This document shows positions 1-64,000 of a DNA stretch of 64,000 nucleotides, piece after piece. Source of the stretch: Mayamaea pseudoterrestris (lineage: Eukaryota); assembly GCA_027923505.1 (NCBI GenBank), contig BROI01000007.1, positions 868,001-932,000 of the forward strand. Reading direction: 5' to 3'. Position numbers and translations under genes: made by a program. Below the pieces are notes generated by a model that saw only the letters and a program-made list of their open reading frames with translations, was not told where the DNA came from and searched no databases. Positions within the stretch are counted from its first letter, which is position 1, and every line of letters starts with the position of its first letter.

Positions 1-3000
1 TGGTATCCGTCTGCTGGACTTGCGACTGCGAACCATGATTGCGGCACCGACACTTACAAGCGCAAGCAGTGCTGTCGCTGCTGCAGCACCAATCAATGGA
101 ATGGACGATGACGCTGATGCGCTGTTTTCAGTTTTGTCCCCAGCAATAGACGGCTGCACCTCGAGGCTTTTTGAGACGGTCAAAGTGTTTGTTACGGCAG
201 CATTTCCTGGCGAAGGCATTGCTGAAGTGGATGGCGCGCTTGATACTGAAGGAAACAATGATGGTGACGTAGAAACTGACGGAGCATTTGATATTGAAGG
301 AAATAATGACGGAGGCACAGATATTGATGGAGAATTTGAAATGCTTGGCATAGCACTGATCGACGGAGAACTTGATATTGATGGAGAATTTGAAATGCTT
401 GGCATAGCACTGATCGACGGAGAACTTGATATTGATGGGGACGTTGAGATGCTGGGTTGATTGCTGATCGATGGTGTGAGCGACGGTGCAGCTGAGCTGG
501 TCGGTGATTGCGATACGCTTGGGGCCTGGCTTGGTCTAGCACTTGGGGTGACTGGTTGTTTTGACGGTATTTGAGAAGGTTGCCTTGACGGTTGCCTTGA
601 CGGTTGGTTGATCAGTGATGGTGTGCTAGACGGCTGCCTTGACGGTTGGTTAATATTTGTCGGCTGAGAAGACGGTACTCGAGAAGGTTGCCTTGACGGT
701 ATGTTGATCGCTGTTGGTGTGCTAGAAGGCTGTTTTGAAGGTTGCTGTATGGCCGTTGGCTGAGAAGATGGTACTCGAGATGGCTGCCTTGACGGAATGT
801 TAATCGCTGTTGGTGTGCTAGAAGGCTGCTTTGAAGGTTGCTGTATGGCCGTTGGCTGAGAAGACGGTACTCGAGATGGCTGCCTTGACGGAATGTTAAT
901 CGCTGTTGGTGTGCTAGAAGGCTGCTTTGAAGGTTGCTGTATGGCCGTTGGCTGAGAAGACGGTACTCGAGACGGCTGCCTTGACGGAATGTTAATTGCT
1001 GTTGGTGTGCTAGAAGGCTGCTTTGAAGGTTGCTGTATGGCCGTGGGCTGAGAAGACGGTACTCGAGAAGGTTGCCTTGACGGTTGGTTGATCGCTGTTG
1101 GTGTGCTAGAAGGCTGCTTTGAGGGTTGGTTTATAGCCGTTGGCTGAGAAGACGGTACTCGAGAAGGTTGCCTTGATGGTTGGTTGATCGCTGTTGGTGT
1201 GCTAGAAGGCTGCCTTGAAGGTTGGTTCGAAGCTTCTGGTGGGCTGGATGGCCTTCTTGAGGGCCGCACCGAAGGAATTACGGATGGCCGCAACACAGAG
1301 GTGGGTTGATTTGATTCCGTGCTTGGTGTCTGCGATGGCCGGTTGGAAGCGTTTGGCTGGCTGGATGGCCTTTCTGATGGTCTGACAGAGGGAACAGCGG
1401 ATGGTCTTGAAAAAGTGGTTGGTTGATTTGACTCCGTGCTCGGTGCTGTCGACGGCTGCAATACAGTGGTCGGTTGATTTGATTCCGTGCTTGGTGCCTC
1501 CGACGGCTGGTTGGAAGCATTAATGGTTGTTGGCACGTTTGAGGGTGTCAATGACGGGACTCCAGATGGTCTTGAAACAGTTGTTGGTTGATTTGACTCC
1601 GTGCTCGGTGCTGTCGACGGCTGGTTGGAAGCATTAATGGTTGTTGGCACGTTTGAGGGTGTCAATGACGGGACGCCAGATGGTCGCGCCACTGTGGTAG
1701 GTTGATTTGATTCCGTGCTTGGTGCTTGCGATGGACGAAAAACAGTGGTCGGTAGATTAGACTCTGTGCTTGGTGCCTCCGACGGCCGATTGGAGTTGCT
1801 AGTTGTTGTCGGCCCGTTTGAGGGTTGCACTGAAGGGACCTTTGATGGCTGCAGCACTGTTGTTGGCTGATTGGATTCCGTGCTCGGTGCCTGTGACGGC
1901 CGTAACAAAGCAGTCGGTTGATTCGATTCCGTGCTTGGTCCCACCGACGGTCGATTAGACGGCGGCGACGAAGACTCAATACTTGAGGGCTTCTGACTCG
2001 GGACCGGACTGCTAGTTGGTCCTTCTCTGGTAGGGACAGTAGATGGCTCTACGCTTCTTATGAAAGTAGATGGAGATGCACTGCTCGTGGGGCTGTTAGT
2101 GACTGATGGCGAAGCACTAACAGTCGCCCCCTTGCTCGGCGCCAGGGAAGTTGAGGGCGAGTTCGACTTTGCACCGCTCTTACTGGGAGCTGATGTCAGC
2201 GTCGGTGTCGCACTTCTACCGCTTTTTGTTGGAGAAACGCTTTCTTTTGGTGCCTTCGATGGAGATGCTGAGAGTGTTGGAAACGAGCTCTTTTTCCCAC
2301 GATTTCTGGAAGGCGCAGCGCTAATCGATGGAGCCGAGCTTCGTATTCTTCGTGATGGTGATGCTGAGCTAGAAGGTGATAGACTGTTCATCAACATTGC
2401 CTTATTTTTTGAAGGAGCGGAGGAAATGCTGGGCGACAGACTGCTGGTTGCACCTTTTGAAGGTGATGATGTGGTAGTTGGCGAACTCGATTTCTTGCCA
2501 CCTCTCTTGACTCTGCTTGGAGCGGGCGAAGTTTCTATATTTACTGATGGTTCGACTGATCTTGTTGGTCTCGCTTTGCGTCTTGACGGACTCTTCGTGG
2601 GTGACGCAGTACGCACTGCCGGTTGCAATGGCAGGCGCTTATTCGGAGGCCTCGTCGGTTCCCTCGGTCGATTAAATGTCGTTGGTTGATTCTTTGCCGT
2701 ATTTGGTCGAGGTGGAGCTTTGGGCTGTTTTATGTTTACGTAGCGTATCGGAGCCACCTGTTCGGCAATGCTACACGGGAAGACTGAGAGAATGCCCGAG
2801 GCTGTGAGATTTTTATGTAGCGCAGAAATGGCATCAGATTGTAACAATACTTACGCCTATCATCATCGCAGCGTATGCCACTCTTGGATAATTTAAAACC
2901 TTCTGCTCCTTTACTTTTTGATTTACTGCTCTTTTCACCCTTGACGGACTTTGAACCGATGCCTTGGCGATTGTTAGCGAAGCCTGCCCTGCCAAAGCCA

Positions 3001-3356
3001 AAACCGAAAGTACCGCCCCCTCCAAAGGAATTGCCAGCTGCGCCTGCGTCCTTCAAACTCCCTTTTAACATTTTGCTCTTTTTACTCTCCTTGCTCTTCT
3101 TACTCCCCTTGATCTGCTTTGCGGCCTTGGTACCTGGCACTCTAGTGGATTCGAGGTCAATAAGTTCATGCTCGACCCTGACCTGTGTCAATCTATGCAC
3201 ATCACTTGTATGCTGCGTTATCAGGTGATCCTCAAAATTGCTTTTCGACTCTTGAAAAGGAATGGCGAATGTTTGCTTAACATCTGCAGCGGCGACCAGG
3301 CTAATTGATGTGTGCATGACCAATGCCATGAGAATTGGTGGGATAAGCTTGGTCAT
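1..3356 (-). CDS. Mucin-like P/S/T-rich type-I membrane protein 1 (3' end runs off the window); exons 3356-2855 and 2801-<1
   Basis: Starts MTKLIPPILMALVMHTSISLVAAA (signal peptide), then KGSKKSKESKKSK/KSSKSKSK. A phase-1 intron 2854-2802 (GTAAGT...CAG) joins an open frame of PS/PT repeats ending in IPLIGAAATALALVSVGAAIMV-RSRKSSRR (TM plus basic residues). Exon 2 is absent from the ORF track, probably because its stop lies outside the window. Confidence 0.8.
660..1225. repeat. Coding tandem repeat, 96-bp unit (32 aa, e.g. QPSRVPSSQPTAIQQPSKQPSSTPTAINIPSR), ~6 copies
   Basis: gaagaYggtactcgaga recurs at 668, 764, 860, 956, 1052 and 1148. Confidence 0.9.
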
Positions 3357-3604
3357 TGAGAGGTTGATCGCTCTTGACGAGGGACTCGGTCTAGAGCAGC
3401 GCATCGATACGGTTACTTCTTCAATCTATAGAAACCAGATTTACAGCAGTATTATCGCTATTTTGGCAATTTGTCGAGCATGATCTTGGCCCGTTCATAC
3501 AAGTTGGTCGCGTTTGTTCATGTTTGAGTCTGATAAGAAATTTCAAACGAATACCGGTGCGAGTGTCAGTCACAATTCAATCTTGCTTACTACACGTGAA
3601 GAAA

Positions 3605-4397
3605 CTTCAGTAAGACAACTTTGGCGAGACACCATTATTTAAAACTGGCCGATTAAAAACCCGGTACCGGTACTCAAAATGACATTTTCGACGGTTTTTA
3701 GTTAGGTGCAGATTCTGAAAGACGACTCGTCGGGCTTTCCAACGGTATGCGTAACGTATCTTATATCAAGATATTAGGTCCCGTAGAGAAGGAAAAAGTC
3801 TGAGTACCGGATAGTGTCGCACCCATTCGACGACGGAAACTCGAGGCAAACACCACACAAACAACAATCCAACACCACAGTCTACCCCAACAAACCCAAC
3901 AGAACCACCTCATGCCATTGATAACTTCATAACTCATGATACTTCATTGCAGAATGAGCTTAATCGGTGTGAATTGATTGCTCTACGCCTTGAAAGCACG
4001 ACCCCAGGCGAACTCTACTATTTCTCGCCTCCGTCGGTTTCGCTGTCTGGGCTGAATGATTTGACAAGCCAGCTACATGTTTCCGAAGATAGAAGCGGCA
4101 ATGTTGGAGGTATGAACGCGGCTGTGGTCACAGATCAGCGGCTGACCTGGAGCAGGCTTGCCGATGCCAACCCAAACTGGTACCTGGGTGGACCTCTCCA
4201 TTGGCCACAAGACTAATTTAAAGCCACATTATACTAATTAATACATTAATTAGACGTATGGTGTGGTATCAGGTGCTTTATGAGGCTTTAAGTTGTGTTT
4301 TATGATGGGTCCACTGGCGCAAACTTCAAACGCCTTTTTCTCGAAACGACTTTTTAACCTCATCCTTCAGTTAGACAACTTTGGCGAGATACCATTA
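3605..4397. mobile_element. Putative transposon remnant bounded by a 33-bp direct repeat
   Basis: cttcagtWagacaactttggcgagaYaccatta at 3605-3637 and 4365-4397 (2 mismatches); no convincing gene in between. Confidence 0.35.
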
Positions 4398-4708
4398 ATG
4401 TTGACGACAAGGAGAATGATCAGTGAGTGGATCCCGCTTATCGTGAAGAAAGAGGCGCAGCGCTAGCCCATCGTGCTGTTCAGTAACAAAGAATTTGCCC
4501 CCTGTCCATCGTGTAATCGTATGGAAATAAGCAAGCAAGCAAGTAAGCAAGCAATACTTTTAAGAATGAGATGCATGCATGAAAAAAATTCTATACCGAC
4601 ATTAATTATCCTGGAAAGAGTTCTTGCTCTATGTATTTTCTTAATCTCACTTCTCATATGAATCGGCAGATAGACCCAACACTTGTAGAGCATTAGGTGT
4701 ACCAATAA

Positions 4709-6994
4709 TTAGTAGTCCCTCAAAAGCCACGGATCGTCGTCGCTGTGCGGCACCCAAGAATGCATATCATCTTCGGCATTATCATCATCAACATTTTCCT
4801 CCTCTGGCGCCAAGGCAAACGGACTATCAAACAGTGAAGAACTGTCATCTGCTGTGGCGATACAAAACTCGATTTCGTCTTCGTATACACTTTCGCTTGG
4901 TTGCGTCGAACTATCTGACGTTGGCACTTTCCTCTGGTGCCGTTTCCGTAATTTCTTTTCTTCTACCGTCATTCTTTGATTCCATCGCGTAAGGGCGATC
5001 GCAGTCCCGAGCAAAAAGACCGACGCAGCGGCCGATGCTGCTATGAAGGCAACCGGAATCGTTTGCACGCTTTCCTTGCTGCTTGAGACGATAGTTGGCG
5101 CTCCTGATGGTACATTATCGGTAGAATAGACGATATCCGTGGCTGAAGAGATTAGAAACACAAAAAAAGCACATGAGAACGTTCAACCTCGTTTTGCTTT
5201 CATCGTGTAACAATTTTATACGTACTGGTTGATAGCGGATTGTCACTTGGAAGCGATGCTAACTGTGTAAGCAATTCAGAAACTTGCGGGGGCGAAAGCG
5301 CTGTTTGAATCAATGTATCAACGTCTACTTGTGTCGGCATGACTTCTTCCGCACCGGTAAACGACGCGCTTGGATCATAACCAACATCAGTTGTACCAGC
5401 TCCCGGTGAGCTACCAGTTGGTGTCGCCACAAAATCCGTTAGACTCACCAGCGGACTTAGCGCAAACGTATCGTTAAAGTAACTTTCCAGGTAGCTATTA
5501 AGAATGGTAGACGCTGCGGCAACATCGTCTTCGGACGGAGTTGCCGATGAACTCGTAGTGAACTCAATCGCAAAGGGTGTGCCGGAGACACTACCGGCCG
5601 ACGTGGGTGCTCTCGACAAAGCAGGACCGACTGATATCATTGACAATGATGGCGCTGTAGTAGTTTCGGTAGAAGCAACTGTTGGGAGCCCCGTGCCACC
5701 AGCGGAAGGCACTGCCGTCGGACTAGATCCAACTGACGATGAACTTGAAGGAACAGCAGATTCGGCGCCAGTCGACGGTCTAGTTGTGTCAACACTGAAC
5801 GATGGACCGGCAGTAAGCGTGCTTGGTCCTGGCGTCAATGACGCAATCGTCGGAAATGCAATTGCAGTGGGCGAAAGCGACACTGTTGGAAAGACAACCG
5901 CAGGTGCTGAGGGAGTTGGACCAAGCGAAACTGACGCAGACGTTGGCGTAGACGTGATAGTTGGAAACGCAATCGTAGTGGGCGACGGCGAGACGGTTGG
6001 TAATTCTACCACAGGAGCTGCAAAAGTTGGGGTGACTGTAGCTGTTGATGGCGCTTCTACTGTCGTCGGCCGGCTAGTGGTGCTTATACCAGTTGGCACA
6101 ATCGTGGAAGGTGTAGATGGTTGCGTTGCAGAAGGTGAAGGAGCAACTGTTGCTTCCGCAGCGCTGGTCGGCGTTGGCGCGCCCGTATTGCCTCCAAATG
6201 TTGGGATACTTGTGGCAGGCATTACCGTTGGAGCACTCGTTGCCGCTGGTAACAACGTCGTAGTCGCAGCTGGAGCCAATGTGGGACTAGTCGTTGTCGC
6301 TGCTGCGGGTGTTGGAGTGCTCGTCGACACTGGAACCATTGATGGAACACTCGTTGTTGCTGGAACCGATGGTATTTGCGTGGGAACAACAGAAGTTCCT
6401 TTTGGAGTAGGCGTTGGTCGCGGAAAGAGAGTATTCAGTTCTGGAGCAGTCGTTGGAGCCGCGACTGGTGCTTCTGCTGCCGTCGGTGATTGACCAATCG
6501 GCACTTTGACGCAAGGGTCTAATAGTAAAGTGATGAATTCGGATAGTGAGGAATAAGTCGCGGGCAACACCAAATAAAAGCCGTCTTTAAGCATACTTAC
6601 GTGGATGAATAATATAGTGATTCTTGTAAGCCTTGCTGCCATGGCTTGTTGGCAGTGGATACGGCCCTGGATAAGCCTTGCCGTAGGGAGGAGGCGGTGG
6701 CAACCCTTTTGAAAATCCTTTGGATCCCTTGATACCCTTCTTTGATCCCTTCAGGTTCCGTCGATCGCCAAAGTAACTCTTTTCCGACCCACTTTCTTGC
6801 GGACAGACTATGATCCAATCGACTCCATACATTTCAAACGGCGAACTTGCTGTTGCAGTTTCGTGTTGCGCCATTTGAACAGAGTGATGACTACTCCTCA
6901 ACCGCTGATGAAGCCGTTCGGTTTGGACCGATATCAACGACTCGGCGGCAGAGCAAAGCAGGCCTAATAGCATGACATGTCGAAAAGATGACAT
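4709..6994 (-). CDS. Mucin-like P/T/S-rich type-I membrane protein 2; exons 6994-6601, 6518-5226, 5142-4709
   Basis: Signal peptide MSSFRHVMLLGLLCSAAES, then RRNL-KGSKKGIKGSKGFSKG, a PT-rich stalk, an ~120-aa domain ending LPSDNPLS, TM IPVAFIAASAAASVFLLGTAIAL and an acidic tail. Two GT-AG introns join the three ORFs in frame. Confidence 0.85.
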
Positions 6995-7647
6995 TTTTCT
7001 GTTGCGCTACTCTTGCTTGATGTTTTTGAGCTTGTCTACTTTTCGTGTTTATAGCAAGATAGCTTGGCTCAAGCTGCTAAATGCCAAAGTAAGCAGGTGA
7101 ATTAACGAGTAGATTGCCGAGTAACACCTTGTTTTCTTTCTCTCTCATCTACCCAAGGAAGGGGATGCACGGATCAAGGAAGCATGACGAGACGAAACAT
7201 TTGGCGAGAAATTTGATTTCGACAAATTGTCGGCTATGGCCAAAATTGATGAGCGAATGCGTCACACGTTGATTCCGAGTGATCTTAGTTCCTTTCCTTG
7301 GCATTTATAATTATCATTTCAAGCATTGCAAGTCTCCGCTTTTTATAGGCATGCCTCTTGTAGACATTGTTGTATGTATTAAAGAGAATGGGAAGTACAT
7401 CTTGAAGGAATCAGTGGTCGCCCTTTTTTGTCGAATCGTCGTCGCCAAAGTAAGTCTTTGGTTGTCGCACAGTCATTATATCACCGCTACGACATCAAGC
7501 ACGATTCCTTTTCTCGTCGCTCGCTGAAGCTGTCGAGATTGATGCGAACTTGCATCATCATATCATAACGTATTGAGACAAACGACCAACATAAAAGATA
7601 ATGAGTGTTAATATACAAATGGTGGATATGTCGCGGAGCTGGATGTT

Positions 7648-10600
7648 CTATCTCAGTGAATCCATAAACGGAGAATGAAAGAGTGGATCGTCCAAATGAT
7701 CATTCCTTCGCCGCGGGATGGAATGGAACTCAATCTCCATGTCGTCAAAGCTTGCATGGTCAGCGGACCAAACTGTTATATTTCTCATTAATCGCTCCGA
7801 TCCTGTCAGATAGCCTTCTCTGATTCCTCCATAATCAGAGCCGGAGACGTGCGTTGCCTCCTGCCAATCATCGGAAAAATCCTTGGCTGTCCGCCTCTCT
7901 CGCAGCCGCAATTGCAATCGTTTCCTACGACTCGACATTGCTGCACCAACCAGTAGAACAACAAAACTAGCACCAACGGCAACTCCAATGCCCGCTCCCG
8001 CGGCTGCAATGGTACTAAAGGCATTCAATGAGCTTGCACCGTCGACTGCTTGAGCGGACGCTTGGTCATTGGACGCGTACGTTGCGTCGGTGACTTGCGA
8101 AAATGGATTGTTTGAAGGAAGCTGCTGCAAGTCAAGCAGCAGCGTTTCGACATTTTCAGGAGCAAATGCTCTACTTATGAACGAATCGAGCTGCTCCTGG
8201 CTTGGAACAAAGGACGAGTCGGGAGAAAAGGTCACATTCACATCGTAACCCAATGTCGCTGGATCAGTAGAGTTTGTCGGGCTCGTCCACTGAAAGTCAT
8301 CAATTGTTGCTCCTTCAAAACCTATCAACGATGAATAATTTGTAAGCGTAGGAAACATAGAATGAGTTTTGCATTGGCGCAAGTCGCCTACTTACCCAGC
8401 GAGAGCCTCAGCCAATCTTCCAAGTGGGTCATCGTCAAATTTGCGGCATTGTTAATTTGCTCATCAGACAAGTCACCTTGGACTCCTTCATACGTGATAT
8501 CAAAAGGCGCCTGAAATGAATAACATCGAAATGCGTGGTTAGAATCATCCGCATACGCCAAACTAGCTGCATTGCCAATATAACTTACTGGTTGGGTTTC
8601 GACAGATGCTGTTGGCACAGCGGCGCTTGGCACAAGCGTTGCTATAGATGTAGGAGCTGGCACAGCTGTCGGCCCTACAATTGTCGGCAGTGTCGTTCCG
8701 GCTGTAGGGCTGAGTGCGCTGGGTACAAGCGTCTCCAAAGATGTTGGTCCTGGTAGAATGGTTGGAGTTTCAACCGTCGGCGACGTCGTTCCCGATGTAG
8801 GACCGAGGGCGGATGGTACATTCGTGACGGCTGCGGATGGAGCAGGTAAGGCAGTTGGAGACAATACGCTCGGTTCGCCTGCTGCCGGCGCTACTGTCGG
8901 CTGAGCTGCGCTTGTTGGAGATGTGACGCTTGGTGCAACAGCCACGGTCGGTTCCGGAGGTATGGTCGGAACTTGCACTGCCGGGGATAATGTCGGCGTC
9001 AATGCATTTGCACTTGGCAAGGATGTGACTCCGGCAGCGATGGGAGACTGAGTCGGCGCACCTGCAACCACAGGCTGTCCGGTCAGACTTGGCGCCATCG
9101 TCGACCCAGCAGCCGGGCTTATTGTTGGAGCTGCAACCGTGTTCAAGGAAGGCGCCGACGTGTCTATCGCTGCCGTCGGACCTGGAACGATAGTTGGGGT
9201 CAAGACGCTTGGCTCACCGGCGCTTGGGGTTGATGTTGGCTCGCTGGCTGTAGTAGGAGCTGTCACAGTTGGTGCGGGTGCTACAGTGGGAGTCTCAATA
9301 GTGGGTGCAATGGCACTTGGTTGTATTGTGGCGCCAGCGCTTGGCTGACTTGCCGCCGAAGTCGGTGTCGAAGTCGCTCCAGCAACCGGAGCTGTAGTAG
9401 GTTGTATTCCACCACTGGACGACGGAACTTCTGTCCCTGAGCTCGTGGTTGGCACTTCCAAGGAAGGTACGCTTGTGACTGCAGTCGGCGTCGTTACAAT
9501 AGTCGGTTGAGAGGCTGGCAGAATCGTAGGGGTAGTAGCAACTGCACTTGGCACTAAAGTAGCACCTGCAACTGGCAATGTTGTTGGTCCACTTGCAACC
9601 GTTGGCAAGGATGTAGCTCCGGCAGCGGTTGGACCTGATGCTGGCGCAATTGTTGGGGCAACAACTGCAGACGGCACTTGTGTTGCACCTGCAACTGGAG
9701 ATTCAGTCGGTCCGCTAGCTGCCGTAGTAGGTCCCACTGTACTTCCAGCGATTGGTGATACTGTAGGCTGCGCGCCCGCACTGGACGACGGAGCAGTCGT
9801 TGCACCCGCAATCGGCGCAGACGTCGGACCAGCGCTGACTTCCCCCGCTACTGGACTTGCGGAGGGTTGAGTCGTTTCGCTTGTTGGTGCAGACGCTGGG
9901 CTGGTGGTGCCTGTCGTGGCACTGCTGGGAGCTACAGTGGCTGTTGGACCTTCCGGGACGGTTGGCGTAAGCCCGCTGGATGGGGCTCCTGTTGTTGTCG
10001 CTACTGGACTAGCAGTCGCAGCTCCACCAGTACTTGGAGCGGTAGTTGATGCTGGCACTGTCGGAGCAAGTCCTGTCGACGGAGCTTCAGTTGCCGCCGA
10101 CACAGGACTTGTCGTTGCAGCTCCTCCAGCATTCGGTACAGAAGTCGCTCCTCCAGTGCTTGGCGCTGTAGTCACAGGACTCGCTGGAACAGTTGGGGCA
10201 CTAGCTCGGGTAGGCGCTTGACTGGATGAAGCACTGGTAGGCATGGATGCTTGCGGACTCTTCGATGCAGCCACAACGGATGGTGACTGGCTCGGCACTA
10301 TGGTCGCGACGAAACATCCTTTTGACGCTTTTGAACCTTTCACTCCTTTCGATCCCTTGAAGTCCTTCGATGACTTTGACGACTTTTCATCGCTGCAGTA
10401 TGTTGGAGCGGTCGTTATCGTTGGAGCAGACGTCGGCAATGGTGACTGGCTAGGCATGGGACTTGACGTTGGACTTTCGAAGCATGAATCTTTGGATGCA
10501 GACCCTTTTCCGTGGCAGTGATCGCCTTTGCTTTTCTTCTTTTTTCGCGACTTCTTACTCTTACCTTTCTTGCCACTCTTTCCCGACTTTGCATCCTTGC

Positions 10601-10889
10601 CCGACGGTAGATTGCTGCCCTTCGATTTTCTGTTGCCAGTAAATGTGTCTAAGAGTCCTTTTGAGTAGCTCGGCGCTGGTGATGAGACGGGTGCTCTCGA
10701 GGCTGGTGCTGTGGTCACGTTCTGCGGTGGCGTGATGGGCGCGGGAGCAAATGTTGTGGTCTGCAAATTACGATGTGCCTTACTGTCGGCTGAATTTGTG
10801 GTGTGCCTGAGTGAGACTGCGGAAGATCCCTGCAGCAGCGCCGAGCTTACAAGCAGAATCAGCGCTGTCTTCACCCTCGATTTTCGCAT
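7648..10889 (-). CDS. Mucin-like P/T/S/A-rich type-I membrane protein 3; exons 10889-8589, 8510-8396, 8321-7648
   Basis: Signal peptide MRKSRVKTALILLVSSALLQGSSA, then HRNL, KSGKSGKKGKSKKS and KSSKSSKDFKGSKGVKGSKASK, a long PT stalk, a domain ending LPSNNPFS and TM AGAGIGVAVGASFVVLLVGAAM-SSRRKR; GT-AG introns keep the frame. Confidence 0.85.
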
Positions 10890-11454
10890 TGTTGCGTTTT
10901 GTAAAAAGCAAACGGTGAATATACTATCGTTCCCTACACAAGGCTCCGCCATTTTGCAGTTCAATAACAAGGAGGTTCGAGACAAAGATGGATGGGTGCT
11001 CGTTTGGTGGCTCGATGCGCACTGGACGCTGACCAAAGGTGCTCCACAAAATTTGCATCCAACGGGTCGCAAGGTGCACCTCGATTCGATACACAAAAGT
11101 GACATTGTTGCTTCTACGACATTACATATTACTATCCACTACTAGTATCATGGATCCTGAAATTAACAGTATCTTACTCTTAAACACAATGCGCTACCTT
11201 GATCATGCCGCGGGATCAAGTTTGAAAGACTCTTGGGCAAAGGGCAGAAGCCAGAAGCAGCAAGCGCGATGTGATCGTGCGAAATAATCGAAAACAGCTG
11301 GCTCGCCTTGCTCGCTGATGATGTCTGATCGGTTTCCTTTCAAAAGTCTGCGTCGACCATGGGGAATTCGTTTCATCTCGTTATCAAAAAGCATCAAGTT
11401 TGGCTCATCTCTTGACGACAGATACCATTTTTTCATTTGTGTTGTTTATTTTAA

Positions 11455-12369
11455 ATGAGATTAATATATACATTGACGTTTGCAAAGATTGCGACGGCAT
11501 GGCAATTGACTGCCCCACACAATTACAGGCACCGACGACATGGGCGACCACTCCATGTCGGAGATGCACAAGGAGAGTATTATGGGGAGAGCGCGGGATC
11601 TTTCATGGTTCGCGAGTTCAAGTAAGTGATTTGATGATTGCGTCGCTCGCATCTGGGTTTCGGTGGTGTTTTGACATATGCCATAACTTAGGACGTTCTG
11701 TCAACTCCTTCCATTTCCTCGCTTATAGTTCATACGAGCAGCTTGAAGAGATTGTAAGTCTCGCCGCACAAAGTATGCCTCAACGCCCCGACGGTATCGT
11801 AACCGTTGCCAAATTCACATCAGCGTCGGACGACGGTTGTCGTTCGACGGAAGCAGAGTACGAACGCTGCGCAAGACGTAACCCAGCAAGTTTATTTCTG
11901 CGATGTTTCAAGGAGTACGAAAACAGCGGTATCCTATTCGGACAAGCTCAGGTCACTGTCTTGCCAACGTTTGACTTGTTCTATTTAGGTGAGCAACGAT
12001 ATTTGCGTCTTCATACAGAGAGGAAAATGGAAGCCATAGCACCTCTTCTTACTTTTACAATGAGCGCTTTTGAATATAGGCAATCGGGTTGCTCGGATTG
12101 AAGGATCAAACCTTGTCGAATTGGAAGAGTTGCTGAAGAATTACCAGTTACAAAACTCTTCGCTTGACCTGTTTTCCGAGAATTCACTTCAGCCATGGGG
12201 AGACGGCAAGGCAAAGGATCCTAGCCGGACTCCTAGGACAACTGCGCGATTCATCGTAGGATATGACTGGAACAAGAACAAAGGGTTCTTTGACGACTTG
12301 GCGGATAAAGCTCAATCAGATTTCGAGGCACAATTTGGAGGATGGCTGCCTAATGTTGAGGATGAATAG
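11455..12369 (+). CDS. Thioredoxin-fold protein without CxxC, probably plastid-targeted; exons 11455-11621, 11729-11988, 12080-12369
   Basis: Presequence MRLIYTLTFAKIATA-W; Trx-like pattern VAKFTS...C...EYER...FLRC...VLPTFDLFYLGNRVARIEG; splice phases join in frame. Confidence 0.65.
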
Positions 12370-12494
12370 TTGGCTCAATTCGTAACTGTTGTTCGACTAG
12401 CGATAATAAATTAATCATGCCGCTTTTGAAAACGATGGAAAATCATTAAAAATGCAGTCTTAAGATATAGCAATATATGCTTGCCAGCATGTGT

Positions 12495-14509
12495 CTATTG
12501 AATGGATCGCTTTCGCCGCCATTTGCCTTCCACGACGTTGCACCACCATGCCTTCGGCAAGTCTGCCATTTGAACATCTTCATCCATTCGTCTACCCACT
12601 AGCCGCTCATAAACATCGTCAGATACCATGGTCCGTATCTGAGACAGTACAAGACTGCCGACTTGCCCATCTTTGACACACTTTCTGAATAGAACTTCAG
12701 TGACCTTTTGTCGCGTGCTGCAGTCAGGTAAGTGCGAACATAGCCGAAGAAAGGTTCCATATGTAACCTGATCGGGTTTCGCATATAGTGTTTCTTCCAT
12801 TTCTTTTAAAGTATTATGCGCAATCTCCAAAGCTCGCCCCTGCTCAATAACATCGTCCGAGGTGAACGCGCAAGCATTCATGACCGCGTTGTATGCGATA
12901 ACATTTGGCCGCACATGCTTATTGCCGGCCTCATACAGACGCGTCATCTCTCGAAGTAGATTGTAAGCTCGTTCGGCTTTTCGAGGTTGCTGACTTCGGG
13001 CCCATGCTATAAAGACATCAAATGAGTTACACCAATTTCACAACAGAGGACATTGCACATCATACGGCACATGTAGCGATACGTACCATTGATAACGCTA
13101 CAAAAACTGTGAACATCCGGTCGAACCTCTTCATTGCCTTGCACGTGGAGTTTTTCCATCAAATCAAGTATGTCCTGCGCCTTCGTTGCTGCCTCGTCCT
13201 CTCTGCTCTTAGCCCATGCATTAATGACGCTATTGAAGGATCTGAAAACGCAAAATTGAAGTCAATGAGCACCCTAAACACTCAAAAAGGCAACTATTCA
13301 CGGCATCTAAATTTACCTTGCATTTGGTCGCAAATGTTGTGCTCCAGCCTCATACAAGTCTTCCATGTGCCGCAACACGGCCTCTGCTTTGCTTGCGGCC
13401 CCTTCGTCACCAGACTTTGCAAATGCGTCAATCACGGCGTTATAACTCACAACCGTGGGCTTTGCCTGCACATTTCCGTTCGCGTAGGCAGCCTCCATGC
13501 GATCCAAAACTTGCTCCGCCCGGAGTGCCGATCCAGCGTCACCGGCGTTCGCCCATGCACTAATTAATGCGTTGTAATTCCAAGCGTTGGGTGCTTCCAC
13601 CGGAGTCTTTCCTGGAGTTTTGCTAAACTGATCAGACAAATCTTGAAGCTGATCAAATATGGCTTGAGCCTTGTAGGCTTGTCCAGCCTTGCCACATGCG
13701 ATAATGGCAGCGTTCCACGCTCGACTCGTAGGATGAATATCTGCCTGTCCTTCCTTGTAATACAAGACAATTTCGTCGCAAAGATCCTGAGCTCGCTGAG
13801 CCGATTCCTTTGTACCCGTATGCGCGTGCGCCTCCAAGACGGCAGTGTAGCTGTATGTATTGGGGCGGATCTCCTGGTCTCGGACACCCAACGTTTTCAT
13901 TTTGGCCAAAACGTCGTCAGCTTGCTTCCCTGCAGACTCGGTCGGCGATCGAGCAATTACATTGATAAATTTAGTATATGATCTGACATCCAGCAAAATA
14001 TTTGGCAAGGACTCCATTGCGTCAAGTAGTTTGGATGCCTGCTCGACGGAATCTTTTTGCTGCGAAAAGGCCCACGCATCCATGAGGTAATGAAAGGTTC
14101 GTTTGAGTTTCCTCTTGCCTTGAGACGCGGGATCTGTTTCATTAGACGTTGCACTATGTTCCAAAAGTGACGCAGTCTGTTTTCGCAGCACCGCAACATC
14201 GCCAAAGGCAGGATTCTTGAGTCTCGGGCGAGGCGGCGGTTGAGGCATCAGTTTGAGTTTCCCATTCCGAAGAGGTGCATCATTTTCATTCAAAGTTGAT
14301 GACAGTCCCGTTCCGCTAGTTCCAGGCGAGTTATCTAATACTGTCAGAAATAAGCGTTGCGAGGCTTGCTCCAGTGTCGGCGCCATTGGCGGCTCGGCTT
14401 GATCTGCCAACCGAATGGATCGTCGTTCCTGTTTGCCCGACGGAAGATACGCCGTCGACGTCGGCAGCGACGACAATAAGAGACCAAGCAAGAGCGATCT
14501 TTGGGCCAT
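12495..14509 (-). CDS. Pentatricopeptide-repeat (PPR) protein, organelle-targeted; exons 14509-13317, 13241-13087, 13006-12495
   Basis: Multiple PPR motifs (PNTYSYTAVLEAHA, PTVVSYNAVIDAFAKSG, PNVIAYNAVMNACA); signal peptide ending STA-Y. Confidence 0.9.
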
Positions 14510-14859
14510 GATTATCACAGCTATTTCGAAAGTCGTTATGCAGAATGTCCAGCCGCTTTTCCCTGATGGTTGGTCTCGTGGCCATCACGAGATGCTGCTG
14601 ATGGCAGAAGGTTCTGTTCAGCGGATGCTCTCCTCTCGTGCGACCTCCCTCCGACTGACGTTCACCCGAGACCGATGCGACATGATGACGTTTTCGTTCA
14701 ACTTCTTTGTGCTTTTCGAACCATTCGATGCGCAGCTTCCACTTGCAACTGTTGAACTGCTGCACTTGTTCCAACCTCTTACACTATATTACACATGCTA
14801 ATTAATAGTAAGGAGCATATCATACAAGTTTGTCGACTGGAGATGATTGATAATTAGCA

Positions 14860-15513
14860 ATGCCAAATTTTGAAGACGAAAGCAGCTGCAGCCATACACC
14901 TGAACCGGGAACAGCGACACACAAACGAGCCTATAGTACCTATAAAATGCAGCCAGTCACGCCAGGCTCATCCTTCACCGAAAGCTTCAATTCTGAAAAG
15001 CGGCAAAAACTAGGCGATTTTACAAGCTACCGAGATCCATGCAGCCGTAATTCTCGACGGAACGAGTTTCGGAAATCGATCGACGAACCATTGGCAGGTG
15101 ATGCATCCTGTTGTTACGTCACCGCCAATGTAACAACACTGCCATTGTCGCAATCATCCTTTGCCTCGGACTCGAACATGTCCACTGACACTGCGAGCTC
15201 GCTTGATTCCACCAGAACCGAGTGCAGTGATAATTCTGCTGGACAAAATGAAATATTGCCTTTAAAATATCCACTAGGCAATGGTGCTGACATGTCCATC
15301 AACACAAGGAGCATTGCGAGCGAAAGCAGCAACCATTGGTCAATCAACAGTCTCGCTGATCGGATGGAGTCTTGGTCGCTAACGAACCTCAAGGCGTTGC
15401 GGCGAAGCAACGGCGACAACGCCAACACCGTCAAGCAGGCCAAGAGGAACGTCATGCGGGCTCTGAGGAGGCAAGTTTCGCAACAATCGATAGCTTCAAA
15501 TGCATGTCATTAA
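14860..15513 (+). CDS. Hypothetical Ser-rich protein
   Basis: 217-aa ATG-initiated ORF filling the gap between two genes; no recognised domain. Confidence 0.55.
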   Translation: MPNFEDESSCSHTPEPGTATHKRAYSTYKMQPVTPGSSFTESFNSEKRQKLGDFTSYRDPCSRNSRRNEFRKSIDEPLAGDASCCYVTANVTTLPLSQSSFASDSNMSTDTASSLDSTRTECSDNSAGQNEILPLKYPLGNGADMSINTRSIASESSNHWSINSLADRMESWSLTNLKALRRSNGDNANTVKQAKRNVMRALRRQVSQQSIASNACH

Positions 15514-15577
15514 AATGTAATTTATGATCAATCAATATCTACATAGCATGATTTTAAGAGTTACAGCTAGCTTGCTA

Positions 15578-16024
15578 TTACATTTCATCAACATCTCGCA
15601 CATGCACCCCCATACTCTTGGCAGTCCCCACCACAGACCTAGCAATACCTTCCAATGGCAAGTGCCATCTCATATCATCCTGCTGCTTGATTTTGGCAAT
15701 TTCGTAGACGGCTTCCGGAGATATAAATGCGACTGGCTTTTCGGGAGAATTGTTAGACGGCCCCTTGTCCATCCCAACGACTCGTTTAATGAGATAGGAT
15801 GTTGGTGGACTTCGAATGTCAAACGTAAAACTTCGGTCGCTCAAGGCGGTCAACTGTACGGTCAACGGAACGTCCTTTTCGAAGCGAGTTTCGGAACGTT
15901 CGTTGAATTGTCGGCAAAAGTCGGCCATGTTAATACCCAAAGGACCGAGTGCTTGACCAATGGCAGGACCTGGCTTGGCAGTGCCAGCAGGAACGCGGAG
16001 TTTCACGTGACGGACAAAGGACAT
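15578..16024 (-). CDS. MRPL11: Ribosomal protein uL11, bacterial type (likely mitochondrial)
   Basis: VKLRVPAGTAKPGPAIGQALGPLGINMADFC...SPPTSYLIK...VGTAKSMG. Confidence 0.93.
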   Translation of the reverse strand: MSFVRHVKLRVPAGTAKPGPAIGQALGPLGINMADFCRQFNERSETRFEKDVPLTVQLTALSDRSFTFDIRSPPTSYLIKRVVGMDKGPSNNSPEKPVAFISPEAVYEIAKIKQQDDMRWHLPLEGIARSVVGTAKSMGVHVRDVDEM

Positions 16025-16434
16025 GATGATAATGGTGTAGGGTTATCAAGAGCAAGGAACAAGTAGTAGTGCGCGATCAGTCATGGCGAAGCGATCGGAT
16101 TGCTTGGTTCGACCATGATGTCGCACCGGTTGAAGGAGTACCGGACGACATGATCGAGCTCATGACCGCACCTCACCCGCGGCCTCAGATTCGTCGCACC
16201 AATCACCGCTTGCCTTTCGAGGACAACAGAGATCCAATATACGCAATATACACGTCGAAGCATTTGCTGTAGCAATAATTTGACGAAGTTATTTGCAGGC
16301 TTTGACAAGAATAGTTTTTGCGAAATTTGGAGCTCAAAATCCTTGATCCATCGCTTAGTAAACGACGCTGACGATCGACTCGAGCATTTCCCTTCGCACC
16401 TGTTTCACATTCTTCCAAACAATCTTTTGCAACC

Positions 16435-17814
16435 ATGGGAGGAGCGCAAGACACTGCGGAGGAACTGGACCAGCAGATTGAAATCTTCAAGGTCAAGAAA
16501 CTCATGAAAAATCTCGAAGCCGCCCGCGGCAATGGCACCTCCATGATTTCCCTCATTATTCCACCCGGCGACCAAATCAGCCGCGTTTCGAAAATGCTGT
16601 CCGACGAGTACGGCACCGCCTCCAACATCAAGTCGCGCGTCAATCGACTCTCCGTGCTGAGTGCCATTACATCGACGCAGCAGCGACTGAAACTGTACAA
16701 CAAGTGTCCGCCCAATGGACTTGTCATTTACTGCGGCACTGTTATTACCGAAGACGGCAAGGAGCGCAAGGTTAACATTGACTTTGAACCATTTCGGGCG
16801 ATTAATACGTCGCTGTACTTGTGCGATAACAAGTTTCATACGGAGGATTTGCAGGAGTTGCTCATGGATGATGAAGCTTTTGGGTTTATCATTATGGATG
16901 GTAATGGCTGCTTGTACGGAACTGTGCAAGGAAGCAGTCGAGAAATTTTGCACAAGTTTAGTGTCGATTTGCCCAAGAAGCACGGTCGCGGTGGACAGTC
17001 TGCCCTTCGTTTTGCGCGGTTGCGTTTGGAGAAGCGACACAATTACGTGCGCAAGGTGGCGGAACTTGCGACGCAGCTCTTTGTGACGGATGGGCAACGG
17101 CCAAATGTGCAAGGCTTGGTACTGGCTGGTTCTGCTGACTTCAAGTCGGAGCTTATGCGGAGTGACTTGTTTGACCAGCGTCTTGTCAAGATTGTCGTCA
17201 AAATGGTGGATGTTTCGTATGGTGGCGAGCAAGGGTTTAATCAAGCGATCGAAATGTCTGCTGATGCCTTGAGCAATGTCAAACTCATGAAAGAAAAGAA
17301 GTTATTACAACGCTTCATGGAGGAAATATCGCAAGACACGGGTCGATACTGCTTCATGGTGCAGGATACGCTCAAGGCACTGGACCTTGGAGCTGTCGAA
17401 GACTTGATTGTCTGGGACAACTTGGAGACTAATCGATTTGTACTACGAAACCAGTCGTCTGGAATTGAAAAGGTGGTGCACTTGAATAAGGAAGAGGAGC
17501 AGAATCAAGATCATTTTCGCGACACTGATGGCGCCGAGCTAGAGACAATTGAGAAGGAACCATTGGTCGAGTGGATGGCCAACAATTACAAGTCCTTTGG
17601 TTGCAATCTGGAGTTTGTGACTGATCGATCTGGCGAAGGGACACAGTTTGTCAAGGGCTTTGGCGGCATTGGAGGTATTCTTCGATGGAAGGTTGACTTT
17701 GTAGAAATGCAGCAATTTGACGAGGCGGATCAACTTGGCGATGACAGCGACGATGATGAAAACAAGCAAGACTCGGATGGCTATGATTTCGATGATGGTG
17801 ACTATGGATTTTAA
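16435..17814 (+). CDS. eRF1: Eukaryotic peptide chain release factor subunit 1
   Basis: GTSMISL, TASNIKS, YLCDNKF and GRGGQS motifs; intronless, 459 aa. Confidence 0.98.
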
Positions 17815-17879
17815 TCTGTATGTACTTTAATTCTAGATACCCGAGTAGACTGCTTACTGGCACAAGAGTATACCGTTCG

Positions 17880-18036
17880 TTTTAGCATGCTGGTGCAATA
17901 GCGCAACCATCGATTAGCCACGTCGTAAAGCGACTCAGGGTCATTGCGGGGGGAACCCCCGCTCTTCCTCTAACCCGCGCGAGCGGGTGATCACGGGACT
18001 GGATTGAACTGGGTCGTGCCGCATCCCATGCTAAAA
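17880..18036. mobile_element. Short element with 10-bp inverted termini and internal GC hairpins (MITE/Helentron-like candidate)
   Basis: ttttagcatg...catgctaaaa; internal gcggggg-gaa-cccccgc and acccgc-gcga-gcgggt. Confidence 0.35.
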
Positions 18037-19272
18037 AGCGCGGTTCCTTGGTCTCCGGGTTGGTTTGGCCGATTTTCATGGCATCGCCACTTTTACGGTC
18101 GAATTGAGGGACCAAGGAGGCATTCCATTGCAACCAGCAAGATGTCATGAGAACCACAAGGAAGCAGGGAATATGATTCCGTTCAAATTGTTGCCGCGGG
18201 ACCAAAATTGAGTGAATGACGCGTTTCCATTTGAACGAGGTGCAAACTGGTCAAATCTTCAATCGTCGACGCGACGACCTTAACATGCATGCTTTTGGCT
18301 GAAACAGGCGCAATATACCATATAATATATACTTGATACAATGGAAGAGTCAGTAGCCTGGTGTTATTGTTCTAGCCAAAGTTGTTGCAGTGTTTCTGTC
18401 GAGATGATCTGAGTCAATTTGCAAGAATCGCCCCAGCACGACCAAAAGTAAAAGTTATTTCGACATTTTTTACCATTGCATTCTTCGTTAATTAACGTAG
18501 ACGATGGTATGCTCAGATTCTCTGTATCGTCATTCTGGATCGAGTTTGATCCCAGAGAAGCACGACCATGCGTCTGTTCGTGCTCATTTAGAGCCGATGC
18601 GACACGCATTCGGTTCATGCATTGGGGCATCGGCACGTACCGGTACTCGATTAGCTACTTTAGCCATGCCTACTGGTTGTCAATAGCAATAGCCATGCCT
18701 ACCGGTAGTCAATAGCATGAACGATACAATTGTAGTAACACAGCTGTATTGCTTTTGGAGGAATGAGTATGGATGTTAACGCTAGAAATGTTGCATCCTT
18801 GGGCGCCTTCAATATCTTGCAATGGGATCCTTGCCGGTGGTTAGCAAGCTGCCATCCGCGACACTGGTTTTCAATGTCCCGCCAGCCTGGTATTCTCAAA
18901 GTATAGTTCATTGGTGAATAATTATACATTTCAGCTTGCTTTTCGCTCTCTTATTTTGTTCGTCAATTCTTTCAGCTTCTGCCATTTGAGCTTGCTGTTA
19001 GTTTGTCGCCTTGCAGCTTATGCCAAGCATACAAGTTTGCCCCCCGCAACTTGCCGTAGGTAACCATTTATATTCGAGGCGCGCGCGCTCGCTTCGCGGT
19101 CATCGTTCCACAGGGTCACACGACTGCTAAACCGAGACCATCAAGGAGGAGGATCGAGGTGCCGGAGAAGAGACGATAAGAGGTTGTCGTCGAGAGGAGT
19201 ACGCTAGCAAAGTTGTTCGCCGTTCTTTTTTGCCAGATCTCAAGCCACTACAGTTCACAGTATTTGAACATC

Positions 19273-19987
19273 ATGCCCCGACCGACCCTGACATCCGGCA
19301 CAAAGCCTGGAGACTCGGCCACGGACACCAATCAGCTGACGCGAGAATTTACGGAGACTGAGATAGACGAGTTCAAGGATGCCTTTGCCATGTTTGACGT
19401 GGACGGAGGCGGCACCATTGAGTCGCACGAGCTGCGAGAAGTCATTACGCAACTAGCTGGGGAGAAACCTACTGATGAGGTACGTGTGAGCAATGAGTCT
19501 GTACTCGAGTTTAAGGCCGATTAAAAACACTCACAATCCATATTCTGCTGAACTGATTAAATGACAGGAAATTCAAGAAATGATTGATTTGGTCGATGCC
19601 AACGGGGATGGAATGATCGACTTTGATGAATTTGTGACGCTCATGAGGTTGCGCATGGGTGACAGTGGAGAAGATGCCGAATTGAAGCTAAAGGAAGTTT
19701 TCGACGTATTTGATGCCGACGGCAGTGGTGCCATTGACAGAGATGAGATGCGAGCACTCATGAAGAAGCTGGCACAGAGTCTCACTGAAGAAGAGGTACG
19801 TTTGTTGGTGTAGTGATGAGGAAAATATGCTGGCTTCATCTGTGGCGTTTCCATCGTGCTTCGCAAGCTCGCAACCTCGTATATTAACTCTCATTTCATG
19901 CAGATAAGTGCCATCATGGAAGAAGTTGATATTGACAAGGATGGAGAGATATCTTATGACGAATTCAAGGCATTAATGTTAAATTAG
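19273..19987 (+). CDS. Calmodulin-like 4-EF-hand protein; exons 19273-19479, 19568-19795, 19904-19987
   Basis: EF loops DVDGGGTIESHE, DANGDGMIDFDE, DADGSGAIDRDE and DIDKDGEISYDE. Confidence 0.92.
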
Positions 19988-20527
19988 AACCCGCGCCAGC
20001 ATCCTTGCCCGCTTTTGCGCTAAGGCGTCACTTGTTCCTCCCCTTTCCATGTAAAATGTTGAATAAACATTTCAGCTTGTATTCATCGTGACTTACTTTG
20101 TGCGCATACGACTGTTTAGAAAGACGCGGAACATTGATTGTTGTACCCAGTCCCAGCCATGCTCCAAAACCAGTTATATTGTCTGGGAGGACTTTCCTTC
20201 TCTCCTTCTCCTATCAGCTTTGGTTGGAACGTTATAAGATGCTCGAGAGTGGATCCAATGCACCTGATACCTGAATCAATCGCACGATACCGCGGTACGG
20301 ACGCGAAGATTTCAGCAATTCCCGCTGCGATTTTTTAACAGTCTCGGTAAGACACTGACGACGCTCGCCGCGATGACGATGGCAAATGTTCCGTCGCTGA
20401 TTCATTGAAGGCAGGCAGGAGCCATAATTGGGCAGTCAACGTAGCTGGGCAGTCAATGGAAAGAAGTATTTGCTAAATGATGGTCTTGGGCAAAGCAAAG
20501 ATGTCGAATGGCTACTTCAACAGAAGA

Positions 20528-21211
20528 ATGTCACGCATAAGGCAACCTTTGTTGTTCCGACGCCTGCTGGTGCTAACTTTCGTAGCATCATTCCAACAAT
20601 TGTCACATGCATTCATGAGGCAAGGCCTGCCGGCAGCCAGGACCTTCATGTCCAATAGAGTTTTGCAAAGTGTCGATCCTGCGTTTGCAAACGAAGGCAA
20701 CGACACCATTGTCACCCGAGAAATGTTCATGAGAGATTTGTTGGAGGACCCCAAGGTCAAACGAAAGAGCAAGGGCGGCTACAAGGTTCTTGACAACAGA
20801 GACAGCCTTCCATATCAAGTGCAAGTGAACACACCTGATCCATACACTCATCCTGACGTCAAACGAAAGAATGCCAAGAAGCTTCGAAAGCGACTGGATT
20901 CCGTTGAGGAAGGCATTGCTAGCAGCTTGTTTACGTCGACCGGCAAAAATGGTGGATCTGACGACATGACGTTACTCGGCGAATACAATCTTGACAAGCT
21001 CACAACCACTGGTGATCTCATTGAGATTGGAGACATGGAGTATCGAGTGGTACGGCACAAATGCCAGTATAGGTATGCTGGCGGCAAGCGATTCGTCATG
21101 GTTCGAAAGATTCTTCAGGTCACAGAGGTTGGTCGGTTACAGACGGAAGAGTATCTCAAACGGCAATGGAAGCAAAGTGGAGATAATGACAATCTGCCTG
21201 TTCTTGAATAG
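20528..21211 (+). CDS. Hypothetical protein, probably plastid-targeted
   Basis: Hydrophobic LLVLTFVASF followed by SHA-F; globular-looking C-terminus; start codon uncertain (20477/20504/20528). Confidence 0.65.
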   Translation: MSRIRQPLLFRRLLVLTFVASFQQLSHAFMRQGLPAARTFMSNRVLQSVDPAFANEGNDTIVTREMFMRDLLEDPKVKRKSKGGYKVLDNRDSLPYQVQVNTPDPYTHPDVKRKNAKKLRKRLDSVEEGIASSLFTSTGKNGGSDDMTLLGEYNLDKLTTTGDLIEIGDMEYRVVRHKCQYRYAGGKRFVMVRKILQVTEVGRLQTEEYLKRQWKQSGDNDNLPVLE

Positions 21212-21781
21212 CAAGGCGTTTGTGTAAGGGTGCCCCAAAGGTTACTGGTATGGCATCGGTGTGCATGTGGCGCTTCAATCTGAACTTTAGCTTTGCCGAA
21301 TACGGTTACATAGAAAGCTGCTGCTCCGATAAAAATGACCCAAAGCTTCTGTAGTGTATTTACTCAATTCGCGCGTCAGTTTGTATCGCTTGTAGGAAGC
21401 GACATACCGGCACAAGAAGCGCAAGAAAACGGATGATGGGCTTGGCGCGACTCGTGCCTACCGGCAGTGGCTGAAAAACGCCATCGCGCCCCGATACATC
21501 ACTCGCTCAGCGCCTCGTTCGACTCATTGTTTCCGCCAAGGTGGTGAGCGGAGCCGAAACCTTGTGCAGCCAAAATAACATGATGAGCACTCACACCATA
21601 TGAGTACCATCGATCGCTAGCACGCTCAAAAGAAAAAATGTTATCGTGCGTAAAAGAAAAGTAAAAGCTTCTCGACACTATTAATCTACTGGAGTAGGAG
21701 GACGTCTTTCGGTCGATACATGGTAGAGCTACCAAAAGTACCGGTAGCTAGTACTCTACTGTAGTATAATACTAGCACTAG

Positions 21782-23048
21782 GGTAGTTCCAGAACAAGTT
21801 TTCCCGGCAATTTAAGATTCGGCCGAACCTTGCGAAATATCAGTGCAGGTGGAAAGGCAATTGGGCCAGTTGGCTCGCCAGCTGATGCGAGAGAAGGCGC
21901 GTCACCCGTCCAGTCGCGCGAAAACAAATGACTCCTTCAACCCTGCGACGAAATTAACCAATCAAACCTGTCCACGCCATGTTTCGAGTGCAACGCTTTG
22001 ACCCACCAACGGAAGAGCATCCGATGCAAGGCCTCGTCAGCAATGCTTTGGTTCGCCTCATCGGTCGTCGACAAGCAATTACTTTTTGCGCCCGATTGAT
22101 AGCACCGTTACTTGACCAGTACGTGCAGTTATTGTAAATCATCATCATTGCTTCGATTGACAGATTGATTGACAGACGAGCCACCTGCCGACACAAAAGA
22201 ACAAACACAATCATGGAGACACCTCAAAGAAGCAAAGCCATCTTTCAAGGCTCGTCGACTTGCTGCTACGGTTCACCTCCGCTCTGTTTCGGTCGTTCCC
22301 AGTCCTATGGCGATTCATCACACCACATGCTCATGTCGGTCGATGGCAGCAGCAGTCGCGACACGGACATGCAGCATGTCATGACTCAAATGCGAAACGT
22401 ACAGCTCGAGGAGACCAAGGTGGAAGAAACCTTGTGGCAGCCGCCTCCTCCCTTTGAAACTCCGGAGCATCATCATCAAAGTCAAGTTCACTCGCAGCAG
22501 CGTCTCCCGTTTCAAGCGTTTGCCTTTAACCGACGACCCCGGCAGCATGACGACGCTTGTTTTCCATTGTCTCCTCCGCTGAACCTTTCGCATCGACATG
22601 CCGCTGAAAACGTCAAGCCGTCTCATCATCATGACGTTGGACTCTTGCCGCAGCAGGAACGAACGCGAAGCAATAGTTTCTTGGTGCACAATGCTCCCTT
22701 GCTTCCGGCGAGTCCCGACTTGGACTTGTGCGGGCGTGACGTCTTGGGCCGGAGCAATCAACCCTGACGCGGCCACCATTTGCATCGATGCCCTTCCAAA
22801 AGTGCTCGACGCGTTGACACTCGAAACAACGTTTGCGCGTGGAGCAGGTTTCCACGATTGACAGTTACATTTCGTCACAGTGATACCTGAACGATACGTC
22901 TCGCGCGATCTGCAGCCATGACGCCTCTACTAACTCTATTGCATCAGCTGGCGAGCCAACTGGTCCAATGGCCTTTCCACCTGCGCTGATATTTTTGTTG
23001 GGTTCGGCCGAATCTGAAATTGCCGGGAATACTCGTTCTGAAACTACC
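21782..23048. repeat. ~107-bp inverted repeat pair (21782-21888 and 22941-23048) enclosing a gene
   Basis: ggtagttccagaacaagttttcccggcaatttaagattcggccgaacc...ggctcgccagctgatgc matches the reverse complement of 22941-23048, roughly 85-90% identical by eye. Confidence 0.9.
22213..22767 (+). CDS. Hypothetical His/Gln/Pro-rich disordered protein
   Basis: ATG after an A/C-rich leader (acaaacacaatcATG); 184-aa ORF. Confidence 0.55.
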   Translation: METPQRSKAIFQGSSTCCYGSPPLCFGRSQSYGDSSHHMLMSVDGSSSRDTDMQHVMTQMRNVQLEETKVEETLWQPPPPFETPEHHHQSQVHSQQRLPFQAFAFNRRPRQHDDACFPLSPPLNLSHRHAAENVKPSHHHDVGLLPQQERTRSNSFLVHNAPLLPASPDLDLCGRDVLGRSNQP

Positions 23049-23432
23049 GGTATGTATGTAGGTAGCGGGCGAACCTTGTTGCGATTTGAATGGCATGCTA
23101 TCTCAATTTGCATGTTACTGCATTGATATTGTTGTTGTTTTAGACTAACTGCAAGAAATTCAGAAAAGTCCTATTACCGGATTTACTCGTTCCAACAGCG
23201 TTGAGCAAGTAGAAGTAGCACGCTTTAGCGCATTCCTATAAATGGATAGCTAAACTCGTATCGGTACTCACTGTGACATGAACGGAACGAGGCGCGCCAC
23301 GAGCCATTGGTCGACGTTCCATAATCACTCATCCGACAGTCTATCTCAGACACATCCTGTTACAATAGCTTGAGACCATCCAATTTGATCGCTTAGCACA
23401 TCATAGAACCTGTATCTTTTTCATCATTCAAG

Positions 23433-25049
23433 ATGGAGTTAGCAAATGAATTTCGAGACGAAACAGTCGCAAAGACTCACAACAAGAAGAAGCGACTGAG
23501 TCGCAAGGAACAAAAGGCACGTAAGAAGCTCAAGACGCAGCAGCAGCAGCAATCAACAGTGACGGCGACGACAAGGCAGTCGGAATCGGCTACTGCAGCA
23601 GAAGTTTTACCAGTCGTGTCACGTATTCTTCCTCCAACGATAGACTACATTCCAACGCCGCTTCCCGAGCTGACTGCAGCCAAGACGAAGAAACCCAACC
23701 ATCAAAGCAAGTCGCTGGGCAACTGGTTCCCCAAAGCCTCCATCATTAAGTCACCTGTTTCCTACACCAACGCTGACAATTTCCAAGACCAGGCCTTTCA
23801 ACCAAAGGCAGCTCTGGTCTTGTTTTATCAGTACGTGGAACCAAACTGGCCAGCGTCTAAACTGGAAACACTCATTGCCTACTTGACCAAGATTTGCCAG
23901 CACCGCATTCTTGGTGGCCGCATTCGCGTGGCGACGGAAGGCGTCAATGCCACTATCAGTTCCGTCGATACCCTCGAGTGCTCGGCGCAGCAAACGCTGG
24001 AATTTTTTATAAAAGACTTGCAACTCTTTGACAAGGCGTTTATGCAAACGGATTTCAAAATTATTGACAATCTATCGCCGGATCGGCACTTTGGTCAGCT
24101 CAAAATCTTTCCAGTGCAGGAACTGGTATTCTACAACATTTCCAAACACGCAGCTCCACTCAGTCGCGGAGGAGTCCACTTGCCGCCCCAGGACTTTCAC
24201 GACATGCTGAGTAGTGGCGGCGATACGGACACGGTGGTGATTGATGTGCGCAACCACTACGAGGCGGCGATTGGTCGCTTCGATGGGCAGCAACAACGCA
24301 ATGATGCATCTGACAATAAGGGAGCATTGTATGTTGATCCAAAGATGCGAAAGAGTACAGACTTTACAGCTTGGTTGGATCAAGATGAGACAAAGCAGCA
24401 GCTGCAAGGCAAAAATGTCATGATGTACTGCACCGGCGGAGTTCGATGCGAGCGTGCGAGCGCCGTATTGAAACAAACCTTGGGCGACAAGATAAAGGGA
24501 GTCTTTCAGCTGCAAGGCGGCATTGAAGCCTATCTGAAGGAGTTTCAAGACGGAGGTCACTGGCGAGGAAAGAATTTCGTATTTGATAAGCGCGAGGCAG
24601 TAGCTGCGGATGATCCAAACGGTGACGGTGGCGTTGTGAAGCGAACGTCGGCAACGGAAAATAATCAAGCACGATGCTGCGTTTGCAGCAAGCCGTGGGA
24701 CCGTTACGTCGGTAAGAAGAAGTGCAGCACCTGCGGCGTCCCCGTGCTCATGTGCGATGGCTGCATGTCAAACAAGGCAACTGCCGAACTGCTGCTACGA
24801 TGTCCCCTCTGCGTCGAGCAAAATATCACCGTTCGCGCTAGTGACGTCGAGCTAACAGAGAATGGTATTAGAGGGAAAGCGATTGAGCAGAAGGATGGTA
24901 GGGCTGCTCCATCCGTGTTGAAATGGGGTGGTGGCCATGCAGCAGCCAAAAAGGACAAGCGCCGATTCTCCAAAGTGCCGTGCAGCTTTGGTGCTGACTG
25001 CAGGCGTTCTGACTGCTTCTTTGCGCATCCAACAACGTCAAAGAGTTGA
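23433..25049 (+). CDS. UPF0176/TrhO(YceA)/TSTD2-like rhodanese-domain protein with C-terminal CCCH finger
   Basis: LFYQY, GRIRVATEGVNAT, IDVRNHYEAAIGRF, MYCTGGVRCE, QLQGGI, GKNFVFDKR. Confidence 0.88.
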   Translation: MELANEFRDETVAKTHNKKKRLSRKEQKARKKLKTQQQQQSTVTATTRQSESATAAEVLPVVSRILPPTIDYIPTPLPELTAAKTKKPNHQSKSLGNWFPKASIIKSPVSYTNADNFQDQAFQPKAALVLFYQYVEPNWPASKLETLIAYLTKICQHRILGGRIRVATEGVNATISSVDTLECSAQQTLEFFIKDLQLFDKAFMQTDFKIIDNLSPDRHFGQLKIFPVQELVFYNISKHAAPLSRGGVHLPPQDFHDMLSSGGDTDTVVIDVRNHYEAAIGRFDGQQQRNDASDNKGALYVDPKMRKSTDFTAWLDQDETKQQLQGKNVMMYCTGGVRCERASAVLKQTLGDKIKGVFQLQGGIEAYLKEFQDGGHWRGKNFVFDKREAVAADDPNGDGGVVKRTSATENNQARCCVCSKPWDRYVGKKKCSTCGVPVLMCDGCMSNKATAELLLRCPLCVEQNITVRASDVELTENGIRGKAIEQKDGRAAPSVLKWGGGHAAAKKDKRRFSKVPCSFGADCRRSDCFFAHPTTSKS

Positions 25050-25224
25050 TCAAGCTACAAGACGAGCAATATTGAAAAATAATTGCCTGCTATTCGTACA
25101 CAAAACGAGAAAGTGTGAGCCATCGAGTTAGAAAGTCGAAACCTAACTTGTCGCATGATGGGATACACAAATTTATAATTATGAATTGTATTAAATAGTT
25201 TATCGATCCGCTTACCTTTAATCG

Positions 25225-27147
25225 TCATACAAGTTTGATGGTGCAAAAAGGCGCGACATTCGAGCCCGCTTCAGCAACAAATTCATTAAGGAGAGGCCGA
25301 ATCAATTCCTGCCCTCTTGCATGCAGCATATTCATCGTAGCTGGCTGTCCCATGCCCACTTCGAGCTTTATTTGCGATGGCGTCACAACGCCATTGTTTA
25401 CTTCATTAACATCGGTATCTAGGTAAACTTGGCAGCAGTTATGGATCGGACTCTTCTCCGCGATCATTGCCCTCGCTTGATCGGCAGCGACCCACTGTCT
25501 AGTTTCAGGACATAGCAGTTCGCTGAGGTGGTAATCCGCCTTGTAGCGCATCTTGGGACAGCTGTCAATGTAGTATCCAAGGTAGTAATACGGCAGCTTC
25601 TTGTCGTTCGTCCATTCAATTTCCTTCAATATTGCAAACTTTCCGAGTGGCAACACATCATGTGCAAAGGATGGATCGTAAAATAGGTAGACGGATGACA
25701 AGCCTCCAGGAAGGATGTCCACAACGCCAACCGCCACCAGCAGGCCATTAACGCGATAGTGCTGATGATACGTCCCCAGCTGACTTCCATTGAGCGTAGT
25801 AGATGCACTATGCGTTTCAAACGGATTGTCAACTAGAAACCCAACGAAATGACCATAGGCTTCTGTAATGCGATCAAATTGTGGCGAGTCCTTGTAAAGG
25901 TCCAGCAGCATGGACTTTGCTCGCTCCGCCCATCCCTGCGGCGCGTTTTCAGCCCATTCGTAGGTACAGTCACTGGCCCCCAGCGCAGCAGAGTCTTCTG
26001 CGTATGGATTAGCGTCTTGGTGTATTTCATGCTGGTATAACAAGTATAGCTTGTGCACTTCTGGCATCAAGGCCGACTCGTACGCCGGCAGAGTTGTCAC
26101 CTCCAATCCGAGCGACGCAACTGGTGAATTGTCATTATCTAATAAATGTTGTCGATTCCACCAAGTCGTCAGTTTGTTGCTGCATTGATCATCTTGTTCA
26201 TTGTTATCGCGGGTCGCGTCTAAATTTTGCTTTGTGTGCACACTAGCAGTGGCTGCATCATCGTTGGCGCCTGCAATTTGGACGGTGACCAAGACTTGTC
26301 CCGACGCTTCGTGCGCTTGGACCGAAAGTATCTGAACGTTGCAGCCACATGGCTTGTGCTTTTTGAGAGCGATAGAATGATTCGCATGTGATCCATTGGC
26401 GCCGTTGCAATCGGCTTCCAAATGTGGAGTGTCGACATAAGAATTGCTCGAAGACGCAACGGTGTGCCTTCGCCTTAGTTCGTCCGCGACTCTCGTAGCA
26501 AGCTCTGTCCTATCAATCGTTCCCTTGCTTCTTCCAGCAATCGCAGCGCATATACTAGTTGCGAGAGTCACCTTGCTTGGATCGCAGCCGTCATGTTTCC
26601 GTCGAGGCAATATTTTGAAGGAAACTGGTTGATCTAGCAGTGAAGTCTCGTTTACGAGGCTCGTCAGAATCCGAGTCGTCCATTCTCGCAAGTCATTCAT
26701 AAAGCCCGACTTTTGCAGCTCCTTCATGTTTAATTCCAAATTATTATTGTGAGCATGATTATTTTTCACGTTCGTACGTTGATCATTGACAGTTTGCATG
26801 CACGTTGCTTGGAACAGCTTGTTCGCCTGCTTCTGCAGCTTGCGCTGACTCTTGGTTGGCACAAAGTCTTGCACTCGCAGTCGAATCGTCAGCGCCGGAC
26901 AGCAGGAGACCCAATTATCGGGCCGATAGAGTGCTCGTCCGGAGCGACGCCAGCCTTGACATATCAATGACTCGTAGACGACTGGGGTCATGGAGTCAGC
27001 CAATATTGAATAGGCCTTGGATGACTCGGAGGGATCGCGATTCACAATCGAGCTGCGATCGCCGCGACAGTATCCGCAGGTGGACCAGGAGCTTCCGCAG
27101 AGGCGGACCGAGTTTTGGAGATAGCTGGTAGTGTTGTTTTCGTCCAT
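25225..27147 (-). CDS. ATE1: Arginyl-tRNA--protein transferase
   Basis: CGYC, GWRRSG, CCPALTIRL, GTYHQHY, VGVVDILP, SSVYLFYDP, YYYLGYYI..CPKMRYK. Confidence 0.95.
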   Translation of the reverse strand: MDENNTTSYLQNSVRLCGSSWSTCGYCRGDRSSIVNRDPSESSKAYSILADSMTPVVYESLICQGWRRSGRALYRPDNWVSCCPALTIRLRVQDFVPTKSQRKLQKQANKLFQATCMQTVNDQRTNVKNNHAHNNNLELNMKELQKSGFMNDLREWTTRILTSLVNETSLLDQPVSFKILPRRKHDGCDPSKVTLATSICAAIAGRSKGTIDRTELATRVADELRRRHTVASSSNSYVDTPHLEADCNGANGSHANHSIALKKHKPCGCNVQILSVQAHEASGQVLVTVQIAGANDDAATASVHTKQNLDATRDNNEQDDQCSNKLTTWWNRQHLLDNDNSPVASLGLEVTTLPAYESALMPEVHKLYLLYQHEIHQDANPYAEDSAALGASDCTYEWAENAPQGWAERAKSMLLDLYKDSPQFDRITEAYGHFVGFLVDNPFETHSASTTLNGSQLGTYHQHYRVNGLLVAVGVVDILPGGLSSVYLFYDPSFAHDVLPLGKFAILKEIEWTNDKKLPYYYLGYYIDSCPKMRYKADYHLSELLCPETRQWVAADQARAMIAEKSPIHNCCQVYLDTDVNEVNNGVVTPSQIKLEVGMGQPATMNMLHARGQELIRPLLNEFVAEAGSNVAPFCTIKLV

Positions 27148-27602
27148 TGCTACTCTTCTTATGCGACAAAACAAGTGCTCAGCGCCTGAACAATAATGAT
27201 CGCGCTTGTCGCGCTGTGAAGCCAACTTTGATTTATTTTTCAGCAAATATCAATCCTTTTCGTCTACTTTCTTGTGATATTGTCAGCCTGCAAAGTAATA
27301 TTGCTGCTTGTCAGCCTATTAAATTGATGGAGAGTGGTCAACCCATTGCGAACCATGATGCGCACTCGGCGTCTCGGCGTTTCTGTGGTAAGTCACGCTG
27401 CGACTGGGCCAAGACACGTCCATAACTGTTCTAGAAGTCTACCAGGGCATGACCTGGAACTACTGAAACAAAGTTCACAGCTTGAGTATGATGGTACGGT
27501 ATTAGATCTACTGTAAAAGAAGCCATTATCGGTCTCCGACAATGAGAGAAGGGCTGTGAACATGAACCAGCACGGCCGGGCAATGCCTCATCCGCAGTCA
27601 AA

Positions 27603-28898
27603 CTATGATTTTCTCAGTATATGCAATGCCAGCAAGGCCGAGACTGCGATTGCCGTGTACAGATTCAATGCATGTCCGTACCAAGCTTCCTCCTCCCTTC
27701 GTTCCCTGTTCACACTATTGGGATGATGGAACTGATCAAAGAGTCGCATCAGATTTCGTTCCAGCATGGCCACCGTCACCTTGCCCACCAGCGGAACGTA
27801 GACGACGCCGGGAATTTTCAAAAGCTCCTCCTCGTCGACATTTTTAAATGACGCAACATTCACAACCGTAGTGCCAGGCTGGATCCACTCCGTCGGAAGC
27901 CGGTAGTTCTTTGTTGGAACTCCAGTCACCACGACGGAAGACTGCAAACAAGAGAATTATCAAATTAGTTGGAGTAGCTTTGCAAGTTAATGCATTGCAT
28001 CAGCATGTTTCTGAGTGTTCAGCAACCCACCTTTCGAACGCACGATTCTGGCGTTTCCTCCGGACAAGCTTGCAACCTTCCACCCGAAAATTTGTAAATG
28101 GAGTTGATATCCACAGAGTATACTTCGGCGCCATCATTCGCCAGCATGGCGGCCAATGGCCGTCCCACAATCTCCGAGCGATTAATCACCGTCACAGACT
28201 TGCCAAACATGTGCTTGCCAATCGGGTTGCTCTTGTCGTAGCAGTTGGGACAATGCTCCAATATTTTCACGACACTGAGCGCCGTACACGGCAGGAGACA
28301 CTTTTCCGTGCTTCGCGGATAGTCCAAGTAGCGAATGTTGCGATAGAGGTTGAAGCGATACGTGTGACAGAGTCCTTCCACGTCGCAGCGAAAGTCGACG
28401 CTGTCGCGCAAGTAGTCATCCTGACTAGCACCAGAAAAGGACTCTTCCTGTCCAAAGATGGGGTAGTAGACAATGACGCCATGGACGCGGGGATCATTGT
28501 TGGCATCCAAGAGTGCATTCTCCACGTCAATGGCGTCGTTCAAACGGCGCAGCTCGTATCGAAGGCCGTCGGCTTGGCAAGCCTTTCCGGTCCATTCGGC
28601 GTACTTGACAGCGGCAGGATCCTTGTTGGCTAGTAAGCCGACGAGTAAGGGAGCTTCTGTATCATGTAGAGCATGCATTAGAAATGTATTGGTTGAGCAA
28701 AATGTTTTGGTCCATCTCCACCAAAGAACAACAACGACAAATATCCTCTCTTCCTACTGTATACGCACCAATCCCTTGTCGATGAAGCTCTGCAACTTTT
28801 GCCTTGATTTCATCTCGAAACGACTTTGCTACAACTCCAGCATCGACCTTGATGCCTTTGGCGGGATCTGCAACGATGAGGGGCGACGACGACGCCAT
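27603..28898 (-). CDS. MTD1: Methylenetetrahydrofolate dehydrogenase, yeast Mtd1 (NAD+) type; exons 28898-28769, 28656-28031, 27941-27603
   Basis: YAEWT, HGVIVYYPIFG, DVEGL, LLPCTAL, INRSEIVGRPLAAMLANDGA, VGKVTVAMLERN. Confidence 0.9.
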
Positions 28899-29115
28899 GG
28901 CGACGAAGAATGAATGATGAGATGTTTCGATGGCAGGAAACGGATCGAACAGTGGGCGGGTGTGCTTAAATGTGATTGAGTACCGTTACGACGCTGGAAG
29001 TCGGGCGAGCCAAAAGTTCTTTCGCAGCATCGTTCATCACCACCTCCATCATGACGTTCATTCATATTATAACTGTGGCGGAAGAGCCTCCCACTGCCAC
29101 ATCATCTTCAACTCA

Positions 29116-30378
29116 ATGGCAATCGGGAGTGTGTTCAAGCGATCAAAGGTGGAAGGAAAGTCGAAACGGAACATGGGGCTCGTCAAAGCATGTTGCATTC
29201 TTGTCATGGTCGGCACGTTCATTCTTTACTATGCTGCCGTCGTGAAAGGAGCACTGGCGGCGAACGAGATGATGATTGCTATCAATAATGAGACCGTGCT
29301 TCGAGACTTGTTCAAGAATGATCAAGAGAGGCAGTCTCGACGAGCTGCTGCAGCTCTTAGTGCTACCGATAGTCGACCCATTCCAATCGATGACACCAAT
29401 GAGCTACCAGCAAGGCGACTCTACGCACGAACTTTGGTTGGCATTCTCGTTGACTTTTCCAAGCAAGGTTTACAGTATCGACGTCGATTTCGACAACTGT
29501 TTCCCTTGCATCCCAACGTTTGCAGCATCGGTGAACTCCAGGATCCGACTGTCAACACTCTTGACTGCGAACTTGTCTACACCTTTGTCGTGGGAGCTGG
29601 AATGACAAATGCTACAAGTGCTGCATCGACAAACTCGACAATTACCATGCGACTGAATCCTCCCTATCTCGTTCCATCCGTTGCGAAAGTCTGCCAGGCT
29701 CATCCGGACCAGACTGACTGCATGCACTCTGACATGACTTTACTCAACATTGCCGAAAACATGAATCTCGGCAAGTCACCCACCTGGTTCGCGTACGGGG
29801 CGCATATATCAAATAAACTCGGCATTGACTACATTGCCAAGCAGGATACCGACACCATTTTATATCTCGACAAGTACTTTCGATTTTGCCGCACCAACCT
29901 TCCGCCGGCGCCGTTTGCCACGGACATTTTCTCCGGATGGTTCGACGAAAAGACCTACTGGCCGCCCACCTTGCGCTCCAGTACTGTCAAAGTTACCAAG
30001 TTCACCTACAAGTCGCCCATTACGCTCTACGTGCAGGGCCAGTTCTACTTAATGTCGAGTGATTTGGCTGCCAAAATGGCCAAGGCGATTGCGGAACACC
30101 CAACCTTTTCGAAGCAAGGCTACATTGAGGAGCATGAGGATCGTGACGTTTCCAGTGCCGTCTTGTTGGGCTCCGACAAGCAGCTGCACTTCATTCTGCT
30201 GTCCAAGAAGGACTTGTTTTGGCAGCATCGCGTCAAGGTACGACTCGGGCAGCGATTCCATAACGAATGGGGCAAGGAACTGGCTCGCATCAAACAGCAC
30301 GTCAAGGAGACGTATGGCGCAAACGTTTTGAAACGCATGGGAGAGCGAGTCACTGCTAATTCAATAGTGTCAAAATAG
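29116..30378 (+). CDS. Type-II membrane glycosyltransferase, GT31-like
   Basis: N-terminal TM, ENMNLGKS, DYIAKQDTD (DxD), YVQGQFYLMSSDLA, EDRDVS. Confidence 0.75.
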   Translation: MAIGSVFKRSKVEGKSKRNMGLVKACCILVMVGTFILYYAAVVKGALAANEMMIAINNETVLRDLFKNDQERQSRRAAAALSATDSRPIPIDDTNELPARRLYARTLVGILVDFSKQGLQYRRRFRQLFPLHPNVCSIGELQDPTVNTLDCELVYTFVVGAGMTNATSAASTNSTITMRLNPPYLVPSVAKVCQAHPDQTDCMHSDMTLLNIAENMNLGKSPTWFAYGAHISNKLGIDYIAKQDTDTILYLDKYFRFCRTNLPPAPFATDIFSGWFDEKTYWPPTLRSSTVKVTKFTYKSPITLYVQGQFYLMSSDLAAKMAKAIAEHPTFSKQGYIEEHEDRDVSSAVLLGSDKQLHFILLSKKDLFWQHRVKVRLGQRFHNEWGKELARIKQHVKETYGANVLKRMGERVTANSIVSK

Positions 30379-30431
30379 TAGACAGAACAATAGTGCAACA
30401 CATCAATACTAATCACATTCCATTAATTCAA

Positions 30432-33011
30432 CTAGGCAGCATTGACTCTGACTCGATAGAGGCAAGCATACTCCGCTCCCCAATTCGAGTCAATCGCAAG
30501 TGCAACTGACTGCAGCTCCGGGACTGGCCGCTCCCCAACCACTCGAGCTACTTCAAACTCTTGCCGAATTGCGCCAGTGATGGTATATTCAAACGTGCCC
30601 AACTCCCAAGGTTCACTACTCGCTGCATCGTCCTCAAAGCCAAGTAAACGAAAGGAACGAATCGCAGTATTGACGCGATCAGTCACTTCCTTCGGTGGGT
30701 GCTCGATTGAAACCGAATACACTGTGGTAGGCTTTGCAAGCTTGAACGAGAGGACTCCGTACTCGCTTGCTACTCCAGCATGCTGCTGGAACGACCAACA
30801 CTGGCCAAGAGCTGCAAAAGGAACGACAGGAGTCAACGCCATTTCAGGTCCATGTCCATAGAAACGTAAACCAAGGACGTCAGCCATTCGGTTCAAAAGG
30901 GGTAAGTCGTCTTTGAGCGAAAGTGTAGTCGCCCATTTTCCACTACGTATGACACTGGCCCCATTTAGAATTGACGCATAGTCAACCTTGCCCGTCTGAT
31001 CGGCTCGCTCCAACTCTAGTCGACTCCTGATCAACCCGGCAAACGTATCAATGGTCTGCTTTTCTGCCGGTTTGGGTACCATAGCCATTCCTTCGGAAAA
31101 CACTTGCGCCTCTTCCTCCAAGTTCTCCTGCACCCAACTGTGAATTTCTTTTGAAAATTCGTCCGACATGACTCCAACAACTGATGTATCTGCCTCCCTT
31201 CTCAACGTTTCCACCAAACTGTCAAACTGCTTCACGTCAAACTCGGGCAATATACTCTTGGTCTCGTTGCAGCTAATTGTCGTGTCTGGAACGACCCATG
31301 AGTCGATGAACGACACGTCGACCAAGAATTGGTCGACGCCATCTAACGAATTCAGCTGCTCTCTCAATGCATCCATCTCTTCCCTGCCTAACAAAAGATT
31401 GGGCTCGTTCAAGTTCTCTTGTAAAATTGAATGAGTCTTTGTGACACTTCCCGCGGCTTGTTGGAAACGCGTCTGCCGCTGAGCGACCACCTCATTTAAA
31501 ACGCGGTTTAGTTCATTCGTTCTGCCAGCCAACGTCAAAAGCTCCTCCTTGGCGGCTTCAACATTTTTCTGCAACGAAACGATTGCTTCAAGCTTACTGA
31601 CAGTCTGCTGAGCATGAATGGGATCGAACTGCATGGGCGACATCCACGCCGCAACCGCCTGGCACTGCGTCAAGGCTGCGTCGGACAGGCCAATCATGGA
31701 CGAATAAATGGGCGGAAACGCAAAGCTTGCACTCGCGGCCGCCACCAAGAGCCACAGAGCCAGCCAAAAAGGAACATAGTGTGGCGCGCGTCGGTACCAC
31801 GTCTCCTTGGAAACAAGTTGTTGCTGCTGCTGCAAATTGTCACCAGCTTGCCGCGCCTCCGCTGGCATCGAGGTCGTGTCAACAACGCTCTCCGTCTCCA
31901 TGACATCGGTAAAGCTGGTAAAGGTTGTTTGAAGGTCAATGTTTCTCGAATTCGTCCTCGTATGTCGGGCTCGAAAGGCGACTGCCCTCGACTCTTGCTG
32001 CACCACCAAATGTGAATTCATCGAGGCGGCAGCAGCGCCGCCTGTATCATTCAATCCCAACAAAACATCCAAACCAGAAGCGCGTGCAGCTGGTTTGCGC
32101 GCCAGTGGATGATCATTGGCTCCATTGTCGTTATTATTATTATCCGTCTCCATGACATCGGCAAAGCTAGTAAAGGTTGTATCCAAGTCAATGTTTCTGG
32201 AATTGGTGCGCGAGTGTTTGGCTCGAAAGGCAATCGCATGCTGAATGGCCAAGGGTGGATCCGACGCGGCCACGCCATGCTCATGATTGTGCTGCGCCAA
32301 CAAATTGTCCAAACCAGCGGCTCGCGCATGGCGGGGTTGCGAGACTGGAATGTTAATGGTTGCGGAGCCTTGCTCGCTTGCGCCGCCGCCTCCGTAGTTT
32401 AGTTGCAGACTTGGTCCTCGTGGCATTTCATTGTTACTTGTCATGCCCAGAGTCGATTCATCATTCTGATATGACCGAATCGGGACCGTCCCCTTGCTGG
32501 CCTTTCCTGGCGTCTGATTGACTGGCAGACGAATGTTATCAACGGCAACGGGAACCGATCGAGCTGGAGGCTCGGCGTTCTGCACGTGAATCGTCGCACC
32601 TTCCGCCGCCATGGCATCGGGCATTCCAAAGTTTCTGTCCTCGTGAAAATGAACGTGGTTTGTCTCGAAGTTAATGACGGCTGGCAATTTGGAATCCTGC
32701 TCCTCCTCCTCGTGCTCTTCAGTAATTGTATCAATCGCAGTATCAATCGCGGCAGCAGCAGCAGCTCCCTTTTTGGCGCGCGAGCGCTTGGGCGTGCGAC
32801 TACCTCTAGAGCCTTGCGAGGACGCGACACTATCATCATCCGTCTTGCGCTTGCGCGTTGATCGCCTTGCGGGAGGTTGCTTGTCTTCCTCCTCCTGGAG
32901 GACGCTAACATCGTCGCCCGCTGACTTGTTGCGGGCGGAGATGCGCCGGCTCTTGCGCGTCGGAGTGTCAACGCTCAATTGATCCGTATCGTCGTCCATT
33001 GGAGGAGCCAT
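30432..33011 (-). CDS. SUN-domain nuclear envelope protein
   Basis: Basic N-terminus, TM, coiled coil, then C-terminal DYASILNGASVI...GQCWSF...SIEHP...SNWGAEYACLYRVRV. Confidence 0.92.
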   Translation of the reverse strand: MAPPMDDDTDQLSVDTPTRKSRRISARNKSAGDDVSVLQEEEDKQPPARRSTRKRKTDDDSVASSQGSRGSRTPKRSRAKKGAAAAAAIDTAIDTITEEHEEEEQDSKLPAVINFETNHVHFHEDRNFGMPDAMAAEGATIHVQNAEPPARSVPVAVDNIRLPVNQTPGKASKGTVPIRSYQNDESTLGMTSNNEMPRGPSLQLNYGGGGASEQGSATINIPVSQPRHARAAGLDNLLAQHNHEHGVAASDPPLAIQHAIAFRAKHSRTNSRNIDLDTTFTSFADVMETDNNNNDNGANDHPLARKPAARASGLDVLLGLNDTGGAAAASMNSHLVVQQESRAVAFRARHTRTNSRNIDLQTTFTSFTDVMETESVVDTTSMPAEARQAGDNLQQQQQLVSKETWYRRAPHYVPFWLALWLLVAAASASFAFPPIYSSMIGLSDAALTQCQAVAAWMSPMQFDPIHAQQTVSKLEAIVSLQKNVEAAKEELLTLAGRTNELNRVLNEVVAQRQTRFQQAAGSVTKTHSILQENLNEPNLLLGREEMDALREQLNSLDGVDQFLVDVSFIDSWVVPDTTISCNETKSILPEFDVKQFDSLVETLRREADTSVVGVMSDEFSKEIHSWVQENLEEEAQVFSEGMAMVPKPAEKQTIDTFAGLIRSRLELERADQTGKVDYASILNGASVIRSGKWATTLSLKDDLPLLNRMADVLGLRFYGHGPEMALTPVVPFAALGQCWSFQQHAGVASEYGVLSFKLAKPTTVYSVSIEHPPKEVTDRVNTAIRSFRLLGFEDDAASSEPWELGTFEYTITGAIRQEFEVARVVGERPVPELQSVALAIDSNWGAEYACLYRVRVNAA

Positions 33012-33487
33012 GGCGAAAATAAAAAAAGATTACTATCTTGCAACTAAATAGTAGAGTTTACAGATACAAAAAATAGAACAAGCAAATCGCGAGTTGGATC
33101 AACGAATCCTCATGGCGCGGCGTGGCAAGTATGGCAGACGCACGTGAGAATTGTGTGTCACTACGACATGTAGCGGTACTCACTTTCAACCCGGAAGCGG
33201 AGAGCCTGTCGGCACCTTGATTACCAAACGGTCCCGCGTGAGTCGGGCATAACAAGCTCAAAGATACCTTTTGGCAGCGTGGGAGGAGCGATCAGCAAGA
33301 GCCGTGTGCTCCTCGCGGAAATGGTTGCCGCACTCGCCCATTGGCCAAGCAAGCTCTAGCCTGGACACTCGGTGAGATTATTTTCGACCGATAGCTCGTC
33401 TTGATTTCTTCGTTCCGTACCTTGACACGTAGTAAAACAGCGACGCATATTAGATTTGGTGAATCGCTTCACGAGGCAACAATCAAC

Positions 33488-36400
33488 ATGAAGGTGCCAG
33501 CTGCCGCTCCCTCGGCATTGCTGCTGCTGCTATTGACAAGAGGCAGTGACGCCAAGCTTGCAGATCGATCGCGCGTCGTTCAGCGTCGACTGGAAACGGG
33601 GCAAATTACTCGATTCTCCGACAATGGCAAGGCTATCGAAGGTCCAAGCTATCGATCAAGTTTCTACGAGGAGATTGAACCAGTGATGGCGCAGCAGCGG
33701 TCCAATCAGGCAAGGCCAGCAGCGGTTGCCAAGGAGGCTCCCTGGAAAATGCAGCAGCAGGAAGAGTACAATGGCATTGACACTGATCACCGAAGACTCT
33801 CGAGTCAATTGTCTGGTTGCTGCTACGACTATCAGAGCTACAGTGCATCTGATCTGTGCTACATTTACGGCAATGATTGCGAATCTGGCTCAACGCCTTC
33901 GCATGACTCTGGTGACGATGATTGCTCGCAGGATGGTCTTTCGTTTATTGGAATTAGCTTTAGCGTCAATACAGCGAGTGGAAATCCATATAGCTATCAG
34001 CTGTGTGACCAGTTTCCCATGGAGAATATCATTGATCGTGACTACAAGTACGTCATGAGCATGGACGAGGATGGATGGCTTGTTGGCGGCGGGTACAAGA
34101 CATTTGATTACTCTGGAAAAATGCCGTAAGTCGCTTTGGAGCCATTGTAAAGGAGTTTTGCCTTGCCGGAGGCTAGCGCTGACCTCTTTCATTCCTTTCA
34201 TTGCAGGTACATTGACTCGTCGCATACGGAATTGCTTCGCATTGGAAACATGGACCCTGACAAGGGAGGAACTTCAATTGACGCCGTGTACAGTGCTATG
34301 AGTAATATTGACTTTGCTCCTTTTTCCATCTTTCCCGAATATTTAAAGGGAGGCGGCAAGCATCATTCAAACGATGACAGTAGCAGCGGCGTTCCGGCGT
34401 CGGACATTACTTTGATTGTGTCTGTCGTTGAGACTTACGACGATGATTCGTCGTATTCCGTTTACGACAAGTTTGTCAATAGCATTTTCAACGCCATGTA
34501 CAATGCCGGAGGCGGTCCATGCATGGACGATCACGATACGGATCCTCATGTGTCCATGGCGCGCGGCGTCAAGTTTTGGAGCTCCTACCATCACTCGCAA
34601 TACACGTATGCTGCCAACCTAGAGGTTGCCGTCTGGCAAGCCATGTATCCAAAGGGTGTTCCGATTGGTTCGGCTGGCTATGCGGCCTTTCCGCCCGGTC
34701 GCGGAGGAACAAAGCAAAAGGTTGGCTACGGCAATTTGTACTTTTTCTTTGACCGAGCAAACATTACCAAGGCTTTTGCTCCGTATCGGTCATTGACCAG
34801 CTCGGAGGAATATTATGCGACGCTTTACTCGTCAACCGACACTAGCTCCTATTACTCGTCAACGACGTCAATTTCCTTCAACTATGCCGGCTCTGGCGAC
34901 AATAACAATAATAACTGGGAGTGGAACCCTTACTCGTGGAACCAAAAGTCGGCCAAGCACGACATGACGGACGGATGGGAGCTACCTCCCAATTGTTTGC
35001 AGGAAGGCGAAACCTTTTTTGGCATTCCGCTGTCGCAGACAAGTAGCTCCAAACTGCAAAGTTCAACAACGTTTCAAGAGCAATTTGATTTCGAGTATTT
35101 GGTTGACCGCAATGGAACATATATCCAGTCGTTTGGAACGAATCATGGCTGGTTGATCGGAGAGGAACTTGACAATGCGATTGGAGCAATTGTCGACAAG
35201 GACACTGCCCATATTCCGCTCTTTTATGTTGGAACGACAAATCCGGACATGGTACGTTTTATAGTGGATAGCGAAGCAACGAGAAAGTGAGCCGCAATTT
35301 CATATTCTCACGTTCGTCTATTATTTCAGGGGGGCATGTCGCTAGCAAACATTATCAAAGTTGCGAAGAAGCTGGACTTTGGTACGCTGTACATTAAGCC
35401 TGCATTCGTGTTTGTTGACAGCGACGGTCACGTGAAGCTGCAGTTTGAGGTCGATTCTACTTCGGCACTGGCGTATCTATACGACAATTTATGCAAAGAG
35501 CTTGGCATTACCTGGAACTACGACTCACCTTATAATGATGTTGGTGTATATACGAACTGCGCCATGCACGCGGCTGGTGATCGTGCCAAGTATGGTTGCG
35601 GCCCGGATGGAACAGGCAGCGGAGGATTTTGCCCGCAAATGACGCTTGCCTACTCACCACGTTTCTCCAGTGAAGACAATGCAGCTGCCTACCTAAGTCG
35701 ATGCAACAGCTATGTTGATTACTGGCGCTCATTGTATCCGTCTGGAGTTGCTGTAGGTTCGAGCAAGTTTTGTCCGCAAGGTGGATGTTTGGGACTCTTT
35801 TTAAATCGGTTCGATCTGTATGAGGTTTTCAAACCTGACCTTGCGGGAGCGTGGGTGGAATACAATGGTGCTTCAATGCCTCCAACCTACTCTCCCGCTC
35901 CAACTTGGAAGGGAGGATGTGATGATCCGCACAATTTCTTCCTCGACAAATGTGTGCGAAAGCGTTACAAGCCCAAGCCTTCAGCTGTTGCGTGGGACGC
36001 ACTTGGTACTGTCGGCCAGATCTCTGTCATGCTCGTTATATTCATGGCAGTAACGCTGTCTGTTTCAATATTTTTGGCACGCGCTCGCAAAAAGAGAAAG
36101 CGGGGCGAAAGCTATCTTGGTTTCTTCTTCCGTGACCTTACTCGTAAACGCAAGAAGAAGCGTAGAAAGGGCGTCGATGGCTTGGAGGAAAGCATGCTTC
36201 CCGAGTCCTCAAGCCGACGGTCAAAGTCTAGCGGACGTCGGTCGACGCGCTCTACATCGGGTCGGTCAAAGAGTGCCAGCAAGCGAAGCAAGTCTGCTTC
36301 TCGACCCGGCAGTCGATCTCGTTCAAGATCGAGCTCGATGCAGCCAGTTTCAGTACAGCCGCCATCGCGATCGAAAGATCGCCATCGCTCATCTGGCGCT

Positions 36401-36502
36401 TCTGTTGCATCTGCTACATCACAAAGAAGTGGAGTATTTGACCTTACTGTGTCTCAACCTCAACCGGACGGTGGTAAAGACAATCGACAACAGCTGGTGT
36501 GA
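33488..36502 (+). CDS. Uncharacterised type-I membrane protein with RXL sites; exons 33488-34125, 34207-35251, 35330-36502
   Basis: Signal peptide, QRRL and HRRL, Cys/Tyr-rich lumenal region, TM ISVMLVIFMAVTLSVSIFL and an R/K/S-rich tail; GT-AG introns join three ORFs in frame. Confidence 0.85.
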
Positions 36503-36690
36503 TCCAGTCGTTGTATCGAGTCACCTCACGCCACCTACCACATTTAGTGTGTTTTCGCTTAATATAAATGCTTGCAAATTCGTGTAACTATTTCCAATCT
36601 ATATGTGTCATGTATAAGTCTAAAGTATGTAGTTGAGGCTGCTGGCTATGCAGATCGCCATGCTCGAGCGTCACATCGACGCACATGTTC

Positions 36691-38355
36691 TTATGCCAGA
36701 AAATGCTCCTTGATGTAGTCGAAGACTCCCAGCTTTTCGGCCCCTTGCTCTAGCACCAGTGTCGCTGCAATTTTATACATGGAGCCCAACGCCAGCTTAC
36801 CAAACGGCACCATGGGCTTGGCCACGAGAGGCTTAGCTTCCTCACCATACCGTTCGCTCCATACCATAATCGGCGGGAGGAACAGGAACAGAACCGAGAC
36901 ACCAAACGCACCGCCATATTCGAGTGCGCTGTAGAAAATGTCTGGATTTGCCATGGACAATAAAAGCGGTGGTCCAAAGACGAGAGCATATAGCGGCGCC
37001 TTGAGTTTGCTATTTTCACCATTCTCTTCAATAGTTTCTGGAGAAACCTTGAAAACATCGGTCCACGCATCCAGCAAACCATGCGTAAAGCCAATCACAC
37101 TGGTCACGAGAGCCAGCGACGAAAAGGTAGCAACGAGAGGGCCCAATACTTGTCCGCCGGAAGCCTGCTGGAGAAGGGCGACTGGATCCATTCCTCCGAG
37201 ATCGGCACCAGCAACGTTACCCAAAACGATAGCGTTCCAGGCCAAGAACATTAACAGTGGCGCCGTCGTTCCAGCAATAATCGCTTGCATCACCTTGGTG
37301 CGATCGCCTTCCAGCTGATTCACGACGGTAGGCACCACGTTTTGGTAAACGAGCGCCAGAAACAAAATGGGAAGGCAGTTTACCACTTGCGACGGATGCT
37401 GATTGACTGGATCAATGAGTGTGCCAAAGTCTGCCGTCTGCGCTCCAATCGTTAAAATGCCCAGAAAGGCAGCTCCGACGCCGGCTACCAGCACATTGTT
37501 CACTTTTTGCATAGCGTCAGGCCGCGTGGCGTACAGCGAGAGTCCACAGACGGTTGCAAACACTGCTTGCCCAAGTCCAGGCACTGCCTCTAATACACTG
37601 CCACCGACTCCAACACTTTGCAGTAAGCCATCAACATTGACTCCACCTTGCGCAAAGTAGGCAATCATGACGGCGTAGTGCAGAAAAAAGTAGGCGCCAC
37701 TACCCAGCGCACTCAGCGGTGCGTTCAACGAAGACTTGTACAGTTGCAGCAGTCCCGTTCCCGTTTTACCCGTCGTTCCCATTTGGTTCATGATCAGTTC
37801 CGCAATGAGCAAGCCACTCATGGTCATGTACACGTAGGCGGAAATCATGGCAAAGGAACTTGGCAAGAATCCAGCGGCAGCCGTGGCTTGCGGCAGCGCC
37901 AGTACGCCGGCGCCAATGGTGGTGCCGCAAATGAGCGCCGCCGCACCCAGCACAGATCCAGATACGTGTTGGGCTTGACCAGTGATTTCGTCGTAGGTGA
38001 GACTGGAGAATAGTCGAGGTACTTTGCCGGAACTGTACTCGGGTATCAAGTGGAAGCGATCGTCGGAAACCTTGCCGACGGCTCGCTCCAACATGCTGGA
38101 GATTGTGTGTTCGGGCGCTGCGGCGGAAGCCGCATCTACAACAAGGAATGACTCGTTGGATACTATCGTTGTTGGTGATATTGAATTTTCCAAGGACGCA
38201 ACATTTTCTGGAGCAGCAGTCGTTGGAGTTGTCGTAGATATAAAGAATGGAAGAGTCTTCCGCCTTATTGTTTGTGACGAAGACGTTCGGCGAGTCGTTG
38301 TAGAAAATGCACTCGTCTCGGACGTCAAAAGGAGGAGAAGAATAGCTAGCGTCAT
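36691..38355 (-). CDS. Aromatic amino acid permease (TyrP/Mtr-like), probably plastid-targeted
   Basis: GAAALICGTTIGAGVLALP...AGFLPS and many TM segments; presequence MTLAILLLLLTSETSA-F. Confidence 0.88.
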   Translation of the reverse strand: MTLAILLLLLTSETSAFSTTTRRTSSSQTIRRKTLPFFISTTTPTTAAPENVASLENSISPTTIVSNESFLVVDAASAAAPEHTISSMLERAVGKVSDDRFHLIPEYSSGKVPRLFSSLTYDEITGQAQHVSGSVLGAAALICGTTIGAGVLALPQATAAAGFLPSSFAMISAYVYMTMSGLLIAELIMNQMGTTGKTGTGLLQLYKSSLNAPLSALGSGAYFFLHYAVMIAYFAQGGVNVDGLLQSVGVGGSVLEAVPGLGQAVFATVCGLSLYATRPDAMQKVNNVLVAGVGAAFLGILTIGAQTADFGTLIDPVNQHPSQVVNCLPILFLALVYQNVVPTVVNQLEGDRTKVMQAIIAGTTAPLLMFLAWNAIVLGNVAGADLGGMDPVALLQQASGGQVLGPLVATFSSLALVTSVIGFTHGLLDAWTDVFKVSPETIEENGENSKLKAPLYALVFGPPLLLSMANPDIFYSALEYGGAFGVSVLFLFLPPIMVWSERYGEEAKPLVAKPMVPFGKLALGSMYKIAATLVLEQGAEKLGVFDYIKEHFLA

Positions 38356-38737
38356 GGTAGACTCTGTCCTTGTAATCATCCTATTCGTAGTAATCGTGCA
38401 CTTGTGTGTGATTGATTCTATGAATCTACTGCAAGCCATTAACGCATCATCAAGATGGTTTTCGTCCTTCCACATCATCCTCCAGCGTCGCGGATGATTC
38501 ATCGGCAACGTCATCGGACCCAGCTGTCGCTGCGGTTATGAAAAGATCGTTATGGCTCAAGTTGAACTGTGACTGAACATGTTTCAAAACTTGAGGGGCT
38601 TAACAAGACGTGGCTTCACCGCGACCAAAATTCGCTCGATCTGGCGTGGCGTGCTGGCACAAACCGCAGGAATCAGCAACCACACACACAAAAGCAATCC
38701 AACGCTATTCTCGTCACAATCCAAATAGATCTTCACC

Positions 38738-39373
38738 ATGAACATGCAGACTCCTTACTTCGCTACACCATGCACTATTCCACTCACTGCACGCTCGCAC
38801 AACGTGACACCTCCTCCCCCGGAAGGCTTTTCACGTGTCGATGTCCTCTGCGGCCGCCAAAGCTTTGTGCTGCGCCATGAGGGCAACCGCAACTACTCCA
38901 GAATTGTCCAAAGCTATTCCACCCAATACAAGGAATGCATCAACAAGAGAAGCAAAGCCAAGATTACATCTCTCGTCATTGAGCAGATTCAACTGCAGGG
39001 AGGTCGCTTCCTCAAGCTGGAGCAAAACGTTTGGACGGAGCTGGACCAGCAATCGACGTTGGAAAAGGTGCAGCATGCGCTCCGGTCCACCAAGCCAAAG
39101 ACGTCGCCGGGCCGCGCCAAGCCGTCCCGCGGCACGGCGCGGTCCGTCATTGTGGAAACGTCGCAGGAGGAGGACGAGTTCTTCAAAACGATTCTGGCCA
39201 AGCAACAATGCTTGTATGAGGAGTTACTCAGTGGCAGTACCAGTAGTAGCCAAACATCAGTATCAACAACAACAACGATGGATACAACTACTGCCTTGGC
39301 GCAGCAGCAGTGTGACTTTGAGTCGCTGCTTCCAGATTTGACGCACAGCCAGCAGCCCATTCGAGTGAGTTAG
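38738..39373 (+). CDS. DUF6824-type diatom protein
   Basis: DVLCGR...HEGNRNY...KAKIT...GGRFLK...W...EKVQHALR. Confidence 0.8.
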   Translation: MNMQTPYFATPCTIPLTARSHNVTPPPPEGFSRVDVLCGRQSFVLRHEGNRNYSRIVQSYSTQYKECINKRSKAKITSLVIEQIQLQGGRFLKLEQNVWTELDQQSTLEKVQHALRSTKPKTSPGRAKPSRGTARSVIVETSQEEDEFFKTILAKQQCLYEELLSGSTSSSQTSVSTTTTMDTTTALAQQQCDFESLLPDLTHSQQPIRVS

Positions 39374-39801
39374 GCGCGCATGATATGGTCCGACACTTGC
39401 ATTTCTGTATAAACATACATTTTAACTGGTAACTTTACAACCATCATGTTACTTTTCTATTTTCCTGGTGTCACACAAGACAACACATCTAAAGTAGTTT
39501 ATTGGATTTAGTCTTTCGCTTCAAAACAAGTGGATAGGCCAGCGCTGGCTGGCTAATGGGCGCTTAACAGTCGCTTCGGCAATACTGTAGATAAAATTAG
39601 TAGCAGCTCTTAAAAGAGACCAAGGCTTAAAAGTGTCGATACAGACGACGCGATTATCTATGGTACGCTGCACATCATGGTGCGGAGCGTATTCAATGTC
39701 GATGAACTCTTAGCGCGACAACGTTTCCGTGCATGGAATATAATGGGGAAATTCAACAAACCAGCGCCTAAAAGCACGCATTTTTTAATTATATCTATTT
39801 A

Positions 39802-41816
<2,015 letters not shown>

Positions 41817-42306
41817 TGCTATCAAAGTGTCAACGCAAGTACACAGAGTAGTGGTACCAGGGAAGCTCGTAGATTTGATGCTGCTGCAAAAATCTTCATG
41901 GTCGAGAAAAATCCGCGCCGCGCCGCGATGCAAAACCGTTGCGACAGCAAGTGATGACGCTGCGATATCGCTTTCATGATGACAGGATTTTGACGAACGA
42001 CCGTTGCCTGCATGTTCGACCATGGCGACTCCACCAAGCTTTAGCAGAATCCGATCAACGCCCCAGACTCTCACGTTGGGAGCTGGCGGTGATGATGATA
42101 AATTTGTGCAGCTGGAACCGCATGGAGAAATCAAAGAGTCAAACACCATATCGGTAAAATTCAACTCCACATCTGCATCATGGTGGTTGCGTCGGACCTT
42201 GAGAAATCAACAAGAAGATGTGCATAAAAAAGAAGATTGCGTCATTGACGTTGATGAGCAAAGCATAAGTAGTAGTCGGAGACGTAGAAAGAAAGCTCGC
42301 AGTTAC

Positions 42307-43311
42307 ATGCAGGTGGAATTGCAGGAGCAACGGCATCGAGACTTGGACCAATCCTTGCTTGGGCAGGAGGAGGTAGCAACTCCGGTTTATTTGTCAGCAA
42401 GCATGACATCTACGAATAACATGTTAGCAAATCTTGATTCGAATCATGATAATGCGCCATTGTCATTGGAGGAAAAGCTGCAGCAGAGTTGCTCCTTCTT
42501 CTACCAAAGCATGGACGCATCCAAACGCAATCAACGCCCATGTGCGCGCTTTCGCACTCTCCTTAACGACTCGCAGCAGTATCACCAAGAGTGCTTCTAT
42601 CGCGACGCCGTCGATGTACTTTCGCCGCCAGTGCTGACGCACTATCGAGCTACCTATCAGCGATTGAACCAGGAGTTGGAGCCGACGAGTAGTGAGCGCG
42701 CGAGTCCACGGAATCGGCCGGCATGCGATGCAGCAGACTACGACTTGCGATTGGACCATGCTGACCAGCACGAGAATGACGCTGCATTCAAGTTGGAAAG
42801 TCATCATCAATCATCATCGGCGTCCATGGTGTCAGATTCTGTCCAACGCTCGTCGCTCCTCTATCAACATTGTGGACGCATTCTGTTAAAGCTTCCACAG
42901 GATCACGTTCGACTCATTATGGATGCGGATCTTCCAGTTGGTACATTGTCTGTTTGTCAGTGGCGGAACGCGCAGGAAAAGGAGGATTACGACTGCAGCA
43001 GCGAGTACGATGCCGAACAAGCATTGCCAAGGCGATCCACCAAAGTAAACGCTGGATCAAATCAACCGCTACAACACGATCAGTCGCGCAAGCGCCGTCG
43101 ACCCTCGCTGCACTACATATTGACTGTACCAGACGATTTATACTGCAAGGTCGTAAACGACATGTCAAAAGCTACCAAGCGTTCGTTTTTCAATCTTGGT
43201 ATCTGCAACACGCACGACCACGACCATGCCGACGTGAGAATTGCCGTATTCATCATGATGATTGTCATGGTGATACTACTTGTTGTTGGTGCAGCCTTTG
43301 GGGATGGTTGA
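42307..43311 (+). CDS. Hypothetical protein with C-terminal TM helix
   Basis: Long ORF ending IAVFIMMIVMVILLVVGAAFGDG; start codon uncertain. Confidence 0.65.
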   Translation: MQVELQEQRHRDLDQSLLGQEEVATPVYLSASMTSTNNMLANLDSNHDNAPLSLEEKLQQSCSFFYQSMDASKRNQRPCARFRTLLNDSQQYHQECFYRDAVDVLSPPVLTHYRATYQRLNQELEPTSSERASPRNRPACDAADYDLRLDHADQHENDAAFKLESHHQSSSASMVSDSVQRSSLLYQHCGRILLKLPQDHVRLIMDADLPVGTLSVCQWRNAQEKEDYDCSSEYDAEQALPRRSTKVNAGSNQPLQHDQSRKRRRPSLHYILTVPDDLYCKVVNDMSKATKRSFFNLGICNTHDHDHADVRIAVFIMMIVMVILLVVGAAFGDG

Positions 43312-43452
43312 TTCAAAGACTGAAGGGATGTTTGCATATTTTCTCTATCGCTTCGATGGCGCTCGATGGACTTAACCTGACACCACCTACTCGAAGAAGT
43401 GCTTTATCTGAGACTCAGTTTCATTATATACAGATTAAACAATTTAATATAA

Positions 43453-44013
43453 TTACTTCTTGCCACCAAACCAGCTCGTCTTAGCGACAGGCGTTGCTTT
43501 CTTCACAGCTTTAGTGGCAGGCACGGCTTTCTTGGCGGATGCGGCAGACGGCTTGACGGATGCAGCAAACAACTTGGCGTCGGCAGTGTTCGACCAGTCG
43601 TACTTTGTCTTGGCCATGCGGTGACCAAGTGCCGGTGCCTTGAGCCAGCTTCCACCCTCGCTGGTTCCGCGCTTCAGATAGAAGTTGGTAAAATCCTCAA
43701 ATTGAAATGCCTTCTTCACGTTCTTCTTGTAGCTCTCCTCCTTCTTGGCGGCATCGCGGGCTCGGACCTTTTCAAATTCAGCCTTGGTCAGTCCCGAGGG
43801 AATGTAGGATTTGGATGTGAGAGTACCGGTCTTGACGTTTTTCTTTTCGCGAGCGCCGTACTTGTTGCGCTTGGGGTCGAAGAGATCGAGTCCAAAGATA
43901 TTGTCGGCGAGAGCATTCAACTCGGTGACAGATGCCGCACGCTGCGTACTTGGAGTGACGAAGGCGGAGGCCGAAACACTCAACAAAAGCGGCAAGAAGG
44001 CAGCGGTCTTCAT
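43453..44013 (-). CDS. Small basic plastid-targeted protein of unknown function
   Basis: MKTAAFLPLLLSVSASA-FVTP (ASAF motif). Confidence 0.8.
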   Translation of the reverse strand: MKTAAFLPLLLSVSASAFVTPSTQRAASVTELNALADNIFGLDLFDPKRNKYGAREKKNVKTGTLTSKSYIPSGLTKAEFEKVRARDAAKKEESYKKNVKKAFQFEDFTNFYLKRGTSEGGSWLKAPALGHRMAKTKYDWSNTADAKLFAASVKPSAASAKKAVPATKAVKKATPVAKTSWFGGKK

Positions 44014-44358
44014 GGTTTTGTTGATGCTGAAGAGAACGAGCGATCTGCCGCGGTAAAAGTGAGAGTGAAGTGAAGGTAATGCATTCTTCCGTGTCACTCG
44101 GCGCTGACTCATTTTTTGAATTCGTTGTTGATGACTCAGCCCCTTCCAACTCACGCCCGTCCGGTTCTTTCCTCGCGTGAGTTTGTGACGCGTGACGATT
44201 CAAGCAAGCGAACCAGAACTCTCCACGTGTCTTTCTTGTTCGCTAGATTGAGAACTCAGACGTAGATCGCGAAATGAAGCTTCTCACAATGCATCTCACA
44301 ACACGGATCGGTTAAACATTTCAGACAATCATACAGCACATTTCTACCTTTTACTGTA

Positions 44359-45054
44359 ATGAAGTTTTCAACTCTTTCACTTCTGGCTTCTCAGGTATTG
44401 CCTGTCATGGCGACGGCGTGGATGTTGGATCGTCCGTTTTCGAACTACGGGCTGCTTCCAATTTCGCCAATGCGAATTCTTCGTGAACAGCACGAACTTG
44501 CTAACCGCATTGCCAAAGAGATGAGCGGCCCATCCAGTAGCTCCTTGTTGATTAACGAGCCGCGTTATGAGCTAAAGGATGAGGAGAATAAATTTGCTGT
44601 TGCTGTCGACCTTCCAGGCATCGCGCCCAATGACATTAACATTTCCTTTGACAGTGAAAGCAAACTCTTGTCTATTACCGGGCACCGCGAGTTTTCGAAT
44701 GAGCGCGGGAGCTACTCGGAGAGGTTCTCGCAAGCATTTTATTTGGATCCGTCGGTTGATGTGGATAACATCAGCGCGAACTTGGAGCATGGCGTCTTGG
44801 TCGTCAGCGCACCGAAGGACCAAAAGAAGTTAGAGAGCAACGTGCGAACTATTCCCATCTCTTCTCCCTCCAACGAAGACAGGGTCAAGATAACTGGTGG
44901 TGACAAGACGAAGTCAGGTATATTAGGATCAGAAAAGCGAGAAGGAGAAGGTTTGCTAGAGAAAGTTAAAGGTTTCGTGTCGAGCGAGAAATCAAGTAGC
45001 GGCGAAGGCGAGGAGCGTGAAAGTTACGATTTGGACTCAGGCGAGGACTTTTAA
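44359..45054 (+). CDS. Small heat-shock protein (Hsp20) with N-terminal targeting peptide
   Basis: VDLPG...LSITG...FSQAFYL...ISANLEHGVLVVSAPK; signal peptide ending ATA-W. Confidence 0.9.
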   Translation: MKFSTLSLLASQVLPVMATAWMLDRPFSNYGLLPISPMRILREQHELANRIAKEMSGPSSSSLLINEPRYELKDEENKFAVAVDLPGIAPNDINISFDSESKLLSITGHREFSNERGSYSERFSQAFYLDPSVDVDNISANLEHGVLVVSAPKDQKKLESNVRTIPISSPSNEDRVKITGGDKTKSGILGSEKREGEGLLEKVKGFVSSEKSSSGEGEERESYDLDSGEDF

Positions 45055-45119
45055 ATATACATGAGTTTCCATTTCTACATAAATACTATAAACACAGTGC
45101 GGCGGTTTTGTAGTCATGT

Positions 45120-47924
45120 TCACTCGTTTAAATAGACCTTCAAAGTACCGTCCCCGAGAACTTGAAATTTTTGAATTGTTAAAACATCAGCATCATCTCC
45201 ATTGTAAATATATTTGACGTCCTCAAGCGACTCATGGCCTGGCGGAAAGAAGGCGAGTGCAATTCGCTCTCCATTCCCTTCGCTGCCGGTGGGCATTGCT
45301 TGTGAAACGACATACGATCCAATCTTTATAGAGAAAGAGTTGACTGCCGACAGAACATTTTCATTAAATTGATACTGGCAAGAAATCTGCTGCAGTTTGG
45401 TGACGTACTCGACATGCTGCGATGTCACCAACTTTGATTCATTTGCAGGTTTGGACTCCATCCGAGACTTCAGCAGGAGGCGTGACTCGGTAGGAACAGT
45501 AAGAGGTACTATCTGTGCCTTCTCTGCGGCAGGAATGGCCGAAATGAATACGATCACAGCACTTAGAGCTTCCGAGCGTACTACGCCTTGTGTGCTTGAA
45601 AGCAGCTTGTGATATATGTCTGCGTATAAAGCCAGCGTTTCCAGCGACGCCTTCGTACAAATATATTGCGAGATATCTGCCAAGGTATGAATTGCATCAA
45701 CAAACAAAGGCATATACCTTGCATCATTGATCCTTGCACTATCTTCGCATACTCGACCCAAAAAGGTGCAAAGACAAATGAGCTCGGGAGTTTGGAATGA
45801 GCGATGAGAAGAACGGGCGTAAGCAAATACCATCTCAGCCAAGGTGACCAAGCGAGGGCAGATACCAAGAGGCGAGCGGGCTTTCCATAAATCAGATACA
45901 CTATCCATTAGGTCGGTGTTCCTTTGCTGGTGCATTCCACTCGATCGAAATGCCGCAACGGCAGTAGCAGCTTGAAGACAGGCACACGACAAGTTTCGTT
46001 TACCATGCAACTTGTGCGGCGACGGCAGGTCGCCTTTCAAATCCAGCTGGCCATCACACGCTGACACCACTCGACATATTAGATTCAGATCATTTGCCCG
46101 TGGCACAGATGTGTTGCAAGTTCTTTTGCGTTTCTTGCTCCTTCGAGGTTTTCGCAGTGTAGCCTCCAGCTGAGCAGTCTCGTCAAATATTAGCAGCGAC
46201 GTTTCATCCTTCAGCCTTTGATTTGAATCATCAAGAATCAAGACTAGCAAGCTAGCAACATTTGATCGAAGTGCAGTGCATACTCTGCCAGAAAATAGCA
46301 ACTTGACCAAGAGCGCCACAAACGAACTGTATGCAGAAGCATTCACTTGTGCCAGACTGAGCACATGTAACTTGAGTATGTCCGTTGCCGCTTCTTGAGC
46401 CAAAGGATGGATAGGATTATTGCTCGTAGGTAATAGAAAACTAACAAGGAATTGATGGAATCGTGCGAGCCCAGGGTCTGCGCCCCGAGCCAAACATGGT
46501 GCAAGGATTTCACATCTCAGCAACGTTTCCGATACAGCCGCCACAACAACATTTGGCAGGTCTGCGCAGGTTTCAGATGAAGAAGCAAAATATATAACTT
46601 CATGACAGAGCGGAAGGATTTTGAAAACAAGTTCTTGGCTGATGCGCAAGAGCGAATTTACATCACCGTCGGACAGCGCCTCCGCCATTTCGAGCTTTGG
46701 AAAGCCGCGCAAAACGTTTACCAACAAGTTCGCTTTTCCGACAATAAACGAGTTTTGCAACAGGCTTGCATGAGCGGATGCGACCGGCCATGACGGTGCT
46801 TTCGCCTGCAGCAAAAGTTCTAATCGAACTCGAGAAAAGACATAGGTACGCTCTTCGCCAGTGCTTGCATTCTTGTCCGTGACAAAGGCGGAAAGCATAT
46901 TCTCTGCCTTGCCCGACAGCTTTTGCAACGGCTTTAAGAAGGTAATCATGTCTGTAGATTGTCGCCTCAGTAGCGATCCAATGGCATGAGGAGCGCCAAC
47001 GATGGAAAGGAGTGCGGATACGATTGCAGTCGTAGAGTTACATAACGCCCCTCGGGAAAGGAACGATGCGATTCGTGTCAGCAGGAACAAAAGAATCCTC
47101 CAATTATTTTGTAACGTATTATCGACATTTAACGGCATGGCTTGTTCGTCTTGTCGAAGCAGTACCTCGCACGGATCAAAGACACTTGCAATTAGTCCTT
47201 CCTTTATATATTCTAAAAGAGCGTCCATTCCAAGGGTTGCTACTTGCTGCGGTATGAATTGCAGATTGTCGACAATGGTACATATTCCTTTCCAGAGAGG
47301 CGATAAGAAGAGTGGACGTGATCGAGTGAAGTGATTAAGCCGAATGAGAGTGTAGCATATGAAATGTATGAGAACATGTGCGTCGAAAGAGTCCGCCATG
47401 GCCTCGGCGAATGAGCTGTTTTCGTCATGGTCCGGTAGCGCTTGACGAGGATAAGCTTCGACAAGCGAGCAAGCCAGTCCAGTTAACCCTTGCATGACAT
47501 TCGAAATAGTAGTGACGAATTCCGAGTCGCTCAGCATGCACCGCGCATTTTCGCTTTCACTCGATTGCCGGCGCCAGTATTCGAACAAGAATTGTATGAA
47601 TCGATCTACCGTTGCAAGTTTTGAAATGTAATCCAAAGACGAGTTCAGTTTCGAGGTATCTGTAGCGTTCTTTGTACATTGGGTTTTACAAGTGTAAAGA
47701 AAGCTGAGCACGCTTGCTGACGAGAATTGTAGGTCCTGCGGAGAATCGAAACGAATGCTTTTCATAGTCTCCTCGACATTGGAACATGGGATCTCGTTTA
47801 TCAAAAGGCACTGTTGGAGCGATGGATTGCTAGTATGGTCAAAGTCTTGATGTAGAGCAGCAAGTAAAGGCGTCGGAGCAAACTCGCACTTCATCGTTGT
47901 GTTACAGTATCTGTCAATACACAA
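45120..47924 (-). CDS. Large alpha-helical (ARM/HEAT-like) hypothetical protein
   Basis: 934-aa Leu-rich uninterrupted ORF; family not confidently recognised. Confidence 0.7.
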   Translation of the reverse strand: MCIDRYCNTTMKCEFAPTPLLAALHQDFDHTSNPSLQQCLLINEIPCSNVEETMKSIRFDSPQDLQFSSASVLSFLYTCKTQCTKNATDTSKLNSSLDYISKLATVDRFIQFLFEYWRRQSSESENARCMLSDSEFVTTISNVMQGLTGLACSLVEAYPRQALPDHDENSSFAEAMADSFDAHVLIHFICYTLIRLNHFTRSRPLFLSPLWKGICTIVDNLQFIPQQVATLGMDALLEYIKEGLIASVFDPCEVLLRQDEQAMPLNVDNTLQNNWRILLFLLTRIASFLSRGALCNSTTAIVSALLSIVGAPHAIGSLLRRQSTDMITFLKPLQKLSGKAENMLSAFVTDKNASTGEERTYVFSRVRLELLLQAKAPSWPVASAHASLLQNSFIVGKANLLVNVLRGFPKLEMAEALSDGDVNSLLRISQELVFKILPLCHEVIYFASSSETCADLPNVVVAAVSETLLRCEILAPCLARGADPGLARFHQFLVSFLLPTSNNPIHPLAQEAATDILKLHVLSLAQVNASAYSSFVALLVKLLFSGRVCTALRSNVASLLVLILDDSNQRLKDETSLLIFDETAQLEATLRKPRRSKKRKRTCNTSVPRANDLNLICRVVSACDGQLDLKGDLPSPHKLHGKRNLSCACLQAATAVAAFRSSGMHQQRNTDLMDSVSDLWKARSPLGICPRLVTLAEMVFAYARSSHRSFQTPELICLCTFLGRVCEDSARINDARYMPLFVDAIHTLADISQYICTKASLETLALYADIYHKLLSSTQGVVRSEALSAVIVFISAIPAAEKAQIVPLTVPTESRLLLKSRMESKPANESKLVTSQHVEYVTKLQQISCQYQFNENVLSAVNSFSIKIGSYVVSQAMPTGSEGNGERIALAFFPPGHESLEDVKYIYNGDDADVLTIQKFQVLGDGTLKVYLNE

Positions 47925-48562
47925 AGCTCCAGACGATTGGGATGATAATTTTGCGCTGCAATGAATGAGGCTCTGGATGGCGTTCGAGATGAGGCCGACA
48001 AGCTACAAAGCATACTCGGAAACGAGAGTGGTCTTCTGCTTCTCTCGGCCAGCCAATGCCATGGTTGCTGCGTCCTTGTCGTCGGCGGCAAGCATAACCG
48101 GTACCGTTACGACGCGTTCCGAATGAGTGCCGGCAGGACGCTGAATTTGCCCGCGATGCGCGGGTCGGATCATTCTCATCGTCCAAGCAAATATGAACCT
48201 CCGCATCTGCTCTGCTCAATATCAACAGATTCTTCCCGTAAGTTGAAAGAGTAGATAGACTTTAGATGTAATGCACTGATGTCTGCGGGCAAATACTTCT
48301 TTCGTGAATTTGCGCCAGCGTCTTTGGTTCTATTATAAACAACATGAAGAATCACGCGAGTACGTATGGTGTTAAACGGAATTTTGGACGGTATGCTTAG
48401 CCATTTGCTTGTCCCGTCAAAAGCTTGAATCGTCAGACCGGCAGTAACCGTGCTACAGCTTTTGTAAGACGTTGAAACCGCAACTTGCACATTATAAAGC
48501 TGCGCTATGTTACGAGTACAGGTGAAAACATGTGGGGCCTTATCTTTTAAAGGCCAAAGTAT

Positions 48563-50779
48563 CTACATGACATATCTCCCGGAGTATCGCCGGTTGGATT
48601 GTTCAGCTTGCTGCTTGGCCCAGGCTAATCCAGCAGCTGCGCTAAGATCTGGCGGCATGGCGGTATTGCAGTCGTTTATCATGAACGGCTCCGCCTTTTC
48701 CTCGTCGAATGGACATTCGGCGGCTTCTGTATTCGTTTCTGGCTTGCCATAAGCGAAAAAGGACGAAATCGCTGTACTTGGAGCCGGAATAATGTGCTTG
48801 CTTCGGCTTCGTAACAAAACGAGACCACTGCCGAAAGGGCTCCTGCACTGATCATGTTGCTCGTTCGTGTCAAGTGTAAGGTCGCCGACAGTGGAGTAGT
48901 CACCTTCAGGTTCTGGGAATCTCTTTACATGAACAATTTGCGGTCTGCCCCCATGTCCTCGCACTGAGTGATGGTCGTTAACTGCCGTCTTGCACTTGAA
49001 CATGTTTTCAAAACTACCTTCCAGCATGCCAGGAAAGTTGGCCACATCCCTTGGCGAAACATCGGCTGAAGCTGCCAATGTCGAAGGTGAGGTCAGACCG
49101 GGCCCTGATAAAACGTTAGTCGAGACACCACTGGCAACATTGTCATTCCCTGATAAAACGTTAGTCGAGACACCACTGGCAACATTGTTATTTCCATTGC
49201 TCAATCGCTTTTTGTCGAGTCGCGCGACAGAATTGGCTTGGCTAAAATCATTTTGATGACTGCCATGACTTGTCAGAAGGGCCGAGTTGTTGACTTTTCG
49301 CTGGCTATGTTCTAGCATACCAGATCGCTCTTCAACCGAATAAGAGTTGAGTGATTCTTCGAGAGTGTCGTCCTCAAATGCACCGTCTCTTTTTGGTTTA
49401 CTGATAAGCGCCGACTCACTAGCAAGCTTCTCTTTTGCTAGTTGAGAAGAGGTTGCGGTTGCTTGTTCGGTTTTTGCGACTTGTTCAGGTAGATCCTGCA
49501 CACCAGGTTCTTTACCGGTAGCCGCACTACGTTGCGACATGATCGACCAGAACTCTTCGTGATCAGCCTGGTCTTCCCCGTCGCGAGATTTTAGCCAGTC
49601 TCGAACTTGGCTTAGTGCAAAACAGTCAGAGTGAGATGTTGACGGGTCAGTGTTGGAAGACCGAATTTTGGCTTTCGACCCATCTTCACTGGCGAAAGTG
49701 CGATCAACCATGCGATGTATTGTCCTGCACTCAGGAAGCGGAACTGAATCAAGAAAGTGTTCCACCTGCGCTCGCAGCGCACGCAATAGATCTTGGGATG
49801 CAGCTGTCCCATCCAACGTCTCGACCGTATTCTCAGCTGTCGAGCCTTCGTCATTCACGTCCATTGAGTCATCCGTATCCTCCGTTAGAAAGCTTTCATT
49901 GGGAATTACTACAGTAACAGGGACGACTTTGCTGAGATTTCCGGTGTCTGCATTGTTACTTGTGGCCACATTTTCTGCCTCAGAGATTCCACCTTGATCA
50001 ATGTTCGCTTCTTCGAGTTCAATCCTACGACCTTGCCCAAATCGATGATGAGAGACTTCGTCTAACGGATCGGGCCACGGAGCTTCGCGAGCTCGATCGG
50101 TTTTAACAACACACTTTCTTGCCGGATGCGGCGGGCTTGCGACTTGGCAAGCGTCCTCCATGGTCATTTGGACACGCAGAAGAGCATCAAGACTGTCAAT
50201 GCCATATGCCGATCTTGTAAAATCGTCTTTCTTTTCTTCATCCACACCTCTCCCTGTTTGCTGAAAGATCCCCAGGTTGACTTCAGCGACTGGGTACAAT
50301 GGAAGGTCGTACATTTTTGACTCCATCCCTGCACGTAGCGACAAATTGGCTGCAGCAATTGGCACTGGCGCCTGATCGTCCCATGCGACTCCCAGGTAGA
50401 GCTCAAAGTCTTTACTTGTCAATCTTGATGTAGCCGCCAGGTACGAGGCTCTACCTTCCTTCTTAGAAACTTCTTGGAGGTCAACCTTGAATGTGATAGT
50501 AGGTGGAATATCTGATTCTGTCCACAGAGCCAAGCATCGTTGGTGGCTTTTCTGAGATCCCTTGCTCTCCGACTGTCGGAGCAGACTCGACAGTGGCGTC
50601 ACTCCAAGCGTATCACCGTTTCGACTTAGAACAGCAACCACTCTCACTTCCTGTGGCGGAGGAGGTGAGTCGCTCCATTGAGTAACGTCGCGGCAAAGCT
50701 GTCGATCGACCGTAATGCCGGCGACACCAAGCGCCGACAAATGGATGCGAAATGTTTTACTAGAAGAAACGACAGCCAT
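48563..50779 (-). CDS. Hypothetical protein with beta-rich N-terminus and disordered C-terminus
   Basis: ~740-aa ORF containing a short tandem duplication near 49105-49187. Confidence 0.65.
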   Translation of the reverse strand: MAVVSSSKTFRIHLSALGVAGITVDRQLCRDVTQWSDSPPPPQEVRVVAVLSRNGDTLGVTPLSSLLRQSESKGSQKSHQRCLALWTESDIPPTITFKVDLQEVSKKEGRASYLAATSRLTSKDFELYLGVAWDDQAPVPIAAANLSLRAGMESKMYDLPLYPVAEVNLGIFQQTGRGVDEEKKDDFTRSAYGIDSLDALLRVQMTMEDACQVASPPHPARKCVVKTDRAREAPWPDPLDEVSHHRFGQGRRIELEEANIDQGGISEAENVATSNNADTGNLSKVVPVTVVIPNESFLTEDTDDSMDVNDEGSTAENTVETLDGTAASQDLLRALRAQVEHFLDSVPLPECRTIHRMVDRTFASEDGSKAKIRSSNTDPSTSHSDCFALSQVRDWLKSRDGEDQADHEEFWSIMSQRSAATGKEPGVQDLPEQVAKTEQATATSSQLAKEKLASESALISKPKRDGAFEDDTLEESLNSYSVEERSGMLEHSQRKVNNSALLTSHGSHQNDFSQANSVARLDKKRLSNGNNNVASGVSTNVLSGNDNVASGVSTNVLSGPGLTSPSTLAASADVSPRDVANFPGMLEGSFENMFKCKTAVNDHHSVRGHGGRPQIVHVKRFPEPEGDYSTVGDLTLDTNEQHDQCRSPFGSGLVLLRSRSKHIIPAPSTAISSFFAYGKPETNTEAAECPFDEEKAEPFMINDCNTAMPPDLSAAAGLAWAKQQAEQSNRRYSGRYVM

Positions 50780-51382
50780 TATCAAGTTCGTTGCTGCTAA
50801 GTGTCAGTTACAAGAGCCTTCTGAACGACGATCTTGCAATGTAAGTTGAGTCGGTGATGCGAGTCCATGGTTTTTCGTCCAAAGCACGCCTTGGGCGTTG
50901 CCGAATTTGTGAGTGGAGTCGTTTCGACAAAAGTTCGTACGTGAAGACCAGTACGAGTTCTACGACCGAAATATCTTTGCGAGCGCGCCGGGCAAACCTT
51001 GTCGTACCGGGCTCACTTTTTTACATCTCTCATCACTGATCCCGCTTTAAAGATTCGTTAGGTAGAACAACTGCATCCTAATATATTATCGAACCTTGTT
51101 TTGGACTTGCCATGCCTTTGCTTGCCATTGATAGAGGCTCTTGAGCCAAAAATAAGGTGCAAGCGTTTCACAAGATGAAAACCGCTGCGACCCTTGACAA
51201 GTGTCGCCGACGTCTTCAACAACCACGCAATTCTTTGTCGATTTATCATGCGGATGAGCAAGTACATTACATACAGTTTACCGGTACTTTAAAATATTAT
51301 TACCAGCCAGAACCCCTTGTATCTACACGTTCAATCCAAAAGACGCAGACGCAGACGCATCCTTATTCCAGTCGTGTCAAGC

Positions 51383-53677
51383 ATGGCCAAGAAGAAGAGC
51401 AAAAAGGCGGACGCCGACAAGAAGGCGACGCTTCAGATCAAAAAGGAAGCCAAGGCAGATAAAAAGGCTCAAAAGAGACTTCAAAAAGCTGCTGGAGATG
51501 GATTAGCTGCTAGCTTTGATGAAGCTGACAATGCTGGCGCGACGAAATTGTCTGCGCTCGACGCCTTGCTGCAGCAGTACAAGCAGCACGATCAAAAAGT
51601 TGTTGCAACGACGACCATCGAAACGATGGATGGATTTCCTCCTCCCCGATCCAACGCATCACTCACGCTGTATGAAGACACCAAGAAGAAGCATGCCGAA
51701 GTTTACATGTTTGGAGGCGAGTACTTTGATGGCGTGGAAAACTTGGTTCTCGATCACTTGCTGAAATATGATTTGCAAAAGCAAGAGTGGAAGCGCATTC
51801 TGACTCCAGTGACACCTCCGGCACGATGCGCACATTCATGCGTCTACTACAATCATGCGCTCTACGTATTTGGAGGAGAGCGCTGCGTTGCCGAAGAGTT
51901 TTACCATTACAAGGACTGCTGGAAGTTTGATATCCGTGCGCAAGCGTGGGAGGAAGTCAAGCCGAGTCGAGTTGGAACGTTGCCGACGGCGCGGTCGGGA
52001 CATGCGGCGGTGGTTTGGAAGCACTTTATGATTTGCTTTGGCGGCTTTTTCGAAGCGATGAAGGAGGCACCGCGATGGTTCAACGATGTGACTGTGTTGG
52101 ATTTGCAAACGCTGCAGTGGATGGACATTCCACACTCGAAGCTTACCATGCGACCAGAACCTCGATCGGCTTGCAACGTGGCCATTGTCGGTGACGACAA
52201 GATGATTGTACATGGAGGCTTCTCCAAACTCAGCAAGACAAGTTTAAAGCTGGCTTCTGTGACTGATGACACCGATCCAGCGACAACGGAAACCAAGGTG
52301 CATACAGATTCATGGATACTACATTTGAAGCCGTTGCTGCAAAGTAAACCTCCAACGTGGGAGCGACTGACAAGTTCTGTTGCAAAAACACAATTGGACC
52401 ACGCAAGGAACCCATGTGGTCGATCTGGAGCTGGATCAGTGGCATACAAGGAACGAATGCTTGTATATGGCGGTGTCGTGGATAAGGAGCAGTACGATTA
52501 CAAAATGGATAGCGTGTTTTACAATGACCTGAATGCATTTGACATAGTTCGCCGCAAATGGTTTCCTGTCAATGCAAGGCGATTAGTTGCAGGCCAAGAG
52601 AAACAACGGCGACGGAAGGATGCTGCCGGGGAAGGAGCATCTGCTGCTGCTGATGGTGAACAGCAGACAGGTGACAAGCACGCAGAAGCACCTGAAGACG
52701 ACAGTGACGGTGGTAATAGCGAACTTGAAGAGGACGAGGAAGAGAATGAAGGAAACCGCTCAATTGGTTGGGATGTGCAAAAGCTACGCTCAAACATGTT
52801 TGCGTTCATGGACGGTGAAGGTAATCTGGTGTATGAAAAGATTAACGAGAAGAATGTTGATGCAGCTGCATGTAGCGCAAGAGGCGAAGAAAAGTGGGGG
52901 CAAGAGGATGAAGATTCCGAAGAGCATGAAGAGACGAAAATGGATGATCCAGCGCAAAAGCAGGCATCGCGTGGTAGTAGTGCTACAGGCAAGTCCGTTG
53001 GTTTCCATACATTGACTGCGTCATCCATTATGGTTGTCAATCCAGATACTCGTGTTCCGGAGCCAGCGCAACAGATGGAGCCCTTGCCAAGGATCAAGCC
53101 TGCCATGTTTATATCCGGCAGTGTCTTGTACGTCTACGGAGGCTTGCTGGAGGTGGGTGATCGGGAAGTCACATTGGACGACTTTTGGTGTTTCGACCTT
53201 CGCAAGCGTGAACAATGGGTGTGTATCTTTGCGGGTAGTATGCACAAGCAAGTCTGGCGAGGTGCCGTGAATGATGATGAGGATAGCTACTATAGTGCCA
53301 GCAAGGGTGACGATGTCGAAGATGAGCTTGATGACGATTTGGACGAGTCTGACGACGAAAATGATGCAGTGTCTAACAATAGTGAAGACATGAGTGCCGA
53401 TGTGTACAAGAAGACCTTCATGGAGCTTGACAAGCAGTATGGTATTTCCGACAGCAGTCGCACGCCCCAAGCAAACGAGTCATTGGCTGAGTTTTACTCG
53501 CGGACCTCTGGCTACTGGAACGACCAAGTATCGCAAGCCGCTGCACCCGATGCTACCATGTCTACCAAGGAGTTGAAACGTGAGGGTTTCGCGTTGGCGC
53601 GGACGCGATTTGAGGAGCTTGAGCCAATTTGGTTGCGTTTGGGAAACTTGAAGCTTGACTCGAAACATGTGTCGTGA
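51383..53677 (+). CDS. KLHDC4: Kelch domain-containing protein 4-like
   Basis: PPPRSNASL, FGGEY, FYHYKDCW, ARSGH, YGGLLEVGDREVTLDD and C-terminal ESLAEFYSRT..YW...KELKREGF. Confidence 0.88.
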   Translation: MAKKKSKKADADKKATLQIKKEAKADKKAQKRLQKAAGDGLAASFDEADNAGATKLSALDALLQQYKQHDQKVVATTTIETMDGFPPPRSNASLTLYEDTKKKHAEVYMFGGEYFDGVENLVLDHLLKYDLQKQEWKRILTPVTPPARCAHSCVYYNHALYVFGGERCVAEEFYHYKDCWKFDIRAQAWEEVKPSRVGTLPTARSGHAAVVWKHFMICFGGFFEAMKEAPRWFNDVTVLDLQTLQWMDIPHSKLTMRPEPRSACNVAIVGDDKMIVHGGFSKLSKTSLKLASVTDDTDPATTETKVHTDSWILHLKPLLQSKPPTWERLTSSVAKTQLDHARNPCGRSGAGSVAYKERMLVYGGVVDKEQYDYKMDSVFYNDLNAFDIVRRKWFPVNARRLVAGQEKQRRRKDAAGEGASAAADGEQQTGDKHAEAPEDDSDGGNSELEEDEEENEGNRSIGWDVQKLRSNMFAFMDGEGNLVYEKINEKNVDAAACSARGEEKWGQEDEDSEEHEETKMDDPAQKQASRGSSATGKSVGFHTLTASSIMVVNPDTRVPEPAQQMEPLPRIKPAMFISGSVLYVYGGLLEVGDREVTLDDFWCFDLRKREQWVCIFAGSMHKQVWRGAVNDDEDSYYSASKGDDVEDELDDDLDESDDENDAVSNNSEDMSADVYKKTFMELDKQYGISDSSRTPQANESLAEFYSRTSGYWNDQVSQAAAPDATMSTKELKREGFALARTRFEELEPIWLRLGNLKLDSKHVS

Positions 53678-54691
53678 TCATGGCGGCATTATAGTGAGTT
53701 TTTCGCTTTTTGATTGTCTTACTTCAAGCAAAGACCATTAAAAAGCTCCAATGAACCACCACATGAGTGGCTTTATTATTGTTTGTATTTCAATCCTGCT
53801 GCTGTCGCTTGATGGTTGTTGCCTTAGCTGCCTCCTATCCAATGCCATTTATTTGAGATTTGGACAGCCTTGTGATAATTGAAACTTTGCGGCTTCATGC
53901 AGTATCCGTCACTCGAGACGCAACTAGGGATGGCATAATGCCGGAACTCAAATTAAGTGTCAATGTAGGTAAATATGCTTTCAGAGCAATGTAATGCGCC
54001 TTACGGTAGGCTATGGTCGTAGTAGTTGTGTGCGTCGCCGTTTGCTCAAGTTTGTTATTCGCGTCTCGGACCATCATTGATCCACACAACGACCATGCAC
54101 ACAATGGCAATTACTTCTGACAACATACAGTCTATTCCGCTCTCGTCCACTGCACTTCACCTTGGGGTCCTTGATGTCGGCAATCATTTCGAAATAATCC
54201 GACATTGATCCACCTTGTCGCATGACCCAGAAGAGCATGCGAGCTGGTACCTCCATTTTCCTACAATGCGTAATAGTGCTGACAGTGGCGCTAACGTTGA
54301 CAAGGGCACTTACGATATTTTGTTAGTCTTTGTCGTCGAGTATCCTCCGTCGACATTTAACTCAACGGATATGCCCCATCACAAAACTTGGATGCCCATG
54401 CAGTCATGATCAGTTCGCGTTCGTGATGAGAAGTCCATTCACTGAGCAGCGGGAAGATTGTAAAGAAAGTCACTCAATAAAAGATCCAGATGCAAAAACT
54501 ACCGGTACCGGTAGGTAGAAAGCAATATACAGTGGACAATTGGTAATGCTATGTGCAGCAACGATATCTACAGCCCAAGTGGCTCACCATCGCGGATAGT
54601 TGCTAGCCAAGGCACCTACTTGTACCGGTATTGCTTCCAAATGTTCAATGATTTGCGCCTGAGCAAGGACACTGGCATAGACTTGTCATTT

Positions 54692-55723
54692 TCACTCCGT
54701 TTTCGACAAACTCCATTGTCGTATGATTTCATACAGCATAATCGGAGCGCATGCCGCAACGTTGAGCGAATTCTTGACGCCAAACATGGGAATCTCCAAT
54801 ATTGCGTCAAATGACGGCATGAGTTCGGCGTTGACTCCCGTCACTTCGTTGCCCAGGACCAAACAAACGCCGGCGTGAGACGAAAAGTCGTAGTCTGTAT
54901 ACACTGTGGACTGCTCCGTCGTTTCCATTCCTATAATCGCATAGTCGGGTTTACTTTCGCGAACATAAGCAATCCCTCGTTTCGTCGTTTCAAAATGTAT
55001 CGAGTCGACGATAGCGTCTGCTCCGAGGGCCGTCTTGCGCAGCTTGTCGGCGCCGCTGCCGTTGGGGTGAGGCGTAATCCCGCACGTGACAACTTGGTCG
55101 AGACCGGCGGCATCGGCGGTGCGAAACAAGCTGCCAACGTTTTGGGCGCTTCGTAGATTATCGAGTAGTAGCATTAGCGGAAACTTGCTTGTTGAGCTAC
55201 TACTAGATGCGTCATCTGTAGGATCAGTAAGGTCGTGATGTCGCACCCATTCGGCTTGATGGGACTTGTGGCGAGCGAGCAGAAATTGGATTTGTAGTGA
55301 TGTACGTCGGGCAGCAGCTTGCAGCTTTGTCGAGTCCATTGTCAGTGCTGGATCACTTTTCGTTTTTGGATAGAGGAAAGCTCGATACGTCTTGATGGCG
55401 GACTTGCCGTACCTTCCGTCATATCCATTGGTCGGATTCGTCATGGATTGAATGGCGGCGTCATTGAGCTCATTGGCGTTAATATCTATCGACTCGAGAT
55501 TCGTGTGCAAAAGATCCCTTCGAATCGAAACATCTAGAGATGACTCTGTATAGCTTGATTGCATTCGTAGTCGCGAAAAGCTTAGTCTACTGAGTCTCGA
55601 ACATAAGTGTGATGCTTGACGCCGGTTCAGCTGATGTGAAAGTTGAAGCCCTGTCGCGAAAATGTGATGATTACGAAAAAATATCATACTGATCGACAGC
55701 CAAGTGTAAATAGTATTCTTCAT
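54692..55723 (-). CDS. SpoU/TrmH-family RNA 2'-O-methyltransferase, likely organellar
   Basis: LDNLRSAQNVGSLFRTADAAG, LVLGNEVTGV, IPMFGVKNSLNVA. Confidence 0.92.
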   Translation of the reverse strand: MKNTIYTWLSISMIFFRNHHIFATGLQLSHQLNRRQASHLCSRLSRLSFSRLRMQSSYTESSLDVSIRRDLLHTNLESIDINANELNDAAIQSMTNPTNGYDGRYGKSAIKTYRAFLYPKTKSDPALTMDSTKLQAAARRTSLQIQFLLARHKSHQAEWVRHHDLTDPTDDASSSSSTSKFPLMLLLDNLRSAQNVGSLFRTADAAGLDQVVTCGITPHPNGSGADKLRKTALGADAIVDSIHFETTKRGIAYVRESKPDYAIIGMETTEQSTVYTDYDFSSHAGVCLVLGNEVTGVNAELMPSFDAILEIPMFGVKNSLNVAACAPIMLYEIIRQWSLSKTE

Positions 55724-55970
55724 CTGTCTCTCCTCATAGCCTCGTTATAGCTCAACATATATCTCGTTTGTGGGCGAATCGACCGAGCCTTTCTCTTGGT
55801 CAAAATCGCTTCGATTCAAAATCTTGAGTACCGTTCGGATATCATGCAATGCCGATGCGACAATTGCGACTGACACATTCACGTCGTCATCGAACTGCCA
55901 TGAAGCAAAATCTGCGCCCATTGCAGTCAAGAGTATCCTCTAAACAAGCGTATACATTGATTTCTAGACA

Positions 55971-58247
55971 ATGCCAGTGCTACGCTTGCTCTTGCTGGGC
56001 TTCTCGGCCGGCTCGCTGGCCTTTCAGGCTCCGCAGAGACGTTTTCCGAATGCGATTCAATCGGCAACGTTTCAAACGTCACCACTGCATTCAGCATTCT
56101 TCTCCGTGTTAACTCCGCCAAAACACTCTTCATGGACCAGACTTTCTGCGACTGATTCAAACGACAGTGAGAGTAACGACGAAGCACCAAAAAAGAAGAA
56201 GAAACCCATCAAGAAAAAGCCCGACGCGCAGCCGCCAGCACTCTCCAAGGAGGATCTCGTCAAATCGATTGGAGAGCAAATGCGCAGCAAGCGCCAACAA
56301 TCACCAGAATCAAGCAGTGGCGCCGACTTGTTGAACATGTTGAATCCCTTCAAGGCGGGCCAGAATTTGCGCAAAACCATTGACGGTGCCATTACGTCAG
56401 TCAACGTTGTTCCAAAGGAAAATTCCATTTACTATGTTGGCGATCGACTCATGGAAGGAACGGCAGCTGCAGGTAGCAGCAGCAGCGAACTTAGTCGACT
56501 TGGTCAAGACGACTTTGTTCCAGAAGTATTGGTGGTGGGAGCCACGGGAGAGGTTGGTCGCATGGTGGTGCGGCGGTTGCTGCTGGATGGGCGGTTTCGG
56601 GTCCGCGTCTTGGTGCGCGACTTGTACACGGAGACGCTCAATCTGCTTGGCACGGGTGTGACGTATTGTCAAGGCGATTTGGCGAACATTGATAGTTTGG
56701 AGTACGCATTGACGGATGTGGATAAGATTGTCTTTTGCGCGGGAGCGCCGCGGCCGGATGAAGGACAGTTTCAGGAAAAGTTCAAGGCGTTCGTCGAGGA
56801 AACGCTCACGACGGAGACGCGCGAAACAGCCGAGGCGCAATTGAAGCAAGGCGGGGATGCAGCAGTCGCAAAATCAAACATGGAGTGGGAGCAGCTCGAG
56901 TCGGTGGTGCAAGTGCGAGCGCGACTTGCCGAGCAGGTTGACATGATTGGTCTCCAGAATTTGCTAAGGGCCTATCAGAATGTTCGTCACGCTGACTATG
57001 GAACTTCGCAAGCTGCCAAGCGATCCTTGTTTAAGTTTCAGGATCGTCCTGACGATTTTAATTTATTTGCCATTGACATGGGTGATGAGGAAATGAATGA
57101 TGAGGTCAAGTCATACGCAGACTACGGGAACTATTACGAGGAGATGGACGCGGAGGATGCATACGGCGATGAGTATGATGACGCTTACGCGACAACCAGC
57201 GTGGAACTCAAAAAGGATACAAAGGTGACATCGCAGGCGCAATGGATACGTAATCAGTTTGAGCACGGTGTGTTCGTCGGCAAGGTTCCTAAGGCGATTG
57301 GAACTGCTAGCAAGGGTGGCGAAGCAGCCATTGTCAGCACGCGTTTGCGTTCACGTGACGACCCCGAAAATGGGATTGATCTCAGTGCCGGCTTCGCTGG
57401 TTTCATTTTACGACTTTGTTCTGATGGTGGAAAGTATGAGATTTTTGTTCGGACCAAGGAGTTCTACGAAAAGGGAGTGGAGTATGTTTGTAACTTTTCC
57501 ACGGTAACGAAGCCAACGGGCAAGAATAAATCATCGAACAAGTTTGTAACTGTACGCTGTCCCTTTGAAGATTTCAAGCCAGTAGTCCGCGGTACGGAAG
57601 GCGACTCGGTGGAAGGCATCCCAACCTTCCGAGGGCAGGATGTCCGCAACATTGGCTTCCGCTACAGCAGCTCAAGTAACGCAATGAAATCCAAACTTGA
57701 ACCTGGTCAGTGGAGCTCCTTTTACCTTGCACTTTGCTACATGAAGCTGTATCGATCACAACCAGAGCCCGAGTTTGTCTATTTGAGCGACGCACGCATC
57801 CCTCCCGTTGTTCGATCGAACATGGTCAGCCACGCAACGCGGAAACTACTTGCCTTGGCAGACGAAAATGAGGGCGTCCGATTGCTGGATGATGCAACCA
57901 TGAAGACGGTGGCTAGCGACACCAAAGTGCGCAGCGAGGAAGAAACTTACTACAAGTTTCGCGGGGAAGAAATGATCAAGAGCAGCGGTCTGAGTTACTC
58001 AATTATCAGAGTCAGCGGTTACAACGAGTCACCGAGCGGTGATCTTAGTACGATTGATTTGAGCGCCAACAACGAAGACGTGACGGCTGTTTCACGGACG
58101 GATGTTGCCCAGGTTTGTGTCAGCGCGCTATTAGACCCAAATGCACTAAATAAAAGCTTTTACATGCGGAAAAAGAAGGGAAGCTCTATGGATGAAAATA
58201 TAGCTGGCAAATTTGCTGCGCTCCCCAAGGATCAGCTTGTAGTTTAA
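55971..58247 (+). CDS. Atypical SDR with CIA30-like insertion (HCF173-like), probably plastid-targeted
   Basis: SLA-F presequence; VLVVGATGEVG, DLSAGFAGFILRLCSDG, EEMIKSSGLSYSIIR, SRTDVAQVCV. Confidence 0.8.
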   Translation: MPVLRLLLLGFSAGSLAFQAPQRRFPNAIQSATFQTSPLHSAFFSVLTPPKHSSWTRLSATDSNDSESNDEAPKKKKKPIKKKPDAQPPALSKEDLVKSIGEQMRSKRQQSPESSSGADLLNMLNPFKAGQNLRKTIDGAITSVNVVPKENSIYYVGDRLMEGTAAAGSSSSELSRLGQDDFVPEVLVVGATGEVGRMVVRRLLLDGRFRVRVLVRDLYTETLNLLGTGVTYCQGDLANIDSLEYALTDVDKIVFCAGAPRPDEGQFQEKFKAFVEETLTTETRETAEAQLKQGGDAAVAKSNMEWEQLESVVQVRARLAEQVDMIGLQNLLRAYQNVRHADYGTSQAAKRSLFKFQDRPDDFNLFAIDMGDEEMNDEVKSYADYGNYYEEMDAEDAYGDEYDDAYATTSVELKKDTKVTSQAQWIRNQFEHGVFVGKVPKAIGTASKGGEAAIVSTRLRSRDDPENGIDLSAGFAGFILRLCSDGGKYEIFVRTKEFYEKGVEYVCNFSTVTKPTGKNKSSNKFVTVRCPFEDFKPVVRGTEGDSVEGIPTFRGQDVRNIGFRYSSSSNAMKSKLEPGQWSSFYLALCYMKLYRSQPEPEFVYLSDARIPPVVRSNMVSHATRKLLALADENEGVRLLDDATMKTVASDTKVRSEEETYYKFRGEEMIKSSGLSYSIIRVSGYNESPSGDLSTIDLSANNEDVTAVSRTDVAQVCVSALLDPNALNKSFYMRKKKGSSMDENIAGKFAALPKDQLVV

Positions 58248-58289
58248 TTTGCGATGCCACCGCCTTACTGTTAAGCTAAATTGCATATT

Positions 58290-59664
58290 TTACTTTTTCT
58301 TGAAAAATCCCATGAGACTACCTTGCTTCATCGACGCCGCGTTCTTTTTGCTCGCCACCGGCTTTGGTGCCGCCTTCTTGGCGACCACTGGCGCGACCTT
58401 TACTTCTTCTTCATCGGAAGGAATGTCTTCCCATATTTCCTGTGTTTCTGTATGCAAGTAGCCAGAAGCATCCATGGTTGTCTTTTCCACTAGCTTTTTG
58501 CGGCGGCGCTTGTGCGCCGTGCCTCCATTGCTCGCAGCGTCCTTCTTGGTGGCAAACGCATCCATCGCGCCCGACGCAACGGGCTCGTCCTTGCGCTTCG
58601 TTCGCGACTTTTTTGTGGTTTCCTTGACTGCAGCCGGCTCATCGTCGCTGCTGTCGTCAATCGTCAAATGTTGTTTCTTGCTCGTCTTGGCCGCTGCTTT
58701 GGTGTCGAGCGGTTGGCTGTCATCGTCCGACTCGTACTCAGCATGCGATTGGTGCTTGTGGTCCATTTCTTCATCGTCGCTCTCCTCATCTCCGACAAAG
58801 TTATCATCGACAATGCCAACCTTGCTGCTGCCTCTTGCCTTGGATACAGAATTCTCCTTCTCCTCCGATTTCGCAGATGCAACAGGTGGATGATTGCTGG
58901 CAGTCTTTGTAGTAGCTGGCTTGCTTTCAGCTTCCTTCTTCTTGTTGCTCGCTGCTGCCTTGGCGCTGAAAAAGCTAGCTGCCGTGGTAGTCTTTTTCGG
59001 TCCTCCTCGCGTTGCAATTGGCGCTGCCGAAACAGTTGTTGCCTCCACATCCATGGCATGTTCACCAGACGATGACCCAATGCGAATGCTTTCATCATAG
59101 GCGGCTCGTACCAATGGACTAGGTTGAATGAGATCGAACCGAGCCGTTTCGGATAATATCGTCGACAAGTGGTTGTCGGTTACCAAGTCGCGAAAGTGCG
59201 CCATTTCGCGCTCGTGAGCCGCGGAAAGGCTTTCGCAATGTTGCTCCTGCTGCGCGCCGTCCTTGGTCATCATGGCGAGTGAATACAAGAATTTGCTGCT
59301 GCTGCCAGAATCATTTGTTTTGCTGTAAGGTTCCTCGGTCAGGCGAAATACTGGCATGCGACGTAAAAGAGACAAGATTTAAGCGCAGCTTCTTGCAACG
59401 AATCCAACATTCTAACATAGACCTACCAGTACATGGAACGTCGTCGTCATGATCATTTTTCAGCATTTCCTTCTCCCGCGTCACGTAGTGGGCTTGATAG
59501 TTTCGGTTTCCCGCCTTTGTTGCCGTTTCCTCGAGCATTCTGGAGGCTTGCGACTGCGACACTTCCAGTTTGCGTGCAAGGCCAGTGATACTGACGCACT
59601 CGAGTTCGTCGTGAAGCATGGAAGCGACAAAGCGCTGCTGCTGTTGTTCAGACATTTTTGACAT
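58290..59664 (-). CDS. POLD3: DNA polymerase delta subunit 3 (Pol32/Cdc27-like); exons 59664-59427, 59350-58290
   Basis: N-terminal LARKLEVSQSQASRML, DASGYLHTE, and terminal PIP box QGSLMGFF. Confidence 0.85.
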
Positions 59665-59977
59665 GATTACCTTCTATTGGAGAAAGCGCAAAGGTGAGAA
59701 GTAGAAGTAGGAGAAGAGCAGCATGATGTTCGATGAGCAACGAGAGAGAAAAAGTCACACCCTTTACGTTGGTGCTATTAGTCTTGCAGTATAGTCAAAA
59801 GCTTACCAGGGGTTTTGAGATGTGATGTGAGACGCTATGATACGCTATAATGTTCTTGCTTGTCTAGCCCGTGTCGTTTGCTGCTTGTGGACGGACGGCA
59901 ACGAGCGAATGTCATGGTGGCGCGCATTGGTTCGCGCGCCGCGCCAAGCTAACCCCTAACTCTAACTCACGATTCTA

Positions 59978-59998
59978 TTTTCGCGCCATTTTTTCGAA
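59978..59998. promoter_or_regulatory. E2F-like site followed by a CHR-like element in the POLD3/NECAP divergent promoter
   Basis: ttttcgcgccattttttcgaa; further GCGCGC-type motifs at 59918-59947. Confidence 0.45.
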
Positions 59999-60132
59999 TG
60001 GATCTTGCATGACCGCGACTCGAATGACCCTCTCCACCATGACGACGACATGGCTGTCCAAGATCAAACCGAGTTTCGATATTGCACAACCTCTTTGAAC
60101 TTGCTTGCGACAAGCGTTTAAAAATCCGAACC

Positions 60133-60959
60133 ATGGACGACTTTGATATGGGATTGGTGAGTGCCTCACTTCGCTCGATTTTCTCTGCGACTCGTAAAGA
60201 TTGAAACCGTTGTCAACACGAATCTTGTCATGCAACGGTATCGGCCACCAAGGGTACTTTTCGGTAGAACTTAATGCTGATCTCTATGTGAGCAGTTTGT
60301 TTCAACCTCTCACCTAAATGTTGCTGCATTGTATATCAACAGCTCGATGACGACACCTACAAGGTGAACGTTCTTCGACAGAAAATGCTTGGAATCGCAC
60401 CAGTCTTCATGTATCGCATTCCATCAGCAAAGGCAAACGGTGTCGAATACTTGTAAGTATGGTTGTGTGAATTTGGAGCTGGCGACTAGCAGATGCTTTT
60501 TGCAAAGCGATTCTAGGCAATGTTTTTCGCTTTGGGCTTTGGCTAATTGTTTCCTCCATTCGACATTTTCACATTTCTTACTCATGCAGAGCCGACGAAT
60601 GGAATTTACGAAAACCATTGCAGCAATGCAGTCTACGCGTCGAGCGTCGAGGAGGCATTCTCCTCGTTGTCTTTACCTTTCAAAAGGAAGGCAAGCCTGG
60701 AAGTACACTCTTTGCCTTGTGCAAGATTGATTTGGAGTCGAGTGGCTTGCCATTGGAGCATTGGGTCAAGCCATGCGGTGACTCGAGTCGATACTTTGCT
60801 GTGCGAGTGACGGATGAAGCGGGTGGGCGGGAAGCTGTCGTTGGATTGGGATTCCGAGAGCGTGATGAAGCGGCAGACTTTGTGCAGTGCTTGACAAACT
60901 ATCAGAGCGCGATTTCGCGGGAACGTCTGGCCAAGGCGGAGCAAATGGCTTATCAGTAA
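60133..60959 (+). CDS. NECAP-like (DUF1681) endocytic adaptor; exons 60133-60156 (tentative), 60343-60452, 60590-60959
   Basis: VFMYRIP, ADEWNL, LFALC, DSSRYFAVRV, VGLGFRERDEAADF. Confidence 0.85.
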
Positions 60960-61352
60960 ATTTAATAAGGCTGTATTGTATGTCAGACGTATAGAATTAC
61001 TCTGACTGTAAAGTACGATAGCAGCGCACCTCCTGCTGCAATTGCTCACCCAATCTTTTAGCCCACTTTTGCTACAAAATAGATTTATTTTTAAGCATGG
61101 AACGGGTAAGGCATGCTCTGCAAATAAATGGTAGATACGGGTACTCCCACATAGCTAATTTGATACGAGTAGTGAGTATGAAGGTGATCGTTAGCTCGTC
61201 CGTTTCGCTTCGCCGGTCATTATTTTGTGACACATCTTCATTCGCACGTGACGCCAAAATGCCTCCGCTAAACCAGAGATCCATTGCACACAACCATCAT
61301 ATCCAAATCCTGTTTGCCCAGTAAAACAAGCAAGTCATTGTATACAACTACC

Positions 61353-62399
61353 ATGTCCTCGTCTGAAGATGATAGCGACGATAGCGACGATGAGGGCGCC
61401 GGAGGACTTGCCGCGTACATGGCCAAGACGCAGCAAAAGAAGGGAGACATTACTCGCTTCGAAGGCTTTGACGAAGGCGATGAAGGTTCCGTGGTAGACA
61501 TGTTCAAGCAAGTCCTGGCCTTGCGGGAGCAACTAGGAATTGATAACGACAAGGAGTTTTGCGAGGAGCAACAGCGAAAGGAGGCAGAGCGCCGGAAGCT
61601 GGAAATGATGACGGTGGAGGAACGCATGGCCTACGAGGAGAAAAAGACTCGCGAAAAGATGGAAGACATTCGACGACAAGCTGAGGAACGTAAACGACTG
61701 GCGGCGGAAAAGGCAGCATCAGAGCCAAAAGTTGCAGCGGCTCCAGCGCCTGCTCCAGCGCCCGCACCAGCTCCTGCTCCTGAAGCTACAGAACGTAGTG
61801 TTCCAGTTGCCGATGAAGCAGCCGTCGCCGAAACCAAGTCCACCCCTCCACCTCCTGCCGAGGTCGTTGAGGAAGCCGATGTTGTCGAAGACGATGGCGA
61901 AACCAAGAAAAAGAAGAAGAAAAAGAAACTCAAGGACGGCGAGGAGGAAATTGTGTCACCTGGTGCAGCGGGCGACGGCGAGAAGAAGAAGAAAAAGAAA
62001 CCCAAGGATGGAGAAATTGCTGCTGCACCCATTGATGATGGAGAGGGCGAGAAAGAAAAGAAGAAGAAAAAGAAGAAACTCAAGGATGATGAAGAAGTCG
62101 CTCCAGTTGCTGACGAGGGCGATGGCGAAAAGAAGAAGAAAAAGAAGAAGGCCAAGGACGGCGAGGACGCAGCAGCACCCACTGAAGACGGCGAAGGCGA
62201 AAAGGAGAAGAAAAAGAAGAAGTCCAAGGACGGCGAGGACGCAGCAGCACCCACTGAAGATGGCGACGGCGAAAAGGAGAAGAAAAAGAAAAAGAAGAAA
62301 GTAAAGGAAGGCGAGGAGGAAGCTGCTGTTGAAGCTGGGGATGAGAAGGAGAAGAAGAAAAAGAAGAAGGTCAAGAAGAAGGAAAGCGACGACGAATGA
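61353..62399 (+). CDS. Lys/Glu-rich low-complexity repeat protein
   Basis: Acidic N-terminus, coiled coil, (AP)n linker and repeated DGEGEKEKKKKKK units. Confidence 0.8.
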   Translation: MSSSEDDSDDSDDEGAGGLAAYMAKTQQKKGDITRFEGFDEGDEGSVVDMFKQVLALREQLGIDNDKEFCEEQQRKEAERRKLEMMTVEERMAYEEKKTREKMEDIRRQAEERKRLAAEKAASEPKVAAAPAPAPAPAPAPAPEATERSVPVADEAAVAETKSTPPPPAEVVEEADVVEDDGETKKKKKKKKLKDGEEEIVSPGAAGDGEKKKKKKPKDGEIAAAPIDDGEGEKEKKKKKKKLKDDEEVAPVADEGDGEKKKKKKKAKDGEDAAAPTEDGEGEKEKKKKKSKDGEDAAAPTEDGDGEKEKKKKKKKVKEGEEEAAVEAGDEKEKKKKKKVKKKESDDE

Positions 62400-62538
62400 T
62401 CGCCTTCATTAAAGTGTTCTAGATTATTACTTTGTTAACGTGACAATTAGTAATAAGGTAGAGTGCTATTGTGAATGTAAAGTCGAGTCAGTGTATAGGC
62501 CCATACAACGGCGTTGGATATACAATGATGCATGTCTA

Positions 62539-63852
62539 CTACGAGTCAAACAGAGCCTTGCCCCATGCATCCGCAACTTCGCCGAGCAAAGCTTTATCAA
62601 TCTCCGTACCCAGCCAGTGCGTACCAATGTGATCAAAATGGGTGACTTTGGCCGAATGTTCCTTCAGCTTGGCGAGAAGATCCAAACACTCATCCATCAA
62701 CGGGTCGGCGCGATTTGTCGACAGAATAAACTGTGGAGCGTCGGGACCATTTAAACCCATTGGCAAGTCTATCTGAGGCGTAATGAGACGCTCCATTGAC
62801 GATCCCTTCCACTTGCACTCGTTCCATGTGGTTCTGTTCGAGTCAATGCCCAGTATCTCCGACCTGGACAAGGTCGCTTCCGATTCTGGTTTCTTGTCCT
62901 TGCTTGGCAGCAGCTCCAAGTATGCTTGCCATCCCCATCGAAGAAAGCCAGTGGTCGGCAAGTGAGACGATTTCTGGTTCATGTAGTAGCTGAGCGAGTC
63001 TCCTTTCGGGTCAATGTAGGCAGTACCAATGAATGCCGACGCAATGCGACCTGGGTACTTTCGGACGCACTCCATGGCTACAATGGCTGACAGCGACCCG
63101 CCCGCAGACAAGCCCGAAAGATGAATCTTTCTATCTGGACATTGATCCAAAATGTAGGAAACAACTGTCAAGGCATCCTCGGGAGCAGCTGGAAAGGGAA
63201 ACTCTGGTGCCAGTCTGTACTCAACGCTGGCGAGTATCAGTGGCTTGTTGTGCTTCTCCAACATTGCCGGAACAAGCGTCACCCAGCCAGAGCAAGCTTC
63301 ACCAAGAACAAAGGCACCACCATGAAAGAAAATGGTGAGCGGAATATCTGGTGGCAGGATTAAAAGATTTTCTAGTACGACCTTTCGGAATCCATGCTCG
63401 GTTTCTTCCTGAATGGTGACGCCACTTTCGATGCCCTCCAAAATAGACATCGGAAAGAAGAGATGAACATCAATGCCAGACTCGGTCGATATCTTGCTCG
63501 ACGGTCCGTCGAATCCCCACTCTTTGAGAGTATTTGGATTTCGCGGCACTTGCAAGATAACATGAGCAATTTCACATTCCGCCGCCTTGCTCCAAGCCTT
63601 GGAACAGGCTGCCATTCCCATTTGCAGTGCCTTGGTGGCAAAACCACCAGACCTTGCCTTTAGCAGTACATCATTTGGTTCATGGGCCGAATAGTTGACT
63701 AGTTTGTGAATGGGAAGCAAAAAGGAAACCAAGTAGGAAGCAATAAAGTCGGTCCATGATTGGGCCGGGTGGCGCCACGCGCTGTGAGGCGCAGGGAGTG
63801 GCTCATCGTTATCCTTCACTTCTTGGTTGCTATTGTTGATGTAGGTAGACAT
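62539..63852 (-). CDS. Alpha/beta hydrolase, hormone-sensitive lipase family
   Basis: HGGAF, YRLAPEFPFPAA, GLSAGG, DPLMD and the C-terminal His. Confidence 0.92.
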   Translation of the reverse strand: MSTYINNSNQEVKDNDEPLPAPHSAWRHPAQSWTDFIASYLVSFLLPIHKLVNYSAHEPNDVLLKARSGGFATKALQMGMAACSKAWSKAAECEIAHVILQVPRNPNTLKEWGFDGPSSKISTESGIDVHLFFPMSILEGIESGVTIQEETEHGFRKVVLENLLILPPDIPLTIFFHGGAFVLGEACSGWVTLVPAMLEKHNKPLILASVEYRLAPEFPFPAAPEDALTVVSYILDQCPDRKIHLSGLSAGGSLSAIVAMECVRKYPGRIASAFIGTAYIDPKGDSLSYYMNQKSSHLPTTGFLRWGWQAYLELLPSKDKKPESEATLSRSEILGIDSNRTTWNECKWKGSSMERLITPQIDLPMGLNGPDAPQFILSTNRADPLMDECLDLLAKLKEHSAKVTHFDHIGTHWLGTEIDKALLGEVADAWGKALFDS

Positions 63853-63966
63853 GTTTCGTTTGTAAAACTGTCTTGATTGCGTTTGTTTTGCTTGCAGCTT
63901 TGGCTTGGCTGACTTGAATGGAGGGCTTTCCAATCCATGAGTTCTGCCGAAACGGGGAGCGCGCGC

Positions 63967-63975
63967 TTTCCCGCC
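63967..63975. promoter_or_regulatory. Consensus E2F-type site TTTCCCGCC
   Basis: Exact motif preceded by gcgcgc; the target gene may lie beyond the window. Confidence 0.35.
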
Positions 63976-64000
63976 ACGAATATAGTCGGATCGGTATACA

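Follow-up and report, generated by a model that had tools for sequence, protein, structure and literature searches.

Introduction

The silaffins of diatom silica are soluble. Two further proteins of the silica deposition vesicle (SDV), Sin1 and SAP3, are type I proteins with an RXL site that, in the accessible text of their reports, lose their anchors. One transmembrane (TM) segment is predicted in 18 of 92 silica-extracted proteins (10.1101/2021.09.18.460806, in its accessible text). A penta-lysine pattern is found in 29% of silica-associated proteins against 1.5% of the background. Enrichment of the K..K motifs in silica proteomes is only three-fold, and they are also frequent in the background. 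According to the available part of one report, KXXK proteins with PT repeats respond to silicon in T. pseudonana. By which receptors patterning signals from the cytoplasm (dAnks, cytoskeleton) reach the SDV interior is described as an open question in the accessible literature. How does a locus encoding both silaffin-like heads and membrane anchors compare with these systems?

A tandem array of predicted membrane proteins

An initial annotation had placed three co-oriented genes at the start of our window, the whole 64,000-nt stretch of Mayamaea pseudoterrestris DNA analysed here. Gene models bear this out: all three lie on the minus strand and have GT–AG introns of 71–83 nt (table 1). The cluster itself is larger than was thought, five co-oriented genes, of which two (g4 and g5) lie just past the window start. 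The g2 model is identical to the public protein P0001, itself an annotation and not an experimental result, and the last exon of g3 is 57–61% identical to P0007 and P0009.

Table 1. Positions of the genes and their features in the window.
Feature	Position	Strand	Remarks
Gene 1 (g1)	1..3356	-	exons 3356-2855, 2783 to 95 nt past window start; 1126 aa
g1 Lys-rich head, penta-lysine cluster aa 77-98	2889..3128	-	
g1 TM segment, then basic stop-transfer stretch	31..99	-	
Gene 2 (g2)	4709..6994	-	exons 6994-6601, 6518-5226, 5142-4709; 706 aa
g2 RNL site, then directly two KGSK; between Cys64 and Cys134	6710..6760	-	
g2 PTS stalk, 303 aa, 55% P/T/S	5587..6495	-	
g2 juxtamembrane domain, aa 443-569, last strand in exon 3	5122..5586, end approximate	-	fold from paralogue model
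g2 TM segment	4991..5062	-	
g2 cytosolic EIEF...LFxxPF motif	4817..4876	-	
Gene 3 (g3)	7648..10889	-	exons 10889-8589, 8510-8396, 8321-7648; 1029 aa
g3 head: RNL aa 40, two penta-lysine clusters; second between Cys165 and Cys192	10320..10772	-	
g3 PTS stalk, about 574 aa, 51% P/T/S	8589..10307	-	
g3 juxtamembrane domain, exons 2+3	8071..8510, end approximate	-	profile E 3.9e-35
g3 TM segment, then basic run	7933..8004	-	
g3 cytosolic EIEF...DPLFxxPF motif	7666..7737	-	

Are the exons joined as modelled? Contigs of run X3 skip exactly the 71-nt intron of g1 (2784–2854) and the 83-nt second intron of g2 (5143–5225), thus bridging two of the five introns in the window. We read the exact GT–AG skips as splicing, although X3 is not recorded as RNA; all three runs come from one study. 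A loose X3 end at 6601, judged by eye, resembles the start of g2 exon 2 and suggests the first g2 intron. In g1 an X3 contig joins the Lys head to the stalk; the two introns of g3, where X3 depth is 0–0.5, are bridged by no contig. An X1 joint at 8514–8583 was not counted, its ends being non-canonical and its support short.

We rejected a low-complexity artefact on the strength of the spliced contigs and the conserved domain described below, and a recent tandem duplication because each copy in the array clusters with relatives that come from other samples. Within the array the paralogue domains share 19–39% identity. Two weak matches in the same genome, on contig C5, were dropped; they lie on ORFs (one of them inspected) that are presumably methyltransferase-like.

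A single architecture had been claimed for the three genes, and much of it holds. Each of g1–g3 has an N-terminal hydrophobic stretch, judged signal-peptide-like by its hydrophobicity, then a Lys cluster, a Pro/Thr/Ser (PTS) stalk, one TM-like segment and basic residues. The stalks comprise 303–861 residues with 51–55% P/T/S; the longest, the repetitive 861-residue stalk of g1, contains 96-nt and 165-nt tandem repeats. The basic stop-transfer segment is present in all three, delayed by about 12 residues in g2, and the tail of g1 is 41 residues long. Lumenal Cys number two to four, all in the head. The description fails as one plan common to all three: a folded domain separates stalk from membrane in g2 and g3 but is missing from g1. 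An RNL before the Lys cluster had also been noted. In g2 it stands at residue 79, directly before the cluster, in g3 at residue 40, some 48 residues upstream, and the first 200 residues of g1 contain no RxL. Both g1 and g3 carry penta-lysine clusters, a pattern published as silica-targeting; g2 has only two KGSK, seven residues apart. A single-sequence model of full-length P0001 places short strands at 60–63 and 135–138, with low confidence (mean pLDDT 40).

The predicted type I topology, in which a PTS stalk carries a polycationic head, is supported, and relatives conserve the plan: signal peptide, RXL, Lys cluster, PTS stalk, domain, TM segment and basic stop. Several members are nearly stalkless.

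A folded domain ahead of the membrane

What defines the family is a folded juxtamembrane domain that the initial annotation overlooked. It spans about 125 residues and lies some 24 residues ahead of the membrane in g2 and g3, as it does in g4 and g5 outside the window; g1 does not match the domain profile even at E 10. Among 120 homologues with enough sequence, 112 have a TM segment, at a median of 24 residues downstream of the domain. The domain as modelled for the g5 paralogue (pLDDT 96) is ferredoxin-like, in the order beta-alpha-beta-beta-alpha-(alpha)-beta.

What does this domain resemble? In sequence, Pfam gave no family near the cut-off in 14 segments, PF01390 was absent among the matches listed (25 of 28 families) for 70 members at E 0.1, and a PDB search with the domain returned no match. 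In structure, the best matches include the juxtamembrane SEA-like domains of protocadherin-15 (PCDH15), ACE2, IA-2 and MUC16 at Z 6.5–8.1. Those of PCDH15, IA-2 or ACE2 make up 10 of the top 14 rows, led by PCDH15 MAD12 (Z 8.1, rmsd 3.0, 100 residues aligned), and the SEA domain of MUC16 matches at Z 6.5. The values for PCDH15, IA-2 and ACE2 (Z 7.0–8.1) tie with unrelated peptidase and PheRS ferredoxin folds. The best Foldseek E is 0.012, and an SEA lead from the Atlas reached 0.81 and 0.76, under the 0.9 mark. G-S-V-V-V is the motif at which SEA domains undergo autoproteolysis. No GSVVV site occurs at the beta2–beta3 turn; Pro directly precedes beta3 in 49 of 69 sequences, and no Ser is conserved there. 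SEA-like domains serve as proteolytic switches, in the accessible text of the literature.

A PTS stalk, an SEA-like domain, a TM segment and a short tail make up the plan of MUC1 and MUC16; MUC16 carries multiple SEA copies, and 48 of 153 diatom homologues have two to four copies of their domain, which is kept while stalks and heads diverge fast. These features would suit a general glycocalyx or protoplast-to-frustule tether, distributed over the whole cell and without a patterning role. It would attach by charge to finished silica or to polysaccharide of the wall, and would sense wall stress or be shed. Such a tether would have no need, however, for the motifs that mark silica-routed proteins, namely RXL, penta-lysine and SMS, and we consider it rather unlikely.

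Could the proteins instead be cell-recognition or mating-surface receptors, their diversified heads acting as specificity determinants? Tandem arrays with divergent heads would be in keeping with this, and the mating gene MRP1 of P. multistriata is reported to have an SEA-like predicted fold (10.64898/2026.03.25.714164, accessible text). The strand and helix order reported there, compared by description only, differs from that of the array domain, however. The heads, moreover, are low-complexity Lys/Ser tracts and not folded binding domains, and spliced g1 and g2 are found in X3 contigs with no sexual conditions on record. We regard a receptor of this kind as very improbable.

Extent of the family

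A search with the domain matched 670 clusters at 50% identity. The analysis covers the best 150 of these, and 3 of the 30 clusters looked up carried an organism name. Raphid pennates account for four of the five organism labels, and none of the five belongs to the Thalassiosirales, few matches being named. The fifth label is Attheya septentrionalis, which we take to be a non-raphid diatom. Its homologue may be contamination, because it shares 69% identity with a Nitzschia member and is placed, with weak support, among Nitzschia-like sequences. A metagenome scan for relatives of g3 confirmed none of 578 candidates, and a prokaryote genome scan with the patterns of one subfamily confirmed none of 14, which is weak evidence. 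The heads of g1 and g2, searched in G000, matched only themselves, and most of the family escaped word-index protein searches. In the literature searched, mostly the main texts of papers outside subscription, neither the family nor the domain appears to have been described.

The raphid labels direct attention to the raphe. The transmembrane protein that couples adhesion to motility there is stated to be unidentified (10.1101/2023.03.27.533254; scheme in PMC13056149; accessible text of both). The array proteins might fill this place as plasma-membrane adhesins: the cationic head would grip anionic mucilage or substrate, the stalk would enter the raphe, the tail would couple to raphid myosins or an adaptor, and the SEA-like domain would carry load and free the ectodomain by shedding. 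Known trail proteins are indeed PTS-rich, those with a CAA domain are without a membrane anchor, and receptors that bear mechanical load or are shed, PCDH15 MAD12 for example, are among the best matches in fold. On the other hand, the stalks could span at most 105–300 nm against a raphe thickness of 300–500 nm reported for C. australis, and several members have almost no stalk at all. The Attheya homologue, if not contamination, also lies outside the raphid label. The word lysine is nowhere in the trail-proteome preprint, so trails are not described there as having Lys heads, and many divergent paralogues are unlike what is expected of a single motor coupler. We judge it unlikely that the array proteins are adhesins of the raphe. 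A more ambitious form of the idea, which we likewise doubt, is a transmembrane coupler of raphid diatoms: a mucin with a load-bearing, sheddable SEA-like pedestal, its silaffin-like head on silica or adhesive strands and its tail on actomyosin/dAnk machinery, the pedestal being either convergent on protocadherin-15 and dystroglycan or homologous to them. If true, one protein design would serve both raphe building and gliding.

Heads, tails and silica

Do the heads carry the marks of silica-associated proteins? Of 52 long homologues, 24 contain the pattern K[GS][GS]K; it is absent from all 50 local long ORFs, a background that includes non-coding frames and is unmatched for signal peptides. Against the same 50 ORFs, penta-lysine clusters are found in 12 of 52 (two ORFs) and at least five Lys within 14 residues in 40 of 52 (nine ORFs). 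SMS-type heads on the short paralogues P0003, P0006, P0081 and L033 match motif classes of silica-extracted proteins.

At the other end of the protein, EIEF...DPLFxxPF recurs in 23 of 105 tails, where shuffling yields 0.16 on average, at 55–100 residues past the membrane; g1, g4 and g5 lack it. The link to the cytoplasm that had been claimed thus receives indirect support from a conserved tail motif.

Our preferred reading, held tentatively and as somewhat short of probable, is that these proteins belong to a large diatom family, so far unannotated, of silica-targeted type I membrane tethers located in the SDV membrane or where the cell meets the frustule. We count for it the penta-lysine, K[GS][GS]K and Lys-density figures, the SMS heads, the TM segment following the domain and the tail motif, along with the precedents of TpSSP20 in valves, the silicon-responsive KXXK proteins and the RXL-bearing type I proteins Sin1 and SAP3. 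Against it stand the modest enrichment of K..K motifs in silica proteomes, the missing full penta-lysine cluster of g2, the missing RxL of g1 and the restriction of the tail motif to 23 of 105 tails. Nor is RXL specific to silica proteins, because another RRL-bearing gene, predicted to be single-pass, lies at 33395–36502. Stalks of hundreds of residues would be long for a thin SDV lumen, and the preponderance of raphid pennates (four of five labels) fits a role in the raphe equally.

A silica-targeted tether would work as follows. The protein would enter the ER with its N-terminus lumenal or extracellular, as predicted from hydrophobicity and the basic stop-transfer stretch, and its propeptide would be cleaved at RXL by analogy with silaffins and Sin1. 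A Cys pair flanks the RXL and Lys cluster in g2 and g4, so a disulfide could hold the cut propeptide. The Lys/Ser head would target and bind forming silica, and it probably bears the methyl, polyamine and phosphate modifications known from silaffins. The stalk, presumably O-glycosylated, would act as a spacer of up to about 105–300 nm if fully extended at 3.5 Å per residue. The ferredoxin-like domain would be a folded pedestal and possibly, as in the SEA-like domains of animal receptors, a site of regulated shedding. The acidic tail with EIEF...DPLFxxPF would bind a cytosolic trafficking or cytoskeletal adaptor. Such proteins would pin the SDV membrane, or later the plasma membrane, to silica at a distance set by the paralogue.

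Comparison with known systems

Two open questions call for a transmembrane protein, the patterning receptor of the SDV and the link between raphe myosin and adhesive strand, and this family has the anatomy needed. Its domain and tail motif can be aligned, so that, unlike those of low-complexity silaffin-like proteins, its orthologues should be findable in transformable diatoms.

Among animal SEA and SEA-like receptors (MUC1/MUC16, PCDH15 MAD12, IA-2, the ACE2 neck, GPR126, SorCS2) the likeness is that of a mucin-type stalk over a juxtamembrane ferredoxin-like alpha/beta domain in a type I protein. The diatom domain is only 5–11% identical to theirs, and common ancestry is a candidate explanation only. 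The family would also bring to stramenopiles the membrane mucin plan of animals, in which a stalk is combined with an SEA-like domain. With the trail proteins CaTrailins, Ca5609 and CaFAP1 (10.1101/2023.03.06.531300) the array shares long PTS regions with O-glycosylation expected. Those proteins, in the accessible text, have CAA, GDPH, Cys-rich or vWA domains, the CAA ones without an anchor, whereas the array genes have a TM segment and, in the 14 segments compared with Pfam, no match near the cut-off to CAA (PF20597).

The remaining comparisons are with proteins of the silica system. Silicanin-1 and its SiMat7-like relatives (PMC5525289, PMC5501833) are likewise type I proteins with RXL after the signal peptide; as described in the accessible text, Sin1 has an NQ-rich, Cys-rich lumenal domain (18 Cys), a 20-residue tail and little glycosylation, and the array genes have no such domain. 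The silicalemma-associated proteins SAP1–3 (PMC5647440) share signal peptide, RXL, a Ser-rich lumenal part, one TM segment and a conserved cytosolic segment. In the accessible description they lack KXXK, their Ser-rich parts measure 16–51 residues and their conserved 28-residue segment directly follows the membrane. By contrast, g1–g3 have Lys clusters and stalks of 300–860 residues, and g2 and g3 a folded lumenal domain and a distal tail motif.

The novelty implied by 'silaffin-like but anchored' was overstated. TpSSP20 (10.1101/2021.09.18.460806), located in the valve, has the same K..K cluster, SMSM enrichment and one TM segment in the accessible text, and short family members share its mix of motifs; anchoring alone is not new, because a single-TM valve protein bearing KxxK was already known. 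No folded juxtamembrane domain is described for TpSSP20 in that text, the comparison being by description and not by sequence. With the silaffins themselves the array shares a predicted signal peptide, RXL (g2 and g3), KxxK and penta-lysine clusters and PT repeats. Silaffins are described, in the text available, as random coil proteins containing no more than one Cys, whereas the array proteins have a TM segment, Cys pairs and, g1 excepted, a folded domain.

Gene models and extent of the array

The window spans G000:C7:868001–932000, and its first 10889 nt hold three minus-strand genes, g1 to g3, with short GT–AG introns; spliced by script, each keeps an uninterrupted reading frame. The g2 model is identical to a public protein, P0001, labelled at source as a hypothetical protein of the diatom Mayamaea pseudoterrestris. 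Are the modelled introns real? Contigs aligned from three public sequencing runs (X1–X3), all of one study, bear on this. One g1 intron and one g2 intron are exactly absent from X3 contigs, with ends of the intron type (X3 is not recorded as RNA), and a further X3 contig has a loose end at 6601, similar to the start of g2 exon 2. The g1 intron is retained, unspliced, in X1 and X2 contigs. In these contigs two of the five window introns are bridged, one is suggested, and both g3 introns are without coverage. The initial annotation had staked its reading on the Lys-rich head being joined to the stalk; in g1, the X3 joint connects the two. Over window positions 1–11000 the X1–X3 contigs differ from the window by numerous substitutions and by several 3- or 6-nt indels that keep the frame, a sign of another allele or strain.

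The tandem cluster is real and bigger than reported. Directly past the window start lie g4 (952 aa) and g5 (895 aa), of the same plan and orientation, and the array therefore comprises five genes. The g4 model uses a GC donor for its first intron, and the g5 model is one among several open splice choices. The four domains of the array (described below) are mutually 19–39% identical, and in a FastTree phylogeny built from 285 domains each clusters with relatives from other samples; we conclude that the array is old. Two family genes also stand in tandem on an independent metagenome contig. At least eight loci of the Mayamaea genome bear the domain, four in the array and one each on contigs C2, C3, C15 and C24.

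Between g1 and g2 there is a 33-nt direct repeat with copies 94% identical, and its 10-mer core is found again some 205 nt upstream of g2. All three window matches to the 10-mer, a motif chosen after being seen, are near g1–g2 or g2 (0.23 expected); it does not occur upstream of g3, g4 or g5, nor of the remaining paralogues.

Features of the array and neighbouring sequence (window positions unless stated)
Feature	Position	Strand	Description
g1		minus	1126 aa; end 95 nt outside window
g2		minus	706 aa
g3		minus	1029 aa
g4	L009 (G000:C7, just beyond window start) 5693–8703	co-oriented with g1–g3	gene model
g5	L009 2172–5070	co-oriented with g1–g3	gene model
Intron, g1	2784–2854		absent from X3 contigs
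Intron, g2	5143–5225		absent from X3 contigs
Direct repeat	3605–3637, 4365–4397		33 nt
10-mer core	7200–7209
Helical-repeat gene	12495–14584	minus	multi-exon; presumably resembles diatom PPR-like proteins
Neighbour	15578–16042	minus	ordinary-looking; presumably ribosomal L11-like
Neighbour	16372–17814	plus	ordinary-looking; presumably eRF1-like
Neighbour	30432–33029	minus	ordinary-looking; presumably SUN-domain-like membrane protein
Three ORFs	33395–36502	plus	predicted secreted single-pass protein; two RRL sites, TM-like segment, basic Ser/Arg-rich tail; unrelated to array by eye
Poly-Lys ORF	61272–62399	plus	repeated KEKKKKKK-type tracts with acidic spacers between; no evident signal peptide
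Neighbour of C24 paralogue	L012 (compared stretch) 3–1703	minus	co-oriented, ~2.5 kb away; signal peptide, RRL, Cys-containing folded-looking segment, Gly/Asp/Lys-rich spacer, TM

A juxtamembrane domain

As initially described, g1, g2 and g3 each encode a hydrophobic N-terminus, a Lys cluster, a stalk, one TM-like segment and then basic residues. The stalks run to 303–861 aa, with 51–55% Pro/Thr/Ser. The claim of one architecture for all three fails, however: between stalk and TM, g2 and g3, like g4 and g5, carry a domain of about 125 aa that g1 lacks and that the initial annotation overlooked. Pfam, scanned with 14 segments or 70 aligned members, held no family near cut-off. A six-copy profile of the domain matches 670 clusters (50% identity) at E ≤ 0.001 and 339 at 1e-10; the best 150 of these 670 matches were available, and homologue counts refer to 153 proteins, four from the Mayamaea genome included. 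Of the 120 homologues that extend at least 60 residues past their last domain, 112 have a TM beyond it, with a median spacing of 24 aa, and 48 of the 153 have two to four domain copies. P0015, a homologue of 1255 aa, carries the domain twice, each with its own Lys cluster and stalk before it, as if two array genes had been fused or read through.

What fold does the domain adopt? AlphaFold2, given 70 sequences, modelled that of g5 (pLDDT 95.9, pTM 0.88) in the order beta-alpha-beta-beta-alpha-alpha-(short alpha)-beta. Foldseek returned no match to this model at E 0.001. Among the matches of a wide structural search were PCDH15 MAD12 (Z 8.1, rmsd 3.0, 100 aligned), SorCS2 (7.7), GPR126 (7.4), MUC16 SEA5 (6.5), Nup54, TMPRSS6 and IA-2, tied with a peptidase dimerisation domain (Z 8.1, rmsd 3.9) and PheRS (7.5); a Z near 8, the tool warns, can reflect merely a common arrangement. 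In a second listing, 10 of the 14 top rows belonged to juxtamembrane domains of PCDH15, ACE2 or IA-2, and the ESM Atlas twice gave a SEA lead, weak both times. Because of these matches, the tie and the weak lead, we call the modelled domain ferredoxin-like, and SEA-like by fold and position, homology to SEA being unproven. The MUC1-type autoproteolysis motif is absent from the family alignment. The Notch SEA-like domain also lacks it and is cut by other proteases (PMC6586460).

The organism labels are Mayamaea, Cylindrotheca fusiformis, Nitzschia sp. and N. inconspicua, all of them raphid pennates, and Attheya septentrionalis; a named organism was found for 3 of 30 looked-up clusters, and the list says nothing on absence from centrics. 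By sequence, the Attheya protein may be contamination or a genuine non-raphid member, the former because it is 69% identical to a Nitzschia protein and is placed, with weak support, among Nitzschia-like sequences.

Heads and tails

RNL, claimed to precede the Lys cluster in g2 and g3, stands directly before KGSK in g2, but in g3 the cluster is about 48 aa further on; g1 lacks RNL. The penta-lysine pattern, a published silica-targeting signal, occurs once in g1 and twice in g3, and is absent from g2 and g4. In the latter two, the RXL site and Lys cluster are flanked by two cysteines; both heads also contain the element W-x-x-x-C-x-P...RRxLKGSKK...PPPP. Among the 52 homologues with at least 150 residues upstream of the domain, 24 have K[GS][GS]K, 12 penta-lysine and 40 at least five Lys in 14 residues, against 0, 2 and 9 of 50 local long ORFs, a crude background.

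At least two basic residues open 104 of the 105 tails of 50 aa or more. LFxxPF or DPLF, usually preceded by an EIEF-like element, is found in 23 of them, whereas 200 shuffles gave 0.16 on average and at most 2. The motif is present in g2 and g3 and missing from g1, g4 and g5.

Comparison with known systems

The heads of the family carry motifs of proteins routed into silica, and its stalk and domain match the plan of animal membrane mucins. The simplest joint reading of these predicted features, which we favour with slightly less than even confidence, would be a tether between silica and either the silica deposition vesicle (SDV) or the plasma membrane, which the conserved tail motif would couple to an adaptor in the cytosol and which may be shed. 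The receptors of dAnk, named in diatom silica patterning, are described as unidentified (PMC9894196). That the family instead serves as a general tether of the glycocalyx or frustule, with no part in patterning, we think unlikely.

Might the proteins act at the raphe? The gliding coupler is likewise described as unidentified (10.1101/2023.03.27.533254), and diatom trail proteins are PTS-rich, the CAA ones being unanchored (10.1101/2023.03.06.531300). Fully extended, at 3.5 Å per residue, the stalks would span about 105–300 nm, however, less than the 300–500 nm given for the C. australis raphe in PMC11420354, wall thickness varying among species; a raphe coupler is a rather poor prospect. Mating recognition is highly improbable, although the mating protein MRP1 is reported to have a SEA-like fold (10.64898/2026.03.25.714164).

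The family of the five-gene array was not found in the literature searched, subscription papers and preprint supplements lying outside reach. Several known proteins bear comparison with it. The SAPs of the silicalemma have a single TM and no KXXK (PMC5647440), and the type I SDV protein Sin1 contains an NQ-rich domain (PMC5525289). PT repeats are frequent in KXXK proteins, which respond to silicon (PMC5501833). TpSSP20, with K..K and SMSM motifs and one TM, labels valves, and one TM is predicted for 18 of the 92 proteins extracted from silica (both 10.1101/2021.09.18.460806). Membrane anchoring of a Lys-rich silica protein is thus no novelty by itself; a diatom family of predicted membrane mucin-like proteins with silaffin-like heads and an unannotated SEA-like domain is apparently undescribed.
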